Origin: an uncultured Candidatus Saccharibacteria bacterium
GTDB taxonomy: Bacteria > Patescibacteriota > Saccharimonadia > Saccharimonadales > AWTP1-31
Length of the DNA: 64,000 bases
NCBI GenBank assembly: GCA_964409615.1
Contig: CAYPDT010000001.1
Coordinates: 14,629-78,628 of the forward strand
Direction of reading: 5' to 3'
The position numbers and the translations under genes are program-made. The notes under the pieces were generated by a model that was not told where the DNA came from, made no database searches, and saw only the letters and a program-made list of their open reading frames with translations. Positions within the stretch are counted from its first letter, which is position 1. Each line of letters starts with the position of its first letter. Positions 1 to 64,000 of this stretch are shown here, piece after piece.

Positions 1-603
1 CTGTATCCAAACTGGACCGGTCGTCAGCACCTCGAATTCTATCAATCACCCCGGCCGCGCGGTGACTTTAATATCGCAAAACGCCTTGGCCTAGACCTAA
101 CTTTACAGGTTAAACACTTGTCTACAGGTAACAAACAGAAGTTAGCTCTTACAGTTGCGATGATTGGCAATCCACAGCTACTCATTATGGATGAGCCAAC
201 GAGTGGCCTTGACCCTTTACTACAGCAAGATATGTATGAGGTTCTGCGTGAATACAAGCAGGCAGGTGGCACGGTATTTCTGTCGTCGCACAATTTATCT
301 GAGGTAGAAAAAGTCTGTGACAGTGTAGCAGTCATAAAAGATGGCCGTATAGTTGCAGATAAATCTATGCAAGACATCCGCGACATGAGTATTCATATGG
401 TAAGTGTGGTGACCGAACGCCCCCTAGTACTCCCCGTTAACCTTGCAAACATTGAAATTATTAGCCAAGCAGAGACACATGCAAATTTAAGAGTTAAAGG
501 CGAACTCGGGCCTCTTTTGGGCTTTTTGGCACGTAGAAGGGTCCATGACTTAGAGATTACCCATGCCAGTCTAGAGGATGTATTCTTGGAGTTTTACTCA
601 TGA
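1..603 (+). CDS. ABC transporter ATP-binding protein (5' end cut by window edge)
   Basis: Frame is open from nt 1 (LYPNWTGRQHLEFY...) upstream of the listed ATG at 118. ABC signature LSTGNKQK, Walker B LLIMDEPTSGLD, H-loop SSHNL. Confidence 0.9.
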   Translation: MYPNWTGRQHLEFYQSPRPRGDFNIAKRLGLDLTLQVKHLSTGNKQKLALTVAMIGNPQLLIMDEPTSGLDPLLQQDMYEVLREYKQAGGTVFLSSHNLSEVEKVCDSVAVIKDGRIVADKSMQDIRDMSIHMVSVVTERPLVLPVNLANIEIISQAETHANLRVKGELGPLLGFLARRRVHDLEITHASLEDVFLEFYS

Positions 604-1412
604 GTTTAATGACTACCATCATAAAAAAGGAGCTCCGTGAGCGACGTACTTCTCTGGTAGTGTACAGTCTAGTGAGTATAGGTGCCATTTGGTTATATGT
701 GGCCATGTTCCCATCTTTGCAATCTCAAGCCAAAGATTTGACAAAGATTCTAGAGGCTATGCCCAAAGAGATTCTTAAGGCCTTCGGTGCAGAAGGCACC
801 GGGTTAGAAAACGTAGAAGGGCTCCTCGCCAGCAAGCAATTTGGACTAGTGTGGCCTATATTAACTATCGTCTTGATGTTAAACCGCGCAGCGAACAGCC
901 TAGCTGGAGAAATTGAAAACGGTACTATTGGCACACTACTCAGTCAACCAATTAGCCGTGCCAAGATTTTCTTGGCCAAGTACTTGGCGGGTATAACTAC
1001 ACTTGTGACTTTTATACTTGCAAGCGTTTTAGCCAACATCCCACTCATAAGCGCCTACCGCCTTAGTTACTCGGTTTCAGGCGAATTAGCTTTTGCTGGT
1101 GTTTGCGTGCTGTATGGCTTGGCACTGTATGGTGCTGGAATGGCTATTTCTGCTTTTGTAAGCGAACGGAGTAAAGTATACAGCCTACTTGGTGGTGGCA
1201 TAATACTAATGTTTGTGCTGAACATCGTATCCGGGCTTCAGACCAGTCTGAGCGGCTTGCGATATACAAGTATATTTTATTATTTCAATGCACACGACAT
1301 GCTTGTGTTGCACAAGGTAAATATGGTGAGCGTGGCCTTGTTTGCTAGTATTGCAGTCATTGGCTTCATTACAGGCCTAATAGCCTTCACACGACGAGAT
1401 ATCCGAATTTAA
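600..1412 (+). CDS. ABC-2 type transporter permease
   Basis: ATGA overlap with the ATPase stop. The 270-aa product has about 6 hydrophobic helices. Confidence 0.75.
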   Translation: MSLMTTIIKKELRERRTSLVVYSLVSIGAIWLYVAMFPSLQSQAKDLTKILEAMPKEILKAFGAEGTGLENVEGLLASKQFGLVWPILTIVLMLNRAANSLAGEIENGTIGTLLSQPISRAKIFLAKYLAGITTLVTFILASVLANIPLISAYRLSYSVSGELAFAGVCVLYGLALYGAGMAISAFVSERSKVYSLLGGGIILMFVLNIVSGLQTSLSGLRYTSIFYYFNAHDMLVLHKVNMVSVALFASIAVIGFITGLIAFTRRDIRI

Positions 1413-1840
1413 GGCTGCGTATTAATAATCTCTAGCCTGCCACGCTCTTGTAGAAGTACAGTAGCAAGACTCGGCAGCGTCAGGTAGCCCAACCCGACAC
1501 GTCCAATTCGACTGTCTATGCCCGCATCATCTATATCGAACATTCGCGTTAGACAGTCGAGATGCATAGTTTCACCCGCCGGTAAAAGTTCACCCCAGTG
1601 AGGCTGGCGACTGCCATGTTCAACCACTTCTGGGGGCAACAGGTGTACTGGTTCGATGCCAGCAGTTAGCCTCATGACAAATGGGAAATCAAGCTTCGAC
1701 ATAATAGTCTGCATCCGTTCCGCTGCTCCCTCAAGGATATCTAAACCTCTGTAGCTATTTACAGCCTCTGGATTATGTATTCCTAAAAAGAGCCATGCTT
1801 GCAAATCTATTACGAATTTATCAGTTTGTCGTCGCAACAT
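1409..1840 (-). CDS. hypothetical protein (start uncertain; ORF extends to 1912)
   Basis: Long ORF with no motif I recognise. The longest form overlaps the trmD 3' end, so the internal ATG at 1840 is preferred. Confidence 0.4.
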   Translation of the reverse strand: MLRRQTDKFVIDLQAWLFLGIHNPEAVNSYRGLDILEGAAERMQTIMSKLDFPFVMRLTAGIEPVHLLPPEVVEHGSRQPHWGELLPAGETMHLDCLTRMFDIDDAGIDSRIGRVGLGYLTLPSLATVLLQERGRLEIINTQP

Positions 1841-1862
1841 CCATGCCTGTTGCGCATCCACC

Positions 1863-2513
1863 CTACTCGGCATCGACGCTGTTCTCTTTACGCCACCGCT
1901 CAATTGCTGCATGGTTACCTGATAGCAGCACTTCAGGAACCTTCATACCTCTGAAATCTTCTGGACGAGTGTATTGTGGGAACTCTAACGTCTTACCATC
2001 ACTAAAGCTTTCGATAATAGCACTTTGTTCACCACCAAGTACGCCGGGAATAAGACGGATAATACTATCTACTACCACCATGGCAGGTATTTCACCGCCA
2101 GTTAGAACATAGTTGCCAATCGATATTTGGTAATCAACCACTGTGGTGATGCGCTCGTCATAACCCTCATAGCGACCGCAAATGATGATTAGCCCCGTGC
2201 CCTGATCGGCAAAACGCTGAGCCTCAGCTTGTACCCACCGCGTGCCCCGGGCAGTCATTAGCAGTACTAGGGCTGTAGGGTCGCTCTTTTTTGCCTCTTC
2301 CACGGCTGCGAATAACGGTTCGGGCTTCAGTAACATGCCGTCACCACCCCCGTATGGTGTGTCGTCGACGGTCTGGCGCGGACCCAGACCATAGTCACGT
2401 AAATTCAGGTAGCTAACTTCAAGATGTTTCTTATCTTGAGCTTTCCATAACATGCTAGTATCCATGACACCTGGAAACATTTCTGGGAACAGTGTTATTA
2501 TCTGAATCTTCAT
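1863..2513 (-). CDS. trmD: tRNA (guanine37-N1)-methyltransferase
   Basis: MKIQIITLFPEMF N-terminus, YGGGDGMLL motif, GRYEGYDERI. Start moved to the ATG at 2513, where the conserved TrmD N-terminus begins. Confidence 0.92.
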   Translation of the reverse strand: MKIQIITLFPEMFPGVMDTSMLWKAQDKKHLEVSYLNLRDYGLGPRQTVDDTPYGGGDGMLLKPEPLFAAVEEAKKSDPTALVLLMTARGTRWVQAEAQRFADQGTGLIIICGRYEGYDERITTVVDYQISIGNYVLTGGEIPAMVVVDSIIRLIPGVLGGEQSAIIESFSDGKTLEFPQYTRPEDFRGMKVPEVLLSGNHAAIERWRKENSVDAE

Positions 2514-2549
2514 TATGTATATTTTACCACATTCTTGGGTTATCGCCAG

Positions 2550-2591
2550 AAACAAAAAGAACCCCTTGTCTTTGAATTTCAAAGGGGGTTC
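2550..2591 (-). terminator. Rho-independent terminator after the KH-protein gene
   Basis: Minus strand reads GAACCCC(C)TT-loop-AAGGGGTTC followed by TTTTTGTTT. Confidence 0.6.
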
Positions 2592-2748
2592 CGTTTGTCA
2601 CATAAAGCTCCCAATGACCCAAATTATTTGGTTGTCACTGGCTCGCAAGAGCTTCTCTTTTCTTTTGCAAGTTTCTGTCTTTGTAAAGACTAGCAAAAGT
2701 ATAGCGTACCTCGAGGGGAATAGCAATATCCGGCCGGCCTGAATATTA

Positions 2749-3249
2749 TTAAATGTCTAAATCGTCAAGATCTTCGAGGTCTTTACGATGACGCTTAGCC
2801 ATATCGCTTGGCTCATTATCGTCTTCTTTATCATCTTCGACCTGAGCAACTGTTGCCGGTGTTTCTTCTGACTCTTCGCTATCATCGTCGGCTGTGACAG
2901 GTGTTGAGGTATCATCAGTATTAGTGACAGCGTTTCCACCAACATTGTCGTCTTCTTGGTTCGCACGGTTATCGTCGCGCTGGGGCCGCTCATATCCCTC
3001 TGGGCCGTTGTCTACAATCTTGAGGTTGTAGCGAGCTTCGTTTTTAGTACCGAGTGCTCGCAGTAAGGTACGTAAACTTTGAGCAGTTGCACCTCGTTTA
3101 CCAATGATTCGGCCGAGGTCTTCTGGATCGACGGTCAGCTCTAAAAGAACACCCTTTTCGTCGACTCTTCGGTCTATTACCACTGCATCTGGGTTGCCAA
3201 CCAATGACTTAACAATAAATTCCACAAACTGTTCATCAATACTACTCAT
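2749..3249 (-). CDS. KH-domain RNA-binding protein (KhpA/YlqC-like) with long acidic C-terminal tail
   Basis: KH core LGRIIGKRGATAQSLRTLL in the first ~80 aa, then an ~85-aa D/E-rich tail. Confidence 0.8.
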   Translation of the reverse strand: MSSIDEQFVEFIVKSLVGNPDAVVIDRRVDEKGVLLELTVDPEDLGRIIGKRGATAQSLRTLLRALGTKNEARYNLKIVDNGPEGYERPQRDDNRANQEDDNVGGNAVTNTDDTSTPVTADDDSEESEETPATVAQVEDDKEDDNEPSDMAKRHRKDLEDLDDLDI

Positions 3250-3339
3250 ATTCAGACACTCCTGTTAATTACTGACCTTCTTATTATACCAAACAAACTT
3301 GGGCAGCAGCACCGCGTTACATATTGCGTAATGTATTAC

Positions 3340-3367
3340 AAAATAAAAACACTCACCAAAGTGAGTG
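3340..3367 (-). terminator. Rho-independent terminator after rpsP
   Basis: Minus strand: CACTCAC-TTTG-GTGAGTG followed by TTTTTATTTT. Confidence 0.65.
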
Positions 3368-3401
3368 CTCTATGTAGTGCGGTAAGCACTAATGGTGATG
3401 A

Positions 3402-3899
3402 TTATTCTTTAGGAGCTTCAGCTTCGTCAGTAGCTGCTTCGGTTGTGTCGTCTGCTGCTTCAACAGCTGGTGCTTCGTCAGGTGTTTCTGCGGGAGTATC
3501 TACTGGAGCTTCTGCGACTTCTGCAACAGGCGCTTCAGCAGCTTCTTCAGTTACTTCTTCTACGACCTCTTCGGCAGCTTCTTCTTTGGGTTGATTCTTG
3601 CGGAGTTTTTCGGGGTTGCGAATGGCTTTGCTCTTATTGCCAGATAACTGTACCCACTCTGGTAGCTCTACACCTTGTTTTTGCAACAAGCGAGCAACAC
3701 GGTCAGATGGCTGCGCACCATTGGTGAGGTAGAATGTAGCTTTTTCTGTATCGACAGAGATATCCTTCGTGTGCGGGTCGTAGTGACCGAGTTGAGCAAC
3801 GACCTTTCCGCTGGTTGGTGTTTGTCGAGTATCTTGCACGACCATACGGAACATTGCATGTCCTTTGCGGCCGGTTCGTTGCATTCGAATAGCTAACAT
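3402..3899 (-). CDS. rpsP: 30S ribosomal protein S16 with acidic Ala/Glu-rich C-terminal extension
   Basis: MLAIRMQRTGRKGHAMFRMVV...LGHYDP is a typical S16 core (~85 aa). About 80 aa of E/A/P/T-rich tail follow. Confidence 0.92.
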   Translation of the reverse strand: MLAIRMQRTGRKGHAMFRMVVQDTRQTPTSGKVVAQLGHYDPHTKDISVDTEKATFYLTNGAQPSDRVARLLQKQGVELPEWVQLSGNKSKAIRNPEKLRKNQPKEEAAEEVVEEVTEEAAEAPVAEVAEAPVDTPAETPDEAPAVEAADDTTEAATDEAEAPKE

Positions 3900-3991
3900 A
3901 TTGGGGTTTTATTCTCTTTCTTGTCTCTACTTAGATTTTATAAAAAGACTTCACCTTATTTTACAGATAACGACCCCTATTGTCAACACCG

Positions 3992-4690
3992 CTACTGGTC
4001 TTGGTATTTTTCAAGCGCTATTGCAGCAGCGGCTTGCTGCCCTGCCTGCTTACTCGGGCCCTGGCCCTGCCCCTTTAGAGTACCATTCACGAAGACTCCA
4101 ACGGTAAAGACTTTATCGTGGTCTGGCCCGTCCTCTGACAAAACCTTATACACTGGGGTTGAGCTTTCTTTGCTTTGAGCCACTTCCTGGAAATGTGATT
4201 TCGGATCCATCCAAGAACCGGTATCGAGGATCTGCTGGAAGGTAGTAATAAGACTATTATGAATAAACTTCTCGGCAGCAGCATAGCCTTGGTCGAGGTA
4301 CAACGACCCAACAACAGCTTCGAAGCAGTTTGCTAAGATTTGAGCACGGGCACGGTCGGTACCTCGGCGTTCACCACGACTCAGCCGCAGCAGAGGTTCG
4401 AAGTTATTTCGCGATGCGGCAGCACTAATACTTTCAGTGCGAACTAGAGCACTTCGCCAGTTTGTTAAGATTCCCTCTGGGTCATCAAAGTTCTTGTACA
4501 GATAACTGGTTACGACCAGTTCTAGTACGGCATCTCCTAAAAACTCAAGACGCTCATTGTGTTCACGAGCAGTTTTACGATGCTCGTTAACGTATGATCG
4601 ATGTGTAAAGGCTGTTATAAGCAGTTCGATGTCGTTGTACTCAACGCCCAGAACGTCTTTTGCAAATTGTTTGTAGCTACTAAAATCCAT
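3992..4690 (-). CDS. rnc: ribonuclease III
   Basis: RNase III signature ERLEFLGDAVLE and a C-terminal dsRBD-like region. The start at the ATG at 4690 (MDFSSYKQF) avoids overlap with the Nudix gene. Confidence 0.92.
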   Translation of the reverse strand: MDFSSYKQFAKDVLGVEYNDIELLITAFTHRSYVNEHRKTAREHNERLEFLGDAVLELVVTSYLYKNFDDPEGILTNWRSALVRTESISAAASRNNFEPLLRLSRGERRGTDRARAQILANCFEAVVGSLYLDQGYAAAEKFIHNSLITTFQQILDTGSWMDPKSHFQEVAQSKESSTPVYKVLSEDGPDHDKVFTVGVFVNGTLKGQGQGPSKQAGQQAAAAIALEKYQDQ

Positions 4691-4694
4691 GTAA

Positions 4695-5207
4695 TTACTG
4701 TCTCTGTAAACCGAGTTTACCATCCCGAATGCGTTTGAGCGCCAACAATATTAATTTCTCGATATCTTCGTATTCTATTTTATCTAAAGCATCTTTTGCT
4801 GGAAACCACTTGATGCCATTCATCCAGTCTTCTGGCGTAAGGTCATCAGTATCACCAAGAGCTTGAACAAGAAATATTTCGGTAGTCATCAACACTAAGC
4901 TATTGGTTCGACGATATCTGAAGTTAATTTTACCTAACCAGTTCAGCACCTTCATTTGTTTCAGGCCGGTTTCTTCTCCAATTTCTCGCTGTGCAGTGAA
5001 TTTGGCTGATTCACCCTCTTCAATGTGACCCTTTGGAATAGTCCAGCGGTCTTTTGCATCTTGGATGAGCAGAATCTCGACGTCGTTATTCTTATCACGA
5101 CGAAACACCACACCACCAGCGGTTGGCTCACGGACAACTTCGCTGATAGCCGGTCGTCTTTTGTTAACAAATTTCTTAAATCCCTGGAAGGGTTGCGGTC
5201 TCTTCAT
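4695..5207 (-). CDS. Nudix hydrolase
   Basis: Nudix box GHIEEGESAKFTAQREIGEETGL. Confidence 0.85.
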   Translation of the reverse strand: MKRPQPFQGFKKFVNKRRPAISEVVREPTAGGVVFRRDKNNDVEILLIQDAKDRWTIPKGHIEEGESAKFTAQREIGEETGLKQMKVLNWLGKINFRYRRTNSLVLMTTEIFLVQALGDTDDLTPEDWMNGIKWFPAKDALDKIEYEDIEKLILLALKRIRDGKLGLQRQ

Positions 5208-5695
5208 TATGCACTCGCTTTCTGCTCTATAGGGTCAAACTGGAGACTTTTGGGCAGTTGTAGCGTCTTCTCTTCGATATGTCGGAGGAGTGTTCCTAGG
5301 ACACCGTTGATAAAACGGGAACTATTCTCACCACCGAATGCTTTAGATAGCTCTACTGCTTCGTTAATAACAACCTTTGGTGGCACATCACCTGCATGCA
5401 GTAGCTCGTATAAGCTCATCCGCAAAACAAGGCGATCCATGCGAGCAATTTGGTCGATGGGCCATTCGGGAGCAACAGGTTGTAATACGGCATCCAAATC
5501 AGTTGCACAAGCTTCGACACCACGAGTCAAAGCGGCAATAAAATCTTGGTCGTCAACGGTCTTGCTGTAACGTTCGACGTTACGAGCTAGAATTTCGGCC
5601 AAATCGACAGTCGTGTCACCACAATCACGACGGAAATCGTGTTCGTACAGTGTCTGTAAGGCGAGGATTCGACCAAGATGACGGTTTGAAGCCAT
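5207..5695 (-). CDS. nusB: transcription antitermination factor NusB
   Basis: RILALQTLYEHDF...INGVLG pattern typical of NusB. 1-nt overlap with the Nudix start. Confidence 0.85.
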   Translation of the reverse strand: MASNRHLGRILALQTLYEHDFRRDCGDTTVDLAEILARNVERYSKTVDDQDFIAALTRGVEACATDLDAVLQPVAPEWPIDQIARMDRLVLRMSLYELLHAGDVPPKVVINEAVELSKAFGGENSSRFINGVLGTLLRHIEEKTLQLPKSLQFDPIEQKASA

Positions 5696-5787
5696 ATGTC
5701 TCTTTCTGGTAACTCTATTGTTAAATATGCGCGAATATTGCTATTCGCTAGCAGTCAGGCACACTCACAGTATAACGCACTCGGCGT

Positions 5788-5937
5788 TTACTTGGTTATG
5801 CTTTTTGCACTCTCACGGCGAGTCGTAAAGGCCTTTACGGGCGATTTGCCGTTAACTGCTCGAGCCAATTTTAGGACGAGGTGGCTACGACGAGTACCGG
5901 TACGACGAGGTGTAGTTCGCTTCTTTGGCTTACCCAT
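5788..5937 (-). CDS. rpmF: 50S ribosomal protein L32 (not in ORF track, 49 aa)
   Basis: Manual translation: MGKPKKRTTPRRTGTRRSHLVLKLARAVNGKSPVKAFTTRRESAKSITK*. The basic N-terminal PK(K/R)RTxxxRxxxRRSH pattern is the L32 hallmark. Confidence 0.85.
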   Translation of the reverse strand: MGKPKKRTTPRRTGTRRSHLVLKLARAVNGKSPVKAFTTRRESAKSITK

Positions 5938-5981
5938 AGAAAACAGAGCTCCTGTTGATTAGATTAATAAAACTTATCGTC

Positions 5982-6010
5982 ATTATACCTGAAGTTACGC
6001 TGTTACTCAA
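5982..6010 (-). promoter_or_regulatory. sigma70-type promoter upstream of rpmF
   Basis: Minus strand reads TTGAGT, a 17-nt spacer, then TATAAT, ending 44 nt upstream of the rpmF ATG. Confidence 0.5.
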
Positions 6011-6019
6011 GGTCGAGTT

Positions 6020-6358
6020 ATGGAGCGCTACTTTAAGGGTTTTGGGATTTGTAGTAGAATACATGACTACATGAAGTTTTACGATTTCTCAGACGGCAGT
6101 AATAAGCTGCCCCCTATACAATCCAACACCGTCTACGGTGAAGGAGTACAACCCATTGAACGGCCGACTCCGTACGACTGGGCAAAAGAACACTATGATT
6201 GGGCCGGTGATTCACCAGAGCTTACTGACGACGTACAGATTCGCCGAGGCGTCGACGCCCGACCAATAGGTACCATAGCCATGCCAACCAAACCAACATG
6301 GGCTGGACCTGGTGACGGGCGCATAGCGGCATACCTACAAGAACCACCTCGCACATAA
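6020..6358 (+). CDS. hypothetical protein
   Basis: Isolated 112-aa ORF on the plus strand with no recognisable motif. An alternative start is MKFYDF at 6071. Confidence 0.35.
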   Translation: MERYFKGFGICSRIHDYMKFYDFSDGSNKLPPIQSNTVYGEGVQPIERPTPYDWAKEHYDWAGDSPELTDDVQIRRGVDARPIGTIAMPTKPTWAGPGDGRIAAYLQEPPRT

Positions 6359-6424
6359 CCGACCATAACGCCGCACAGGACATGGTTAGTAAGCTGGTGC
6401 TTACAAGGTAGTATCGTTGCCTAC

Positions 6425-8899
6425 TTACCCAACTACTAAGTTGAGTAATTTGCTGGGGATGTAGATTTCTTTTCGAACCTCTTTGTCATCGATGTGAGCG
6501 ATAACATTTTCTTGTGAACGCGCTGCTTCGATGACTTCTTCTTTTGTGGCTGCTGCAGGCATCTGAAGTTGGGCACGAACTTTACCATTAATTTGGACGA
6601 CAATAGTGATGGTATCGTCTACTAAAAATGTTTCGTTTACTTTTGGCCAATGGTCTTTGTGCACAGAGTCGCTGTGACCAAGTTGCTGCCAGAGTTCATC
6701 AGCAATATGAGGAGCAAATGGAGCAACCATCATAACCACAAACTCAAGGGCCTCTTGCCAGACTTCTCCAGCGAGCGGCATGGTTGTTTTTGCAAGATAT
6801 AGCTTATTGACTGCCTCCATGATTGCGGCGATGGCAGTATTGTAGCGGTTTCCGTCGATGTCGTCAGTAACCTTGCGGGCAGCCTTATGAACAAGCCCGA
6901 GTATCTGTTTTGCTTGGGCTTCAGAAATTTCGTCCGCCTTTTTTTCTGATGACGTTTCGATATATTCTTGCACCAGATTCCAGATACGAGATAGGAATCT
7001 ATGGGCACCAGGAACACCCTGCTCATCCCAGCGAGCGCCGAGCTCGAGTGGTGCAGCAAACATAAGATAGGTGCGCAGTGCGTCAGCGCCATAACCCTGA
7101 TTGATGATAGTCAGGGGGTCTGGGCCATTACCCTTAGACTTCGAGAATACGCTGCCGTCGCTAGCCGTTACCTTGCCGTTGTAAAGCATTTGCTTAAACG
7201 GCTCTGGGTTTGTAAGCAAACCAATCTTGGTAAAGAACCTGGTGACGAAACGAGCATACAGTAAGTGGGCCGTGGCATGGTCGCCACCATTATAAAAATC
7301 TACCGGTGACCAGTTATCAGCAATACTACGGTCGAATATCTGTTCTTGGTTATGCGGGTCGAGATAACGTAGCATGTACCAACTACTACAGACATAGGTA
7401 TCCATAGTGTCGGTCTCTCTTTCGGCTGGCCCATCACACTGTGGGCAAGTAGTCTTTAACCAGTCAGTTGCGCGCGCGAGGGCGCTACGTCCGTCGCCAC
7501 TTGGTGCAAAATCAGTAAGTTCTGGCAAGACAACCGGTAGCTGGTCTTCGGCTAGGACTACCGGTCCACATTTCGGACAGTTGACCACAGGAATAGGTGC
7601 ACCCCAATAGCGCTGTCGGCTAATGCTCCAGTCGCGCATGCGATAGTTAACTTTTTTAACACCTGCCCTGGTACTAACTAGCTCTTCTAGTATTGCTTTA
7701 CGGGCCTGGGAAAAATCTAAACCATCAAATTTGCCGGAATTTGCCAATGTGAATTTTTTAGGATTCTTCTTAATTTCAACATACTCAACAAATTCTTGCT
7801 GTTCGGTGGTGTAGATGATATCTAAGTTAAATTTCTGAGCAAATTCGTAATCTCGCTCGTCCTCACCAGGTACCGCCATAATTGCACCAGTACCGTAGCT
7901 AGCCAAAACATAATCTGCAACCCAGATTGGAATCTCTTTACCATTGACTGGATTGATAGCATACGCACCCGTAAAAACACCAGTCTTGTCTTTACCCTCT
8001 TGCTGACGCTGTACTTCTGTTTTACGAAGTGATTTTTCTCGATAAGCATCAACTTCGGCTTTTTGTTCATTAGTGGTAATACTATCGAGTACGTCATTTT
8101 CTGGTGCTAATACCATAAAGGTGACACCAAATATGGTGTCGTAAGCTGTAGTGAAAACAGTGATTGGAGTTTCGTGGTCTTTGATTTGGAACGTTACTTC
8201 AGCACCTTCGCTGCGGCCAATCCAGTTCTTCTGGGCTAGCTTTACACTTGGCGTCCAGTCAAGTGCATCAGTAGCCTCTAGCAACTCATTGGCATAGTCA
8301 GTAATTTTAAAGAACCACTGCTTGACTTCTTTTTTCTCAACGATTGGGTCATCGGCGCCATCATGTCGCCAACATTTGCCATCGACTATCTGTTCGTTAG
8401 CTAGAACAGTTTGACATTTAGTACACCACCACTGCCAACGACTGTCTTGGTAAGCTAGTCCGTTTTGGTGCATTTTGACAAAAATCCACTGCGTCCACTT
8501 GTAGTATTCGGGTGTACTGGTGGTTATTTCTTTTTCCCAGTCGTTGCTCCAACCCATGGCTTGGTATTGCTTGTGGTAGCTTGGAATAATTGTTGCCATG
8601 CTTTCTTGCGGTGAAACACCTGCTTTGATTGCGTAGTTTTCAGCTGGCAAGCCAAACGAATCCCAGCCCACCGGATGATAACTCTCAAAGCCTTGTTGGC
8701 GCTTGAAACGGGCCTTTATATCACTAATGGTGTAGTTCATAGCGTGCCCTACATGGATACCGGCACCACTAGGGTAGTTAAACATGCTCATGCCAATATA
8801 CTTCGGCTTCTTGCTATGTAAATTAGCGGTATAGACGCCAGTTTCTTGCCAGATTTTTTGCCACTTGGGTTCTATCTCTTTTGGATTGTATCGTTTCAT
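6425..8899 (-). CDS. leuS: leucine--tRNA ligase
   Basis: 824 aa. HIGH-type motif GIHVGHAMNY, KMSKS-type FSKSKGNG, and a class Ia editing-domain-sized insert. Confidence 0.97.
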   Translation of the reverse strand: MKRYNPKEIEPKWQKIWQETGVYTANLHSKKPKYIGMSMFNYPSGAGIHVGHAMNYTISDIKARFKRQQGFESYHPVGWDSFGLPAENYAIKAGVSPQESMATIIPSYHKQYQAMGWSNDWEKEITTSTPEYYKWTQWIFVKMHQNGLAYQDSRWQWWCTKCQTVLANEQIVDGKCWRHDGADDPIVEKKEVKQWFFKITDYANELLEATDALDWTPSVKLAQKNWIGRSEGAEVTFQIKDHETPITVFTTAYDTIFGVTFMVLAPENDVLDSITTNEQKAEVDAYREKSLRKTEVQRQQEGKDKTGVFTGAYAINPVNGKEIPIWVADYVLASYGTGAIMAVPGEDERDYEFAQKFNLDIIYTTEQQEFVEYVEIKKNPKKFTLANSGKFDGLDFSQARKAILEELVSTRAGVKKVNYRMRDWSISRQRYWGAPIPVVNCPKCGPVVLAEDQLPVVLPELTDFAPSGDGRSALARATDWLKTTCPQCDGPAERETDTMDTYVCSSWYMLRYLDPHNQEQIFDRSIADNWSPVDFYNGGDHATAHLLYARFVTRFFTKIGLLTNPEPFKQMLYNGKVTASDGSVFSKSKGNGPDPLTIINQGYGADALRTYLMFAAPLELGARWDEQGVPGAHRFLSRIWNLVQEYIETSSEKKADEISEAQAKQILGLVHKAARKVTDDIDGNRYNTAIAAIMEAVNKLYLAKTTMPLAGEVWQEALEFVVMMVAPFAPHIADELWQQLGHSDSVHKDHWPKVNETFLVDDTITIVVQINGKVRAQLQMPAAATKEEVIEAARSQENVIAHIDDKEVRKEIYIPSKLLNLVVG

Positions 8900-9047
8900 C
8901 TAGAACAGTATACCGCAAAATGCCACATAACAGATAGAGGTTGTTATTCAAACAAGCACGGCAGGCAACATACAAATATGTTGGATAAATCACAACCACG
9001 ACATGATCCGTGATTGATATACTACCAACCAGAAGGGGTAACATTGT

Positions 9048-9962
9048 ATGGCGGAAACGTTCTCAGGTAATTCTAATTGGCAATTTTTAAACACGGATGA
9101 GGCTCGTAGAGATTACGAACTCAGCTATAACCCAGTGCTTTTTGCCGGAGACTTACACGACACATTGGTTGTAGATGGCGTAGCACGAATTGCCATGCCC
9201 ATCCCTCAGGGTGATTTTAGAGCCCTAGCTGATGCATACGAAGCTTGCCTTGATGATGCACCTCAAGCATTAGCCCAAACGGCGCACCGAGTAGATGGCC
9301 GCTTCGGCAACGAGGCTGGTCAGTATCGCCGTGAGCCTGAAGCTGTTGATGGAATACAGGTGCAAGACGGTAAAAACTTCTTTCATTTTAATGAAAGGGC
9401 GCGACATCGCTGGAATAGAGAGTTCCGCATTACTCCGGCAACCATGCGCCATTTTCTAGATGCTGGCGCCGAAATTCATGATCAACTTATCGGCGTGGCT
9501 AAACGAACTATTCTAGCTTTGGAAGATACGCACCCCAATATCACAGAGGCTTTCTTCCCGCCGCTCGTGGGTACGTGTAGTTTCTTACGCATTATCAGCT
9601 ATGACCCACCAAGCGCCACTGCCGAACTTGATATAGCCAAAGAGCATCGCGACATTGGCGGCTTTACTATACAAGCCGATGCTGACGCAGATGGGTTCTG
9701 GGCAGAATCACCTTCTGGCGAGCAGCTCTACTATCCGTCCGAAGCGAATTATGCACATTTCTTTGCAGGTCAAGGTTACGAAAACTTATACCAAGGTACT
9801 GGGACTGAAATACGCGCACTCAAGCACGGCGTTCGTGCTGTTGGCCAGACGGCTGGTAAGCGTCATGCTGTCATACTTTTTGTGGATGCTCCTAAAATTG
9901 ACTTCGGTGTTCAACCAGCACAAACACTACCGCAGATATTCAAAGAAACCGATACAGCATAG
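9048..9962 (+). CDS. 2OG-Fe(II) oxygenase family protein (IPNS-like), putative
   Basis: FLRIISYDPP resembles the LRLLxYPP motif. HRDIGGFTIQ gives HxD and a later LKHGV gives the distal His. Confidence 0.5.
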   Translation: MAETFSGNSNWQFLNTDEARRDYELSYNPVLFAGDLHDTLVVDGVARIAMPIPQGDFRALADAYEACLDDAPQALAQTAHRVDGRFGNEAGQYRREPEAVDGIQVQDGKNFFHFNERARHRWNREFRITPATMRHFLDAGAEIHDQLIGVAKRTILALEDTHPNITEAFFPPLVGTCSFLRIISYDPPSATAELDIAKEHRDIGGFTIQADADADGFWAESPSGEQLYYPSEANYAHFFAGQGYENLYQGTGTEIRALKHGVRAVGQTAGKRHAVILFVDAPKIDFGVQPAQTLPQIFKETDTA

Positions 9963-9964
9963 TA

Positions 9965-10894
9965 CTAATTCACAACTGTTAAGTAGGCCGTCGCCTCAGG
10001 ATTTTTGCCGTGCAGAATATTATTGTGTAAGGTAGCAAGGCGTTTCGTTATTGGGCCAGGAATATCTCGGCCAATTTGCCGCCCATCTACATCGGTAATT
10101 GGAGCGAGAAGTGCTGAAGTGCCACAAGCGAAAGCTTCGTCGGCGACATACAATTCTGTAAGGTCGACGGTACGTTCTTGTACTGCGATTCCTTCTTTTT
10201 GGGCAATCTCAATCAGGCTACGCCTATTAATACCCTCTAGAATATCACTGGTTGTAGAAGGAGTTATCAGCACACCGTTGCGCACTAGAAAGATATTGGC
10301 AGCCGATAACTCACAGACATGCCCATTAGCGTCTAAGAAGATACAGTCATCATAGCCACTATCAAGAGCATCTTGCTTGCCCAAAACCGAGTTAACATAA
10401 GCACCATTCACTTTAGCGCGAGCTGGAATAGAGTAGTCCGGCACTCTGCGCCATACGCTTGTCTTCAGCCGCGCTCCCTCTGCCTGTAAGATTGGTTTGG
10501 CCGGATAGATAAACATGCTGAGCACCGATGCAAGCCCGCGTACACGAGTGCCCGGCACTAATTCGTCTGCGTGAATGGTAGCCCGTATGAACACATCTTC
10601 TGAAACATGATTCTGTGTAACGAGCGTTTTAACTGCTGTGGTGAATTTATTAAAATCCCAATCGGGCGCAAAAGTATCGATACCGATTATTTTTGCTGAC
10701 TCTAATAGTCGCTGATAATGATCTTTGAGTCGGAATGCTGCCATGCCTATGTCGGTACTGTTAACTGGAAATACTGTGTATACACTGAGCCCATATAGCA
10801 CCGCCGAACTGGCAACGTGCAAGCGAGCATCATTGAAGTCGACCAAACCATTTCCATACCAAATTTTGGCTGCTTTGTAGTCGAATGTACTCAT
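9965..10894 (-). CDS. fold-type IV aminotransferase (branched-chain or D-amino-acid aminotransferase)
   Basis: 309 aa. ARAKVNGAYVNSVL...ELSAANIFLV...TPSTTSDILEGINRRSLI matches the class IV PLP aminotransferase pattern. Confidence 0.8.
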   Translation of the reverse strand: MSTFDYKAAKIWYGNGLVDFNDARLHVASSAVLYGLSVYTVFPVNSTDIGMAAFRLKDHYQRLLESAKIIGIDTFAPDWDFNKFTTAVKTLVTQNHVSEDVFIRATIHADELVPGTRVRGLASVLSMFIYPAKPILQAEGARLKTSVWRRVPDYSIPARAKVNGAYVNSVLGKQDALDSGYDDCIFLDANGHVCELSAANIFLVRNGVLITPSTTSDILEGINRRSLIEIAQKEGIAVQERTVDLTELYVADEAFACGTSALLAPITDVDGRQIGRDIPGPITKRLATLHNNILHGKNPEATAYLTVVN

Positions 10895-12066
10895 TAGAAC
10901 TGTTTTAGAAAACTTGTAGCAAAGGCCGTTTGGCGGCGCGATAGGCGAGCATGACGCTCAAGCCCGTAATCCACGAGCTTGGTCACTAAATCAACAGCTG
11001 AGTAGCCCTTGGCACGCCAGTTATGTGCATACAGGCTGCCTGGTAAGGGGTTAACTTCGTTGAACATGACTTTATTAGTCTTACCATCAATAAGCATATC
11101 TACTCTCGCAATACCCTCACAGCCAAGCACTCTATAGACTTCTAAACCTAGCTGTACTGCTTTGTTATACACGTCTTCCGGCAAGTCAGCTGGAATTTTA
11201 CTGTAACCCTGTGCGCCTTGCTTGCCACCACCCATTTTCTTACCGCCTTTTTTGCCACCCTGACTCATGTATTTCGTTTCGAAGTCAAAGAATTCATCGG
11301 CTTTAAGCAGGGGTTGTTCTAGGTAGGCTGGAACAGGCTCTTCGTTACCCATTATCGGTAATGTTACTTCTATAAGGTTAGTAACTGCCTGCTCTACAAT
11401 CACCTTGTCATCGTAGTGGCCGGCAACTTCAAGTGCGTTCATAAGTTCAGACTTCTGGTCAACACGTGTGATACCGATACTCGAACCGAGGTGAGCTGGT
11501 TTTACAAACAATGGATAGGTAAGTTTATCAATAGCTTTCAATATTTCTGAGTGTTTACGAGCGAGGTCGCGAGAGTAAAACCACGTCCATGGCGTGCTGG
11601 CGATATCAGCACTTTGTGTAACCTGTTTAGACAAAACTTTATCCATAGCAACAGCACTCGCACTAACACCACACCCAACATATGGTACACCGGCCATTTC
11701 TAGGATGCCCATCAGCTCACCGTCCTCACCATGCGTGCCGTGCATTGCCGGAAACACAATATCAATCTTCTTGTACTGTTTTCGGCCAGCAAATTGACTA
11801 GACTTGACAAGAGTCAGACCATTATCAAATAACAAATGGGTTTTTGGAGCTTTAGCTATGAAGTCTTCAATGCCGGTTCCTTGGTATAAAGTAATATCCT
11901 TCAGTTTCTGATCCCAGTACCACGAGCCATCTTTGGCAATATAAATTGGCTCTACAGTATACTGCTTGCTCAGTTCAAGGGGCTTGATGATGGCAGCTAG
12001 TGCCGTGACTATCGATACATCGTGCTCGGTTGATTGACCACCGAATATTACTGCTATTGTCTTCAT
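10894..12066 (-). CDS. ddl: D-alanine--D-alanine ligase
   Basis: MKTIAVIFGGQSTEHDVS N-terminus, HGTHGEDGELMGILEMAGVPYVG, ATP-grasp C-terminus EVNPLPG. Contains a Gly/Lys-rich insert. Confidence 0.9.
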   Translation of the reverse strand: MKTIAVIFGGQSTEHDVSIVTALAAIIKPLELSKQYTVEPIYIAKDGSWYWDQKLKDITLYQGTGIEDFIAKAPKTHLLFDNGLTLVKSSQFAGRKQYKKIDIVFPAMHGTHGEDGELMGILEMAGVPYVGCGVSASAVAMDKVLSKQVTQSADIASTPWTWFYSRDLARKHSEILKAIDKLTYPLFVKPAHLGSSIGITRVDQKSELMNALEVAGHYDDKVIVEQAVTNLIEVTLPIMGNEEPVPAYLEQPLLKADEFFDFETKYMSQGGKKGGKKMGGGKQGAQGYSKIPADLPEDVYNKAVQLGLEVYRVLGCEGIARVDMLIDGKTNKVMFNEVNPLPGSLYAHNWRAKGYSAVDLVTKLVDYGLERHARLSRRQTAFATSFLKQF

Positions 12067-12139
12067 CTTATTTTGTCACTTTCTTTGGTTAAAGTGGTGA
12101 TTTTTGAATACTACAATTGTACCATACAATTAGTAGTGC

Positions 12140-13579
12140 TTAATTGTAATTATCAGTCCAGTCGTTCTGCATTAACACCACGTCTCCGACGGCAATGTGC
12201 TGATCAAGATTGGTATAAAAAGCAAGAGGTTCTTCTTCTATAACTAATTCACCGGTGAAATTATGGCTTGTTAATCCGGCCTTAATCCAGTTTGTAACAG
12301 AGTTTTTCATCAACACAACCTTTTGCGGTTGTGCCTGAGCAATCAAAGCTCCCACCTCCCGGTGTACTCGCTCGGTTTCCTGACCTTGGTCGACAAGCCC
12401 TGGTGTGACGTATATTTTGCGCGTAGCTGGTAGTTCTTTTAGTAGCCCCAGTCCGGCACGAATTCCTTCGAGGTTACCGTTGTATGTATCATCAATTACC
12501 CAACCGCCAGCAACAAGCCGAGGCTGCATTCGGTGCTCGAACGGTCGCGTTTTAGCTACACCTGACTCAATCTGCTGTTTGGTAAGACCTAGCTTGTGGG
12601 CGAGTGCAGCACATAATGCTAAAGGACCAACGAGATGTCGACCAACCAGATGACTGGTAAGTTTTAATGTGTTCTTGCCTTTTTTCATAGTGAACGAAAG
12701 GCCATCAACTGCAACTTTGACAGCACTTATCTTCCAACCTAGAACAGTATGGGCATCATACGTACCGTAAGTTTTAGTAAGGTATTTTTGTGCGTCAGTC
12801 GACTCATTGTTCACAAAAATATTTTCATCACCAACTGCTTGAGCTAAAGAGAATATGTCCTTGGCGGCTGCATCAAGCGTTTTGTAGTGATCCAGATGTG
12901 CTGGTGCTAAACCAGTGATAATACCGATGTTTGGCCGCGTAGTTTTGGCAAATTGCACGACATCACCTGGCCGACCTTCGCCATATTCAATAATTAAAAT
13001 TTCTTCTTTACCTGAAAGTTTGGATGCAAAGCGGGCATGTGAAACTGCGACGTTCATATTTGCTGGTGTTGCGGCAACATCTTTGCCTTCACTGAGAATG
13101 GTCAGCAACAACTCTTTAACGGTGGTTTTTCCGTAGCTGCCAGCAACGGCAATAATGGTTGCCGGGTGGTTCTTGAAGATTCCACTCGCCCGTGCTACTA
13201 ACCGACGCTCCGCCGGAGCAACTATCAGCACGCGTGCAATCAAAAGGGGTACAGTTATGAGATGCGCCCAGACAGTGGGGTATAGTATGGCAATCGACCC
13301 GCCGATAATAGTTAGCAGATTACTGCCTTTTTGGTGCCCGTAATATGCCAAACCGATACCAAATATAATCTGTAGAGCCATGCCAAGGCGCGCAAAATAC
13401 AGTAACATTCTGGCACGTTTAGTCATATCGAGTGTGCGACGCTTGGCAACAGTGCTAAAGTTATTGGTCCGCCACCACCAGGCAAGATATGGTCGTACTT
13501 GGTATTCGGTACTTTGTAACATATAGACGAGTACTCTCGGGTAGTTAAAACTAAAAATACTAAGTAGTGCTTTTATCAT
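12140..13579 (-). CDS. murF: Mur ligase, MurF-like (UDP-MurNAc-tripeptide--D-Ala-D-Ala ligase) with hydrophobic N-terminal domain
   Basis: Mur ligase P-loop AVAGSYGKTT, central and C-terminal Mur domains, and position directly upstream of ddl. The first ~130 aa contain 2-3 predicted TM helices. Confidence 0.75.
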   Translation of the reverse strand: MIKALLSIFSFNYPRVLVYMLQSTEYQVRPYLAWWWRTNNFSTVAKRRTLDMTKRARMLLYFARLGMALQIIFGIGLAYYGHQKGSNLLTIIGGSIAILYPTVWAHLITVPLLIARVLIVAPAERRLVARASGIFKNHPATIIAVAGSYGKTTVKELLLTILSEGKDVAATPANMNVAVSHARFASKLSGKEEILIIEYGEGRPGDVVQFAKTTRPNIGIITGLAPAHLDHYKTLDAAAKDIFSLAQAVGDENIFVNNESTDAQKYLTKTYGTYDAHTVLGWKISAVKVAVDGLSFTMKKGKNTLKLTSHLVGRHLVGPLALCAALAHKLGLTKQQIESGVAKTRPFEHRMQPRLVAGGWVIDDTYNGNLEGIRAGLGLLKELPATRKIYVTPGLVDQGQETERVHREVGALIAQAQPQKVVLMKNSVTNWIKAGLTSHNFTGELVIEEEPLAFYTNLDQHIAVGDVVLMQNDWTDNYN

Positions 13580-14319
13580 AGAAACTCCCGAATGATATGT
13601 GCAACTTGTTGGGTATTATCAGTTGGCAGCCAGTGCTGGCCATTTGGTATAACAACAAGTTTTGATTTTGCTATAGCGTCGTGAAGAATCTGCCCGTACC
13701 GTAGAGGCGTAGACGTGTCGGCGTCTCCGTATATCAATAAGGTTGGCAACGATAAGCTTGCGGCATCGTGCCGAACATCGTCTTCTACAACCCGTTTAAA
13801 AGTAGCCTGCATGTGCTCTGCTACTAACATATCTGAACCAATAGCAGAGTACACTTTGCCCCGTAAACGTTTTTTGATGCGCATAGGTAACGGGCTAGTT
13901 AGGGCTTTGCCGGCTTTGGTTACCAACCGTAGTGCCTTCATTCGCCCTTTGTACTCACCGCGTATCCCCGCCGATGCAACAAGTATCAGCTTTTTAGCTT
14001 TAAGCCCTCGGCGAAGTGCCCTAATGGCGATTGCTCCACCGTTAGAATGGCCGACAATAGCGTCAATCGATAGATCCATTTTGGCAGCAAAAGCTTCTAC
14101 AAAATCGGCGTACTCATCCAGGCCCCATGCAACCGGTGGCGCCTGACTACCACCAAAACCCGGCAAATCGAGCGAAATAACTTGGTATGTGCGTGATAAC
14201 TCTTTCCGAAAAGACTCAAGCCCCTTACTACTATCGCCCCAACCATGAAGAAGGAGGAGCGTGGTGCCGCTTCCCTCTTTGTTGTAGTTGGTTAACAGCG
14301 AACTAACAACCGCCTGCAT
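13576..14319 (-). CDS. alpha/beta hydrolase
   Basis: LLLLHGWGDS oxyanion region and GHSNGG nucleophile elbow. Confidence 0.75.
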   Translation of the reverse strand: MQAVVSSLLTNYNKEGSGTTLLLLHGWGDSSKGLESFRKELSRTYQVISLDLPGFGGSQAPPVAWGLDEYADFVEAFAAKMDLSIDAIVGHSNGGAIAIRALRRGLKAKKLILVASAGIRGEYKGRMKALRLVTKAGKALTSPLPMRIKKRLRGKVYSAIGSDMLVAEHMQATFKRVVEDDVRHDAASLSLPTLLIYGDADTSTPLRYGQILHDAIAKSKLVVIPNGQHWLPTDNTQQVAHIIREFL

Positions 14320-14331
14320 GCTTTCCCACCA

Positions 14332-15243
14332 TTATTTAATTTCTTGTATTTGTTGCTGTAACGACTCAATTGGCATCGTCATTTTGGGGAGCGTAATCGG
14401 AGCGCTCAATCCGTACGAACTATAGGTTTCTTTCTGACTAGAGCCAATATACTCCGCTACCATTAGGTGCCGTGATAATTTGTCGACTGTCAGCTTGACT
14501 TCAATCGGAGCGCTATCTTTATAGTCTGCCGGATTGAGGTCTTTGAACTCGCTAAAGCCCGCTTTCTTCGATAAGTCTTTCAGCACTTCCACATATGCAG
14601 CAGTATTTATTTTGACTGTGAATATAAGGGCTGATTTTCCATCAAGCCGCTTTGGCTCAACTTTTGCATAATCGATGTCATAAACCTTTTTATTGTCAAA
14701 AGAAGCTAGAGCTGCGTTGAGGTCGGCTTGTCGCAAATTAGCGAATGGAATTAATCCTAACGTTGCCTGCTGGTATGCTTGCGGGCTAGAAGATTCACCC
14801 CATCTATTAATGACCGAAGTATAATCGAGCGCTTTCCCTTCGGCATTTTTTTGTGGAGTCTCAATCTTTATGTAACGACTATAATCACGAGTGGTTGTGC
14901 CTATGGTCTCGCTCACAACATTTGTAACTCCATCAGCAGATTCCTGGTTGATAGTTACTACAGTACGACTTGCCATTGCTGGAACAAAGCTAATTTGCTC
15001 GGTCTTTTCTACTGGTCCACCTTGATCTTGGCTAACGGTAGCGCGCGTTACGCTTTGAGTACTCAGATTAGCCTTGAGCATTCCCTCAAAAACCCGTCGT
15101 GGGCTGTTATAAACATGCTTCCACCAAGCAACACCAGAAACACTAAAGATAATCAGTGCGATAATAGTCAGCGACAGGGCTTTATGTGTCAGAACAAACG
15201 GTAATGTATTAGAACTTTCGGTCTCTTGAGATTTTTTTGGCAT
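14332..15243 (-). CDS. membrane-anchored hypothetical protein
   Basis: N-terminal TM helix (LSLTIIALIIFSVSGVAWW) followed by a soluble domain with no recognised motif. Confidence 0.55.
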   Translation of the reverse strand: MPKKSQETESSNTLPFVLTHKALSLTIIALIIFSVSGVAWWKHVYNSPRRVFEGMLKANLSTQSVTRATVSQDQGGPVEKTEQISFVPAMASRTVVTINQESADGVTNVVSETIGTTTRDYSRYIKIETPQKNAEGKALDYTSVINRWGESSSPQAYQQATLGLIPFANLRQADLNAALASFDNKKVYDIDYAKVEPKRLDGKSALIFTVKINTAAYVEVLKDLSKKAGFSEFKDLNPADYKDSAPIEVKLTVDKLSRHLMVAEYIGSSQKETYSSYGLSAPITLPKMTMPIESLQQQIQEIK

Positions 15244-15266
15244 AAATATATTGTAACAGTCAACTA

Positions 15267-16400
15267 CTACTGAAGAGAAGTTGGATCAGTAATCCCTTTA
15301 ATTGAATCTTCAAACAACGGCGTTAAGTCGCTGATTAACGATGTAATCGGCTTGGCGCCTTCTGGCTTGGCAACCGTCACTGGATTGTACGAAAATGTTA
15401 CCTCGCCCTTGCCGCTTGTAGTTTCTTTATTTTCGGTAATGCTTGTTTCGCTGGCTAACTTTACGATGCGCTTGGATTTTTTATCAACCCACACTGTTAG
15501 TGGCACGGGCTTAGTATCTTCAATTTGCTTTTTAAGCTCTTGGTCAACTGCAGGGGCATCTTTAGCAAGACTCTTGTCGCAAGATTGCAGTTTCTTTAAA
15601 ATTGGCAAGTCGTTGAGGCCATTACTAAAGTTGCTAGCTTTTTTTGGATCGACAGATAACTCGTACTTGGTCGCAGCTTGCCCACCAACAGTATCACCGC
15701 TGTTGCTTTTTACCGTAACGAAACTGTTTTTTTGATAAGCTTTCTCTAGAACATCATAGTCACCCTTTTCTAGCTTGAGGTTAGCATCAATTACGCAGCT
15801 AGCACCCGACTCTTTGATAAGAGTACTATCTATCTCGAACCATTTGTCGGCAACCTTGGTGTTTAGACTTTCTGCAATTGTGGCAGCCTCTGGCGAAAAT
15901 GCCCCAATAATATCGGTAACACTCGACAGGTCACCCACTTTGACGTAGGCATTAGAATCAACGTATCTTCCTTCGGCATTTACCGACACGCCTGCCATGG
16001 TAAATTTGGCTGTGACTTCAGAACTTTTTGCCTTCTGGTTTGACTTGGTAGTACCTTCTAACTTGTAGGCCGGGCTATCACCAGACTTGCCTTCAATATT
16101 AAATGTGGCACTTACGTTTTCTTGTTCTAGGCTATTCATGAGTGCAGTACGCAGTACATTTTCTGGCTTATTCGGTACTACAAGGCCGAAATATGCTGCA
16201 GCGCTTCCTCCGCCGACAACCAATGCAGCTACCAGCGCTATAGCGACAAGCTTTAAGCTCTTCTTACTACTCGAACCATTCCCTGCAGGCGATGTTGTGA
16301 CCGGCGGATATGCAGTGGGCGTGGACGTACTTGGCTGGAGTGGCGTGGAGTCTTGTGTAATTTGAGTAGTTTGTTGTGGTGCTGTTGATTGTGGTTCCAT
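15267..16400 (-). CDS. membrane-anchored hypothetical protein
   Basis: Low-complexity P/T/S N-terminus, one TM helix (LVAIALVAALVVGGGSAAAYF), then a ~300-aa soluble domain. Confidence 0.55.
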   Translation of the reverse strand: MEPQSTAPQQTTQITQDSTPLQPSTSTPTAYPPVTTSPAGNGSSSKKSLKLVAIALVAALVVGGGSAAAYFGLVVPNKPENVLRTALMNSLEQENVSATFNIEGKSGDSPAYKLEGTTKSNQKAKSSEVTAKFTMAGVSVNAEGRYVDSNAYVKVGDLSSVTDIIGAFSPEAATIAESLNTKVADKWFEIDSTLIKESGASCVIDANLKLEKGDYDVLEKAYQKNSFVTVKSNSGDTVGGQAATKYELSVDPKKASNFSNGLNDLPILKKLQSCDKSLAKDAPAVDQELKKQIEDTKPVPLTVWVDKKSKRIVKLASETSITENKETTSGKGEVTFSYNPVTVAKPEGAKPITSLISDLTPLFEDSIKGITDPTSLQ

Positions 16401-16500
16401 GATTGCTCCCTCCGTTGAGCGTCATTGAGAGGTGGCTCTCATGCTTATTTATCTCAGTATATATCACTGCACCAATCACGACCAGCGTATACTATGTGGT

Positions 16501-17688
16501 ATGCAGCAACCCCTCGCCGAACAGTTACGACCACACTCACTCGATGATGTTATCGGCCAGCAACACCTGGTTGGAAAGCACAAAATACTGCGGCAAATTA
16601 TTGCCAACAAACAACCAGTAAGCTTGATATTATGGGGGCCGCCCGGGAGCGGTAAGACAACTATTGCACGAATTATTGCTGCCGAAACTGGTGCTGATTG
16701 GATTGAACTGAGTGCAGTCACCTCTGGAGTGGCTGACGTTCGTAAGGTGATTGAGCGCGCTGAACAAAATGGACGATTACAAATTCCGACACTTCTGTTT
16801 GTTGATGAAATACACCGGTTTAATAAGTCCCAGCAAGATGCATTTTTACCCCATGTCGAGAAAGGTACTATTACACTCATTGGGGCAACAACCGAAAATC
16901 CAAGTTTTGAAATCATTACTCCGCTATTGAGTCGAAGCCGTGTAGTCGTGCTAGAACCCCTCAACAAAGCCGAGATGGTAGAGTTGATTCAACGAGCTGC
17001 AAAACATCTAAAACTAACGAGTAAGCGTTTGTCTGCCGAGGCTGTAGATATGCTTGCCGAACTCTCAGGAGGCGACGGTCGTGTAGCATTAGGTAACTTA
17101 GAAGTCGCGCAACAGCTATCGGGCATTAAGCCAATAACTAAAGAAATGGTCCAGACTGCAGCCCAGAAACGCATCCCTGGATATGATAAAAATGGCGAGA
17201 ATCACTACAATCTTATTAGCGCTTTTATAAAATCACTTCGAGGTTCGAACGCTACGGCAGCGCTTTATTACATGGCGCGCATATTGCAGGCCGGCGAGGA
17301 TCCAAAATTCGTAGCGCGACGAATGGTCATTTTTGCTTCAGAAGATATTGGCTTGGCCGCCCCGGCCGCACTCAATATCGCAGTCAGTACTTTCCATGCA
17401 GTCATCCAAATTGGCATGCCTGAGGCCCAATACAATCTGTACCACTGTGCTTCGGTGCTAGCTAAAAGTCCCAAGTCCCGTATGGTAGCTAATGCAATGT
17501 CGCAAGCCCAATCTTTAGCACGCGAACACCCCGACCTTGCAGTACCACTACATCTTCGTAATGCCCCGACAGGTCTCATGAAAGAACTGGGCTATAGCAA
17601 AGGCTATAAGTGGGAGGCAAATTTCTCGCACAGCAAAGGCTTTTTACCACCCGAGCTGGATGACATAGATATTTTACAAGAAAGCTAG
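16501..17688 (+). CDS. rarA: replication-associated recombination protein A (AAA+ ATPase)
   Basis: MQQPLAEQLRPHSLDDVIGQQHL, Walker A GPPGSGKTT, Walker B LLFVDEIHRFNK, MgsA C-terminal region. Start moved to the ATG at 16501. Confidence 0.9.
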   Translation: MQQPLAEQLRPHSLDDVIGQQHLVGKHKILRQIIANKQPVSLILWGPPGSGKTTIARIIAAETGADWIELSAVTSGVADVRKVIERAEQNGRLQIPTLLFVDEIHRFNKSQQDAFLPHVEKGTITLIGATTENPSFEIITPLLSRSRVVVLEPLNKAEMVELIQRAAKHLKLTSKRLSAEAVDMLAELSGGDGRVALGNLEVAQQLSGIKPITKEMVQTAAQKRIPGYDKNGENHYNLISAFIKSLRGSNATAALYYMARILQAGEDPKFVARRMVIFASEDIGLAAPAALNIAVSTFHAVIQIGMPEAQYNLYHCASVLAKSPKSRMVANAMSQAQSLAREHPDLAVPLHLRNAPTGLMKELGYSKGYKWEANFSHSKGFLPPELDDIDILQES

Positions 17689-17893
17689 ATAGTGTTAGAC
17701 ATTGTATATTTTTATTGTAAAGTATATTGACTTTCTGTATTTTTGTTGTTTTATTAATCTGTTCTAAGTAATGTCAGCGTTGAACTGTGATTTGTATATG
17801 GTCGCTTGAATCACAGGGAGCTAATAGCGAACCCACGACGTACTCGTCTCTCTGCGAGCCTGTATTTCCTTGGCAAGTGACCGAGGATTTTTT

Positions 17894-18393
17894 ATGGCAA
17901 AAATGTCTGGATCTACAAAAGCAACAATCGCTGTTGGCCTATTCTGCTTTGGTGCATGGGCAGATAGCTCTGGTAAATTTGATGTCCATTTCTTGGTGAT
18001 TCTAATAGGACTAACCAGGAATCTAATTCAGGAACACCAGATGACGGTTGTGTGCACAGCAAATATATTATTTGGTGCGACGGACCTGAAACGACTGAAG
18101 CGCAAACAGGAACACCAGAAGCTACTGTCGCTATTACAGTCGGTAAGTCAGCTGTTGAGCTTAGTTGTGTCGAGCCGCATCAGCTTAAAGTAAGCCCTGA
18201 AGTGCAAACTACACGACAAGCGGTATTAGAAGGTACAAAGTTATATAACCTCGCCGGTGTAGAGATTGAATGGAATCAAGATGGCGCCCCAGGTGTTTCT
18301 CGTGCTATGCCCGAGGTTGAAGGCGATGCCGCGCATGGCTTCCGTCCACCAGTGCATTGTATTGCCCGCTTCTATGGTGGCGTGCCTAAGTAG
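17894..18393 (+). pseudogene. small secreted Cys-containing protein, apparently frameshifted (signal peptide and mature part in different frames)
   Basis: GAGGA plus 6 nt plus ATG at 17894 encodes MAKMSGSTKATIAVGLFCFGAWA (signal-peptide-like) in frame 2. The protein-like remainder (…DSNRTNQESNSGTPDDGCVHSKYIIWCDG…GGVPK*) is in frame 1, open from 17983. Confidence 0.35.
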
Positions 18394-18452
18394 GCGACAC
18401 TGAAAACTATTTATCTATCCCGCGTAATCTGTTAAAATCTACAGGTTATTGC

Positions 18453-18529
18453 GGGGCCATAGCTCAGTTGATTAGAGCGCAGCGCTGGCAGCGCTGAGGT
18501 CCGGGGTTTGAGTCCCCGTGGCTCCACCA
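18453..18529 (+). tRNA. tRNA-Ala (anticodon GGC), CCA encoded
   Basis: Hand-folded cloverleaf: acceptor GGGGCCA/UGGCUCC with G3:U70, anticodon loop CUGGCAG, T arm CGGGG-UUUGAGU-CCCCG. Confidence 0.9.
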
Positions 18530-18536
18530 CAATATG

Positions 18537-18568
18537 AAGCTCAGTTGAAATACTGGGCTTTTTATTTT
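18537..18568 (+). terminator. Rho-independent terminator after tRNA-Ala
   Basis: AAGCTCAGT-TGAAAT-ACTGGGCTT (9 bp, one G:U) followed by TTTTATTTT. Confidence 0.7.
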
Positions 18569-18631
18569 AGCCTCATAAACAACCGTCGGATAGTTTTGCT
18601 TGCTCGGTCCTAAGAAATTCTGCTGAAAAGT

Positions 18632-21148
18632 TTATTGTATCGAGATGAGCGTAGCTTTGCAGTTAAAAATCCAGAAACCACAGCTAACTTGCGTCTTTAT
18701 TGAGGTCTTGGGTGATTCTGCTGAGCCATTTATGGCTACGATGTCATAGGTATAGATATTGCCAAGATTAATCCCAGCGTCTGTAAACGTGTTAGCTGAG
18801 CGTAGGATTGCAGTGCGGCCAGTCGGTGTTACCTTATAACCTGTTGCTCCTACTACACTGTCCCATCGCATACCCAAGCCAACACTTAAGAATGACTGGT
18901 CGACACCTAGCTTGATATTGCTGGGCTTAGTTAGGGCAGGCACAGGTGCAGGCACAACAACTGGTGGTGCTGCAGGTGCATTAACTACTATAGACTGCGT
19001 CGATGAAACAGTTACCGCCGTAGGCGAGGCATTATCATAGGCCTTGGCCGCATATTGGAAGGTACCGACTCCATATCCGCTGGCGTCGTATCGACAGTCA
19101 GTCTTGTTATAACAAGTAAATACAACTGCACCATTTTGTAATATCTCGAGCTTTGTCACGGCACCATCAGCGTCGGATGCGTTTGTAGTAACCTGAAAAG
19201 TTGCAGGTGCAGTCAACGAATTGGTACTAAGCGTTACGCTAGCAACCGGTGCGACGTTAGCAGGAGGAGTCGGTGTAACAACTGGATCCGGCGTGGCGTA
19301 TGCGAGTACATTGCTTGATCCGTTTTTCCACGTAATAGCGCCTCGGCTCACAACCTGGCCGGTAGCCTGACCCGTAGCCTGAGCCACATCAGCGGGTAGT
19401 GGTTCGCTGGAATCGACCACTGCCGTTCCTGAAACAAGCTGAAAATTACCAACAGATACATCTTTAAACAATGCGTTGATAGGCTTGCCCTCAAAAGAAA
19501 GTGCCTTAGCTTCGCGACCAGTCTGGTTTCGTAAGTTGGCGTCTAGGGTGGTGTAGCTGGCATTAATATTAGTGCCTTGCCAACCTAGTAGATATTTTGG
19601 CTGTGTAGCTGATGAGCGAAAGTAAACATTTGAGTCCATGGCGGTCACGACATTCCCCACAGTACTCATATTTAAACGTGCGAAGATGAGGCGGCTGTTA
19701 GGGTCGGATTTAGGCCCACCAGCCGATATATTATTCTTCACTTCGATATTTTGAGAGGGCAAACGAGAATCATCATAAATAAAGTAGTTATCTGAAGCGT
19801 TATTGTAAGCAGTGTTGTTGAAGACCTTTACACCTCGACCGTTAATCTTGAAACCCCAAACTCCATTATTGTATGAGACATTAGAGGCAATTATAGCGTT
19901 GTATGAAACCTCGTAAAAGATACCGTGAGTAACATTCCCTCGTGCCATATTGCCAACAATAGTGTTACCACTACAGTCAAGATCGCACCAAAAACCGGTA
20001 CCGTAGTTATCTTGGAATAAATTATTTTTGATAGTGGAGTTGGTCATGCGCGCAATCTTTGTTCCGGCGTATGAACCATACTCGCCCTCCCATTGCCCTT
20101 TTTCGGTGTTATTGTTGTATACAATGTTATTTTCCATCTGCAGACCATCGGTATAGTTACCAGATAGTCCAGAGGCACCGTTACTAGCGAAGACACTATT
20201 TCGCACCACAATACCCGTAGCTTTATCGGCAGCACTGCCCGTTAAGAACAAGCCGTTGGCCGAGGATTGCGTAAAGGTCATATTCTCAAACTCGATCCCC
20301 TTAGCGCCATTACTAACCTCAATCTGAGCAGGCTTGGAGGTAAAATACAGATTGGACGCATAACGGCGAACCCCGATACCGCGCAACTTACTACCAGCCG
20401 TTGCAGCCGAGTAGTACATAATGGCCTGTTTTCTGGTAGAAGCCTCTATCGTCTTGCCGCTTGGATTAGTGCCCATAAATATCTGGGAGTTTGCACGGTC
20501 GACATAGAATGTACCGTCGGTAACTTCTGCCCTCGTTAGTACTTGCCGTAACTGATTACCGCCTACAAACAGCATGTCGGGTAATCCAGCAGCTGGGTTC
20601 TGGGGTGTGACTAGATTCGCATCATAACAAGTATTGTTAGGGCATAGAGAGGCAGCTACAGTCCATCCATCTTTTCGCCAGGCCGTTCCGTCTTGTACCC
20701 AGCCTGTTACCAGGTCGGAGCCGTCAAGCCACACCTCTTCATTTGGATACGGTTGTATAGTCAGCTGTTTAGCAAGCGTCTTAAGAGCCTCACGATATGT
20801 ACCGGCACGCATAACAATAGTTGAGCCTGCAGATGCTTTGTCGACAGCAGCTTGAAGAGTCTGTAACGGTGCGTCTTTGCTGCCCGTTGCACTATTATTT
20901 CCGCTCGGTGACACGAAAACTGCGTTAGCTGGGTACGCATATTGTGTTTTGGTGATGCCGATAGCTATTGATGATGGGTCTTCGGCGCTAGAAAACGATA
21001 CGATAACAGCACCAATAACAGCAAAAACTAGCACGGCAACTAGCATTATTGTATAGCGGCTCATGCCAGTAATTCGGCGAGCAATAAGATTATTTTTATT
21101 GTTTTTGCTTGTGGTTCGTTTGACGGTTTTTTTAGTGTTTTGTGGCAT
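18632..21148 (-). CDS. membrane-anchored secreted right-handed beta-helix protein with C-terminal Ig/FN3-like modules
   Basis: 838 aa with an N-terminal TM anchor. FVSPSGNNSATGSKDAPLQTLQAAVDKASAGSTIVMRAGTY is a pectate-lyase-fold N-cap. Many N/G-rich parallel beta-helix turns and Ig-like C-terminal repeats. Confidence 0.75.
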   Translation of the reverse strand: MPQNTKKTVKRTTSKNNKNNLIARRITGMSRYTIMLVAVLVFAVIGAVIVSFSSAEDPSSIAIGITKTQYAYPANAVFVSPSGNNSATGSKDAPLQTLQAAVDKASAGSTIVMRAGTYREALKTLAKQLTIQPYPNEEVWLDGSDLVTGWVQDGTAWRKDGWTVAASLCPNNTCYDANLVTPQNPAAGLPDMLFVGGNQLRQVLTRAEVTDGTFYVDRANSQIFMGTNPSGKTIEASTRKQAIMYYSAATAGSKLRGIGVRRYASNLYFTSKPAQIEVSNGAKGIEFENMTFTQSSANGLFLTGSAADKATGIVVRNSVFASNGASGLSGNYTDGLQMENNIVYNNNTEKGQWEGEYGSYAGTKIARMTNSTIKNNLFQDNYGTGFWCDLDCSGNTIVGNMARGNVTHGIFYEVSYNAIIASNVSYNNGVWGFKINGRGVKVFNNTAYNNASDNYFIYDDSRLPSQNIEVKNNISAGGPKSDPNSRLIFARLNMSTVGNVVTAMDSNVYFRSSATQPKYLLGWQGTNINASYTTLDANLRNQTGREAKALSFEGKPINALFKDVSVGNFQLVSGTAVVDSSEPLPADVAQATGQATGQVVSRGAITWKNGSSNVLAYATPDPVVTPTPPANVAPVASVTLSTNSLTAPATFQVTTNASDADGAVTKLEILQNGAVVFTCYNKTDCRYDASGYGVGTFQYAAKAYDNASPTAVTVSSTQSIVVNAPAAPPVVVPAPVPALTKPSNIKLGVDQSFLSVGLGMRWDSVVGATGYKVTPTGRTAILRSANTFTDAGINLGNIYTYDIVAINGSAESPKTSIKTQVSCGFWIFNCKATLISIQ

Positions 21149-21202
21149 CTTTTATAGATTAAGTTGTATTACCGCTAGTATACCACAAGCATTTCGCCAC
21201 AG

Positions 21203-21225
21203 TTTCCAAGGTCGGACCTTGGAAA
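21203..21225. promoter_or_regulatory. perfect 11-bp-arm palindrome (candidate operator) upstream of the beta-helix gene
   Basis: TTTCCAAGGTC-G-GACCTTGGAAA, centred 35 nt upstream of the centre of an extended -10 (TGgTATACT, minus strand, 21177..21185). Confidence 0.4.
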
Positions 21226-21248
21226 TACAAAATGCCCGCATGGGGCAT
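21223..21248 (-). terminator. putative terminator after membrane-protein gene 21376..22086
   Basis: Minus strand: ATGCCC-CATGC-GGGCAT followed by TTTGTATTT. Confidence 0.4.
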
Positions 21249-21375
21249 GATGTATTCGTGCGTGCCCACCCTGCGGCGGGTGCTTTTTGTTTTGACTGTG
21301 TTTATTTTGCAAACGCCGCGGAACGCACGAGATAGTTACATAATACTACTTATGCCTAACGAGTCAACTTCTGTA

Positions 21376-22086
21376 CTACTTCTTACCCTTCTTAGGTTTT
21401 TCTAATTCATTCGGGAGGATTCCGAACGCCAGTAATATGGCAAAGAAAACTGCGAACCCACAAAGGATAGAGGGCAAGCCTTCCATTGTTTGCGCTTTAA
21501 TTGTGGTCACTAAAGAGGTTGGCACCATGAAAATTAAGTACCCGACAATAAGCAATGCTAGGCTTTCTCTTTGCTTCTTAGAAACCTTACGCATCAGCCA
21601 AGCAGATAGGCCAATACCTACGAATAGCCAGAAGTAGTAATACAAGGTGTACTGCACTCCATAGCCAGGCTTGATGTGGAAGATAATGTAATTACCACCA
21701 CATGCATGATCAGCAAACATACGCTCGGTCAACCCAAATATGAGTATCCAAATCGTAGCGTGCAGGTAGGCAGCCCAACGTAACCAGCGCCAGTTAGCAC
21801 GAGCGATGGTTAATGCTAAGTGGATGCCAAGAGGCGGCAACAAAGCAATTACCATAAAGCCAATTCGCGACCAGGTTGGTGCGCTCAGCCCAAACCCTTC
21901 GCAAACGTTGTATTCTGCCACCTGGAACAGTGCTAAAAAGAATAATAGTGCAGCCGCAATACGACCAATCTTGGTATTACGGTATTTCCAAAGGGTATAG
22001 ACCATTAAGCTCAGCTCAATGATTGCTGTGGCAGCCATAACCGGCGGCGAGAAGCAGTAGGTTTGTAACCTGCGTCGCATTTTCAT
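21376..22086 (-). CDS. integral membrane protein (about 7 TM), function unknown
   Basis: 236-aa highly hydrophobic ORF with a basic C-terminal tail KPKKGKK. Confidence 0.6.
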   Translation of the reverse strand: MKMRRRLQTYCFSPPVMAATAIIELSLMVYTLWKYRNTKIGRIAAALLFFLALFQVAEYNVCEGFGLSAPTWSRIGFMVIALLPPLGIHLALTIARANWRWLRWAAYLHATIWILIFGLTERMFADHACGGNYIIFHIKPGYGVQYTLYYYFWLFVGIGLSAWLMRKVSKKQRESLALLIVGYLIFMVPTSLVTTIKAQTMEGLPSILCGFAVFFAILLAFGILPNELEKPKKGKK

Positions 22087-22145
22087 TATCTATGACTGTA
22101 CTGTCTGAAGCCTGAATAAGCAAGCTGCTTATGGTTAAGTTGTGC

Positions 22146-25215
<3,070 letters not shown>

Positions 25216-26103
25216 CTACGATGCTCCACCCATTTGTCGGAGGCGTTGAATACGATCTTGAATAGGCGGATGCGTACTAAACAGATTACTTAGCCCCTTA
25301 CCCTTAAGCGGGTTTGCAAAGAACAGGTGTGCCGTGCTGCTGTTCTGGCGTTTCATGGTTCCACCAGCGTTTCCAATCTTCTCTAGGGCAGAAGCAAGGC
25401 CCTCTGGGTAGCGTGTTGTCAAAGCCCCGGTAGCGTCTGCAAGATATTCTCGACGACGAGAGATTGCCATCTGAATCATAGCAGCCACAATTGGCGATAA
25501 GATAATTGCCAACACGCCAATGGCCATAAAGACTGGATTGCCGCCCGGGCCATCATCGTCACTATTATTTCCACCAAAGAACCACATACGAAGCACTATG
25601 TCGCTAATAATTCCGATAATTGATGCAAGTCCAAAAGCCACCAAGCTAACACGGATATCATAGTTTTTTACGTGACCTAGCTCATGAGCCATCACCCCTT
25701 CAAGCTCGGTGTCTGTCATGGCGTCTATAAGACCACGAGTTGCGCAAACAACCGAATGGTTAGGGTCACGACCGGTAGCAAAAGCATTCATAGCTTGATC
25801 TTCGACAACATACACCTTGGGCATGGGTAAGCCATCTGTTATCGACAGATTTTCTACAATCCGATACAAGCGCGGTTCATCTTTTTTGCTCACCTCATGT
25901 GCGCCGTTTAATGCCAGTGCCATCTTTGCACCTGCAAAGTATGAAAACACCACATAGGCCAACCCCGCGATAATTGCGAACGGCGCGAAGCTTTTTCCTC
26001 CAGCGTAATAGCCACCGAGGTATGCAATGGAGGCTGCGAATACTGAAAAGCCAAGCATAATTAACGCACTTTTGCGTTTGTTCGAGGCAATCTCGTTATA
26101 CAT
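25216..26103 (-). CDS. htpX: M48 family zinc metalloprotease HtpX
   Basis: HELGHVKNYD zinc motif, TM helices, and a C-terminal STHPPIQDRI. Confidence 0.9.
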   Translation of the reverse strand: MYNEIASNKRKSALIMLGFSVFAASIAYLGGYYAGGKSFAPFAIIAGLAYVVFSYFAGAKMALALNGAHEVSKKDEPRLYRIVENLSITDGLPMPKVYVVEDQAMNAFATGRDPNHSVVCATRGLIDAMTDTELEGVMAHELGHVKNYDIRVSLVAFGLASIIGIISDIVLRMWFFGGNNSDDDGPGGNPVFMAIGVLAIILSPIVAAMIQMAISRRREYLADATGALTTRYPEGLASALEKIGNAGGTMKRQNSSTAHLFFANPLKGKGLSNLFSTHPPIQDRIQRLRQMGGAS

Positions 26104-26113
26104 GTTCCGTAGA

Positions 26114-26674
26114 TTAGAACTTTACGTTTACTGGGTTCTTGACTGCAGCAGCTTCTGCTTCATCGAGTTCGAAGAATTCACGCTTCTTAAAACCAAGCAT
26201 GCCAGCAAAAATGTTGGTTGGAAAGGTCTGAACCTTGATGTTTAGGTCTCTTGCAGAACCATTGTAGAAGCGACGAGCGGCTTGTACTTTATCTTCTGTG
26301 TCGGTTAGCTCGGCTTGTAGCTGAGCGAAGTTTTCGTTGGATTTAAGCTGTGGGTAGGCCTCAGCAACAGCAAAGAGGCTTTTCATCGCACCAGTAAACA
26401 TATTGTCAGCCTCTGCAGTCTCTTTGACACCGGTTGCACCAAGGATAGCAGAACGAGCTTTGGTAACATTCTCGAAGACTTCTTTTTCTTGCTTAGCATA
26501 GCCCTTAACAGTTTCGACTAAGTTTGGAATAAGGTCGGCCCGACGCTTGAGTTGTACGGTTATGTCGCTCCAGGCTTCATCAACACGAACGTTAGCACGG
26601 ACTAATCCGTTATACATAGCTGCGACGGCGATTGCGATTACAGCTATAACAGCAATTACGATAATAAGTGGCAT
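26114..26674 (-). CDS. lemA: LemA family protein
   Basis: N-terminal TM plus YNGLVRANVRVDEAWSDITVQLKRRADLIPNLV, the canonical LemA pattern. Sits upstream of htpX. Confidence 0.88.
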   Translation of the reverse strand: MPLIIVIAVIAVIAIAVAAMYNGLVRANVRVDEAWSDITVQLKRRADLIPNLVETVKGYAKQEKEVFENVTKARSAILGATGVKETAEADNMFTGAMKSLFAVAEAYPQLKSNENFAQLQAELTDTEDKVQAARRFYNGSARDLNIKVQTFPTNIFAGMLGFKKREFFELDEAEAAAVKNPVNVKF

Positions 26675-26776
26675 CTTCTACTCCTTAAGATTACTCTTTA
26701 AGTATAGCATCAAAATATAAAACAGCCTTGCCATTCGTAAACGTTTTCACAAGTGGCAAAGCTGCTTTTAGGATAC

Positions 26777-26862
26777 TGGTGCGCGGGGCGGGACTTGAAC
26801 CCGCAAGCCTTGTGGGCACGACATTTTAAGTGTCGCGTGTATACCGATTCCACCACCCGCGC
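26777..26862 (-). tRNA. tRNA-Leu (anticodon UAA), type II with long variable arm, CCA encoded
   Basis: The reverse complement folds as GCGCGGG acceptor, anticodon loop CUUAAAA, long variable arm, and canonical T arm GCGGG-UUCAAGU-CCCGC. Confidence 0.9.
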
Positions 26863-27350
26863 TAATTCTTATGTTTGTTACGCCCTCTGTGGGTTAATTG
26901 CAGACTGTGGCAATTTGGACAAAGAATACGTAGATTTTCTAGCCGATTATCGGTGTGTATACCGTTAATATGATCGAGCTCAAGTGGAATTCTACCGTCT
27001 TTTGACATTTGGCACCAGCCACATAACTCACATTCTCGCTTTTTAACCTCTTCAGCAAAAAGTCGATTGCGTAACTTATAACTCTGGTAACTATAATTAC
27101 TAACTAAAATCTTATCAAGTGGTATCTTCTTAGAGCTTGCACTGCCAGTCTGCCCTTTACTCCAGCCTTGGCCACTAAAATGACTAACGTCAATGCCCAA
27201 AGCCTCAATACGACGCTGAATTTGCCGATAGTTACCGCCCGCCGGTACTAACCCAAGCCTCATAATGACCATTCGAAAACTACGTGATAGCACAACTGCT
27301 TGACGAAGCTGCGCATCCGTCCAGGATGTATGCGTTCTTTTGTCACTCAC
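26862..27350 (-). CDS. HNH endonuclease
   Basis: CELCGW...LELDHINGIHTDNRLENLRILCPNCH (HNH/Zn-ribbon) with an N-terminal HTH-like module. The stop codon overlaps nt 1 of tRNA-Leu. Confidence 0.85.
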   Translation of the reverse strand: MSDKRTHTSWTDAQLRQAVVLSRSFRMVIMRLGLVPAGGNYRQIQRRIEALGIDVSHFSGQGWSKGQTGSASSKKIPLDKILVSNYSYQSYKLRNRLFAEEVKKRECELCGWCQMSKDGRIPLELDHINGIHTDNRLENLRILCPNCHSLQLTHRGRNKHKN

Positions 27351-27413
27351 CCCTTAATTATACTAATTAACAGATGTAGAAACCCTACAAAATTGTAGGA
27401 TAATTATCATTAA

Positions 27414-28649
27414 TTAGGATAATTTTAACTTTGCTTCGGCAAGCCGTTGAATAGCTAGAATGTAAGCGGCCGTCCGCAGGTTGGTATCATATTGTTTTTG
27501 AACACTGACCACTGCAGCCACGGCTGTAGCCATTTGAGTTTTGAGCTTAGCAAACACTTTTTGTTCTGACCAGGTTTGATTGTGCTTGTTCTGGTACCAC
27601 TCGTAGTAGCTCACAGCAACACCCCCAGCATTTGCAAGTACATCAGGAATGATAGTTACCTTCTTCTTGGCCAACATTTCGTCGGCCTCGGTCGTGACAG
27701 GGCCATTAGCTAACTCCAAAATTATGGTGGCCTGAATAGATTTAGCGTTTTGCACTGTTATGGCGGCTTCTAATGCAGCCGGGGTGAGGACGTCGACAGA
27801 CTGTGAAAAAATACTGTCTGCCGGTAAAACTTGACAGTCAATACCTAGGCTTGCTGCCGCTTTAGCCAAGGAGCCTGTCTGTCGCTTTGCAGATTCGAGT
27901 GCCATAATGTCTGAAAATCCATACTCAGAGACAATGGTGTTTTTTGAGTCTGCTATGGCCACTACCTTTATACCCTGCTCCACGGCAAAATATGCTGCAT
28001 ACACTCCTACGTTGCCGAAGCCCTGCACGGCCATTGTTTGAGTTTTTGGGTCGATATGGTGAAGAGTAAAATATTCAAGTAAGGCATAGATACCGCCCAA
28101 GCCCGTAGCTTGGGTCCGGCCCTGTGAGCCACCATTGTCCAAAGCCTTCCCCGTTACCACCGCCGTGTCGCCGTACTCATCAGCAATCCATGCCATTACC
28201 TGACCATTGGTGTTGACGTCGGGCGCGGGAACGTCAACCGTTGGCCCAATGTGCTCAGCAATTTCCCGAGTAAAGGCTCGGGTCACTTGCTCTAATTCTA
28301 TCGGACTCATGTCTCGTGGGTTAATTTGCAGACCACCTTTACCGCCACCAAAGGGTACGTCAATAACGGTATTTTTGATTGTCATCCACAGACTCAATGC
28401 TTTTGCTTCATCTTCAGACACCTGTGGATGAAAACGCAGACCACCTTTGTAAGGCCCCCGCCAGTTATTGTGCTGCATCCTGTAACCAAGTACCTTCTGC
28501 TTTGTGCCGTCCTCACGAGTAAACGGCACCTCTACATTGATTACATTATTGTGCTGCAATAAGGCATCGACAATATGTTTATCAGTGTTGGCAATTTTAG
28601 CCGCAGACAACAGATTTGCTTGTGCTTCTTCCCATGGGTTCATACACAT
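27414..28649 (-). CDS. gdh: Glu/Leu/Phe/Val-family dehydrogenase (glutamate dehydrogenase-like)
   Basis: KGGLRFHP and VPFGGGKGG motifs with a Rossmann GFGNVG. Start set at the ATG at 28649, preceded by AGGAG plus a 6-nt spacer. The longer ORF would read through a tRNA-like gene. Confidence 0.88.
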   Translation of the reverse strand: MCMNPWEEAQANLLSAAKIANTDKHIVDALLQHNNVINVEVPFTREDGTKQKVLGYRMQHNNWRGPYKGGLRFHPQVSEDEAKALSLWMTIKNTVIDVPFGGGKGGLQINPRDMSPIELEQVTRAFTREIAEHIGPTVDVPAPDVNTNGQVMAWIADEYGDTAVVTGKALDNGGSQGRTQATGLGGIYALLEYFTLHHIDPKTQTMAVQGFGNVGVYAAYFAVEQGIKVVAIADSKNTIVSEYGFSDIMALESAKRQTGSLAKAAASLGIDCQVLPADSIFSQSVDVLTPAALEAAITVQNAKSIQATIILELANGPVTTEADEMLAKKKVTIIPDVLANAGGVAVSYYEWYQNKHNQTWSEQKVFAKLKTQMATAVAAVVSVQKQYDTNLRTAAYILAIQRLAEAKLKLS

Positions 28650-28808
28650 AGTGTACTCCTGGACTGCAACGCGTGTCTGCGTTTGTTTACACAAAAATAG
28701 CCCCCTTGGCTGTAAAACCAGATGGGAGCTAGACAATTTGTATAAGTTATCTATTTGTTGATTTCGTTTATTTGAATGTATGTAGATAAATGTATATATG
28801 AACTTGTT

Positions 28809-28882
28809 TGGAGGCACGTACGGGTAACGCTCCCGTCTAGCAGGTTTTGCAGACCTGTGCCTAACTTCTCGGCCAACGCGCC
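28809..28882 (-). tRNA. tRNA-Cys (anticodon GCA), atypical D and T loops
   Basis: 74 nt. Acceptor GGCGCGU/ACGUGCC (one G:U), discriminator U73 plus CCA, anticodon arm CAGGU-CUGCAAA-ACCUG, 4-nt variable loop CUAG. The T loop is AGCGUUA and the D loop lacks GG. Confidence 0.6.
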
Positions 28883-28922
28883 TTACAGCTACCCATTTTA
28901 GCAAGGAACGAGCAACTTGTCT

Positions 28923-29141
28923 CTAGTATGTCGGATGTTCGTCCACATTTTCAGAACGTGATAGGATTTGCGCACCAGCAAGGGCCACGTGCGCCACGCC
29001 AGACATAGGAATCCGTGCTAATCTCAAGGTGATATCCATTGCCGTAACTAGTGCCTTTATAGCCAATCCCGCTTCATACTCAACAACACCCTGTAACGTC
29101 GGGGCAGTTTGTTCGGGAGTATTGGGTTGCGACTCTGGCAT
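28923..29141 (-). CDS. hypothetical 72-aa protein
   Basis: ORF preceded by AAGGA 4 nt before the ATG. No recognisable motif. Confidence 0.3.
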   Translation of the reverse strand: MPESQPNTPEQTAPTLQGVVEYEAGLAIKALVTAMDITLRLARIPMSGVAHVALAGAQILSRSENVDEHPTY

Positions 29142-29154
29142 ATCATCCTTTCTG

Positions 29155-29186
29155 CATAAAAATTACCTGCCAAAACACAGGTAATT
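29155..29186 (-). promoter_or_regulatory. terminator-like hairpin in the leader of the ORF72 / tRNA-Cys / gdh transcription unit
   Basis: Minus strand: AATTACCTG-TGTTTTGG-CAGGTAATT followed by TTTATG. A TTGAAA, 17-nt spacer, TATTCT promoter-like pair lies upstream at 29218..29246. Confidence 0.35.
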
Positions 29187-29407
29187 ACTGCTTAATGCAA
29201 AACCTAGCAAAGCTTATAGAATACCATTTATGCTAATGTTTTTCAAGAGCGTGCAGTTGTCTACGAATAATCATTGTCCTACCCTTGTTGCGCTTGTGCT
29301 ATGATTAAACATGAAATATGGCGTCATGCCACTAATAAGAAGTACAAGCTTTCTATGCAATATATGAGCACACAACAAGCCCAACATATTACCGTTACCG
29401 AGACATT

Positions 29408-30025
29408 ATGCTTCTAGCTGCCTACATCCTACTAGGGTTAGCGCTGGTACTTTTCGTTTTCTGGAAAGTAGTGTTTTTGCGAAACCCCCAACGTAAAACA
29501 CCAAAAGGCGAACTCGTCATTGCGCCAGCTGACGGAAAAATTATCGAGATTTTTGAATTTTCAGGTAAAGACGTCAAGCTTTTTAAAGGCAATCACCGTC
29601 TATTGGGCCTGATTCATACAATGACACAGGATGTCGCGCCAGAGGGGTACATCGTATCAATTTTCATGTCGCCAATGGATGTTCATATTAATCGTGCTCC
29701 AATCACCGGTACCGTTGACCAAGTGATTCATAGTGCAGGTAAGTTTCTTGCCGTCAACACCTTCGAGGCGGGCCTAGTAAATGAAAAGGCCGAAACCACT
29801 ATAACAGGCAGCATTACTGTTAAAATGATTCAAATTGCTGGCTTTTTGGCACGCCGAGTAGTAACTAATGTGCAACCTGGTGATGTAGTTACAGCTGGTC
29901 AAGAAATCGGCCTCATAAACCTCGGTTCGCAAGTTACTATGATTTTGCCCAAGACTGTTACGCTACAGGTTAAGAAAGGCGACCGTACTGTTGCCGGAGA
30001 GAGTATCCTTGCAAAAATCAATTAG
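29408..30025 (+). CDS. psd: phosphatidylserine decarboxylase family protein (short type)
   Basis: N-terminal TM, the pattern PADGKI...SPMDVHINRAPITG, and a self-cleavage-type NLGSQV motif near the C-terminus. Confidence 0.85.
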   Translation: MLLAAYILLGLALVLFVFWKVVFLRNPQRKTPKGELVIAPADGKIIEIFEFSGKDVKLFKGNHRLLGLIHTMTQDVAPEGYIVSIFMSPMDVHINRAPITGTVDQVIHSAGKFLAVNTFEAGLVNEKAETTITGSITVKMIQIAGFLARRVVTNVQPGDVVTAGQEIGLINLGSQVTMILPKTVTLQVKKGDRTVAGESILAKIN

Positions 30026-30032
30026 ACGAATC

Positions 30033-30524
30033 ATGAAGTTGCCCGACTATATAACGTGCTTGAATCTAATTTCAGGCCTGTTGGCCATATATGCCGCCAT
30101 TCATCATCATTACTGGGAATCGGCAACACTGTTGCTAGCTGGAGTCTTTTTTGACGCCATCGACGGATTTGTGGCACGCCGTATGCATATCGAATCGAAG
30201 TTTGGTGCCGAGCTAGACTCTTTGGCTGATTTGGTTACCTTCGGTGTTGCACCCATGGTACTTGTAACCGCCTACTACAACACGCCATGGCTATCATTGC
30301 TATCTATCTTGATTCCGGTAGCTGGTGCCCTGCGCCTGGCACGTCACAATATTAATCGTCACCTTACCAAAGGCTATTTAATCGGCCTACCTATCACCAT
30401 GAGCGGCTTGGTAATGCCTCTACTCATCGTCTTTAAGCTCAGTATTCACGTAGCTGCAGTCACTATAATTGGATTATCGGTGTTCTATGTCAGCACTCGA
30501 CGAGTTAATAAACTACTACACTAG
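30033..30524 (+). CDS. pssA: CDP-diacylglycerol--serine O-phosphatidyltransferase (CDP-alcohol phosphatidyltransferase family)
   Basis: DGFVARRMHIESKFGAELDSLADLV matches D-G-x2-A-R-x8-G-x3-D-x3-D. Start set at MKLPDYITCLN (30033). Confidence 0.85.
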   Translation: MKLPDYITCLNLISGLLAIYAAIHHHYWESATLLLAGVFFDAIDGFVARRMHIESKFGAELDSLADLVTFGVAPMVLVTAYYNTPWLSLLSILIPVAGALRLARHNINRHLTKGYLIGLPITMSGLVMPLLIVFKLSIHVAAVTIIGLSVFYVSTRRVNKLLH

Positions 30525-30539
30525 ATTTAGTCGGCAAAC

Positions 30540-31190
30540 TTATAAGATGGTCGGTGGTAGTGTGAGGCCAAATAACTTACGAAGTTCCATAAGTTCGTCA
30601 ATATAATCTTGCTGTCGGTTATATGCATCTTGCACGACATCTCCGATAGAACGAAAAATTGGCAAGAATGGTCGATAAGTTTCTGCGCTCGCTGCTTTCG
30701 TGTTAGCGCGACTATCGACGCGTGCTTCAACGGTATCGATATCAACACCTATCTGGCAACCAATACTGTATCGTGGTCCTAATTCTGATCCATAAATTGT
30801 AACAACTCGCTTCTTTGCACCGAGATTGCCAAGATGTGCAATGGTAGACTGCGACGGTATGATGGCAAATGTCCCCAGCTCAGCTTCACCATGCAAGGTG
30901 ACATCCCTACCAATTGTTGTTCCACTACATATCTTTCGAGCATCAGAAGAATGACGTTCAGCGAGGGGGCCAGCACAAACACTGGCACCATCCATTATTA
31001 ATACTTCGTTACCGACCAGTACGTCATTTCCTATAGTGACACCCGCACCGACAACCACTTTTTTATACAAGTCAGCGCCGGCCTCTATTTTGACGCCATT
31101 ATCTAGCATGCAGTCAGCGCCGACCATTGCATCTGGATGAACAACGGCTTCTGGGTGAACATATGTAGATGGGTGAATATTTCGTGACAT
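30540..31190 (-). CDS. hexapeptide-repeat (left-handed beta-helix) protein, transferase-like
   Basis: N-terminal imperfect hexapeptide repeats (VHPEAVVHPDAMVGADCMLDNGVKIEAGA...VTIGNDVLVGNEVLI). The C-terminal ~90 aa are unrelated to the repeats. Confidence 0.6.
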   Translation of the reverse strand: MSRNIHPSTYVHPEAVVHPDAMVGADCMLDNGVKIEAGADLYKKVVVGAGVTIGNDVLVGNEVLIMDGASVCAGPLAERHSSDARKICSGTTIGRDVTLHGEAELGTFAIIPSQSTIAHLGNLGAKKRVVTIYGSELGPRYSIGCQIGVDIDTVEARVDSRANTKAASAETYRPFLPIFRSIGDVVQDAYNRQQDYIDELMELRKLFGLTLPPTIL

Positions 31191-31310
31191 AAAGTGTTAT
31201 TATAGCACTTTTCTTGTACTTTTTCAATGTTATTACTGTTAGTTCATGGGCTGTTCTCTTAATTACGTAATTTATTGCGTTTATGATTTTGTAGCAGTAA
31301 GCTAGTAACC

Positions 31311-31487
31311 ATGGCACGACCAGACAATGACAATACAGAACTAAGAAAACTCAACATGGTAGGCAGTAAGTCATTTGCCGTAAGCATACCGGTTGAGACT
31401 ATTAAACAGTTAGGATGGGTAAAAGGAACCACCCTAATGGTTCGACGTCAAGGCAACAAAATTATCATCGAGAAAGTGGAGGAATAG
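31311..31487 (+). CDS. AbrB/MazE/SpoVT-type DNA-binding protein (58 aa, not in ORF track)
   Basis: Manual translation: MARPDNDNTELRKLNMVGSKSFAVSIPVETIKQLGWVKGTTLMVRRQGNKIIIEKVEE*. This is a swapped-hairpin SpoVT/AbrB pattern. The stop lies 1 nt before the glmS ATG. Confidence 0.6.
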   Translation: MARPDNDNTELRKLNMVGSKSFAVSIPVETIKQLGWVKGTTLMVRRQGNKIIIEKVEE

Positions 31488-31488
31488 T

Positions 31489-33297
31489 ATGTGTGGGATT
31501 ATGGGCTACATTGGTAATCGGCCAGCTAAAGACATTGTGTACACCGGATTAAAGCAGCAAGAATACCGAGGCTACGATTCTGCTGGAATTGCAGTTGTTG
31601 ATACTAAAGTCGGTGTCACAAAAGCCCTTGGCGATACGAGTGGACTCAAACTAAACAAACTCTCTGCGACTGCGCACGCTGGTATTGGGCACACCCGCTG
31701 GGCAACCCACGGAAAGCCATCGGTTGTGAATGCCCACCCTCATATTTTTGGCGATATCATATTAGTACACAACGGTATTATTGAAAACTACGAACAGCTA
31801 AAGCAAGCTATTAACGCTAAGAAACTTCAGAGCCAAACCGATAGCGAAGTGCTAGCTGCTGTAATCGATTTGCACTATCAAAAGCAAAAAGATTTGCTGG
31901 GCGCCGTCCAGGGTGCACTTGCAGAAGTTAAAGGCACGTTCGGCATCTTAGTTATGACGGTAGACAACCCGACTAGCATCATCGCAGCTCGTCGAGGTAG
32001 CCCTGTAGTTATAGGTGTAGATGACGACCAATATTACGTTGCTAGCGACCCAGGAGCGATCATCGACCACACTGATAAAGTTGTGTATCTGGCCGACGAC
32101 CAGGTAGCCCGAATATCGCAAGCTGGGCTAGAGGTATTCGATATGCGGATGCAAGCACAAGATGTGGACATCACCAAGCTTGACGAACTAGACCACAAAG
32201 CAGAACTCGGCAGTTTTAAAAGCTATTTAGAAAAAGAGATCTTTGAACAACCAGAAGCACTAAAAAACACTATGCGCGGACGTGTTGGTGAAGATGGCTC
32301 AATAGTGCTTGGTGGCCCGAATCTAACACTCGACGAAATGCAAAATATACGGGATATCCTTATTATTGGATGCGGCAGTGCATACTATGCAGGCTACTAT
32401 GCTAAGTATCGGCTTGAGGAGATACTAGGTATTCAGGTAAGCGTAGAGCACGCTAGTGAATTTCGCTATCGCTTTGGTGCCTACGACGCCGAACATACCC
32501 TGGCAATATTTATGAGTCAATCTGGCGAGACAGCCGATACACTTGCATCGCTGCAAGAAGCTAAGCGACGCAAAATGATGACCATGGGTATAGTGAACGC
32601 TGTTGGGTCGTCGGTTGCTCGAGATGTTGACCATGGCGGAATTTACCTACATGCCGGAGTAGAAACCTCGGTTGCCAGCACCAAGGCCTTCACCTCTATG
32701 GTAACCGCATTGTTAATGTTCGGCGGCTTTATGGCCAACAAACTTGGCCTCAACCAAACGATTATGCGGAATCTAGCAACCGAACTACGGGCGCTACCTG
32801 ACGAAATTCAAGCTACCCTGCCCCTCAAAGTGCAAATAACCAAAATTGCACAGCAATTACACAACCACCATGACTGGTTCTTTTTGGGTCGCGGCGAGCT
32901 CTACCCAACTGCACTAGAAGGCGCCTTGAAGTTATCTGAAGTGGCCTATATTCATGCGCAAGCCTTTCCATCTGGTGAGATGAAACATGGACCGATATCG
33001 CTGATAGACGACAATCATGTGTCTGTTCTGCTATTGCCCGAAGACGAGTTATTGTACGAAAAGGGTCTGTCCAGCCTGCAAGAAATAAAAGCTCGAGGAG
33101 GCATAGTATTAACCGTTTCAACCCGCTCTAAGCCGAGCGGCAGTGACTACCACATTAGCGTTGCACATCTAGGTCAACACACTGACGGGCTCATCATGAA
33201 CACCTGTTTGCAGCTGCTGGCATTAGAAATTGCCACAAAAAACGGGTGCAATATCGACAAACCGCGAAACTTGGCAAAATCTGTAACAGTCGAATAG
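31489..33297 (+). CDS. glmS: glutamine--fructose-6-phosphate aminotransferase (isomerising)
   Basis: MCGIMGYIG (Cys2 nucleophile), two SIS domains, and a C-terminal KSVTVE. Confidence 0.97.
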   Translation: MCGIMGYIGNRPAKDIVYTGLKQQEYRGYDSAGIAVVDTKVGVTKALGDTSGLKLNKLSATAHAGIGHTRWATHGKPSVVNAHPHIFGDIILVHNGIIENYEQLKQAINAKKLQSQTDSEVLAAVIDLHYQKQKDLLGAVQGALAEVKGTFGILVMTVDNPTSIIAARRGSPVVIGVDDDQYYVASDPGAIIDHTDKVVYLADDQVARISQAGLEVFDMRMQAQDVDITKLDELDHKAELGSFKSYLEKEIFEQPEALKNTMRGRVGEDGSIVLGGPNLTLDEMQNIRDILIIGCGSAYYAGYYAKYRLEEILGIQVSVEHASEFRYRFGAYDAEHTLAIFMSQSGETADTLASLQEAKRRKMMTMGIVNAVGSSVARDVDHGGIYLHAGVETSVASTKAFTSMVTALLMFGGFMANKLGLNQTIMRNLATELRALPDEIQATLPLKVQITKIAQQLHNHHDWFFLGRGELYPTALEGALKLSEVAYIHAQAFPSGEMKHGPISLIDDNHVSVLLLPEDELLYEKGLSSLQEIKARGGIVLTVSTRSKPSGSDYHISVAHLGQHTDGLIMNTCLQLLALEIATKNGCNIDKPRNLAKSVTVE

Positions 33298-33331
33298 TGT
33301 AGTTTGTTTAAAAACTGGCGAATCTTGGAAG

Positions 33332-34072
33332 TTAATTAAGGTTGAAACGTTGTTCCAGGCGCATGATGGGGTCATACCAACCACGCTCCAGAATGCTTGC
33401 CTGTAACGTGCGATCTAGACCAAAAATGACAGCAAGCCCTACGATAATAAAAACAGAACCGATAACCTTGCGGAATATACCGCCAGGATTTGTAAGCCAA
33501 CCAAGTCGCCGTACGAGTGATTGACCAGCAAAAGCTACCAATAACAACGCAGAAGCTAATCCTAAAGCATACAGTATTAAGTATACGAGACCCTTGGCGA
33601 ACGACACGGGCAGAATTGCGGCAACAATCAAAGCATAGGTTGGACTGCAACTACTGAATACTGGGCCAAGTGCAGCACCAATTAATACATCACGAGCTAT
33701 GCCCTTCTGTTTGTAACTGGCACCGAGTAGCCGATTGCTAGCTAGGTGTAAACCTGTTAGCACCATAAATTTTTCCCAAAGGATTGGCGCCAGCAAGTTA
33801 ATGCCGAATAGAACCACAATCAATCCTGAAAGTATATTCCAAAACATTTGGGGGACTCCCAGCAAAGCGGTAGTAGCCTTGAGTAATAACGTAAACAACA
33901 CAACCGACACAGTTAGACCGCCTGCAATTGCTAAGGGGCTCCACCAAACCTTGGTTTTTTTGTCTGTATTACTCGTTAATGTACCTCCCAAAATAACGGG
34001 TAGTAGTGGCAAAATACACGGTGCAGCAACGGTAAGTACACCAGCGATGTAGGCTAAGATTGCTAACCCCAT
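33332..34072 (-). CDS. ccdA: cytochrome c biogenesis CcdA/DsbD-like thiol-disulfide transporter
   Basis: VAAPCILPLLPV and a second Cys in SSCSPTYALIV, with 6 TM helices. Confidence 0.85.
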   Translation of the reverse strand: MGLAILAYIAGVLTVAAPCILPLLPVILGGTLTSNTDKKTKVWWSPLAIAGGLTVSVVLFTLLLKATTALLGVPQMFWNILSGLIVVLFGINLLAPILWEKFMVLTGLHLASNRLLGASYKQKGIARDVLIGAALGPVFSSCSPTYALIVAAILPVSFAKGLVYLILYALGLASALLLVAFAGQSLVRRLGWLTNPGGIFRKVIGSVFIIVGLAVIFGLDRTLQASILERGWYDPIMRLEQRFNLN

Positions 34073-34599
34073 TACAGTAGGTTTTGCCTGACTGCCTGTA
34101 GCGTAGGAGTATCATAAGCTACAAAATCTTTTTGCTTGTTTCCGTTTTCATCGACTAAGACCAAGGTAGTCTGCAGGCGAACACCATATTGCTGGCGCAA
34201 TCCCTGATTGCTGTCATAGTCTATCTTAAAGATAGTCACACCGGCTGGAATTTGATTAGCCAAAATATCTGCTTCGAGAGCTCGGCATTGCGGACACCAT
34301 TTTGCATGAAAATACAGTATTCGCGTGCCCGTAGTTTTTTGAAATTGTTCTGCCGAATAATCAACGTATGTCCCGGTTGCGGGAACAGTTTCGGCAGTTG
34401 GTTGCTGCGGCGCTTGCTCCGACGTCATGCTGGTTTGAGTTTTCTTAGATGAGTCTGCAGTAGTTTTGTTATTAGATTGCTGCATAGTAACAACAGGAGT
34501 GACTGCTTTTTTACCACCGCCAGTAGTGCTCAAATATACCACACCCCCAGTAATTAATACCAAGATACCAATTACGATAAGCTTTAGTGGCTTTTCCAT
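34072..34599 (-). CDS. membrane-anchored thioredoxin-like protein
   Basis: N-terminal TM and a thioredoxin-fold WCPQC motif. 1-nt overlap with the ccdA start. Confidence 0.85.
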   Translation of the reverse strand: MEKPLKLIVIGILVLITGGVVYLSTTGGGKKAVTPVVTMQQSNNKTTADSSKKTQTSMTSEQAPQQPTAETVPATGTYVDYSAEQFQKTTGTRILYFHAKWCPQCRALEADILANQIPAGVTIFKIDYDSNQGLRQQYGVRLQTTLVLVDENGNKQKDFVAYDTPTLQAVRQNLL

Positions 34600-34625
34600 A
34601 CAGTAAGTATACCATTCAGCTATTG

Positions 34626-35474
34626 CTATTCTCCGTCGATTTCTTGGCCGATGATATAGGCTTCTTCACCCACTCGAGCGGCGTAGTGCGGGAAGATAAT
34701 ACATTCACCGCTCTGTGCCGTAAACTCGTCTTCTCCATCTGTTGCTAATACCTGGCCAGAAGTGAGCTTTTGAAAGTCATACATTCCAGGTGTAAGTACA
34801 AACGACGGCGATGTTTTGTTAACAGCCCTTATGGCTTTCACCAATCGCTTTTTCTTCACGGAAACTGGTACCAATTTGTTTGTCATATCGAAAAAGTTTA
34901 AGAACTGATATACCGTTTGGATAGCGAAATCTGTGTATTCCTCGGATAGTTCTAGCGGGCCGCACTCTACACAAATACCAATCTTTCCGTTCTGATACAT
35001 ATAGCCATCGGTACCGCCGGGTTCAACTTGGGTCCAGTTGGTAGAAATTATGTCTACATCGAATCGCTGAGCAATATCTACGGCATTATCTTCACAAATC
35101 ACGAACGGTTTGTTCTTTTTGTCGTAGAACATGTGCAGGTCGAGCAAGGCGTCGCAGCCGTCTAACACCTGCATAAGCTCACGCGCGCGAATGTCTTCGG
35201 CATCGGTACCATCGTTACCAGCATAAAAGCACCTGTTTAGGTTTTTTGTTACCATACGGACATTTGCCTCGATTGCTGGCGGATTAGCAAATGCAAAGTG
35301 CACTGTGCCTTTCGTTATTTTCAGGTCTGGAATCAGCTGTTGCAAAGCATATACCCCAGCGCGCTCATTACCGTGCACGCCAGCAAAAATAGCTACCACC
35401 GGGCCTGGTTGGGGCCCGGTTATAGTTACTATGTCGTTGGTAATTGGTGCTAATCTACGCATTTTTGCCTCCAA
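34626..35474 (-). CDS. succinylglutamate desuccinylase/aspartoacylase family (M14-like) protein
   Basis: AGVHGNERAG zinc-ligand motif and a later DLH. Confidence 0.7.
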   Translation of the reverse strand: MEAKMRRLAPITNDIVTITGPQPGPVVAIFAGVHGNERAGVYALQQLIPDLKITKGTVHFAFANPPAIEANVRMVTKNLNRCFYAGNDGTDAEDIRARELMQVLDGCDALLDLHMFYDKKNKPFVICEDNAVDIAQRFDVDIISTNWTQVEPGGTDGYMYQNGKIGICVECGPLELSEEYTDFAIQTVYQFLNFFDMTNKLVPVSVKKKRLVKAIRAVNKTSPSFVLTPGMYDFQKLTSGQVLATDGEDEFTAQSGECIIFPHYAARVGEEAYIIGQEIDGE

Positions 35475-35964
35475 ATACTACAATTGTATCGCAACAGCCT
35501 GCACTCGGCTTAGCTGGACACTTGGCGCACAGTGTTAAGGCTGATGGTGGGATTGCAGACGCATCCGCTACTACAAAATCTTTTTTGACAAACAACGACA
35601 AGCTAAATTGGTTGCAAAACCCGTATGGCGTTATCGACTCTTCGATAAGCTCAACGGCTGCAAAGCCGACTAGCCCACCACCAATGCCTTGCTTTTGATA
35701 GGTTTTTGGCACCCAAAGTGTTCCAAGCTCACTCATAGCCTGTCCATTCCAGGCTTCGGGATATGAGGCAGATATGTAGCCCGCAAAGTTATCGTCTGCA
35801 AAAGCGACACAACCGAGATATTTATTCCTTACTTCTTCTTGTGTGACTGGAATCATTTGCGGTAACTCACCAGTCATGCCCTGCGTGTAATCTGACACCC
35901 ACAGAGCAACTTCGGCCTGTTGTACAGGGGTAAGCTCCGAAAATATTCTGTATTCTATATTCAT
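35455..35964 (-). CDS. GNAT family N-acetyltransferase
   Basis: Acetyl-CoA motif QKQGIGGGLV. Cys-rich C-terminus CAKCPAKPSAGCC. Confidence 0.7.
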   Translation of the reverse strand: MNIEYRIFSELTPVQQAEVALWVSDYTQGMTGELPQMIPVTQEEVRNKYLGCVAFADDNFAGYISASYPEAWNGQAMSELGTLWVPKTYQKQGIGGGLVGFAAVELIEESITPYGFCNQFSLSLFVKKDFVVADASAIPPSALTLCAKCPAKPSAGCCDTIVVFGGKNA

Positions 35965-35990
35965 TGTAATTCTCCATGTAATTTCTTAAA

Positions 35991-36018
35991 TTTAAAAAGA
36001 CTCCCTGCTATGGGAGTC
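35991..36018 (-). terminator. Rho-independent terminator ending the 40.9->36.1 kb gene run
   Basis: Minus strand: GACTCCC-ATAGCA-GGGAGTC followed by TTTTTAAA. Confidence 0.6.
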
Positions 36019-36127
36019 ATCTGGAGCCTTACAAACTTTCTAACAATTACAAGGACAACTCCCGCAGATACGTGAGTCATGGCGTGCTACAAACTGGGTG
36101 CTTGTAATATTCATAAACGCAATAATA

Positions 36128-37450
36128 CTAGCTAGTCTCTTGCATGTCAAATATGTCTGATTGAATGTACGTGGCGATATTGCGGGCACCGTCCATGGAT
36201 GGAATTGAATCAAGGGGTGCCGGGCCAGCAGTGGCACGAAATGAAATACGCTCCGAAACTCGTCGACTATCAGCTAGCTCTTCCAAAGTAATTTGAGTGA
36301 CTAATCCTTGGTTGTGATATCTTTGCGAGCGATCAATAACGTCTTGCTGCACACCGTTGGTTTGAATTTGAGCCGGTACTACAACTGTTGGAACTCGGGA
36401 TTGCAAACCAGCCAACATACTACTGTAGCCGCTGACTGTCACGAATAGTGCACTATCGACAATTGCTTGCCGGTGGTCGGCAACCGGCATATTGCCTCGC
36501 AGTTCAATGCCGCCCACACGACCTGCAAGCTCGGCAAGTTCGGTTCGCAACTCTGCCGGAAAATCATCGGGAATGCAAACCGTCCAGTCGCGTTCGGCTA
36601 CCGAGGATTCTGCTTTTGCCTCGATAATGCCTCTATAAAATTGGTAATACTGATTCTGTTCGCGTGGAGCCTGACTACTACTGCCACCAGCTGAGACTAG
36701 AACACGCTTTTGTTCGTCGGGAATAGAAGTATCTGGCTCTGGGGTGGCATGGCCAATAAAGTGACCGATATTTCGGAACTTAGATCGAACTTCTTCGTCC
36801 ATGCCATATTGCTGGTAATATTGCTCTAGCACCCCTGGGTCACCCCGCACAAACAAGGCGTCTGCATACCGTCGCATACGGGCGACTTGGTCGTATGGAT
36901 CATTAAATGGAGAGCCGAGCATTATTGCAGGGATATCTCGCGCCAGGGGCGTGACCAAAGCATTGGGAAACATTGACTTAGCTGTATCATGCAAATACTC
37001 AACCTCGGCACCTAATATACACATGCCCACGGGATACATCTCGGGAATTACATGCGACACCTGTAACCCATCCTGCTTGATCCCTTGTAATGTTTGGCTA
37101 ATGATATTACGTCGGGCATGCAAAACAACTGGGTCGTTCATGTATTGCCATAAGGCATAGCTCGGGTCAAAGTCAGAGTGTGCTTCTGCATTTTGACCAG
37201 TTTGACGTTCTGTTGGCAATGAAACCACCTGGATGCTACTGTCGAATCCAAATTCTTGCAATGAGCCAGACCTGTCGGTGGCCATTTCTAAACCCTTGTC
37301 CCCACTCAGAAGCACTTGGTGAACACCAATTTTGGCAACTTCTCGAGTTATTTCAGCAAATCGTTCCAGGTGGCTTGGCGTGTGGGTTGATTCAACCCAA
37401 TGCACTACCGCAAAGTCTTCTGGCGTAGCTCCTGCAGCTTCTATCGCCAT
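36128..37450 (-). CDS. GT-B fold glycosyltransferase-like protein (MurG/GT28-C-like C-terminal half), putative
   Basis: RVLVSAGGSS...VTVSGYSSMLAGLQSRVPTVVVP resembles the nucleotide-sugar-binding half of GT28/GT1 enzymes. The N-terminal half is unassigned. Confidence 0.45.
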   Translation of the reverse strand: MAIEAAGATPEDFAVVHWVESTHTPSHLERFAEITREVAKIGVHQVLLSGDKGLEMATDRSGSLQEFGFDSSIQVVSLPTERQTGQNAEAHSDFDPSYALWQYMNDPVVLHARRNIISQTLQGIKQDGLQVSHVIPEMYPVGMCILGAEVEYLHDTAKSMFPNALVTPLARDIPAIMLGSPFNDPYDQVARMRRYADALFVRGDPGVLEQYYQQYGMDEEVRSKFRNIGHFIGHATPEPDTSIPDEQKRVLVSAGGSSSQAPREQNQYYQFYRGIIEAKAESSVAERDWTVCIPDDFPAELRTELAELAGRVGGIELRGNMPVADHRQAIVDSALFVTVSGYSSMLAGLQSRVPTVVVPAQIQTNGVQQDVIDRSQRYHNQGLVTQITLEELADSRRVSERISFRATAGPAPLDSIPSMDGARNIATYIQSDIFDMQETS

Positions 37451-38538
37451 TCTAATTGGCCCTCTGATATTTGCTCTATGTTGGTATCGGTCAATTCAAA
37501 GTGGACTATCGGCATTGCAGTATTACCTTCTTGATAAACCACCGCGGCGGGTGCTCGCGAGATTCCAACAGATTCTTGATATACTCCAACTGACTCAATC
37601 TCGACAACCGCACGGCGCAATGATTCGGCCAACTGTGGCCGTGAAGCAATTACCTGACTCCAATCTTTTGGCTGATTGTCTAAAGGCGCTTCGTCATTGC
37701 GAATTAATAATCCGACAACATCCTGTAATCGGGCATTAACGCAGACTTCCGACCAAATATCTTGGCAACCGAACTCTTCGCGTATCTCGAGCTCGTGATC
37801 ACGCATTTGCCGCAAGGCATCATAGCCTTTTTGTAAGGTTGATGGAGGAAATGGGTCAATTAGTAAATCACTGGCCCGTGGGCGTGTATCACTTGGGGAT
37901 GGCAGTTGACCAGCCACCAACCGCTCCCAGCGTTTTTCGCTTTTAGGACTAAGCTGGCCAGGATACCAAGAGGTTATTGCTAGTTTTCCAGCCATATTAT
38001 TGCGAACCTGGTCATCTGCAACGAGCAATTCGCGTGCCGGGCAAAATGAGTTGATTACCTCGTATTGCATCATTTCCTGCCAATCTGCGTCACTTGGGAT
38101 ATCTTTTGGTTGCTCGTAAAACAGGGTCCAGGCGTCAGTTGGTGCCGCAAATACTACATCGGGGTTGCGCAGTAATAATCCAGTTGAACCACTCCAAATC
38201 TTGGGCGCGTGGCGAGTAATTGCAGATGTTGCAAGTGTTGCAAAGCCATCGTACAGAACACCGGATGCCGTTCGCGACCGGAAGCCCGTGGGCAACAAAT
38301 AATCAGTGTCGTCGTATGTTGCCGTCAGTTGGTTGGCCATCACTCCCAGTACTGAATGTATTTCTTCAAAGCGGTGGCCTAAACCATCTGGAGTTGCCTC
38401 AGCACCTTTGTGGTCTTCCCACATGTGCACCAGTAAGTTATCTTGATTCGTGCCAAACACAGCCTCTTGGCAGAGGGCGAATGCTTCGCCAGTAGTAGTT
38501 TGAGCGGGTGTTAGTTCAGCCATACAAAACTCATTCAC
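37441..38538 (-). CDS. hypothetical protein (365 aa)
   Basis: Long ORF with a 10-nt overlap with the downstream GT-like gene. No motif recognised. Confidence 0.5.
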   Translation of the reverse strand: MNEFCMAELTPAQTTTGEAFALCQEAVFGTNQDNLLVHMWEDHKGAEATPDGLGHRFEEIHSVLGVMANQLTATYDDTDYLLPTGFRSRTASGVLYDGFATLATSAITRHAPKIWSGSTGLLLRNPDVVFAAPTDAWTLFYEQPKDIPSDADWQEMMQYEVINSFCPARELLVADDQVRNNMAGKLAITSWYPGQLSPKSEKRWERLVAGQLPSPSDTRPRASDLLIDPFPPSTLQKGYDALRQMRDHELEIREEFGCQDIWSEVCVNARLQDVVGLLIRNDEAPLDNQPKDWSQVIASRPQLAESLRRAVVEIESVGVYQESVGISRAPAAVVYQEGNTAMPIVHFELTDTNIEQISEGQLEWR

Positions 38539-38597
38539 CAGTTACATAGTGAAATATATTTTATAACTGTATCAACATTTTGTCAATTTTGTATCTG

Positions 38598-39050
38598 TTA
38601 TTCGTCTTTGAAATCGTCTGGAATAGCATAGGTATTGTCAGTGATGTCATGAGGTTCGGTAATACGCAGATAGTAGCCAAAAGGATCCTCGATGCGAAAG
38701 TCCCATAAACCCCAGGCACGCTTCACAAGCGGGTTCACTATCTTGGCAAAACTCTTAATCTCGTCGTGTAGCTTATGTACATCCTCTACGGTTATAACTA
38801 TTTCAACACCAAAGCCTCGCTTAGTGTCTTTGGGAAAACGATTGAAATAGGATTGATTAAACACTTGGTCATTACCAGGCCAGAAACTCAATATAGTCCC
38901 TGCGCGCTCCATCACTAGGTAATCGCCACTATCACCGTTACTTCGTTGCCAAACTGTTCTAAACCCAAGTTTTCCGTAAAAGTCTAAAACAATGTCGAAA
39001 TCTGGCACGTGCAACTCGACCTGAAGGTGATTATTGGTGTTTTTAGTCAT
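38598..39050 (-). CDS. VOC (glyoxalase/bleomycin-resistance) family protein
   Basis: VELHVPDFDIVLDFYGKLGF...WGLWDFRIEDPFGYYLRI. Start set at MTKNTNN. Confidence 0.7.
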   Translation of the reverse strand: MTKNTNNHLQVELHVPDFDIVLDFYGKLGFRTVWQRSNGDSGDYLVMERAGTILSFWPGNDQVFNQSYFNRFPKDTKRGFGVEIVITVEDVHKLHDEIKSFAKIVNPLVKRAWGLWDFRIEDPFGYYLRITEPHDITDNTYAIPDDFKDE

Positions 39051-39082
39051 GCTTGCATGATAGCAAGGCATGCGTAGTGCGT

Positions 39083-39679
39083 CTATATAAGCAGATTGCC
39101 ATCGAGCATAAGGCCTGCATACTGCTCTGACTGCAGTTGTTGAGCCTCAAACAGTGAACCACAAAATAGTATGGTTCTATCAAGCGGCACATCTCGCTGT
39201 TCAGTCGACGGATAGAGATAGTAATCGGGTTGGTATGTTAGCCCCGGGGCTTCCTCGCTCCTAAAGTATTGCCCCGTAGCTGAGCCCGCTGTGTGAGCGT
39301 ATTCTAAAATATCGTCTTGAGCAGAGATGAACACGGCATTTCTACCAAGCGCTGCTATAAGCTGATCCATCAGCCGTTCGGGGGCACGGTCCAAGTCTAA
39401 ACATTTAAGGTCAACAAGCCACTTAATGCCAGGAAATCGTGTCGCAAAGTCAGTAATAAATGAGTCGTCGACATGATTAACTTCATTGATTCGCTGGGCA
39501 TCTAGCGGATGGCAAAACTTAAAGGTATTTTCTGTAGTAACATAAAAATCTACCTCAATAGTCTTAAATCCTTGGCCAACATAGTACTCCACCTGTTGGA
39601 TTGGAGTCGGCCTGTTAACGGGTGAGTTGCCACGATGTACAACAAAGTTAGTACTACTATTGCTGTTAGTCTTTGGCAT
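39083..39679 (-). CDS. hypothetical protein, weak GDPD/PLC-like phosphodiesterase resemblance
   Basis: VVHRGNS...FKTIEVDFYVTTENTFKFCHP resembles the HRG...E.D...H pattern of the GDPD TIM barrel. Confidence 0.35.
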   Translation of the reverse strand: MPKTNSNSSTNFVVHRGNSPVNRPTPIQQVEYYVGQGFKTIEVDFYVTTENTFKFCHPLDAQRINEVNHVDDSFITDFATRFPGIKWLVDLKCLDLDRAPERLMDQLIAALGRNAVFISAQDDILEYAHTAGSATGQYFRSEEAPGLTYQPDYYLYPSTEQRDVPLDRTILFCGSLFEAQQLQSEQYAGLMLDGNLLI

Positions 39680-39685
39680 AGCGGT

Positions 39686-40129
39686 TCAGTTGCCTACCAT
39701 TAATTGATCAATAATTTTCTGGATACGTCTTTGCTTGGTTTCTTCAGCCTTAGCTTCTGCAACTTGCCGCGCATATTCTTTTCGAGTTGAGTAATTGCAG
39801 TTATCAAAAACTTTTTGTAGTGAGTGTTCGCCTAATGCAATTTGCAGCTCGGCTGGTATTTCGACCAATCGATATCCATCATCTAACTTAAGTGTAACGG
39901 TAATTACATCACCAGCCTTGGCGCCAGCAGCATCACGGTCACGCTGCGGAAAGACAACCATGCATACGCCGTCGACAGCCGTGGCGGTACTCTGATAAGT
40001 GTACCCGTTGACTGTAATCTTGAGGGGAGCTCGCTTATTACCGCCAATTTCTGCCAGGTTATTTTCGGGAATTTCAATCGAGGCATGATTGCCAAAACCG
40101 AGCACGGTCGTTTTATAGGTTGTTTTCAT
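39686..40129 (-). CDS. DUF1905 domain protein (YdeI-like)
   Basis: The pattern TVLGFGNHASIEIP...PLKITVNGYTYQSTATAVDGVCMVVFPQ is typical of DUF1905. Confidence 0.6.
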   Translation of the reverse strand: MKTTYKTTVLGFGNHASIEIPENNLAEIGGNKRAPLKITVNGYTYQSTATAVDGVCMVVFPQRDRDAAGAKAGDVITVTLKLDDGYRLVEIPAELQIALGEHSLQKVFDNCNYSTRKEYARQVAEAKAEETKQRRIQKIIDQLMVGN

Positions 40130-40911
40130 AAATTAGTACTTCGCCATTCGATTCCACCGTCTGGGGCAATAGCCGATTCACTAGTAGTTTTAGTGGCCAT
40201 ATCCAGCACGACCACTCCGTTATGATCTGGGGTATATCCTCGGTCGATTAAGAACATATTGAGCGCTTTGCCAACGCGAACTTTTCTTTCAAGACTTTGT
40301 TCGGTTTCACTTGAGAGGACAAACATGGGGGTTGGGTCGATGCATCGAAAAAGACCGGCTGCGTTAATACGCAACTTTTCAGCTACAGTCGTAAAATACT
40401 CCATGACAGTTGGGTCTTCACTAGCCCTATATTTTTCTAATAGTTCCTCCCAGAGAGTCGGAGCGCCATCATTGCCGTATCGGTCGACATCGAAGATTAA
40501 TCCTCCATCGTACAACCGCCAGTGATTCTCAAAATCAGCATCATCATGATTGGCGCCTACAGCTCGGTGCATATCAAGAAAATCGATGTAGCCAGCACGT
40601 TTTGCAGCCGTATCAAAGACTTCCTGTCCAATAGCACGAGCATAATCGAGGCCATCATAAAATTCTGGTCTACCACCGCCGGCAAAAGGATGTTTTTCAA
40701 CGCCGCTCGACAAATCAACAGTTGGTACAAAAGCCCAGCGCGGGATAGCAAACTGCGAGCCACCACCACCTACATCTTGCGCAACTGTATCAGCAATCAA
40801 CAATCCATCTTCAAAAGACGTAGTGGGTAGCCCATTGACTTCTATAAGCTCGGGCGGAGTTTCTGCTAATAAAGTTTCGGTAAAGGTTGGTTGTATTAAT
40901 TGCTCAGCCAT
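40126..40911 (-). CDS. hypothetical protein (261 aa)
   Basis: ORF with a 4-nt overlap with the downstream gene. No motif recognised. Confidence 0.5.
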   Translation of the reverse strand: MAEQLIQPTFTETLLAETPPELIEVNGLPTTSFEDGLLIADTVAQDVGGGGSQFAIPRWAFVPTVDLSSGVEKHPFAGGGRPEFYDGLDYARAIGQEVFDTAAKRAGYIDFLDMHRAVGANHDDADFENHWRLYDGGLIFDVDRYGNDGAPTLWEELLEKYRASEDPTVMEYFTTVAEKLRINAAGLFRCIDPTPMFVLSSETEQSLERKVRVGKALNMFLIDRGYTPDHNGVVVLDMATKTTSESAIAPDGGIEWRSTNL

Positions 40912-40986
40912 ATAGTTCTCCGTTTTGGGATAGTATACTCCCCTCTACCATTAGTGCAACGCTCCTAAAGATTATCACACCCATGG

Positions 40987-42333
40987 TCACACTAAGCTTT
41001 TGATAATATCAGCTATGTATCCGCGGTTAAGCCAAAAACATTTTTTTAATAGTTCTTGGCCCTGCGGTGTTGGCAAAGTATCTGAAGCATTTTTACCTTT
41101 TGGTCGGACATGGGCAACATGGCTCTCGGAAGCCTTGGGCAAATTAGTAGCATCAATGGATACTCGTCGCTTGGTCTCTGTCCAGACTCGTTCTGCCTCT
41201 TGCCGGTCGGCGTAGGGCATATTCCAGTATTTTGCCACTTCAAAACGATACGTACCATTATCGTCTTCACGGAAAATTACAAACAAAAACTTACGCTCTA
41301 TTTTGGCGAAGAAACTGCTATCTTCCCAGTCCTGGTTGATAATTTCCATGTACTTAAATGTTGGGAACGACATAGATTCTGCTGGCATCCAATTTTTATT
41401 AACACGAATAGTTTTAAGCTCTACTTCTGCTTTATCAAGCTCCGGTGCAATACGGTGTGCGCTGCCAAGCATTCGCATCGTGAGATTACGGTAGAATCCT
41501 TTATCGTTTTTGCCCTTCTTATAAAAATCGAGCTGTCGAGAAATCTCATCGATAGTCTTACCGATATACGGTTTGAATTTTGCGTAGGTGGCATCTTCGA
41601 TTGTTTGGGTAGGAGAGATATCTAACTGGCCAACTTCTTGAGCGTGGCCCTGAATAACACGGTTCATGTAGCTAGCTTTTAGTGAGAAAGCACGTGACTT
41701 AGCTAGCTCAGCAGAGAACGGTTGTTTTTTGAGCGACTCACTCGCACCACCAGAACCTTTGCGGCAAGCACCTAAATAATACGTGTCGCCTTCTGATAGC
41801 TCGTGAGCTTTACCGTCGATAATTTTTTGTTGGATAATTTGCCAGTCGCGCTTTATAACCAACATGTCTTCGGGTGGAAAGACATACAAAAGTGGATCAA
41901 GCACAAAGCGTCGATTGAACACGGCTACATCTTTTTCGTACAAATAGAACAAGATGAGCATCAGGCGGCACTTCTCTAGTAGTGATGACGAATCCCACTG
42001 TTCCGACACGATGTTGGCGTAATTTATCATTGTCAGAACTAGCCGTTCTTTGGCACGATAGCTACCGTCAGAACGTTTGAGGACACCGGTGGTTTTAAGC
42101 TCTACACCGGCTTGGGGAAAGTCTGGTTTGTGAGTGGTATTATCGGGCTGGTATCGGTAGTAATACTTTTCGACCATGTTACCAAGGTCGCCTTTATTGC
42201 TAATATTTTCAGCAATTTGCGTCATGTCGACGACTTCTGCTAGCGTTTTACCAGACAGACCCTTAGCATACTGGAGGAGTGATTTAGGTGAGCTTAGGTC
42301 GTAATCGACAGGAGTTACTTGAGCCATATGCAT
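40987..42333 (-). CDS. Sau3AI/MutH-family type II restriction endonuclease
   Basis: KPDFPQAGVELKTTG (the D-x(n)-E-x-K site of MutH/Sau3AI), KERLVLTMINY, GKAHELSEGDTYYLGACRKG, RAFSLKASYM. The two-domain length is like Sau3AI. The start is ambiguous (42333 or 42327). Confidence 0.8.
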   Translation of the reverse strand: MHMAQVTPVDYDLSSPKSLLQYAKGLSGKTLAEVVDMTQIAENISNKGDLGNMVEKYYYRYQPDNTTHKPDFPQAGVELKTTGVLKRSDGSYRAKERLVLTMINYANIVSEQWDSSSLLEKCRLMLILFYLYEKDVAVFNRRFVLDPLLYVFPPEDMLVIKRDWQIIQQKIIDGKAHELSEGDTYYLGACRKGSGGASESLKKQPFSAELAKSRAFSLKASYMNRVIQGHAQEVGQLDISPTQTIEDATYAKFKPYIGKTIDEISRQLDFYKKGKNDKGFYRNLTMRMLGSAHRIAPELDKAEVELKTIRVNKNWMPAESMSFPTFKYMEIINQDWEDSSFFAKIERKFLFVIFREDDNGTYRFEVAKYWNMPYADRQEAERVWTETKRRVSIDATNLPKASESHVAHVRPKGKNASDTLPTPQGQELLKKCFWLNRGYIADIIKSLV

Positions 42334-42407
42334 AATTGTCGCAAACAACGTAACCGAATTGACCGCAGGGGGCTTGATCCAAACCATCAAAGTTGTTAAG
42401 ATGATAC

Positions 42408-43676
42408 ATGACTATGGGGAAAACAATACGAATCATCGAACTATTTGCCGGAGTTGGTGGGTTCCGAATTGGACTAGAAAATGCCAGCGATACTAAGACT
42501 ACGTTCAAAACGGTATGGGCCAACCAGTTCGAGCCGGCAACAAGCCGTCAATATGCTTCGGAAGTCTATGTAGCTCGTTTTGGAAACCAAGGGTTTAGTG
42601 GCCAAGACATCGAAAAGGTTATAGAAGAAGATTTCGATAGCATTCCCGACCACGATTTGTTGGTTGGTGGCTTCCCTTGCCAAGACTACTCTGTAGCCAG
42701 CACGCTAAAAAACTCTCACGGCTTGATTGGCAAAAAGGGCGTCTTGTTTTGGTCAATTTATTCCATCCTCAAGCGCAAGGGAGATGCAGCGCCTGACTAT
42801 CTATTTCTAGAAAACGTCGACCGACTATTGAAGTCGCCGGCTAGTCAACGCGGCAAAGACTTTGCTGTAATGCTAGCCTCATTGTCTGATTTAGGCTATG
42901 CCATTGAATGGCGGATTGTAAACGCTGCTGAGTATGGCTTCCCTCAGCGCCGGCGCCGAGTGTTCATCATTGGTTATAAAAAGGGCACCAAGCTGTATGA
43001 CAAGGCGAAGGCGGCCATGGCCGCAAACGCTGCTACATGGCTGACAGCCGACGGTGTATTAGCAGATGCCTTCCCTGTTGAGCCAGAAGTGCAACCACAT
43101 ACATTAGAATTAGACGGTACATATGCCGAGATTACCGACAACTTTTCTGCACACAAACCAACAATTAGCCCCTTTCACAATGCTGGCATGGTTATTGACC
43201 GCCAGGTTATAACTGGCAAAGTTGCTCCTGTATATGACGGCAAGACTATCACCCTCGGAGATGTGCTGGTCGATGAGAACGAAGTGCCCGAAGAGTATTT
43301 TATATCTGACGAAAAGTTACCAACCTGGACGTATTTAAAGGGTGCCAAAAAAGAAGAACGGACCACCGCCAGTGGACATAAATATCACTATGCCGAGGGT
43401 GCAATGGTCTTTCCTGACGCGCTAGACAAACCGTCACGAACGATTATTACTGGCGAAGGCGGTGCTGGGGCCTCTCGCTTTAAGCATGTGGTCAGAACAC
43501 CGTCGGGCCGCTTACGCAGGCTTATACCCTTAGAGTTAGAACGTTTAGACATGTTCCCCGACAATCACACCAGTCTCGATGGTGTACCCGACAGCAAGCG
43601 AGCCTTCTTTATGGGCAATGCACTAGTGGTCGGAGCAATTCAAAAAGTGGGTCAGTCACTCTCTAAGAAAAGGTAG
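42408..43676 (+). CDS. dcm: DNA (cytosine-5)-methyltransferase
   Basis: Motif I ELFAGVGGF, motif IV GGFPCQDYS, motif VI ENV, motifs IX/X RRLIPLELERLDMFP...GNALVV. Divergent from the endonuclease gene. Confidence 0.92.
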   Translation: MTMGKTIRIIELFAGVGGFRIGLENASDTKTTFKTVWANQFEPATSRQYASEVYVARFGNQGFSGQDIEKVIEEDFDSIPDHDLLVGGFPCQDYSVASTLKNSHGLIGKKGVLFWSIYSILKRKGDAAPDYLFLENVDRLLKSPASQRGKDFAVMLASLSDLGYAIEWRIVNAAEYGFPQRRRRVFIIGYKKGTKLYDKAKAAMAANAATWLTADGVLADAFPVEPEVQPHTLELDGTYAEITDNFSAHKPTISPFHNAGMVIDRQVITGKVAPVYDGKTITLGDVLVDENEVPEEYFISDEKLPTWTYLKGAKKEERTTASGHKYHYAEGAMVFPDALDKPSRTIITGEGGAGASRFKHVVRTPSGRLRRLIPLELERLDMFPDNHTSLDGVPDSKRAFFMGNALVVGAIQKVGQSLSKKR

Positions 43677-43679
43677 CGC

Positions 43680-44078
43680 CTACTGTGTTGAAGGAATTGC
43701 CAGCCATTGTGAAATGACTGATTGCAGCTGTGCCGTTTTCTGAACAATATCTTCTAGTGATGTTACCGTAATCATGCCACGGATATCGGAGCTCCATTCC
43801 ATAAGTCCACTGGTATCATGCATAGCTGGTTTGGCTTTTTTTTCTTCTTTCCGTGTTGCACCCATATGAAAAACAAGCTTCACAAGACCTTCTTTATTCA
43901 TAAGGTTTAACGTGATTCTATCTTCACCATCAAGCATGTAACTTGGCGCATTCCACTTTATATGTTCAGTTAACTGAGGTGCAGTTTTCAATATAATGCT
44001 TCGAAGCATTTCAATCTGTTGCCGTTTATCATCAGACTGGTCGACAAGGAAATTTTCAACGGTTTGGTATTTTTGCAT
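43680..44078 (-). CDS. DUF1801 (YdhG-like) domain protein
   Basis: VENFL...IKWNAPSYMLDGEDRI pattern. Confidence 0.6.
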   Translation of the reverse strand: MQKYQTVENFLVDQSDDKRQQIEMLRSIILKTAPQLTEHIKWNAPSYMLDGEDRITLNLMNKEGLVKLVFHMGATRKEEKKAKPAMHDTSGLMEWSSDIRGMITVTSLEDIVQKTAQLQSVISQWLAIPSTQ

Positions 44079-44262
44079 ACAGTTAACGATTGTTTATTCC
44101 ATCAAGGCGAAGTATGTTCCTGTCGTCACTATGCATTCCGCCAATATTGACATGCTTGTCACCGATATTAGCGCCATGTTCTATAACATGTTGAAATGAC
44201 ATATCCTTACTATATCAAGATCATTTTCTAGTCGAGCGAATATTTTCACTAGGTTTATGGAG

Positions 44263-44883
44263 CTAAGAGAGTAGCTCATCTAGCATTGGTAACACAAGGT
44301 CTGCAATAAGCTGGTGGCCAGCATCGTTTGGATGGAGGCCATCTGGCAGAAGCTCGGCCTGTGCTTGTGCTACGGCAAATGGCTCGTAAATCTTTACAAA
44401 CGAGATACCATTATCTTTACAAAAGCGCATAAGAGTATCATCAAATTCTTTGACCCGCTGATTGGTGTATCCTGAATCACCCCACGCTACCGGGTTAGAA
44501 CGTTCCTCTACACAGGGCGTTAAACCAACAACTAATATTTTACTGCTATGGCGTTTTGCTAGGTCTATTATCTTTTCAATATTCTGGATGTACCGAGAGG
44601 TGTTAGAGAAATTTTGGCCGGCTTTTGTACGAGAGTCGTTAGTGCCAACTGCAATGACAAACACCAGTTCTTCGCGTGCCCTAACCGTTGTTTCATTTTC
44701 AAAACGAGCCAGAACATCGTCACTACAATCTCCGGAGACGCCCAGATTAAAGATTGTCGGAGGGTCGTCGTACAAACGTTCTATCATCTGCTTGTCGTAG
44801 TGCCTGCGGATGCGACTTACCCAACCGCCATCGACATCCCAAAAGCCTTGCGCAATACTGTCACCAAATACTAAAACACGCAT
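44263..44883 (-). CDS. SGNH/GDSL hydrolase
   Basis: Block I VFGDSIAQG, block III GTND, block V DGLHPN. Confidence 0.85.
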   Translation of the reverse strand: MRVLVFGDSIAQGFWDVDGGWVSRIRRHYDKQMIERLYDDPPTIFNLGVSGDCSDDVLARFENETTVRAREELVFVIAVGTNDSRTKAGQNFSNTSRYIQNIEKIIDLAKRHSSKILVVGLTPCVEERSNPVAWGDSGYTNQRVKEFDDTLMRFCKDNGISFVKIYEPFAVAQAQAELLPDGLHPNDAGHQLIADLVLPMLDELLS

Positions 44884-44886
44884 ACT

Positions 44887-45339
44887 CTATTTCTTATCCT
44901 GCCAGAGCATGTGGTCGATAGGTCCAGCCTTGGACAAAGTTGTTATATTCTGGAAAGATTGTTCAAGGATTTGCTGTAACGCAGATACATCGATATCACT
45001 CAACTCCTTAATGTAGATACAGTAGCCGGTAGTAGAGTGTTTGCCGAGCTTAGCAAGCAAGGCACTGTAATGAGCCGTTCCATCCATTAAATACACTGTA
45101 ATCTTGCCTTTGCGAGGGTAAAACGCCAGGGTATGAGCATCACCCTTGCGTCCACTTGTGTAATGGTACTTGTAGACGCCATAACCAATAGTGCCAATGC
45201 CATACAGAACAGGATTTTCACCAGATATATCGTGCATCATCTGCATAATTGCACTGGCATCACTCTTTAGTGCTTCGTCGGCTAAAGAATCTATATATTG
45301 TTGGACCGAAATATCGTTACGTTCGTCCGCTTTGCTCAT
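44887..45339 (-). CDS. DUF1801 domain protein
   Basis: IGYGVYKYHYTSGRKGDAHTLAFYPRKGKITVYL pattern. Confidence 0.55.
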   Translation of the reverse strand: MSKADERNDISVQQYIDSLADEALKSDASAIMQMMHDISGENPVLYGIGTIGYGVYKYHYTSGRKGDAHTLAFYPRKGKITVYLMDGTAHYSALLAKLGKHSTTGYCIYIKELSDIDVSALQQILEQSFQNITTLSKAGPIDHMLWQDKK

Positions 45340-45378
45340 AGCTCAATGGTAGCAGAAACCGAGATTAATTATGAATAT

Positions 45379-45759
45379 TTAGCCTTCAATTTCGACCTGG
45401 AAGCCACCGTAGGCCATTTGACTCATATCGAAAGGTGATACAAAGTTACTGCTTTCGTCATAGGTTTCAGTCATTTCTTGCATGACCTTAGCATTTACCT
45501 CATCCCGATGTTCTTTTGATTCGAAAATAATAAACGAGAACCACACGTCATCATCGTTACTAGCACCAGCCATTTCGGTAAATGAACGTGATTTTTCGGG
45601 GCCCATCTCTTGTTGCTTGAGATCGTTACTTTTACACTCAAAGTATTGCAGCGCTCCATGCTTTAGCCATGAATTGCGACCATCTTCGGCCATCTTCTTA
45701 TATTCTTCAGACTTGCCTTTTGGTACAACCAGCACAAATCCATCTACATATTTTGCCAT
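45379..45759 (-). CDS. DUF1428 domain protein
   Basis: MAKYVDGFVLVVPKGKSEEYKKMAE...HGALQYFEC is typical of DUF1428. GGAGGG lies upstream of the ATG. Confidence 0.65.
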   Translation of the reverse strand: MAKYVDGFVLVVPKGKSEEYKKMAEDGRNSWLKHGALQYFECKSNDLKQQEMGPEKSRSFTEMAGASNDDDVWFSFIIFESKEHRDEVNAKVMQEMTETYDESSNFVSPFDMSQMAYGGFQVEIEG

Positions 45760-45860
45760 ATTAAAACCCTCCTACATTAGTTCTGTTCTGTTCTGTACTA
45801 TACTATACTGTAAAATTTTAGCATTTTGCAGATACTAACCACAGCGAGCAACAAAGCAAA

Positions 45861-47681
45861 TTACTTTCTACGGGATGCAATGCCAGTATTAGGCGCTCCG
45901 ACCATCAGCGTTGCTGGGCCGGATGGATCAGTAATGGTACCAACTGTTGGATTTTCATCGAAAGGGCTGTTATCGGCTATCTGGTAGACAATTTTTAGCA
46001 CTTTCTGGCTATTGATGGTTATATTACTCAAAACTGCTCCAGGTATAGTGGTGTAGCTATGACTGGCAGCATTATATTTGCGGGCAATTAGCTTGCTGGC
46101 ATCATAGTTTCCATAGAAATACTGAGTGAAAGTCGCCGTTGTGCCGCACCCAAATGCAGTAAAGGACATAAGACCAGCAGAATAGTCGTAGAACGAGTCA
46201 TTGTGTGTAGTCGATTCGGAAATGATTGTCGCTGCCGAATTTGAGGTACAGTCTGACTGTAAAACAACGTAATTGTTGGTGAGTGGATTCTTAAAGCTGG
46301 TCACATTGGCCTGCTGGCTATCCATGCCAGTATTGTAGTCTACTCCATGAGAGTCACCATTTGCATCGCCATAGTTGGGCCCATTAAGCTCGATGGAATC
46401 GAGGATACCATCTCCATCTGTATCCAGATTTACGCTCGCACCAGTTGACAGCCAGGCAGTAGCCACCTCCCAGTCTGATGAGCCAACTTCCCAGTTAGTA
46501 TGAAACTGAACTTCGTAGTCGGTGGAAGCCGTCAAGCCAGTAATGAGAACTTTCATGGTATTTGTTGGCCAATTTTGATACACCCAGGGGTCGCTACTAT
46601 TTCGTACCCTGTATCGAACCTGTCGCGAAACAGCATTCCCACTATACTTATGGTGCTCCTGACGACCCCAGTCACAACCAAATAGTAGTGTCGATTCTGA
46701 TTGGGTAGCTGGGTCATCACAGATAACTTGTCCAATTGAAAAAGATGGGAGTTGGCCTTCTTCGTGCAGATTCCAAAGGTTAACCTGATTCCAAGTAGCT
46801 AACGGTGCGTTAGTATCGTTGCCCAAGAAATATTCTGAGTCAGTTACTGCGTTACAGGTAACCGTGGCATCCCCCGTGCCTTTACAGTTAGAGCGGCCGG
46901 CTTGGACTTGGTCGAAATATGTGTCTGTTATTGATACGCTGGGGTTAGCGGCATCACCAACAATTGCGCCAACGCTACCCGCTACACGAACAGCTTGCAT
47001 ATTGGCTACAGAAAATGAGTTATCAACAGATGAGGCATCAAAAGCCGTGCCAACCAGCCCGCCTGAACGATTAGCTTGCTCAATTAGCTTTGTTTCACTG
47101 ATGGCACATCTGTGTATTGGTGCATCGGTTTTGTCCCTATCAAATAGTAGTGATAGGTAGTGCCTATCCTTGCTGTTAAAACCAAAGATATTGACGATGT
47201 TGAACCTGCCCTCAGATACGATTTTAGCCAGCTCAGCTTCTTGCAGGTCACCATCCATATTGCAAAATACAATTAGGTGCATATTCGCAGCGTAACTATC
47301 GCCGTTTGACGACTTGTCTTCAACCCGCTCAGCTACTGTTTCAAGCAACGTATCGTGCTTCTTGTTTCTGTGCGTAGCAAGTGTCTGCTCTACGTATACG
47401 GCTTCGTTTTCGCCACGTACCAGACCGCCATCATCATTGTCCATCATCTTTGCGACACGCAAATCATCACCCGTTAAGTCCATCAGTGCGATAGCGTGGA
47501 CAATAAGCCCAATCCACTCCCGCTTGCTCATACCTGTGTCGGTTACCTTGCTACTATCCTCAATCCAGTTCGGGTCGCCAAGAGCAGGCATTACAAAGTG
47601 CTTGAATGCAAGGTAAGGGTCAATCGCAACACCCTGAACCTTGATAGGCAGACCTTTTGGCTTCCAAGTATAGTCAGTCAC
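45861..47681 (-). CDS. chimeric protein: unknown N-terminal domain + GLUG-like repeats + FN3-like + Ca-binding DxDxDG + C-terminal beta domain ending in PNTG
   Basis: 606 aa. The segment GGLVGTAF...GSVGAIVG...YFLGNDTNAPLATWNQVNLW...QLPSF parallels a module in the 2013-aa protein. Also DTDGDGILD and a terminal VGAPNTGIASRRK. No N-terminal signal peptide. Confidence 0.6.
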   Translation of the reverse strand: MTDYTWKPKGLPIKVQGVAIDPYLAFKHFVMPALGDPNWIEDSSKVTDTGMSKREWIGLIVHAIALMDLTGDDLRVAKMMDNDDGGLVRGENEAVYVEQTLATHRNKKHDTLLETVAERVEDKSSNGDSYAANMHLIVFCNMDGDLQEAELAKIVSEGRFNIVNIFGFNSKDRHYLSLLFDRDKTDAPIHRCAISETKLIEQANRSGGLVGTAFDASSVDNSFSVANMQAVRVAGSVGAIVGDAANPSVSITDTYFDQVQAGRSNCKGTGDATVTCNAVTDSEYFLGNDTNAPLATWNQVNLWNLHEEGQLPSFSIGQVICDDPATQSESTLLFGCDWGRQEHHKYSGNAVSRQVRYRVRNSSDPWVYQNWPTNTMKVLITGLTASTDYEVQFHTNWEVGSSDWEVATAWLSTGASVNLDTDGDGILDSIELNGPNYGDANGDSHGVDYNTGMDSQQANVTSFKNPLTNNYVVLQSDCTSNSAATIISESTTHNDSFYDYSAGLMSFTAFGCGTTATFTQYFYGNYDASKLIARKYNAASHSYTTIPGAVLSNITINSQKVLKIVYQIADNSPFDENPTVGTITDPSGPATLMVGAPNTGIASRRK

Positions 47682-48329
47682 TTATTGAGCGACCTTTACC
47701 CCAAAAGAATACACCCAATTTAAGTCACGTTTATCTGCACCGAACCGCTCTCGCTCATTAAGTACATATGATTGCTTTACTTCAAAACCAGCCTCTCGGA
47801 GCATTTCTTCTGTAGCGGGTAATGTCTTGTAATTGTAAAAACGTGCTCCGTTGCTACTGAACTTTTCAACAAGTTGTTCTGTACCCTCACCCTCTTTAAA
47901 CGAGATACAAATTGCGCCGCCAGCAACTAACACACGATTAAACTCCGCCAAAGCCTTTCTTATATCTTCGTCATTAAGATGAAGTAAAACAGCGTTGCAC
48001 CACACGCCCGAAAATGCCTCATCTTCAAAGCCAAGATGACGAACGTCCATCTTTTTAAAATCAAACTGAGGATGAAGTTGCTGACCACGTTGTAGCAGCT
48101 CATCAGACATATCAATGCCAACTACACTCAGTCCAAAACGTGAGCTGAGAACGTCCATATCTCTGCCGTATGCACATCCAGCGTCAAGCAGAGGTTTATC
48201 AGAGTGTGGCACTAAGCCCGCCAGAGTTTCTAGCTCTGGCGTTAAAACCATCTCAGCAGTGCTCTCAACATATTTCTCAGGGCTATCGTTATAGGCTTGT
48301 AGGGTCTTTGAGACATAGTCGCCGCTCAT
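47682..48329 (-). CDS. class I SAM-dependent methyltransferase
   Basis: Motif I LLDAGCAYGRD and post-I VVGIDMS. Confidence 0.8.
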   Translation of the reverse strand: MSGDYVSKTLQAYNDSPEKYVESTAEMVLTPELETLAGLVPHSDKPLLDAGCAYGRDMDVLSSRFGLSVVGIDMSDELLQRGQQLHPQFDFKKMDVRHLGFEDEAFSGVWCNAVLLHLNDEDIRKALAEFNRVLVAGGAICISFKEGEGTEQLVEKFSSNGARFYNYKTLPATEEMLREAGFEVKQSYVLNERERFGADKRDLNWVYSFGVKVAQ

Positions 48330-48335
48330 ATGCGA

Positions 48336-48542
48336 TTACTTTTTCCTTTCAATCAATTTCATTACGTCTTCACGGCGGTATCGTCTATCACGGCGTGTGC
48401 CAAACCGCACTGCAACCAGATAGCCCTTTTCATCCCACGCCCGAAGCGTGTTTGGATGGCAGTTTAGTAGCTCACACGCCTGTTTAAGCGTGAGTAGCTT
48501 CGGCTCTTTTTTCTCTGATTGTGTCATACTATAACTATACAC
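48336..48542 (-). CDS. excisionase/MerR-type HTH DNA-binding protein
   Basis: LLTLKQACELLNCHPNTLRAWDEKGYLVAVRFGTRRDRRYRREDV is an HTH_17-like pattern. Confidence 0.65.
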   Translation of the reverse strand: MYSYSMTQSEKKEPKLLTLKQACELLNCHPNTLRAWDEKGYLVAVRFGTRRDRRYRREDVMKLIERKK

Positions 48543-48883
48543 GACTTACTAACGTGAGAATTACACAGACATTCCACGATGAAATTGCAACTGAACTAGA
48601 AAAGAAGCAACAAGAACTGAATGACCGCCTAAAGTTGCTAACAAGCGACAATAAGACGTTCCAAGTGACTGCTTCTTACCTGTTAGACCTAGCTCAGCGA
48701 GCCGAACAGCTATTTAATGAGAGCAATGAGGGGCTAACACAGAAGCTGCTTGAATATTTACTTTCAAACATTGAATTAAAGGACAAAAAGCTGTCCTATA
48801 TACTAAACGACCCCTTTAAAACCATCGTTGAGGCAAAGAAAAAGACCCTTGCGGGTCATAATTCAAATATTTGGTGCCCTTGA
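48521..48883 (+). pseudogene. remnant of a large serine recombinase gene (C-terminal coiled-coil part only)
   Basis: No catalytic N-terminus. The translation loosely parallels the C-terminus of the intact recombinase at 57333..58916 (…LLEYLLSNIELKDKKLSY… vs …VLLCSIFPKGLAWSY…). The nucleotide tail TCAAAtatTTGGTGC matches TCAAAaTTGGTGC at 58853..58864. Confidence 0.45.
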
Positions 48884-48924
48884 CCGACTTTCTTTCGAAC
48901 ACCTTTTGAGCTGGTTAAGCAGTC

Positions 48925-49548
48925 TCACCCTACTAGGTAATAGATGAAATGCTTTGATACATACTCGGCTGTTCTATCTATATCTTCCTGCGACTGATTT
49001 AAGATTGCCTCGTATGCTTTTAGCCGTGCTTTCCTTAAGCTAGTTAGGCATTTACGCGTGGAAACAATGTGCGTTCCATTTTCACCATGGACCTTTGCTA
49101 ATGGCAGCTCACTATCAGAAAATCCACGAGTAAACACAAAGCCGTTTATCGAATAGTGGTGTGACAAGGAGTTACGTAGCCTCCATAAAACTTTTGTAAG
49201 TGATATGGGGTAGTCAAAGAAAAGTTCGGCACTCTCCTTAAACCATTCTCCATTTTTATTCTTGGGTGGATGTTCTTTTTTATGATAAGCCCTAGCTATA
49301 ACTTCGATAGCAGAGCAGTAGACTAGTAATGGTGAGACATAGGGTAGATCAGTGGAGAGTTTACTCTCCTCTTTTTCCTCAAGCCCCAACTTCCTGAGTC
49401 TACCCGGTAGACCAATTGCGTACTGCAGGTCTCGCTCGAGTTCAATCAAAACACTTCGTCTTTGTCGAGTATTAGCACTATAGAGCTCAAAACTCTGTTC
49501 AACAAAGAATTCCCTGAGTATTTCTTTTGAGCTTTTAAAGCTTGCCAT
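48925..49548 (-). CDS. HEPN-like protein (RNxxxH motif), putative RNase/toxin
   Basis: 207 aa. LWRLRNSLSHHYS contains the R-N-x3-H signature shared by HEPN families. Lies 13 nt downstream of the XRE gene. Confidence 0.4.
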   Translation of the reverse strand: MASFKSSKEILREFFVEQSFELYSANTRQRRSVLIELERDLQYAIGLPGRLRKLGLEEKEESKLSTDLPYVSPLLVYCSAIEVIARAYHKKEHPPKNKNGEWFKESAELFFDYPISLTKVLWRLRNSLSHHYSINGFVFTRGFSDSELPLAKVHGENGTHIVSTRKCLTSLRKARLKAYEAILNQSQEDIDRTAEYVSKHFIYYLVG

Positions 49549-49561
49549 GTTTATCTTTTTG

Positions 49562-49780
49562 CTAGAGCAAATCTATGGACTTAATCTTAAGCGCCTTCAT
49601 CATACTTTGCAGTTTCTCAAATGAGGGATTTTCCTCGCCACGCTCTACACGAGCATAGAAGTTAACATGTACGCCAGATTTTGTAGCGACTTCAAGCTGA
49701 GTCAACTTTAAAACTTCGCGTGCTTTCTTTAACCGCTCGCCAAGTTCTTTTCGTGCTTTTTCTTGCTCATCACTAGCCAT
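49562..49780 (-). CDS. XRE-family helix-turn-helix transcriptional regulator
   Basis: LGERLKKAREVLKLTQLEVATKSGVHVNFYARVERGEENPSFEKL is a canonical HTH_3. Confidence 0.85.
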   Translation of the reverse strand: MASDEQEKARKELGERLKKAREVLKLTQLEVATKSGVHVNFYARVERGEENPSFEKLQSMMKALKIKSIDLL

Positions 49781-49820
49781 ATATGGATACTATACCATAA
49801 CTGTATATTTATAGGTGCTT

Positions 49821-52800
49821 CTACCCTGCTTGCACGGTCGGAGTCACCAACCTTGGAACGGAGTTAGTAGCTTTTCCGGCTTTTGGTAGGGTGATTTGCA
49901 CAGTTGTACCATTCGAGCTACTGGATAGCTCAATCTTTCCACCTAATTGCTCAACAATTAACTTGTCCGTGTAGAGACTCAAGCCTAGACCCTGATAGTC
50001 GTAGGTTTCTGTGTCGGTAGCCCTATAGAACGGTTCAAACATATGGGGTAGTCGTTCGGTTGGGATTCCAATACCATTGTCAGTCACACGTATAACTACC
50101 TGTTTTCTGGCTGGATGAGCTGAGATATCTATCGTTCCGCTATCTTTATTGAACTTGATGGCATTATCTATAACAGACCGCACGAGCTGTTTTAGTTGCT
50201 CCGGCTGAGTGGAGGCTTCGAGATCATCGGGAATACTTACCTGTATTTGTAGATGTTTCGCTTCGGTCTGAGGCTGCAGTTCACTAAGGGTGCGCGTTAC
50301 TTCTTGTTTTAGGTTAAGGAGTGGATTGTCAGAAGACAAGTTCGTTAACTGGGTTGTTTTTGCCAGACTGCTAACCGTTGCCCCGAGCATACCGAGTCCG
50401 TTATAGAAGGTCCTAGTCTCCGGAATGATATGGAAGTCCTTACTAGCGATACTCAGATTCTCGTAGTTGTCAGCAAGTGATGAACTAGCCTGCGACATAA
50501 AGATTGTTCGTTGATTCACCAACTGTTGTTCTGTGGCAATCGAGGCTTGGGCAACTGCTTGAGCTGTAAGCTGCACGTCACGATTATTGTGAGCAAAGGC
50601 GATCAGGCCAGCTGCCAAAATGAGGCAAAGTATTTGAAGGCCGGTCTGTACCAAGCTCAGTGTATAGACGTGGGCGTGCGTGAACAAGAAGGTAGCTAGG
50701 ATTAAGAGCGTCGTCACGATAGCTATGGGTACCCAGACGGCTCGTTGCTTGAGGGGACTGGATTTGTGTGAAACCGTGCCTATCATAGCCACACCTGCAC
50801 TCGGGAGATCGTGGGTGTCACTTGCGGCAGTTACCAGTTGTGCAGCCGTGCCTAGTTGCGTTACGTCTGCAGAATATTTCTTTAACTTTGACTGAAGGTT
50901 TGCTATAGCCCACTCCGGTAGCTTACGGAGTGAGGCAAGCAGCTCAACAGCTCCATTCATGATTGCTAACGGTGTATTGAGGTAGTGCGTGGTTATTGCC
51001 AAGTAGGTATCGAGGGCTTGTTTTGTGCCTCGCAGTCTCGACAAAGCTGACTCCAGTCGTTTTCGTGCCAGGTATTCTTTGCGGGCTCGCCAGGAATATA
51101 GCCCAGCAATGATGAGTAGGATGAGTAGCAAGAGCCAGTTTATCGAGATGGCTGCAGTATCTGAAAAGCGTTGCAAGAAACCACTGCGTTTGCTCACAGC
51201 AAAATTATTGATTTGATCTTTCAAGACACTCTCTTGAGGTCCACCCGCCGACTCGGAACTTGTGGACGGTGGGCTGAGAATGGAAGTACTCGGAGGCGTC
51301 TTGGGGGTAGTGGGTTTTGGCTTTGGGTTAGGGGCAACGGGCGGTGGAGTAGTACCTCCTCCACCGCCACCACCTGAGCTATGAGTGTAAGCCGCACTAC
51401 TAACATTGTTAACTGTGAGCGTTGAAAAATCGATGTTACTACCGAGTGCTGCATAGATAACTGCTGCATCGGCTGTCTCGTGATGAACATCAATGTAAAA
51501 CGCCTTGCTCGTTGAGCTACTGGTAGTAAAGTTTGCATTGGCCGAGCCTAGTACATCGAACTCAATACTCTGCCCTACATTGATCAAAACATTAGACACT
51601 GCGTTTGTACAATCGAGCACATGATGACCAGCAAACACCGCTGGCCAGTATGGACTTGGGATGTTGTCTGCAAGACCGTAATCTGTACACGTCACTTGTG
51701 ACCCGTTGGTATTAGAGACGAAGGTAAATTCTGTGGGCAGGACAGTGATCATCTCGCCTATAAACTCTGAATTAACCGGACCTTCATTCGTGATCTTAAT
51801 GTGGTACGTTACAGTATCTCCATTTACAATATTCCCTGTTGTAGTGAGAGTTTGGGTGAGGCTGAAGTCGGTTTGATCAGAGACTGGAGGCGGGCAGTTC
51901 TCCCCAGCGTCGTTGATAGTCCATGAAAAAGTAGAAATAATATCAGCTCGGTCCGAGGCAGCAGCACAGTAGGTACTGGTGCCAGCATCAAAGGTGACAC
52001 CAGCCTGCAAGGCTAGAAGATCCCAACCCACCAGGGTGTCATCATAGTTAGTGGTTGAAAGTCCAGAAGTTGAGGAGAGCATGCCGCCGACGTCTCCAAA
52101 CATATAAGACATATTTGTTACTTGGTCTACGTTCCATGAGTCCAATGACTGATCAAAGGAAGAGGCTCCCGCAAACATACCATCCATGCGTGTCACATGA
52201 CTTACGTCCCAACTGTCCAAAGGTTGATTGAAAGATACGGCGCCTACAAACACTCCTTCCATATCCGTCACGCTACTGACATCCCAACTATCAAGTGGCT
52301 GATTAAATGAAGCAGCTTCTTGGAACATTAGGCCCATGTTTGTCACATTACTAACATCCCAGTTATCAAGAGGCTGGTTAAAGGCAGTTGCTGCAGCAAA
52401 CATTCCACTCATTGTAGTCACATTACCAACGTCCCAATTATCAAGTGGCTGATTAAAGTCAGCGGCACCACAAAACATGCAATGCATATCTGTTACCTGA
52501 CTAACATCCCAACTATTGAGCGGCTGGTTAAAGGCTGTTGTACCAGCGAGACCTTCGTAGCCAAACATGAAGTCCATGTCGGTTACATTACTAGTGTCCC
52601 AACTATCAAGTGGCTGATTAAATGAAGCAGCTTCTTGGAACATTAGGCCCATGTTTGTCACATTACTAACATCCCAGTTATCAAGAGGCTGGTTAAACAT
52701 AGTCGCATGGCCAAAAGTGTCGTACATGCTGGTTACCTGACTAACATCCCAGTTATTGATGTTTGAGTTAAGTGAAGTATCACCCGTAAACATGAAGTCC

Positions 52801-55800
52801 ATATCGGTCACCCCCGATAAATCGGGCGTATCAGTTGCAGGGATAGTAAGATGGGAAGCGCCACCAAAGGCTTCATACATTGATGTCCAGTGATTCGTAC
52901 CCCATTGCTCAACAGTTAGGATTTTCTCATTATCTTTATCGGTATCACTTCCATATAACTCGATGCGTGGAAAAAGTCCGGTAATTTTAACTGTATACGT
53001 CCCAGCCGTTGCGTAGGTGTGATTTGCATCCCCCGTGAAGCCTGTGTCAGTGCTAGAATCACCCCAATCAACGTTGTAGTTGTAAGTTTCGCCCGAGTGG
53101 GTAGGAATAATGATCTGGTTACTGGCAGATACACCAGGATTATCCGTCTTCCAGGTAGTTATGAAAGGACATGTACCCGTACAAGGCGGGGTAGTGCATG
53201 CAACGGTATCGAAGGTTTGATCTTCACCATAACCAGTCCCGTCAATGTTTTGTGCGAATGCTCTGAAGTGGTAAGTAACGCCACAATCTAGTGTGCTGAC
53301 GTCGAGCGCGTAATCACCAACCTGGTGCACGGTATATTCACGAACTTCCGAAGAGCCGGGAAGGATGACAGTTCCGTCACCCTTGACTGCAATGCTACTA
53401 CCCATACCGTTAAAACTTGTCACATAATGGCCGCTACTGGTGAATACTTGGGTGCGGGCATTGCCGAAGTCAATGGCATATATGTTATCAACCGTATCAA
53501 ATGCCATTCGGACGACACCATTGAACTGCCCAACAGCGCCACCTAACGACCCCCACTCAGTGATAAAGTTCCCGTCGCTATCGAACTTAACAACTCGATC
53601 ATTATTTACAGAAGGTGAGCTTTTATCGCTTACATAAACTCTGTCGTGACTATCAATTGCTATGCCAAAAGGTGTCTGGAGATGATCACCGAGCGTTCCA
53701 ATCGAGCTCCATTTAGTGATGAAGTTCCCATCGCTATCAAATTTCTGGATTCGATTATTCAGCTGATCCGTTACGTAGACATTACCGATACTGTCTACGG
53801 CAATCTGGGATGGTTCATTAAACTGCCCGTCACCTGTGCCAAATGAGCCCCACTTGGTAATAAAGTTTCCATCGCTATCGAACTTCTGTATTCGGTTGTT
53901 AGCATAATCAGCCACGTATACTTCGTCACTGTGACTAATGGCGATTCCACACGACTGGTTGAACTGCCCATCACCCGTACCAAATGAGCCCCACTTCGTA
54001 ATAAAAGTTCCGTTACTATCAAACTTCTGAACGCGATTGGGTGGTGAGCCGACGCCGTTGTTGCCCTCTGTAGTGTAGATGTTCCCCTGACTGTCGAGCG
54101 CAACTCCTGAAGTGGTGGTGAACTGGCCATCACCACCGCCAGCCTGCCCCCATTGTTTACTTTGTGTATAGCTTGCTGGAGATTCACTTACCGTTTGGCC
54201 ATAACTTGTGGAAGTTCCGTATTCAAAACCTCTACTATTGACGGGGTGTGAACCAACCGTCCATAGCGTACCTTGCAATCTAGCAGTGTCTCCAGTTACA
54301 TTTGTTGCTGCATTTGTCGAGACAAGTGGAGGTGCTCGTAACTGTGGAAGACCATCGGCAATAGTTTTCCAGATGGTGCTAAAGTCCCAGTCGTTAAGCG
54401 GTGCACTTGAGTTATTATTGGTGAAGTAGTTAGGCTGCCCATTTGCAATGTTAACTCCTACGGCATTCTGGCCGATACCGATACCGTTGCCGCCGCCATC
54501 TGCTTGCCCAGTACGGCTAACGTCAAAGTAGTTGGAGCTCAGATCAGACGAAGTAGCACCAAAAAAGCCACTTCCATTCTCACTACCAGAAATAACAACA
54601 GAGCTAGCGCTAAAACTATCCTCAACGGTTTGGGTATATCCTCCTCCATAGCCGACTAAACCAGCCGAACTGGCTGACGAATCACTACTGGGACAGCTTA
54701 CGCTTCCTGACGAGTATGTTCGTTGAATAGTACTATTCAAAGCTGTACCAACGAGGCCGCCGCAATGTCTCCAGTAAGCGTTAGATACACCGATGATGCT
54801 GCCCGTGGCGTAGCTATCTCTTATAACTCCTGCTTGACTCGGTGTGCCGTTAACTCCAACCAATCCGCCGGCTGATCCTACACCTGTTGCGTTAAGCAAA
54901 CTGATATTACCACTAGCGTAGCTTTTCTCGATAAGACCCCGGTTGTCGCCTACTAAACCACCTACGCCTGTTGTTGAACTGATAGTGACATCGGCATGGA
55001 CAGAACTTATTGTTCCGAGATTGCTGGCAGCAACAGAACCAACAGATACTCCAGCTCCTGTCGGGCACCCCGTAATATTACCGCGCACCGTAAGATTTTT
55101 TACAACTCCACCCGTAACAATGAACTGAAATATCCCTAGTTGTGAGGCACAGCGGTTAATATAAAAAGCGTTAATGGCATAGTCTTTACCATTTAGCTCA
55201 CCACTAAATATGCTAATTGGCGTGAAGCCTTGGCCGCTGTCCCAACCACTTGAAGCGCTGCAATCTATGTCTGTTGTTAATATATAGTGCGCGCTTAAAT
55301 TAGATTCTAATTCCTGCAGCTGGTCACAGGTTGCGATTTGGTAGGGGTTCTGACTGGTTCCTGCCCCGCTGCCCGAGAATGCAAAAATATGAGGAGCTAC
55401 TATCAGCAGTGTAATTGCCATCACGACAAAACTGGTTGTCCCCATTGCCACCGAGTAGCTGAGTGGCCGCCAATGATACCTTAGTAACGGCAAGCTAACC
55501 ACTTTCAGGTGATGAAGAAGTCCGTATTGAACAGATGGCAGTTCTGCTTTCAAGGGTTTTTTGTGCTGCCTATAGTCAATGATGAGGTAGGCTGTTAGGC
55601 CTAAAACCAGGGCTGCTAATAGACCGATAGAAAGGATCGTTTCGTCAAGTAAGAAGTTTATCTTTGAGTTAGTGATTTCGTGAGAAGTCGAATGATAGAG
55701 GCTTTGACCGAGTGAACTGTATGCTAGTACAGTGGTAATTGTACTCAAGGATGCAATCAATAGAATCGAATACAGGAAGTACCGATATCGGTAGCCTACA

Positions 55801-55862
55801 CGAGCAATATATGCTTTGAGTCTTCCTAAGCGAGTCAGTAGACTCTGCAACTTAACAGCCAT
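49821..55862 (-). CDS. giant multi-domain surface protein fused to histidine-kinase core (GLUG repeats, Ig-like, NHL propeller, DUF285/BspA-like repeats, DUF11-like, TM, H-box, 2 TM, HATPase_c)
   Basis: Uninterrupted 2013-aa ORF. 3 N-terminal TM helices. GVGGLVG/SAGGLVG repeats, NRIQKFDSDGNFITKWGSFGTGDGQF NHL repeats, about 10 FNQPLDxWDVSxVTxMxxMF repeats. C-terminal N/G1/F/G2 boxes DNAIKF, DNGIGI, FEPFYR, GLGLSL. Confidence 0.85.
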   Translation of the reverse strand: MAVKLQSLLTRLGRLKAYIARVGYRYRYFLYSILLIASLSTITTVLAYSSLGQSLYHSTSHEITNSKINFLLDETILSIGLLAALVLGLTAYLIIDYRQHKKPLKAELPSVQYGLLHHLKVVSLPLLRYHWRPLSYSVAMGTTSFVVMAITLLIVAPHIFAFSGSGAGTSQNPYQIATCDQLQELESNLSAHYILTTDIDCSASSGWDSGQGFTPISIFSGELNGKDYAINAFYINRCASQLGIFQFIVTGGVVKNLTVRGNITGCPTGAGVSVGSVAASNLGTISSVHADVTISSTTGVGGLVGDNRGLIEKSYASGNISLLNATGVGSAGGLVGVNGTPSQAGVIRDSYATGSIIGVSNAYWRHCGGLVGTALNSTIQRTYSSGSVSCPSSDSSASSAGLVGYGGGYTQTVEDSFSASSVVISGSENGSGFFGATSSDLSSNYFDVSRTGQADGGGNGIGIGQNAVGVNIANGQPNYFTNNNSSAPLNDWDFSTIWKTIADGLPQLRAPPLVSTNAATNVTGDTARLQGTLWTVGSHPVNSRGFEYGTSTSYGQTVSESPASYTQSKQWGQAGGGDGQFTTTSGVALDSQGNIYTTEGNNGVGSPPNRVQKFDSNGTFITKWGSFGTGDGQFNQSCGIAISHSDEVYVADYANNRIQKFDSDGNFITKWGSFGTGDGQFNEPSQIAVDSIGNVYVTDQLNNRIQKFDSDGNFITKWSSIGTLGDHLQTPFGIAIDSHDRVYVSDKSSPSVNNDRVVKFDSDGNFITEWGSLGGAVGQFNGVVRMAFDTVDNIYAIDFGNARTQVFTSSGHYVTSFNGMGSSIAVKGDGTVILPGSSEVREYTVHQVGDYALDVSTLDCGVTYHFRAFAQNIDGTGYGEDQTFDTVACTTPPCTGTCPFITTWKTDNPGVSASNQIIIPTHSGETYNYNVDWGDSSTDTGFTGDANHTYATAGTYTVKITGLFPRIELYGSDTDKDNEKILTVEQWGTNHWTSMYEAFGGASHLTIPATDTPDLSGVTDMDFMFTGDTSLNSNINNWDVSQVTSMYDTFGHATMFNQPLDNWDVSNVTNMGLMFQEAASFNQPLDSWDTSNVTDMDFMFGYEGLAGTTAFNQPLNSWDVSQVTDMHCMFCGAADFNQPLDNWDVGNVTTMSGMFAAATAFNQPLDNWDVSNVTNMGLMFQEAASFNQPLDSWDVSSVTDMEGVFVGAVSFNQPLDSWDVSHVTRMDGMFAGASSFDQSLDSWNVDQVTNMSYMFGDVGGMLSSTSGLSTTNYDDTLVGWDLLALQAGVTFDAGTSTYCAAASDRADIISTFSWTINDAGENCPPPVSDQTDFSLTQTLTTTGNIVNGDTVTYHIKITNEGPVNSEFIGEMITVLPTEFTFVSNTNGSQVTCTDYGLADNIPSPYWPAVFAGHHVLDCTNAVSNVLINVGQSIEFDVLGSANANFTTSSSTSKAFYIDVHHETADAAVIYAALGSNIDFSTLTVNNVSSAAYTHSSGGGGGGGTTPPPVAPNPKPKPTTPKTPPSTSILSPPSTSSESAGGPQESVLKDQINNFAVSKRSGFLQRFSDTAAISINWLLLLILLIIAGLYSWRARKEYLARKRLESALSRLRGTKQALDTYLAITTHYLNTPLAIMNGAVELLASLRKLPEWAIANLQSKLKKYSADVTQLGTAAQLVTAASDTHDLPSAGVAMIGTVSHKSSPLKQRAVWVPIAIVTTLLILATFLFTHAHVYTLSLVQTGLQILCLILAAGLIAFAHNNRDVQLTAQAVAQASIATEQQLVNQRTIFMSQASSSLADNYENLSIASKDFHIIPETRTFYNGLGMLGATVSSLAKTTQLTNLSSDNPLLNLKQEVTRTLSELQPQTEAKHLQIQVSIPDDLEASTQPEQLKQLVRSVIDNAIKFNKDSGTIDISAHPARKQVVIRVTDNGIGIPTERLPHMFEPFYRATDTETYDYQGLGLSLYTDKLIVEQLGGKIELSSSSNGTTVQITLPKAGKATNSVPRLVTPTVQAG
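52282..52382. repeat. 101-nt perfect direct repeat, copy 1 (inside DUF285-like repeat block)
   Basis: Checked base by base and identical to 52597..52697. The 315-nt offset is in frame. Confidence 0.95.
52597..52697. repeat. 101-nt perfect direct repeat, copy 2
   Basis: Identical to 52282..52382. Confidence 0.95.
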
Positions 55863-56015
55863 ATATTACTACCCGCTTTTTTTACGCTCATGCTTGTATT
55901 TATTGTATCACAAGAACACCTTGGCTAACCTTGAGTGCAAGCACTTTAAACTACTGAGCAATACTGGTTGTCAGACTGTGCATCCCACCCTGTTAACTTG
56001 GTCATGTTATAGAAC

Positions 56016-56816
56016 CTATCGCTCCAAGTCGCTTATCGACACTTGCTCATCTTCCTCAAAAGCTTCAGCCCAAACGGACGGCTTATTATCGTTTGCGAGT
56101 AGTCTATCTATAGTCGTCGTGTAAAACTCAAAGTCCTGGCTAGTCTCTTCAATAGTCTTGAGTAAGCGCTTCTCAATAGTGTCAGTAGGAGCTATTAAAA
56201 GCACATACGGGTAATCGCCCTCCCAACCCTCATCTTCTTCGTGCGTTTGGTACGTTCTCATTTTCTTAATATGGACAAAGTAGGGTACGCCTTTCTCAAG
56301 GATGCTCACCATAAACTCGTTAACTTTACCTTCTTTTGACTTCACTCGCCTAAGGTAGAAATCTGGTAATGGCCTTGGGAAGAAGTCATAGGCACTTAGC
56401 TCAAATCTGCTGAAGATACTGAAAGTGTCACCATAATGTCGTTTAAAGGCACTGAAGATCTCTAAAGCCTGTAAACACTTGTTGATGTACTCCAAGTTCA
56501 TCCGTTTGTTCTTATACATGTTACGGAGCGCCATATCGCTCAGTTTGTGCTCCTCGTTTCGGAGTAACTTGATCCCTTTGGTATCCAAACAATAGATTGC
56601 AGGTATATGCGCCAACCTGAAGCTTCCGTTGTACCTTTTCTCTACAAATCCTTGCCCAACCAAGACATACAGATTCTCATAGACACTCGACTTATTTCTT
56701 CCTAATACTTCTGCCAATAACGGCACACTAACAAATCTAAACTTATATATTAGTTTTAATAATCTTAACTGTTTTTCTGTTAACGTCTTTCTATATTTAG
56801 GTTCTTTTTTTAACAC
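56016..56816 (-). CDS. replication-relaxation-like winged-helix protein
   Basis: LTEKQLRLLKLIYKFRFVSVPLLAEVLGRNKSSVYENLYVLVGQGFVEKRY resembles the N-terminal wHTH of replication-relaxation family proteins of plasmids/ICEs. Confidence 0.45.
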   Translation of the reverse strand: MLKKEPKYRKTLTEKQLRLLKLIYKFRFVSVPLLAEVLGRNKSSVYENLYVLVGQGFVEKRYNGSFRLAHIPAIYCLDTKGIKLLRNEEHKLSDMALRNMYKNKRMNLEYINKCLQALEIFSAFKRHYGDTFSIFSRFELSAYDFFPRPLPDFYLRRVKSKEGKVNEFMVSILEKGVPYFVHIKKMRTYQTHEEDEGWEGDYPYVLLIAPTDTIEKRLLKTIEETSQDFEFYTTTIDRLLANDNKPSVWAEAFEEDEQVSISDLER

Positions 56817-57049
56817 ACTCTAATCTTCTATCTCCCACTACCATTCTTACTATTAGTAGCTCTATATGTATATATAATAGAGAGGAAAATTTATAGCAAG
56901 CATACAGATTAGAAGATGCGAAATAATAGGGCTTCCGATAGTGGGGCTAGTTATCCACAGGAATATACGAAATATCTTCACTTTACTCTTGCAATACACA
57001 CTATACGGATAGTACAATATATCCATATAATGTTGGTCGAGGGTACGAC

Positions 57050-57331
57050 ATGGCACTACTAGAACAGATGGTTCAACAAGCAGGGATACGGGGTAATAGT
57101 CCACTGGCTGCAATAGACGAAGCTATGCAGCGTGTCCTTGCTCCACCTCAGCAAGAGACTAAACTACTAAAAGCTCGCCATACTATGGGTGCTGCTCTGG
57201 TTGATGTGCCTGATGAGGATTTAGAAGTATATCTCACTGAATTCCAGCACTTGGTCGATGGTTGGTTTGATTGCTTCGAGCAGGACATGTTTAACGGAGC
57301 CACACTTAAACAAGTGCTCGGTCAAAGCTAG
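57050..57331 (+). CDS. hypothetical small protein upstream of the recombinase
   Basis: 93-aa ORF ending 1 nt before the recombinase ATG. No motif recognised. Confidence 0.4.
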   Translation: MALLEQMVQQAGIRGNSPLAAIDEAMQRVLAPPQQETKLLKARHTMGAALVDVPDEDLEVYLTEFQHLVDGWFDCFEQDMFNGATLKQVLGQS

Positions 57332-57332
57332 C

Positions 57333-58916
57333 ATGGCAGACATCGATTCTACCAGTAAGCCTCCTGGATCTGGCAAAGCAGTAATATATCTACGTGTTTC
57401 AACAGAAGAACAAGTTGAAAACTATTCGCTAGATACGCAGGCAGATATTTGTCGCAAGGAAGCTGAAAGACGAGGATTTGGGATACTGGAGATCTTCCGT
57501 GAAGAAGGACGCTCGGCAAAGACCATACGTGACCGTCCCACTCTCATAGAGCTATTAGAGTTTTGCCGAAAACACCGAAAAGAAGTTGATGCCGTAATAG
57601 TCTACAGGCTTGATCGAATTTCAAGACAAACAGCTGACTACTTAGCGATACGCAAGAAGCTAACCGAATGCGATATTACCCTCATATCGGCCTCAGAACC
57701 AACGGGCGATACCCCAACCGAACGCTTTATAGAGACCATGCTGGCAGGATTTGCTCAAATGGATAACGATGTTCGGGGTGAGCGCGCGAGGAACGGCATG
57801 AAAGCACGTTTTATGAGCGGTCTATATAATGGTCCGCCTCCTTTAGGCTACGTGAGACAGGACGGATATGCAGCAAAAGACGCGGAATCGTATAGCATTG
57901 TTCAAGAAGCATGGGAACTCATGGCTACTGGCACTAAAAGTCTTCGAGATATGGCTAACTTCCTAAATGAAAAAGGTGTCAGGAATCGACGTAAAGGCTA
58001 CAAGGAAACTCTCATACGCAAACAGACTATGAGTAGTATCTTTCGTAATAAGTTTTACGCTGGCAAAGTCGTGTCTAGGAAGTACGGACAAGAAGTCCAA
58101 GGCCAACACCCACCCATGATCACCGAAGAGGTATTCTACCGTGTACAGGCAGTTTTAGATGGCAAGAACCATAATACGCCCATACGACTTGCCAGACGCA
58201 CTCGAAATAACCCCGACTTCCCTTTGAGGCGTGTTGTCCGTTGCGGTAGATGTGGTCAATCTTTTACAGGTGCTTGGAGTAAAGGTAAACGCTTGCTATA
58301 CGGCTATTACTTTTGTATTAAGCGCTGTGGCGCGAAGTCAAACGTACCATTAGCTGAAATCGAGCCTGAAACCAAAGGCCTACTTGAGAGTATTACATTA
58401 AAGCCTGAGACAACTCAGCTCATTAACGCTTTTATACGGAGAACCTACGTCTTACGAGTAGGTGCTTTACGACTAAAGCGAGATCAGGCCGACATCGAAC
58501 TTAAGAAAGTCTATGAGACACGACAGGCGCTGATAGAGAAAAACCTAGATGGTACCTATTCGGATGAGATATTCAAGGAGCAGAATAAGATATTAGAGGA
58601 AAAGATTGGTGCTATTCAGACTGCAAAAGATGTAGCGACTATCGAAAAGTATAACCTCGAGGCAATCACGCAGTTCATTCAGGATAAGTTTACAAACCTA
58701 AATAACACCTACGAAGAGGCTGATTTAGAGCGTAAACGGGTTTTACTGTGTTCGATATTCCCTAAAGGATTGGCTTGGAGCTATCCGGGTTATTCCAACA
58801 CCCAAATAAGTCCGTTCTACCAGTGTTTTCTCGATATTCAAAATGGAAAGGTCAAAATTGGTGCGGGTTACGGGACTCTAACCCGTGGCCTCGTCCTTGG
58901 CAAGGACGCGCTCTAA
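57333..58916 (+). CDS. large serine recombinase
   Basis: AVIYLRVSTEEQ (catalytic Ser), VYRLDRISR, recombinase domain, Zn-ribbon CGRCGQSF...C-x3-C, coiled-coil C-terminus. Start set at MADIDS (57333). Confidence 0.9.
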   Translation: MADIDSTSKPPGSGKAVIYLRVSTEEQVENYSLDTQADICRKEAERRGFGILEIFREEGRSAKTIRDRPTLIELLEFCRKHRKEVDAVIVYRLDRISRQTADYLAIRKKLTECDITLISASEPTGDTPTERFIETMLAGFAQMDNDVRGERARNGMKARFMSGLYNGPPPLGYVRQDGYAAKDAESYSIVQEAWELMATGTKSLRDMANFLNEKGVRNRRKGYKETLIRKQTMSSIFRNKFYAGKVVSRKYGQEVQGQHPPMITEEVFYRVQAVLDGKNHNTPIRLARRTRNNPDFPLRRVVRCGRCGQSFTGAWSKGKRLLYGYYFCIKRCGAKSNVPLAEIEPETKGLLESITLKPETTQLINAFIRRTYVLRVGALRLKRDQADIELKKVYETRQALIEKNLDGTYSDEIFKEQNKILEEKIGAIQTAKDVATIEKYNLEAITQFIQDKFTNLNNTYEEADLERKRVLLCSIFPKGLAWSYPGYSNTQISPFYQCFLDIQNGKVKIGAGYGTLTRGLVLGKDAL

Positions 58917-58935
58917 ACAACTGAGCTAAACCCGC
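58859..58935 (-). tRNA. tRNA-Gly (anticodon GCC), CCA encoded
   Basis: Reverse complement: acceptor GCGGGUU/AACCCGC, anticodon arm CGUCC-UUGCCAA-GGACG, T arm ACGGG-UUAGAGU-CCCGU, discriminator A plus CCA. Confidence 0.88.
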
Positions 58936-58948
58936 ATAACAGGGGAAG

Positions 58949-58977
58949 ATTATATAGCAAAAATTGCTGTAACTCAA
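58949..58977 (-). promoter_or_regulatory. sigma70-type promoter for tRNA-Gly
   Basis: Minus strand reads TTGAGT, a 17-nt spacer, then TATAAT, with the -10 ending 13 nt before the tRNA 5' end. Same hexamers and spacing as the rpmF promoter. Confidence 0.55.
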
Positions 58978-58998
58978 GCTGTTGCTGGTAGTTTTTGT

Positions 58999-59781
58999 TT
59001 ACCAGTTCTTAGCGTCGTACTTGTGCTCGCTGTTATCTTGCGAAGATTGGCGCTGTTGTTGGCGTTTGGCCCGGATTTTGGCTGACTCAGCGGCAGCATT
59101 TTTGAGCTTCTGCTCTTGCGCCGGGTCGGGTTGATTTTGCTCACCAGTGTCTTTCTGTTGGTCTTCGGCTTTGTCACCGTTTCGAGCTTGCTTGGCTTGA
59201 TCTGACTTAGATTGTGCACGCTGCTCGGCTTGTTGCAACTTCTGTTTTGCCTGATTCTCTGGCTTGCTTCCACCACATTTTCCATCGGTGGCGAGCGTTT
59301 TGACTTCGTCGTAACGCACAATTGCTTCGTCGTATTTCTTTTCTGAAGCTAAGGCATCTGCTTGAGCTTCGATAGATAATGCTAAGTTGATGGTCATCTG
59401 GCAGTAGTATTTACTTGGGGCCAGCTCTTGGGCAGCCCTAAACTGGCTCTCGGCTTCCTTAAACTTACCCAGCTGGTAGTGGCTATCCCCCGTATTGAGG
59501 TGTAGTTTGTAGCTTTCGATCATGTTAGGGAACGTGAGTATCCGCAATGTGCGAGCGGCGCCGTTAAAGTCGTTCTTGAAGTACGATTTCAGCGCTTTGC
59601 CCGTAATGGCATTTGGCATTGTCAGCAAGAATCCACCAATAAAGATTACGATACTGGCAACCATGGTCTGTTTGAGTAACTTCTTGCGCCGTGCTAAACG
59701 AGTCTTGTCGGGCGTCAGCTTAGAAAGGTCGTACGGCCCGGTATTTTGTGGAGTATTGTTGGTGGTTATGTCGCTACCCAT
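58999..59781 (-). CDS. membrane-anchored TPR-like protein (BatC-like) with Q/K-rich tail
   Basis: One TM helix, TPR-like helices (YQLGKFKEAESQFRAAQELAP; KKYDEAIVRYDE), and last position in the MoxR/VWA operon. Confidence 0.55.
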   Translation of the reverse strand: MGSDITTNNTPQNTGPYDLSKLTPDKTRLARRKKLLKQTMVASIVIFIGGFLLTMPNAITGKALKSYFKNDFNGAARTLRILTFPNMIESYKLHLNTGDSHYQLGKFKEAESQFRAAQELAPSKYYCQMTINLALSIEAQADALASEKKYDEAIVRYDEVKTLATDGKCGGSKPENQAKQKLQQAEQRAQSKSDQAKQARNGDKAEDQQKDTGEQNQPDPAQEQKLKNAAAESAKIRAKRQQQRQSSQDNSEHKYDAKNW

Positions 59782-60787
59782 TACGAGTACCTGCTTGAAT
59801 TTCGGTTAGCATATCAAGGGTTCGTCGGGCATCTATCAGCAACAACAATCCAAATCCAAGTGCAAACACCCAGTAAATGTCGGTAGCAGTATCGGCGTTC
59901 TTAACTGAACGCTCTAAGTTTTGAGACTGGAAACTACTTACAATATTGCCTGTGTCATCTGGCTGATTGCGATGCTGATATTGCAAACCCATGTCTTTGG
60001 CAATGGTGCGCAAATTACCTTCGTCAATTTTAGAGATAGCCGTTCGGTCACCCGCATAGTCGGTGCTGGTGTAGTCTTTAATGTAGTCAACTTTTTCACC
60101 AGGGTCTAAGGTATAACCAACGTTCTCTTTCATTGGGCCACCTTGGTCGGTACCGTAACCCATAACCACCCCGCCTTGTACTAACGACCGTATAGCAGAG
60201 AATGACTTAGGCTTTTTGTCGGATGTTTGTTCGCCATCGCCAAAGTAAAACAATATCTGCACGCGACCTGGCTTGGCTTTAACATTCTGAGTAATCTGCT
60301 GCTTAATTGTGTCGAGTGGCTGGTCAATGCTTGTTCCGGCAGAATAGTAAGTTATTTCTTGTGTAGCCGTACCCATTGCTGACGCCACGGCATCGGTGTC
60401 GGTTGTGTATGGCAACAGCATGGTGGTCGCGCTATTGAAGCTTACAATCGAGAAACGAGCCCCAGCCAAGTTTTTGGTCAGGCTCTCTACATCTTTACGC
60501 ACTCCGTCGAGGCGAGGGTTCTTACCGTTGTAATCTTCGGCCACCATCGAGCTGGTTGTGTCTACTACATACAGTACATCAAAATTGGTAACGCCCTGTT
60601 GCGACACGCCGCCAGCAATTGCTGGGCGAAAAGCCATCAGGATTAGAAGCGCCACCATTCCGCCCCGGATGAGCCAACGTGGGCGTTTTACCTTGTTACT
60701 GCGCCAGTATACAAAGCCAACCAAGCCTAGTAACACCGCACCAACTGCCGCAAGAATCAGCGGATGAAAAATTGGTTTGAACATCAT
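59774..60787 (-). CDS. VWA domain protein (BatB-like)
   Basis: N-terminal TMs, MIDAS YVVDTTSSM, and a C-terminal TM. Confidence 0.8.
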   Translation of the reverse strand: MMFKPIFHPLILAAVGAVLLGLVGFVYWRSNKVKRPRWLIRGGMVALLILMAFRPAIAGGVSQQGVTNFDVLYVVDTTSSMVAEDYNGKNPRLDGVRKDVESLTKNLAGARFSIVSFNSATTMLLPYTTDTDAVASAMGTATQEITYYSAGTSIDQPLDTIKQQITQNVKAKPGRVQILFYFGDGEQTSDKKPKSFSAIRSLVQGGVVMGYGTDQGGPMKENVGYTLDPGEKVDYIKDYTSTDYAGDRTAISKIDEGNLRTIAKDMGLQYQHRNQPDDTGNIVSSFQSQNLERSVKNADTATDIYWVFALGFGLLLLIDARRTLDMLTEIQAGTRNG

Positions 60788-61782
60788 ATCTCTAGCCTCC
60801 AGTACAACAGCATAATCACGCCCAGTAACCCGACAATAACAACAATGTAGTAGCGAGGTTGGTCGTTAACAACTAGTGTAGGCTGGCCTTTAAAACGCGT
60901 TGCTTCTTGCTTAGTGATTTTCTCTATGATGCCCGGTACGGCAGAAGCGTCTTCGAACTTGTAATAGTCACCGCCCGTGGATAGCACTACTCGTTTGTAA
61001 TCTAGTGCGTTTTGATCCACAAAATAGTTAGTGCTGTAATCGCCCGGGTTAAGGCCGTACACCCGAATTTCATTCTTCTTGGCCAAAGCTCCAGCCTGCT
61101 TGAGGTCGACAATTGGGTTGCCATTCACGTAGTTATCGGTGGCCAGAATGATTGACCGCGAGCGCTTTGTATCCAGCTTGTCAAAGCGCAAGGCACACGA
61201 GGCCAGGCCGTCTCCAATGAGTGAAGAACCTTCACCTTCTGACACCCCGGAGTAAATATCGTAAGTGTCTTTGGAGTAATCTTCGTTAGTGTAAGCTTCT
61301 TTGGTTTTATTGAGCGTGTCGATAACGTAATCGTAATCGTCGGTTAACGGAAAGATGGTAGCCGCCGAGCTATCAAAAATAACTAGCCCAATGCGCTCAC
61401 CCTTGAAGCCCTCGGCAAGCTTGGCAAACACTTCGGTAACTTTGGCATCCACAGCCGTCATGGAGCCAGAGACATCCAAACAAAGCATTATGTCGCGGTT
61501 ACGCGCTTCGGGTTGCTCGGTGCTTTTACTCGCCGGACGCATACTTAACACAATAGTTACTAATAGAAGCAAGGCCGACAACGCAGCCAGGCCACGAACC
61601 AGCCAAGTATATCGCTTCATCGCTTTCTGGTAGGCTGGCAGTGCTTTTAGGTGCTTACTCTGAGCAACTGGCTTCTTGTGCTTTTTAGCCTGTGCTGCCC
61701 GACGGTAAAACAACACGTACCAACCACAAGCCAGGCCTATACCCACCCAGACTAGAATCATCCACCATGCTCTTAAGACCAT
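60784..61782 (-). CDS. VWA domain protein (BatA-like)
   Basis: N-terminal TMs, MIDAS LCLDVSGSM, and a C-terminal TM. Confidence 0.8.
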   Translation of the reverse strand: MVLRAWWMILVWVGIGLACGWYVLFYRRAAQAKKHKKPVAQSKHLKALPAYQKAMKRYTWLVRGLAALSALLLLVTIVLSMRPASKSTEQPEARNRDIMLCLDVSGSMTAVDAKVTEVFAKLAEGFKGERIGLVIFDSSAATIFPLTDDYDYVIDTLNKTKEAYTNEDYSKDTYDIYSGVSEGEGSSLIGDGLASCALRFDKLDTKRSRSIILATDNYVNGNPIVDLKQAGALAKKNEIRVYGLNPGDYSTNYFVDQNALDYKRVVLSTGGDYYKFEDASAVPGIIEKITKQEATRFKGQPTLVVNDQPRYYIVVIVGLLGVIMLLYWRLEI

Positions 61783-62249
61783 TCTTGTACCATCTTTCTA
61801 GCTATGCCAATGGCCGTGTCAACTTCAGCAGGATCGAGGGAAGAAAATTCAGGTGGATAATAATGCTCAATCACATTGCCCAGGTTATCAAGGCCAGCAC
61901 GCTTAATCTCGGCTAAGGTTAATCGATGCGTAGCAATACCGCGGGCCTCATGCACGAACAGTCTAACGGTAATACTTAACAGCTGATATGCCGTGCGGGC
62001 CGTAATTTCTTGTTGGTGATATTTAACCTCTATTTCGGTAATCAGTGCGAAGTACTTTTGCCGCAGTGTATCTAATGGGGGAGCCGCTGGTGGCAAGACC
62101 GGTAAAGTAGCCATCTTGCGCTGTTTCTTTTTGCGGGTGCTATAAAAAATCCAAGCATTAAAACCAACAACCAGTACCATCAGGGCAATACCAGCGCTCA
62201 GCCAACCGGCACCGTATTGCATTGGTTGTGTTAACTCACTATTTGGCAT
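61773..62249 (-). CDS. DUF4381-like small membrane protein
   Basis: A single TM then a helical domain, located between the DUF58 and VWA genes as in Bat-type operons. Confidence 0.5.
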   Translation of the reverse strand: MPNSELTQPMQYGAGWLSAGIALMVLVVGFNAWIFYSTRKKKQRKMATLPVLPPAAPPLDTLRQKYFALITEIEVKYHQQEITARTAYQLLSITVRLFVHEARGIATHRLTLAEIKRAGLDNLGNVIEHYYPPEFSSLDPAEVDTAIGIARKMVQEWS

Positions 62250-63123
62250 GGCGCTGCTTCTCTAGTAATAAAAATAGTTTAGGAATAACCTCTTGCTCGC
62301 TGGCGATGTGGACAGTATTGATGCCAAGACGCTGCAAGGTCTGTTGGTTGGCAGCTTTGCGACTCTGGTAACTGGTTTGTAACTCTGCTTGCAGGGCTTT
62401 ATTGCGTCGAATAAATTGTGGCAACAGCACCGGCTCTTCGATGTCGTAGATATCATCGTGTAGATGGTCTTTGTTAGTAGGGTCGTAATCTTCGATGTGA
62501 ATATACAGTACTTCATGCTGAGCTCGTAAGCGCCGTAAAAGTAATGCCTGGCTGTCGTCGATAACCTCACTGTCGGTAATTACTACCAGTATCATTTTGC
62601 GCTTGATATTGCGGGCGATATATTCCAGCACACGCCCACTGTTACTCTTGGCGCCATCTATTTTGGCTCGCTTATCAACGTACTGCAACATCTGCTCGAG
62701 GTCTGCATTGCGGCCAGATAGCGGAATGTAGTGTGCCCCTTCGTCATCGCCAGCTACCAAGGCTACAAGGTCACCGTGCTTCTGGGCGATATATCCCATA
62801 ACACCGGCCGTCATAATCGATACATCGGTTTTGTCTTCTTGGTTGGGGGTCATGGCTTTCATGGTTCGCCCGGTATTCACCACCAGCATAATATTGTGCT
62901 TACGAATTGCGACATAACGCCTAATAAGTGTTTGCCCACTACGAGCGGTGGCTTTCCAGTCGATGTCCTTAATATCATCGCCAACGATATACTCACGCAA
63001 ATCATCAAAGTCCATACTGCGCCCCTTAAATACCGAGCCGTACTCGCCTTCAAGTAAGCCACGCACCTTTTGGTGTGCGTAGATGGTCATCTTACCTTTA
63101 ACTTTTTTGAGCAAGCTAGCCAA
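62239..63123 (-). CDS. DUF58 domain protein
   Basis: DDLREYIVGDDIKDIDWKATARSG is the DUF58 hallmark. Follows the MoxR gene. Confidence 0.8.
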   Translation of the reverse strand: MASLLKKVKGKMTIYAHQKVRGLLEGEYGSVFKGRSMDFDDLREYIVGDDIKDIDWKATARSGQTLIRRYVAIRKHNIMLVVNTGRTMKAMTPNQEDKTDVSIMTAGVMGYIAQKHGDLVALVAGDDEGAHYIPLSGRNADLEQMLQYVDKRAKIDGAKSNSGRVLEYIARNIKRKMILVVITDSEVIDDSQALLLRRLRAQHEVLYIHIEDYDPTNKDHLHDDIYDIEEPVLLPQFIRRNKALQAELQTSYQSRKAANQQTLQRLGINTVHIASEQEVIPKLFLLLEKQRHAK

Positions 63124-63132
63124 TTGTATTAC

Positions 63133-64000
63133 CTACGGGGTTTGAATTGCACTAAAGAGTGCGTCGATAATAGTTTCTTGATGAACTTGGTCGGCAACGG
63201 CCTCGAAGTTGAGGATAATGCGGTGTCGTAATACGCTGTATCGTAATTGCTTTACATCTTCTGGAATCACGTAGCCACGACCATTCAATAGTGCTAAGGC
63301 ACGCGACACCTGCATAAAGGCTAAGCTGGCGCGCGGGCTAGCACCAAACTGCACATACTTCGCTTGGTCAGCTGGAATGAACTTCCCTGGCTCGCGCGTA
63401 GCAGCAACTAGCGACACAATATACTTCTTAATAGAATCATCCAGATAGATTTTGGCAACGCTATCTTGCATATACTTGACGTCTTCGAGCGTGACATTTT
63501 GTAGTGTCTTCAAAGCTTCTTGCGACAGCACGCCACCTTCGAAACGCTTCATGACTTCTAATTCTTCTTCGGCCGTTGGGTAGCCAATAATTTCCTTCAA
63601 CAAAAAGCGGTCCATCTGAGCTTCTGGTAGTACATATGTACCCTCTTCCTCGATTGGGTTTTGGGTTGCCAGTACCAGGAACGGACTTGGCAATGGATGT
63701 AATTTACCACCAATAGTTGTCTGGCGTTCTTGCATAGCCTCGAGCATGGCGCTTTGTGTCTTGGCGCTGGAACGGTTAATTTCATCGAGTAGTACGAAGT
63801 TAGCGTGCACTGGGCCGAGCTGAGTCTTGAAGGTAGCATTGGTGTAGTCGTAAATTTGCGTACCAATGATATCGCTTGGCAGCAAGTCTGGCGTACATTG
63901 AATTCGGTGGAATGTTCCCTGCACCACCGATGCTAAGGTTGCCGCTGCGGTGGTTTTGGCCAAACCCGGCACACTCTCTAGCAATACATGGCCACTGGTC
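63133..64000 (-). CDS. MoxR-family AAA+ ATPase (5' end beyond window)
   Basis: Frame is open to nt 64000 ([17 protein letters not shown] is Walker A). Walker [11 protein letters not shown]-terminal lid. Confidence 0.88.

What the first reader, a model, noticed from the sequence alone, without database searches (positions are those of the whole stretch)
28809..28882. Atypical tRNA-Cys(GCA) hidden inside the N-terminal extension of the gdh ORF
The 74-nt sequence folds into a full cloverleaf with Cys identity features: GCA anticodon, U73, a 4-nt variable loop CUAG, and a 13:22 mismatch as in E. coli tRNA-Cys. It also shares the GGCGCGU start of that tRNA. Its T loop is AGCGUUA, so U54:A58 appears swapped to A54:U58 and position 55 is G. 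The D loop (AGAAGUU) has no GG. It is either a functional non-canonical tRNA or a decaying copy. If it is the only tRNA-Cys of the genome it is important.
Basis: partly seen in the sequence, partly recalled or inferred. Interest (0 to 1): 0.55.

Follow-up and report, generated by a model that had tools for sequence, protein, structure and literature searches.

The report
Sole tRNA-Cys with a rewired elbow
This is a real gene for the genome's only cysteine tRNA, and in it several of the "universal" bases that lock the two arms of a tRNA together have been swapped for other bases that change in step, as they do across many related tiny bacteria.

Summary
A 74-nt tRNA-Cys(GCA) with encoded CCA lies at 28809-28882 on the minus strand (ARAGORN; Rfam tRNA 42.2 bits against a cut-off of 29).

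It is the only tRNA-Cys in a 98.45%-complete 1.22-Mb genome. That genome has CysRS and 1812 Cys codons in its long ORFs.

It is not inside gdh. The GDH domains start at residue 118 of the long ORF, and an ATG with a GGAG lies at 28649, so the tRNA sits 159 nt upstream.

In 47 aligned relatives' tRNA-Cys genes (48 recovered) all four stems stay paired, with 12 double-sided changes. Position 18 tracks position 55 without exception: A18/G55 in 27, G18/U55 in 20.

Three forms exist:
- Canonical.
- Intermediate: A18/G55.
- Derived, as here: A18/G55, A54/U58, A16, U59, A60 and G15/G48.

The derived form was seen only in this order, probably Saccharimonadales. A18/G55 also occurs elsewhere in the phylum and in a few other lineages.

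Verdict: a functional tRNA with a compensated, non-canonical elbow, a new variant of a known kind. Expression and charging were not shown.

The parts
28809..28882 (-). tRNA-Cys(GCA), 74 nt with encoded CCA (28809-28811). It has a non-canonical elbow: A18, A54, G55, U58, A60, A16, U59 and G15/G48. G19:C56, R57 and G53:C61 are kept.
   Evidence: ARAGORN. Rfam 42.2 bits. Own model R1 96.7 bits. The layout is given. Covariation is shown.
28895..28923 (-). Promoter-like site. The -35 is GAGACA (28923-28918), followed by a 17-nt spacer and the -10 TAAAAT (28900-28895) with TG just before it. The site ends 12 nt upstream of the tRNA 5' end.
   Evidence: Consensus scan. A TAnWAT hexamer lies within 30 nt upstream in 21 of 29 tRNA-Cys loci examined (G000's own L001 included), against 17 of 348 control windows. 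This is a consensus match only, and no transcription start has been mapped.
28689..28731 (-). Terminator-like hairpin (stem-loop 28731-28698) followed by a U-rich tract (AUUUUUGUG, 28697-28689). It begins 77 nt downstream of the tRNA 3' end, before gdh.
   Evidence: The fold of 28680-28740 (minus strand) gives -19.5 kcal/mol, z -3.51, with 1 of 200 shuffles folding as well. The simple terminator scan did not list it because the loop is long. Its role as a terminator is inferred.
27414..28649 (-). Context: the gdh coding region with its likely true start. The ATG is at 28649-28647 and a GGAG lies 6 nt upstream. The tRNA is 159 nt upstream of this start.
   Evidence: The Pfam domains ELFV_dehydrog_N and ELFV_dehydrog begin at residue 118 of the 496-aa ORF. 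The start was read from the sequence and the ORF list.
26777..26862 (-). Context: tRNA-Leu(UAA). In relatives it is the usual downstream neighbour of tRNA-Cys. Here it is separated from it by gdh and an HNH endonuclease gene.
   Evidence: ARAGORN. tRNA-Leu(UAA) lies downstream on the same strand in 22 of the 29 relatives' loci held. In E. coli cysT and leuZ are 12 nt apart.

Best explanation
This is the single, functional cysteine tRNA of a small (1.2 Mb) genome, most likely a Saccharibacteria (Saccharimonadales) genome. It appears to be its own transcription unit: a promoter-like site, the tRNA with encoded CCA, then a terminator-like hairpin.

It keeps everything CysRS is known to read: the GCA anticodon, U73, G2:C71, C3:G70 and an E. 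coli-like G15/G48 core.

What differs is the elbow, where the D and T loops lock together.
- The G18/psi55 contact is replaced by A18/G55.
- The U54/A58 reverse-Hoogsteen pair is replaced by A54/U58.
- These come with A16, U59, A60 and a purine at 48.
- The parts that partner molecules stack on or that close the loop are kept: G19:C56, a purine at 57 and G53:C61.

I infer that the replacements compensate for each other, so the L-shape survives and the tRNA works in translation. It cannot carry m5U54 or psi55.

Shown: the gene, its uniqueness, its conservation and the covariation. Inferred: the geometry of the new contacts, transcription, charging and use on the ribosome.

The likely order of events is canonical, then A18/G55, then the derived form. 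The allele does not follow the relatedness of the flanking genes, so replacement by lateral exchange is likely.
For: Real tRNA.

Sole tRNA-Cys:
- ARAGORN finds 42 tRNAs and one Cys in a 98.45%-complete genome.
- Model R1 gives 96.7 bits here. The other 11 hits (48.0 bits or less) coincide with tRNAs of other identity.

Needed by the cell:
- cysS scores 398.1 bits against a cut-off of 340.
- 582 ORFs of 250 codons or more hold 1812 Cys codons, and 479 of them have at least one.

Conserved with compensation (47 tRNA-Cys genes, 37 distinct sequences):
- All four stems are 100% paired, and 12 stem pairs change on both sides.
- The covariation score is 0.435 against 0.127 for shuffles, reached by 0 of 500 shuffles. 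Sliding the partners gives 0.04-0.07.

Tertiary covariation:
- 18/55 is A/G in 27 and G/U in 20, with no exception in 47.
- 54/58 is U/A in 33, A/U in 13 and G/G in 1.
- All 14 with a purine at 54 also have A16, A60 and a purine at 48. One has A15/A48.

Wider samples:
- Of 150 listed matches from 401 genomes of the order, I counted by eye 42 derived, 48 intermediate and 60 canonical. None showed A18/U55 or G18/G55.
- Of 22 tRNA-like A18 matches in 301 genomes of the phylum, all have G55.
- All 19 A18-type tRNA-Cys in named public contigs have G55.

One tRNA-Cys per genome: 320 of 401 genomes match, and all but one (G159, two matches) have a single match.

Identity elements were compared with those listed in PMC9976931 and PMC7566577 (passages read).

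Promoter-like and terminator-like elements.

Same-genus contrast:
- G001 has a canonical tRNA-Cys at the same LemA / gdh-like / tRNA / psd-pssA position. Its flanks are 92% identical to G000 in protein, but the tRNA is only 76% identical.
- G002 has more distant flanks (67-79%) but a 97%-identical derived tRNA.
Against: - There is no direct evidence of a mature, charged tRNA.
- Four metatranscriptome runs from a single study hold the region, but only as contigs. Cover is flat over genes of both strands, so DNA carry-over is not excluded.
- The family score is 17-22 bits below that of three of the four canonical relatives scored (41.5-46.2 against 62.6-64.0; the fourth, L020, scored 55.5).
- The fold energy is not better than shuffles (z -0.90).
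- The genome is a 40-contig assembly, so a second tRNA-Cys in an unassembled part cannot be strictly excluded.
- The geometry of A18/G55 and A54/U58 was not modelled, because no RNA 3D tool was on hand.
- Related genomes are not independent, so the perfect 18/55 association counts far fewer events than sequences.
- Mixed alleles within a genus could partly reflect mis-binned contigs, although the G001 contig is 52.9 kb and syntenic.
Confidence: 0.88

Rival explanations
1. It is a decaying tRNA-Cys pseudogene, a relic copy drifting in an intergenic region.
For: - The T and D loops lack four near-universal bases.
- The Rfam score is low for a bacterial tRNA, and default filters miss it.
Against: - It is the only tRNA-Cys, while CysRS and 1812 Cys codons are present.
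- The stems are perfect, and all four stems are 100% paired in 37 distinct orthologues with 12 double-sided changes.
- The odd loop bases are themselves conserved and covary.
- The same form is the single match in dozens of other genomes.
Confidence: 0.02
2. It is a specialised tRNA kept out of translation, like the staphylococcal tRNA-Gly species used for cell-wall synthesis. Under this reading a canonical tRNA-Cys is hidden in an unassembled part of the genome.
For: The S. aureus non-proteogenic tRNA-Gly species also lack G18-G19 and U55 (preprint 10.1101/2025.10.30.685614, passages read). The assembly has 40 contigs.
Against: - No second tRNA-Cys was found in G000.
- No second one was found in the relatives either: 319 of the 320 matching genomes have one match each, whichever form they carry.
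- G19:C56 is kept here, unlike in the staphylococcal species.
- Completeness is 98.45%.
Confidence: 0.03
3. The tRNA is functional, but the rewired elbow is not neutral compensated drift. It is an allele spread laterally under selection. Possible advantages are escape from a factor that reads the T loop or elbow (a toxin, nuclease or phage product), or lower dependence on T-loop modification.
For: - The three forms are scattered over families and even within genera. In g1, G000 and G002 are derived and G001 is canonical. In g12, G013 is a derived variant and G022 is canonical.
- The allele disagrees with the flanking-gene similarity at a syntenic site.
- A18/G55 recurs in distant lineages: contigs titled Berkelbacteria, Omnitrophota, Bdellovibrionales and Caldarchaeum.
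Against: - No candidate antagonist was identified.
- truB is still present, and the other 41 tRNAs keep U54-U55.
- Scatter can also come from recombination among co-resident relatives without selection, or from binning errors.
- No tree-based test was run.
Confidence: 0.15

Closest known systems
Escherichia coli tRNA-Cys (cysT)
   Same: - 74 nt with the same arm and loop lengths, and the same GGCGCGU 5' strand.
- U73, the GCA anticodon and a CUAG variable loop.
- G15/G48 in place of the usual purine-pyrimidine Levitt pair.
- A 13/22 mismatch and a 7-nt D loop.
- A tRNA-Leu(UAA) gene downstream.
- Cys identity elements as listed in PMC9976931.
   Different: - E. coli has the canonical elbow, G18 G19 with T loop UUCGACU. 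Here the D loop is AGAAGUU and the T loop AGCGUUA.
- The 13/22 mismatch is A/A in E. coli and G/A here.
Eukaryotic tRNA-Ala(AGC) and eukaryotic initiator tRNA-Met with A54
   Same: These are natural cytoplasmic tRNAs with a purine at 54. In tRNA-Ala the A54 pair always co-occurs with a purine-purine 15/48 pair and with purines at 16 and 60 (PMC7566577, passages read). Here all 14 sequences with a purine at 54 also have A16, A60 and a purine at 48.
   Different: - Those tRNAs keep A58 (A54/A58, with m1A58), G18 and U55.
- Here 58 is U (A54/U58, a true swap), 18 is A and 55 is G.
- This one is a bacterial elongator tRNA and the sole acceptor for its amino acid.
[quoted passage not shown]
   Same: They are bacterial tRNAs that lack the conserved D-loop G18 and T-loop U55, and so lack psi55 (preprint 10.1101/2025.10.30.685614, passages read).
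   Different: - Those species also lack G19, are excluded from translation and coexist with proteogenic isoacceptors.
- This tRNA keeps G19:C56 and is the only tRNA-Cys.
Laboratory-selected T-loop variants of suppressor tRNA (Zagryadskaya, Doyon and Steinberg, Nucleic Acids Res 2003)
   Same: As I recall that paper, in-vivo selection from randomised loops kept mostly U54/A58 but also gave functional G54/A58 and G54/G58. A natural G54/G58 variant occurs here in relatives: L006, and G360 in the listing.
   Different: I saw only the citation, in the reference list of PMC7912444. The paper is not held, so its content is recalled, not read. I do not recall A54/U58 or A18/G55 among its variants.

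Membership tests
tRNA (Rfam RF00005) | Covariance-model score above the family's gathering score over the full model | tested here: met
   The score is 42.2 bits against 29, over model positions 1-71 of 71, with E 1.1e-07. Default filters lose the hit.
tRNA (Rfam RF00005) | Cloverleaf with four stems, supported by compensatory changes in homologues | tested here: met
   The MFE fold is the cloverleaf. The 20 stem pairs are 100% paired in 37 distinct sequences, and 12 of them change on both sides. Of 500 shuffles, 0 reach the observed covariation.
tRNA-Cys (bacterial identity set) | Anticodon G34 C35 A36 and discriminator U73 | tested here: met
   Read from the sequence. The identity set is as given in PMC9976931.
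tRNA-Cys (bacterial identity set) | G2:C71 and C3:G70 in the acceptor stem | tested here: met
   The strands GGCGCGU and ACGUGCC give G2:C71 and C3:G70. Across relatives, 2:71 is G:C in 37 of 37 and 3:70 is C:G in 34 and U:A in 3.
tRNA-Cys (bacterial identity set) | E. coli-type core: G15/G48 and a 13/22 mismatch | tested here: met
   This tRNA has G15/G48 and G13/A22. E. coli has G15/G48 and A13/A22. PMC7566577 lists the combination G9, G13/A22 and Y21 as a common bacterial tRNA-Cys form.
tRNA-Cys (bacterial identity set) | Aminoacylation with cysteine by the cognate CysRS | not testable with these tools
   A cysS gene is present (398.1 bits). Charging itself needs an experiment.
Canonical tRNA elbow (T loop U54-U55-C56-R57-A58 with G18-G19) | U54/A58 reverse-Hoogsteen pair | tested here: not met
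   This tRNA has A54 and U58. In relatives the pair is U/A in 33, A/U in 13 and G/G in 1. The canonical anatomy is as described in PMC7912444.
Canonical tRNA elbow (T loop U54-U55-C56-R57-A58 with G18-G19) | G18 contacting U55 (psi55) | tested here: not met
   This tRNA has A18 and G55. The two positions covary in 47 of 47 sequences.
Canonical tRNA elbow (T loop U54-U55-C56-R57-A58 with G18-G19) | G19:C56 pair, purine 57 and G53:C61 closing pair | tested here: met
   G19:C56 is found in 47 of 47 sequences. G53:C61 is found in 37 of 37 distinct sequences (columns 51 and 59). G57 is present here.
Non-proteogenic (cell-wall) tRNA | Coexists with a translation-competent isoacceptor for the same amino acid | tested here: not met
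   There is only one tRNA-Cys in G000. Of the 320 matching genomes of the order, 319 have one match each.
tRNA pseudogene | Broken stems or lost identity elements, no constraint in relatives, and a functional copy elsewhere | tested here: not met
   The stems are intact and the identity elements present. Constraint and covariation are seen in relatives. No other copy exists.

The most novel reading that the evidence does not exclude
The derived tRNA-Cys would be a second, isofunctional solution to the 'universal' tRNA elbow: A18/G55, A54/U58 and G15/G48, with no T54, no psi55 and no G18. It would serve as the sole cysteine tRNA of free-standing bacterial genomes. It would also be a laterally exchangeable allele that has repeatedly displaced the canonical one within Saccharimonadales under selection. 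The selection could be escape from something that reads the T loop.
Probability: 0.15. Interest if true: 0.75.

Novelty: new variant of a known kind. Interest (0 to 1): 0.58.

Why it matters
**Textbook invariants.** U54 (T), U55 (psi) and G18 are treated as hallmarks of cytoplasmic tRNAs in all three domains (PMC7912444). The bacterial tRNAs known to lack U55 are kept out of translation. Here a tRNA without them appears to carry all cysteine decoding.

**A natural mutational series.** Relatives supply canonical, A18/G55 and fully derived forms, plus G54/G58 and A15/A48 variants. This shows which elbow contacts can be exchanged only together, and it makes the compensation directly testable with transcripts and point mutants.

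**A wider trend in the lineage.** tRNA-Gly(GCC), tRNA-Ala(GGC) and tRNA-Pro(UGG) of the same genome have swapped G19:C56 for U:A or A:U.

**Annotation.** Filtered covariance searches missed this gene three times. Pipelines may therefore wrongly report such genomes as lacking tRNA-Cys.

Tried and rejected
- **Expression.** One search for sequencing runs found four wastewater metatranscriptome runs from one study, holding 93-99% of the sampled words of 27400-30100. Laying them gave contigs only. Cover was flat across genes of both strands, and loose ends fell exactly at the tRNA borders (28808/28809 and 28882). Those loose ends are best read as other strains sharing the tRNA with different flanks. 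This shows neither transcription nor its absence.
- **Whole-collection scan.** The pattern for the D arm had only 14 specified bases and was too loose. It gave organism names for 19 real tRNA-Cys genes but no usable global count.
- **Comparison with E. coli.** A blastn of the tRNA against the E. coli genomes found nothing. I then fetched cysT by coordinates.
- **Literature.** Searches returned nothing on a bacterial A18/G55 or A54/U58 tRNA-Cys. The search for 'Saccharibacteria' with 'tRNA-Cys' gave 0 papers. The search for 'tRNA', 'A18', 'G55' and 'D-loop' gave 0. Subscription papers and supplementary files were not searched, so 'not in print' is not established. Supplements of tRNA surveys could hold such sequences.
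- **A paper I could not read.** The Zagryadskaya 2003 paper is not held.
- **Fold energy.** As evidence it was rejected (z -0.90).
- **Chance hits.** A weak MicC-like hit (19.2 bits against 90), a SNORA25 hit and an ssnA hit near the tRNA are chance matches. The MicC alignment merely picked up the terminator-like hairpin.
- **Not attempted.** I ran no tree-based test of lateral transfer, no comparison of CysRS between carriers of the three forms, no 3D modelling of the RNA (no tool) and no tRNAscan-SE run (not installed).

Full report
**What is there**

On the minus strand of 28809-28882 lies a 74-nt sequence. ARAGORN calls it tRNA-Cys(GCA). Its layout is:

GGCGCGU UG GCCG AGAAGUU AGGC A CAGGU CUGCAAA ACCUG CUAG ACGGG AGCGUUA CCCGU ACGUGCC U CCA.

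Rfam's tRNA model scores it 42.2 bits against a gathering score of 29. The match covers the whole model, with E 1.1e-07. That hit appeared only when 501 bases were searched with permissive filters. Three other searches missed it:
- the default scan of the 64-kb window, which listed 3 tRNAs;
- the whole-genome family search, which listed 41;
- a permissive scan of 28.8 kb.

The minimum-free-energy fold is exactly the cloverleaf. Its energy is not unusual for the composition (z -0.90), so the case rests on the covariance score and on comparative evidence.

The comparison with E. coli cysT holds when checked on the K-12 record. Both are 74 nt, start GGCGCGU, have a CUAG variable loop and G15/G48, and carry a 13/22 mismatch.

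**It is not inside gdh**

The 496-aa ORF that spans the tRNA starts at a TTG. Its GDH domains begin only at residue 118. Residue 86 is an ATG at 28649, with GGAG 6 nt upstream. The tRNA therefore lies 159 nt upstream of the likely gdh start, in an AT-rich spacer.

Two flanking elements suggest a separate transcription unit:
- A promoter-like site ends 12 nt before the tRNA: GAGACA, 17 nt, then TG-TAAAAT.
- A hairpin followed by a U-rich tract begins 77 nt after it (z -3.51).

A -10-like hexamer lies within 30 nt upstream in 21 of 29 tRNA-Cys loci examined (G000's own L001 included), against 17 of 348 control windows. These are consensus matches, not mapped transcript ends.

**It is the only tRNA-Cys and it is needed**

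The genome is 1,217,575 bases in 40 contigs and 98.45% complete. ARAGORN finds 42 tRNAs covering all 20 amino acids, with one Cys.

I built a covariance model from 47 tRNA-Cys genes of the lineage, with all three forms included. It scores this locus 96.7 bits. Its other 11 hits score 48.0 bits or less and are tRNAs of other identity.

A cysS gene is present (398.1 bits, cut-off 340). ORFs of 250 codons or more hold 1812 Cys codons, and 479 of 582 such ORFs have at least one.

**Relatives**

BLAST with the tRNA found a match in 49 of 61 related genomes. I recovered 48 full-length tRNA-Cys genes from these. One locus was cut by a contig end. They fall into three forms:
- **Canonical (21):** D loop AGYGGUU, T loop UUCRANN.
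- **Intermediate (13):** D loop AGNAGUU, T loop UGCGANU, that is A18 and G55.
- **Derived (14, this window's included):** D loop AGAAGUU, T loop AGCGUUA. Variants are AGCAUUA and GGCGGUA.

On the 47 sequences of 74 nt (37 distinct):
- The four stems are 100% paired and 12 stem pairs change on both sides.
- The covariation score is 0.435 against 0.127 for shuffles (0 of 500 reach it), and 0.04-0.07 when partners are slid.
- Position 18 and position 55 are A/G in 27 and G/U in 20, with no exception.
- 54/58 is U/A in 33, A/U in 13 and G/G in 1.
- All 14 sequences with a purine at 54 also have A16, A60 and a purine at 48. That is G15/G48 in 13 and A15/A48 in 1.
- G19:C56 never varies, and G53:C61 never varies.

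These sequences are related, so the counts overstate the number of independent events.

**Wider samples**

A general tRNA-Cys pattern matched 320 of 401 genomes of the order. All but one genome had a single match.
- Of the 150 matches printed (171 were not shown), I counted by eye 42 derived, 48 intermediate and 60 canonical.
- None combined A18 with U55, or G18 with G55.

A pattern requiring A18 matched 30 of 301 genomes sampled from the phylum.
- Of 32 printed matches, 10 are not tRNA-like by my reading.
- All 22 tRNA-like matches have G55.
- The three with A54 are all in this order.
- The 16 matches outside the order, in 15 of 286 genomes, are U54-G55.

Among named public contigs, 19 tRNA-Cys genes carry the A18 D arm, and all have G55.
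- The six derived ones come from records titled Candidatus Saccharibacteria or Saccharimonadales. This is my basis for the taxonomic placement.
- Intermediate ones also come from records titled Berkelbacteria, Omnitrophota, Bdellovibrionales / Pseudobdellovibrionaceae and the archaeon Caldarchaeum.

The A18/G55 exchange therefore recurs in tRNA-Cys. The full derived form was found only in this order among the genomes searched.

**Order of events and mobility**

The derived form keeps A18/G55 and adds further changes. Possible way-stations exist:
- L019 has A16 with a U54-G55 loop and C48.
- L018 has G48 with a U54-G55 loop.

I infer the order canonical, then A18/G55, then derived.

The forms are scattered across families and even within genera. 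The clearest case is in the window's own genus.
- **G001** has a canonical tRNA-Cys, 76% identical in sequence. It sits at the same position, between LemA, a gdh-like gene and psd-pssA, on a 52.9-kb contig. Its LemA and pssA products are 92% identical to G000's.
- **G002** has more distant flanks (pssA 79%, psd 67%) but carries a 97%-identical derived tRNA.

A tRNA less conserved than its protein-coding neighbours points to allele replacement, probably by lateral exchange. I ran no tree test, and binning errors could add to the scatter elsewhere.

**How it most likely works**

By the published anatomy (PMC7912444, passages read):
- U54/A58 closes the T loop.
- U55 contacts G18.
- C56 pairs with G19.
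- Purine 57 is sandwiched between these two contacts.
- G53:C61 anchors the loop.

Here the outer, partner-facing elements are kept (G19:C56, R57, G53:C61), and the two inner contacts are exchanged as pairs. The strict co-variation is the evidence that each exchange is compensated. The geometry is inferred.

The co-occurrence of A54 with purines at 16, 48 and 60 parallels what Westhof and colleagues described for eukaryotic tRNA-Ala. There A54/A58 always accompanies R15/A48, with purines at 16 and 60, and residues 48 and 54 are said to move together (PMC7566577, passages read).

The aminoacylation determinants listed for bacterial tRNA-Cys are all present: U73, GCA, G2:C71, C3:G70 and the G15/G48 core (PMC9976931).

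A direct consequence is that this tRNA cannot carry m5U54 or psi55. The genome still has truB and a U5-methyltransferase-family gene, and the other 41 tRNAs keep U54-U55.

**What argues against**

- No mature or charged tRNA was shown. The four metatranscriptome runs that hold the region come from one study and are kept as contigs. They cover genes of both strands evenly.
- The family score falls from 62.6-64.0 bits in three of the four canonical relatives scored (the fourth, L020, scored 55.5) to 49.8-56.7 in intermediate ones and 41.5-46.2 in derived ones.
- The assembly is not closed.

**Comparison with what is known**

- It is a member of the tRNA family and meets the tRNA-Cys identity set. 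It fails two of the defining contacts of the canonical elbow.
- The known bacterial tRNAs without G18-G19 and U55 are the staphylococcal tRNA-Gly species that are excluded from translation. This tRNA differs in keeping G19:C56 and in being the sole acceptor.
- My seven literature searches returned nothing on a bacterial tRNA-Cys with A18/G55 or A54/U58. Subscription papers and supplements were not covered.

I rate it a new variant of a known kind.

**Context in the same genome**

Three other tRNAs of G000 have exchanged the G19:C56 pair itself:
- tRNA-Ala(GGC) has A19:U56.
- tRNA-Pro(UGG) has A19:U56.
- tRNA-Gly(GCC) has U19:A56.

In 20 full-length tRNA-Gly(GCC) genes (G000's own and 19 from relatives), 14 have U19:A56, 6 have A19:U56 and none has G19:C56. 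Elbow rewiring is thus a trend of the lineage, not a quirk of one gene.

**Claims that rest partly on unpublished genomes**

G058 is one row in the counts and in model R1. G058, G352 and G361 are among the rows I counted.

Noticed in passing
window 58859-58935 (-): tRNA-Gly(GCC) has D loop AGUUGUUUA and T loop UUAGAGU. The near-universal G19:C56 elbow pair is therefore replaced by U19:A56. In 20 full-length tRNA-Gly(GCC) genes (G000's own and 19 from relatives), 14 have U19:A56, 6 have A19:U56 (D loop AGUUGAUA, T loop UUUGAGU) and none has G19:C56.
   Followed up: partly
window 18453-18529 (+); also G000:C1:288684-288759 (outside the window): tRNA-Ala(GGC) has D loop AGUUGAUUA and T loop UUUGAGU. 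tRNA-Pro(UGG) has D loop AGUUGAUA and T loop UUUGAGU. Both carry A19:U56 in place of G19:C56. Relatives were not checked.
   Followed up: no
window 26862-28649 (-): gdh and an HNH endonuclease gene (Pfam HNH_3, 25.5 bits) lie between tRNA-Cys and tRNA-Leu(UAA). In 22 of the 29 relatives' loci held, tRNA-Leu(UAA) follows tRNA-Cys on the same strand, with gaps from 0 nt to about 1.3 kb. In E. coli cysT and leuZ are 12 nt apart. This looks like an insertion into an old tRNA pair.
   Followed up: partly
window 27414-28649 (-); L175, L002, L021, L024: G000's gdh product is only about 34-35% identical to the gdh-like genes that sit beside tRNA-Cys in G001, G002, G006 and G020. Different dehydrogenase genes therefore occupy the same spot in close relatives.
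   Followed up: no
window 28809-28882: Covariance searches with speed filters lose this tRNA, although its unfiltered score is above threshold. Annotation pipelines may report genomes of this clade as lacking tRNA-Cys.
   Followed up: partly
window 28808-28882: In the metatranscriptome contigs, loose ends fall exactly at both borders of the tRNA. One contig carries two differences, at 28840 and 28842. The pattern is what co-resident strains would give if they share the derived tRNA in other genomic contexts.
   Followed up: no
window 28923-29141 (-): A 72-aa ORF directly upstream of the tRNA promoter-like site has no Pfam match. It may not be a gene.
   Followed up: no
L012 (G052): One derived tRNA-Cys has A15 together with A48 (D loop AAAAGUU, variable loop AUAA) in place of G15/G48. 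This is a double change in the Levitt pair.
   Followed up: no

What the first reader, a model, noticed from the sequence alone, without database searches (positions are those of the whole stretch)
48878..58864. About 10 kb integrative element in tRNA-Gly carrying the kinase fusion, XRE/HEPN pair and replication-relaxation gene
The sequences left of both TTGGTGC copies (48871..48877 and 58858..58864) are related, as recombinase 3' ends. The sequences to the right diverge immediately: element DNA CCTTGACCG... versus tRNA body GGGTTACGGG.... This places the crossover at the CCA/discriminator/acceptor end of tRNA-Gly. Gene content fits a mobile element: large serine recombinase with a small upstream ORF (possible directionality factor), a replication-relaxation-like wHTH, an AT-rich divergent control region (56817..57050), and cargo.
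Basis: partly seen in the sequence, partly recalled or inferred. Interest (0 to 1): 0.65.

Follow-up and report, generated by a model that had tools for sequence, protein, structure and literature searches.

The report
Serine-integrase island in tRNA-Gly end
A 10-kb mobile island in a Saccharibacteria (CPR) genome sits exactly at the 3' end of a tRNA-Gly gene, inserted by a large serine integrase from a widespread clade that, unusually for this enzyme class, targets tRNA genes and has its attachment site inside its own coding sequence.

Summary
The finding is supported and can be refined. A 9,987-bp element (48,87x–58,86x) lies between two TTGGTGC copies at the 3' end of tRNA-Gly(GCC). The 7-mer alone is not significant. 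The boundaries are confirmed in three ways: contigs in which the left flank abuts tRNA-Gly directly, near-isogenic strains with a different element at the same junction, and a left-end arm (P') that occurs once in the window but recurs in relatives. The right-end gene is an intact large serine recombinase (LSR). In 68 of 80 related loci across Patescibacteria its ORF runs into a convergent tRNA (12 identities). The attP site lies inside the LSR ORF, so integration replaces a conserved ~25–30-aa C-terminal tail with residues read from antisense tRNA. The P' arm resembles and covaries with the target tRNA, with the T-loop-like motif 5 bp further out, as in the known attP/attB rule. The crossover is most likely GT, at tRNA positions A73–C74. 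A 93-aa ORF precedes the LSR in all 79 evaluable loci. The "recombinase 3' end" on the left is the last 106 aa of a second LSR clade. No excised form was found. HEPN and replication-relaxation labels are sub-threshold, and GC shows nothing.

The parts
48557..48877 (+). Left flank, not part of the element: the last 106 codons of a second-clade large serine recombinase (LSR'), ending ...NIWC at the core. It supplies the B arm of the site.
   Evidence: 73% identical to residues 397-502 of the full-length LSR P0250. 232 mostly short homologues diverge exactly after WC. dN/dS is 0.05-0.21.
48844..48857 (-). Intrinsic terminator hairpin (GACCCGCAAGGGTC followed by a T-run) that follows tRNA-Gly directly in empty sites. 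Here it is displaced 9,987 bp from the tRNA.
   Evidence: Terminator scan. Compensatory GAGCC..GGCTC in L002, L013 and L116.
48871..48877 (+). Left copy of the TTGGTGC core (attL). The inferred crossover dinucleotide GT is at 48874-48875.
   Evidence: reasoning in the report.
48871..48917 (+). P' arm of the element: a tRNA-3'-end-like half-site with the GAAC motif 5 bp further from the core than in the tRNA.
   Evidence: nhmmer E=2.7e-10, the only hit in the window. Conserved in L012, L013, L014 and 25 metagenome contigs. Covaries with the target tRNA.
48873..48947 (+). Detached 3' end of the LSR gene: 24 codons plus stop (GALDRLSFEHLLSWLSSLTLLGNR*). It would be joined in frame to codon 509 of the LSR in the excised circle.
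   Evidence: Tail conserved at protein level across elements that target different tRNAs. Differences by codon position are 554/358/833.
48925..49548 (-). 207-aa protein of unknown function. The HEPN similarity is sub-threshold only.
   Evidence: Pfam pEK499_p136 E=0.048. Shared only with L012.
49562..49780 (-). 72-aa XRE-family HTH regulator.
   Evidence: PF01381 E=3.7e-12. Found in 23 of 80 related loci.
49821..55862 (-). Cargo: a 2013-aa protein with PARCEL/DUF285 repeats, an NHL beta-propeller and a C-terminal histidine-kinase-type ATPase domain.
   Evidence: Absent from related elements, whose cargo differs.
56016..56816 (-). 266-aa winged-helix protein. Replication-relaxation similarity is below threshold.
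   Evidence: HVO_A0114 E=1.7e-7; Replic_Relax E=0.0028. Found in 30 of 80 related loci. No PDB sequence match.
56817..57049 (.). AT-rich divergent intergenic region with a promoter-like site at 56989-57018 (+).
   Evidence: GC 0.36; promoter scan.
57050..57331 (+). 93-aa all-helical protein that ends 1 nt before the LSR start. It is the conserved partner of this LSR clade and a candidate directionality factor or cofactor.
   Evidence: Directly upstream of the LSR in 79 of 79 evaluable loci. No family hit. AF2 pLDDT 73, no fold match.
57333..58916 (+). Large serine recombinase, integrated form (527 aa). Its last 18 codons are read from antisense tRNA-Gly.
   Evidence: Resolvase 3.7e-33, Recombinase 1.8e-14, Zn_ribbon_recom 2.5e-6. 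Identical to P0001. PHROG 95 integrase.
58833..58857 (+). P arm, inside the LSR coding sequence. GGTC at 58850-58853 mirrors GACC at 48882-48885.
58858..58864 (+). Right copy of the TTGGTGC core (attR). The inferred crossover GT is at 58861-58862, which corresponds to tRNA A73-C74.
58859..58935 (-). tRNA-Gly(GCC), intact. It is the target gene and supplies the B' arm.
58949..58977 (-). Promoter-like site (TTGAGT-17-TATAAT) upstream of tRNA-Gly. Read-through would now run antisense into the LSR gene.
   Evidence: the consequence is an inference.

Best explanation
A 9,987-bp integrative element was inserted by its own large serine recombinase into the 3' end of tRNA-Gly(GCC).

Shown:
- The insertion is precise. 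It lies between the tRNA and its former downstream flank, which carries the tRNA terminator inside the remnant of an older integrase gene.
- The tRNA is left intact.
- The integrase belongs to a Patescibacteria-wide clade whose members almost always abut the 3' end of a convergent tRNA.
- The conserved backbone is the left arm, the 93-aa ORF and the LSR, often with XRE and wHTH genes. The cargo varies between elements.

Inferred:
- Recombination is attP x attB with a GT crossover at tRNA positions A73-C74.
- The B' half-site is the acceptor/T-arm of the tRNA. The P' half-site is a tRNA-like sequence with the T-loop motif shifted 5 bp outward, as in canonical serine-integrase sites.
- attP lies inside the integrase ORF. 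The excised form therefore encodes an integrase with a conserved ~25-30-aa C-terminal tail (GALDxLSFEHLLxWL...), and integration replaces that tail with tRNA-antisense residues. This may bias directionality or activity.
- The 93-aa protein is the likeliest directionality factor.
- No transfer genes are present, so movement between cells would need transformation or a helper.
For: - Boundaries:
  - L002 joins 58858-64000 to 48680-48877 through the 7-bp core.
  - L116, L120 and L150 (contigs of 604, 158 and 14 kb) have the same flank directly on tRNA-Gly.
  - L128-L132 are 99.6% identical on the left up to 48907, then carry a different element.
  - L012, L013 and L014 are related elements that begin at the same core, with the same arm and different cargo.
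- Enzyme: three LSR domains and an invariant catalytic Ser.
- Clade behaviour:
  - 68 of 80 loci have a convergent tRNA at the LSR end, and 7 of the other 12 are cut by a contig end.
  - The ORF overlaps the tRNA in 67 of 68. Twelve tRNA identities are used.
- Site architecture:
  - The P' arm covaries with the target tRNA.
  - GAAC is at +25..28 in the P' arms read off and at +20..23 in tRNAs (sequences).
  - This matches the 5-bp rule of PMC3783163.
- Tail: it is conserved at protein level beyond the half-site, with codon-position differences of 554/358/833.
- Partner ORF: present in 79 of 79 evaluable loci.
Against: - No attP junction or circular form was found in IMG/VR or JGI contigs, and none of the 120 best LSR homologues ends in the P' tail.
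- No strictly isogenic empty site was found. All contigs carrying the identical left flank are occupied.
- L002 has a T7:C66 mismatch in its tRNA, so it may be a homologous-recombination product or an assembly chimera within the tRNA.
- A single-gap alignment of P' against B' prefers a 5-bp gap only weakly.
- GC is not atypical.
- The function of the tail and of the 93-aa ORF is untested.
Confidence: 0.88

Rival explanations
1. The island reached this site, or is exchanged between strains, mainly by homologous recombination after DNA uptake. The conserved tRNA-Gly and the conserved integrase remnant would serve as homology anchors, and the LSR would play no current role.
For: L002 is 99.98% identical on the right but 88% on the left. 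Its tRNA carries a 3'-side SNP that breaks the 7:66 pair, as expected for a crossover inside the tRNA. Near-identical left flanks carry different elements. No excised form was seen.
Against: Junctions are nucleotide-precise at the same core in unrelated genomic contexts and for 12 different tRNAs. The element arm covaries with the tRNA, which only site-specific recombination explains. The LSR ORF and its detached tail are intact and under coding constraint.
Confidence: 0.1
2. The mobile unit is larger: a composite that also includes the left-hand genes (about 43.7-48.9 kb: DUF1801, GDSL lipase, a 606-aa protein, methyltransferase, HTH_17 and the integrase remnant). This would be an accretion of a decayed element plus the 10-kb element.
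For: The remnant marks the right end of LSR-less cassettes that occur in tandem at tRNA-Gly (L151). These cassettes carry accessory cargo with a regulator next to the remnant in L116, L120 and L150. HTH_17 proteins are often excisionases.
Against: No second P'-type arm or core with matching context lies to the left in the window. The left genes stay in place when the right-hand element differs.
Confidence: 0.15
3. It is a prophage remnant, a satellite or an integrated plasmid, not a simple integrative island.
For: The wHTH protein has a weak Replic_Relax hit (E=0.0028) and weak PHROG hits. One relative lies in an IMG/VR contig.
Against: Pfam, PHROGs and NCBIfam find no capsid, terminase, portal, tail, replication-initiator, relaxase or partition gene. 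The IMG/VR relative is itself integrated next to tRNA-Phe.
Confidence: 0.04

Closest known systems
Phage-type large serine integrases (A118/LI, TP901-1, phiC31, Bxb1, SPbeta)
   Same: Resolvase + Recombinase + zinc-ribbon architecture. Integrase gene at the element end next to attP. Short identity core. P'/B' half-sites in which the outer motif sits 5 bp closer to the centre in attB (PMC3783163).
   Different: Only distant sequence similarity (TP901-1 catalytic domain E=7e-11). The target is a tRNA 3' end instead of a protein-coding gene. attP lies inside the integrase ORF. A conserved 93-aa upstream partner has no match to known directionality factors.
Myxophage Mx8 intP/attP (from memory, not checked here)
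   Same: attP lies within the integrase gene and attB overlaps the 3' end of a tRNA gene, so integration changes the integrase C-terminus.
   Different: Mx8 Int is a tyrosine recombinase; this enzyme is a serine recombinase.
tRNA-inserted genomic islands found by Islander/TIGER (PMC7192596)
   Same: Island at a tRNA 3' end with the integrase gene at the tRNA-proximal end. The tRNA is preserved.
   Different: Those islands almost all use tyrosine integrases. Serine-integrase use of t(m)RNA genes was 14 of 297 predicted cases and described there as 'not reported previously'.
Tycheposons of Prochlorococcus (bioRxiv 10.1101/2020.12.28.424599)
   Same: Small cargo-carrying elements that accumulate in tandem at tRNA genes, with degenerate remnants. 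27 of 937 carry a large serine recombinase.
   Different: Mostly tyrosine recombinases together with replication genes, in a different phylum. No relation was tested.
CIME/ICE accretion in streptococci (from memory)
   Same: Recombinase-less cassettes flanked by att sites sit in tandem with an autonomous element at one site.
   Different: Those elements use tyrosine integrases and are conjugative. Here the cassettes retain a 106-codon integrase C-terminus that is under purifying selection.

Membership tests
Large serine recombinase (serine integrase) | N-terminal resolvase catalytic domain with the nucleophilic serine | tested here: met
   PF00239 E=3.7e-33. R21-V22-S23 invariant in 26 homologues.
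Large serine recombinase (serine integrase) | Recombinase domain and zinc-ribbon domain C-terminal to the catalytic domain | tested here: met
   PF07508 E=1.8e-14; PF13408 E=2.5e-6, above its cut-off.
Large serine recombinase (serine integrase) | attP/attB half-sites with the outer (ZD) motif shifted 5 bp toward the centre in attB | tested here: met
   GAAC at +25..28 in the P' arms read off and +20..23 in the tRNAs (sequences). Rule taken from PMC3783163. The gapped-alignment test is only weakly supportive.
Large serine recombinase (serine integrase) | 2-bp central crossover dinucleotide shared by attP and attB | tested here: inconclusive
   GT is the only dinucleotide inside the identity blocks of all 10 attL/attR pairs and at the symmetry centre. 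Cleavage was not observed.
Large serine recombinase (serine integrase) | Unidirectional integration reversed by a directionality factor | not testable with these tools
   The 93-aa ORF is a candidate by linkage only.
Integrative genetic element in a tRNA gene | Precise insertion absent from related genomes (empty site) | tested here: met
   L002, L116, L120, L150. 54 of 120 flank homologues read straight into tRNA-Gly. Caveat: no strictly isogenic empty site was found.
Integrative genetic element in a tRNA gene | Integrase gene at one end and target gene function preserved | tested here: met
   LSR at the tRNA-proximal end; tRNA intact.
Integrative genetic element in a tRNA gene | Atypical base composition | tested here: not met
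   GC 0.453 against 0.461. This feature is not a strict requirement.
Integrative conjugative or mobilizable element | Relaxase, coupling protein or type IV secretion genes | tested here: not met
   None found in Pfam, PHROGs or NCBIfam. Replic_Relax is only E=0.0028, below its cut-off.
Prophage or phage satellite | Virion or packaging genes | tested here: not met
   PHROG hits are limited to integrase and regulators.
XRE/HEPN toxin-antitoxin-like pair | HEPN domain in the 207-aa protein | tested here: not met
   Best hit is pEK499_p136 at E=0.048, 13.8 bits against a 26.6-bit cut-off. No PADLOC hit.

The most novel reading that the evidence does not exclude
This Patescibacteria LSR clade may use the split of its own ORF at attP as a built-in state switch: the tail-bearing form from the circle integrates, and the tRNA-tailed form in the chromosome is silent or excision-prone, with tRNA read-through running antisense to it. 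Around it, tRNA-Gly would host an integron-like array of recombinase-less cargo cassettes. Each cassette ends in a 106-codon integrase C-terminal ORF that is kept by purifying selection and would act in trans as a decoy, directionality factor or landing pad.
Probability: 0.2. Interest if true: 0.85.

Novelty: new variant of a known kind. Interest (0 to 1): 0.68.

Why it matters
Serine integrases are the main tools for inserting large DNA, and they are thought to avoid tRNA genes. A 2020 survey called such use unreported (PMC7192596).

This work identifies a large natural clade that targets at least 12 different tRNAs. Its element arms covary with the target, which gives a ready-made series of matched integrase/attP/attB sets for studying or re-engineering specificity.

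The clade also provides a marker for mobile DNA in CPR bacteria, whose mobilome is poorly known. In addition, it offers a testable case of an integrase whose C-terminus depends on whether the element is integrated.

Tried and rejected
- Direct similarity of the two "recombinase ends": BLASTP E=3.5 and hhalign probability 0.1. The link was resolved only through full-length intermediates.
- Significance of the 7-mer on its own: rejected, as it occurs 25 times in the window.
- A longer tRNA-derived repeat: none found.
- Search for attP or circular forms:
  - the P' pattern gave 0 hits in IMG/VR;
  - a looser pattern gave 16 unrelated AT-rich phage hits;
  - an LSR protein scan of IMG/VR found one integrated relative;
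  - the 25 JGI metagenome contigs all had chromosomal left flanks;
  - no LSR homologue carried the P' tail.
- A second P' arm to the left in the window: none.
- N-terminal part of the older integrase in the window: none.
- GC or skew signal: none.
- The 93-aa ORF: no Pfam, PHROG, NCBIfam or PADLOC hit and no fold match.
- The wHTH protein: no PDB sequence match.
- Literature searches for serine recombinases targeting tRNAs in CPR or Saccharibacteria: nothing specific.
- An apparent P'-like motif at the 5' edge of the remnant: dropped, because nhmmer did not support it.


Full report
**1. Observation**

tRNA-Gly(GCC) lies at 58859-58935 on the minus strand (Rfam 70.6 bits). TTGGTGC occurs at 48871-48877 and 58858-58864. 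The right copy is the complement of G71-C72-A73-C74-C75-A76 plus one base. The heptamer is frequent: 25 copies in the window against 10.6 expected. No longer tRNA-derived repeat exists. The repeat alone therefore proves nothing, and the case rests on context and comparison.

**2. Boundaries**

- A look-up of the right-flank TPR protein returned 10 contigs. Three are occupied and 100% identical across the right junction (L003, L004, L009).
- L002 matches 64000-58858 at 99.98% and continues directly with 48877-48680 at 88%, overlapping by the 7-bp core.
- The same left-flank sequence abuts tRNA-Gly directly in long contigs of other Saccharibacteria: L116 (604 kb), L120 (158 kb) and L150.
- Contigs L128-L132 come from other studies. 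They are 99.6% identical to the window's left flank up to 48907, 30 nt past the core, and then continue into a different element.
- Related elements in L012, L013 and L014 start at the same core with the same arm. They share XRE, wHTH, the 93-aa ORF and the LSR, but carry different cargo.

The element is therefore a discrete 9,987-bp unit at a site with turnover.

Two caveats apply. Every contig with the identical left flank is occupied. L002 also carries a tRNA SNP that breaks the 7:66 pair, so it may be a recombinant or an assembly chimera within the tRNA.

**3. The recombinase**

- ORF 57333-58916 (527 aa, identical to P0001) has Resolvase, Recombinase and zinc-ribbon domains and an invariant catalytic serine.
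- Its homologues are named Saccharibacteria or Patescibacteria.
- In 80 loci from species-representative genomes (55-98% identity), 68 have a convergent tRNA at the LSR's 3' end. Seven of the remaining 12 are cut by a contig end.
- In 67 of the 68, the ORF runs 22-232 nt into the tRNA.
- Twelve tRNA identities are used: Leu, Glu, Gly, Pro, Arg, Ala, Ser, Phe, Lys, Met, Asp and Gln.

This is a property of the clade, not an accident of this locus. A 2020 survey found only 14 of 297 serine-integrase islands in t(m)RNA genes and called such use previously unreported (PMC7192596). Tycheposons include 27 of 937 elements with an LSR. I found no description of this clade.

**4. Site architecture**

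- The left arm (P', 48871-48917) is the only match in the window to a profile of such arms (E=2.7e-10).
- Twenty-five metagenome contigs carry the arm with unrelated left flanks, mostly terminator hairpins.
- P' resembles the 3' end of the target tRNA and covaries with it: TGAC..ACT for Gly, TGAA..ACTT for Leu, core TGGTAC for an Arg tRNA, GGGTG for Leu-TAA.
- In the 10 pairs compared, the T-loop-like GAAC reads at +25..28 from the T of TGG in P' and at +20..23 in the tRNA (read off the sequences). This is the 5-bp shift of the zinc-ribbon motif that distinguishes attP from attB in serine integrases (PMC3783163). A single-gap alignment supports 5 bp only weakly.
- GGTC (58850-58853) and GACC (48882-48885) are symmetric about the second G of TGG.
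- The identity blocks shared by attL and attR in 10 elements intersect at positions 2-5 from that T (GTGG in L047, GTGCC in L048).
- Together these two constraints leave GT (48874-48875 and 58861-58862; tRNA A73-C74) as the likely crossover. This is an inference.

**5. attP inside the integrase gene**

Read in the LSR frame, P' and the DNA after it encode GALDRLSFEHLLSWLSSLTLLGNR*. The same frame gives GAL[DE]xL[SC]F[EQ]HLLxWL[DN]xLxxxF... in elements that target Gly, Leu, Arg and Ala tRNAs.

Beyond the roughly 25-bp half-site, pairwise differences by codon position are 554/358/833. The pairs are not independent, but the pattern indicates translation.

The excised form should therefore encode an integrase with a conserved 25-30-aa tail. 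Integration replaces this tail with 18 residues read from antisense tRNA. The arrangement recalls Mx8 intP (from memory), but with a serine enzyme. Whether the swap controls directionality is untested.

**6. Other parts of the element**

- A 93-aa helical protein ends 1 nt before the LSR start. It is present in all 79 evaluable loci and matches no family or fold. It is the best candidate for a directionality factor.
- The wHTH protein is found in 30 of 80 loci and XRE in 23 of 80.
- The Replic_Relax hit (E=0.0028) and the HEPN hit (E=0.048) are below threshold.
- The cargo is a 2013-aa PARCEL/NHL protein with a histidine-kinase ATPase domain.
- No transfer, replication or virion genes were found.

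**7. Consequences for the tRNA**

In empty sites a terminator (48857-48844, minus strand) follows the tRNA by 14 nt and shows compensatory changes between strains. The insertion moves it 10 kb away. Transcription from the promoter-like site at 58977-58949 would then run antisense into the LSR gene (inference).

**8. The left flank**

- The ORF 48557-48877 is 73% identical to the last 106 aa of the full-length LSR P0250, which ends ...NIWCG, reading into tRNA-Gly.
- More than 120 homologues are short. They diverge right after WC. Of these, 54 continue into tRNA-Gly, 3 into this element's arm type and 53 into other arm-like sequences; 10 are truncated.
- dN/dS is 0.05-0.21 at dS 0.66-1.7.
- The 5' edge recurs just before ITQ, with different cargo and regulators upstream.
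- L151 has two copies flanking a copper-resistance cassette.

This looks like an array of recombinase-less cassettes. Why 106 codons are kept is unexplained.

**9. Verdict**

The finding is supported. It is an LSR island of a known general kind, but of an unusual and apparently undescribed variant. No excised form was observed.

Noticed in passing
window 48557-48877; L116, L120, L150, L151: The 106-codon integrase C-terminal remnant next to tRNA-Gly evolves under strong purifying selection (dN/dS 0.05-0.21, no indels). More than 120 homologues are short, and its 5' edge recurs just before ITQ with lineage-specific starts. It may be a functional small ORF, or it may be kept uniform by gene conversion from full-length genes.
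   Followed up: partly
L151 10013-10333 and 15736-16053: Two remnant copies 5.7 kb apart flank a copper-resistance cassette (CsoR, DUF305, P-type ATPase). Each is followed by TGGTGC and an arm-like sequence. This is a tandem array of recombinase-less cassettes.
   Followed up: partly
protein P0249 (386 aa): An unrelated 285-aa N-terminus is fused in frame to the remnant at the same G|ITQ boundary.
   Followed up: no
L047 about 5230 and 11485; L048 about 2653 and 11476: The deduced empty sites of these tRNA-Ala and tRNA-Leu targets lack an encoded CCA (AATTGT..., AAAGT...). The integrated element's arm supplies the CCA.
   Followed up: partly
L097, L098, L106, L112, L114: Element left arms lie 0.6-2.5 kb from tRNA-Gly with no integrase between them. 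Some occur as two arms 600-770 bp apart. These are decayed or miniature elements.
   Followed up: partly
window 40987-43676: A MutH-domain protein (466-467 aa) lies beside a divergent C5 DNA methylase (422 aa), according to the gene calls on L125. This may be a restriction-modification or nicking pair.
   Followed up: no
window 47682-48542: The HTH_17 protein and the adjacent SAM methyltransferase hit PADLOC mad1 (1.6e-9) and mad2 (1.9e-14), models of the MADS defence system. No other MADS components were seen.
   Followed up: no
window 52097-52811 and 53521-54039: Inside the 2013-aa gene there are 75-nt periodic repeats (PARCEL units) and 141-156-nt repeats (NHL blades).
   Followed up: no
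window 28809-28882: ARAGORN calls tRNA-Cys(GCA), but Rfam does not reach the gathering score here. A 496-aa ORF (27414-28904) overlaps the position.
   Followed up: no
L001, L006, L007, L010: Several short-read contigs end at 58908-58909, inside tRNA-Gly. This is the expected place for assembly graphs to branch where strains share the tRNA but differ beyond it.
   Followed up: no
L125 10658-10712: The contig ends with a 55-nt copy of 48802-48856 placed after 49210. This is probably an assembly artefact.
   Followed up: no
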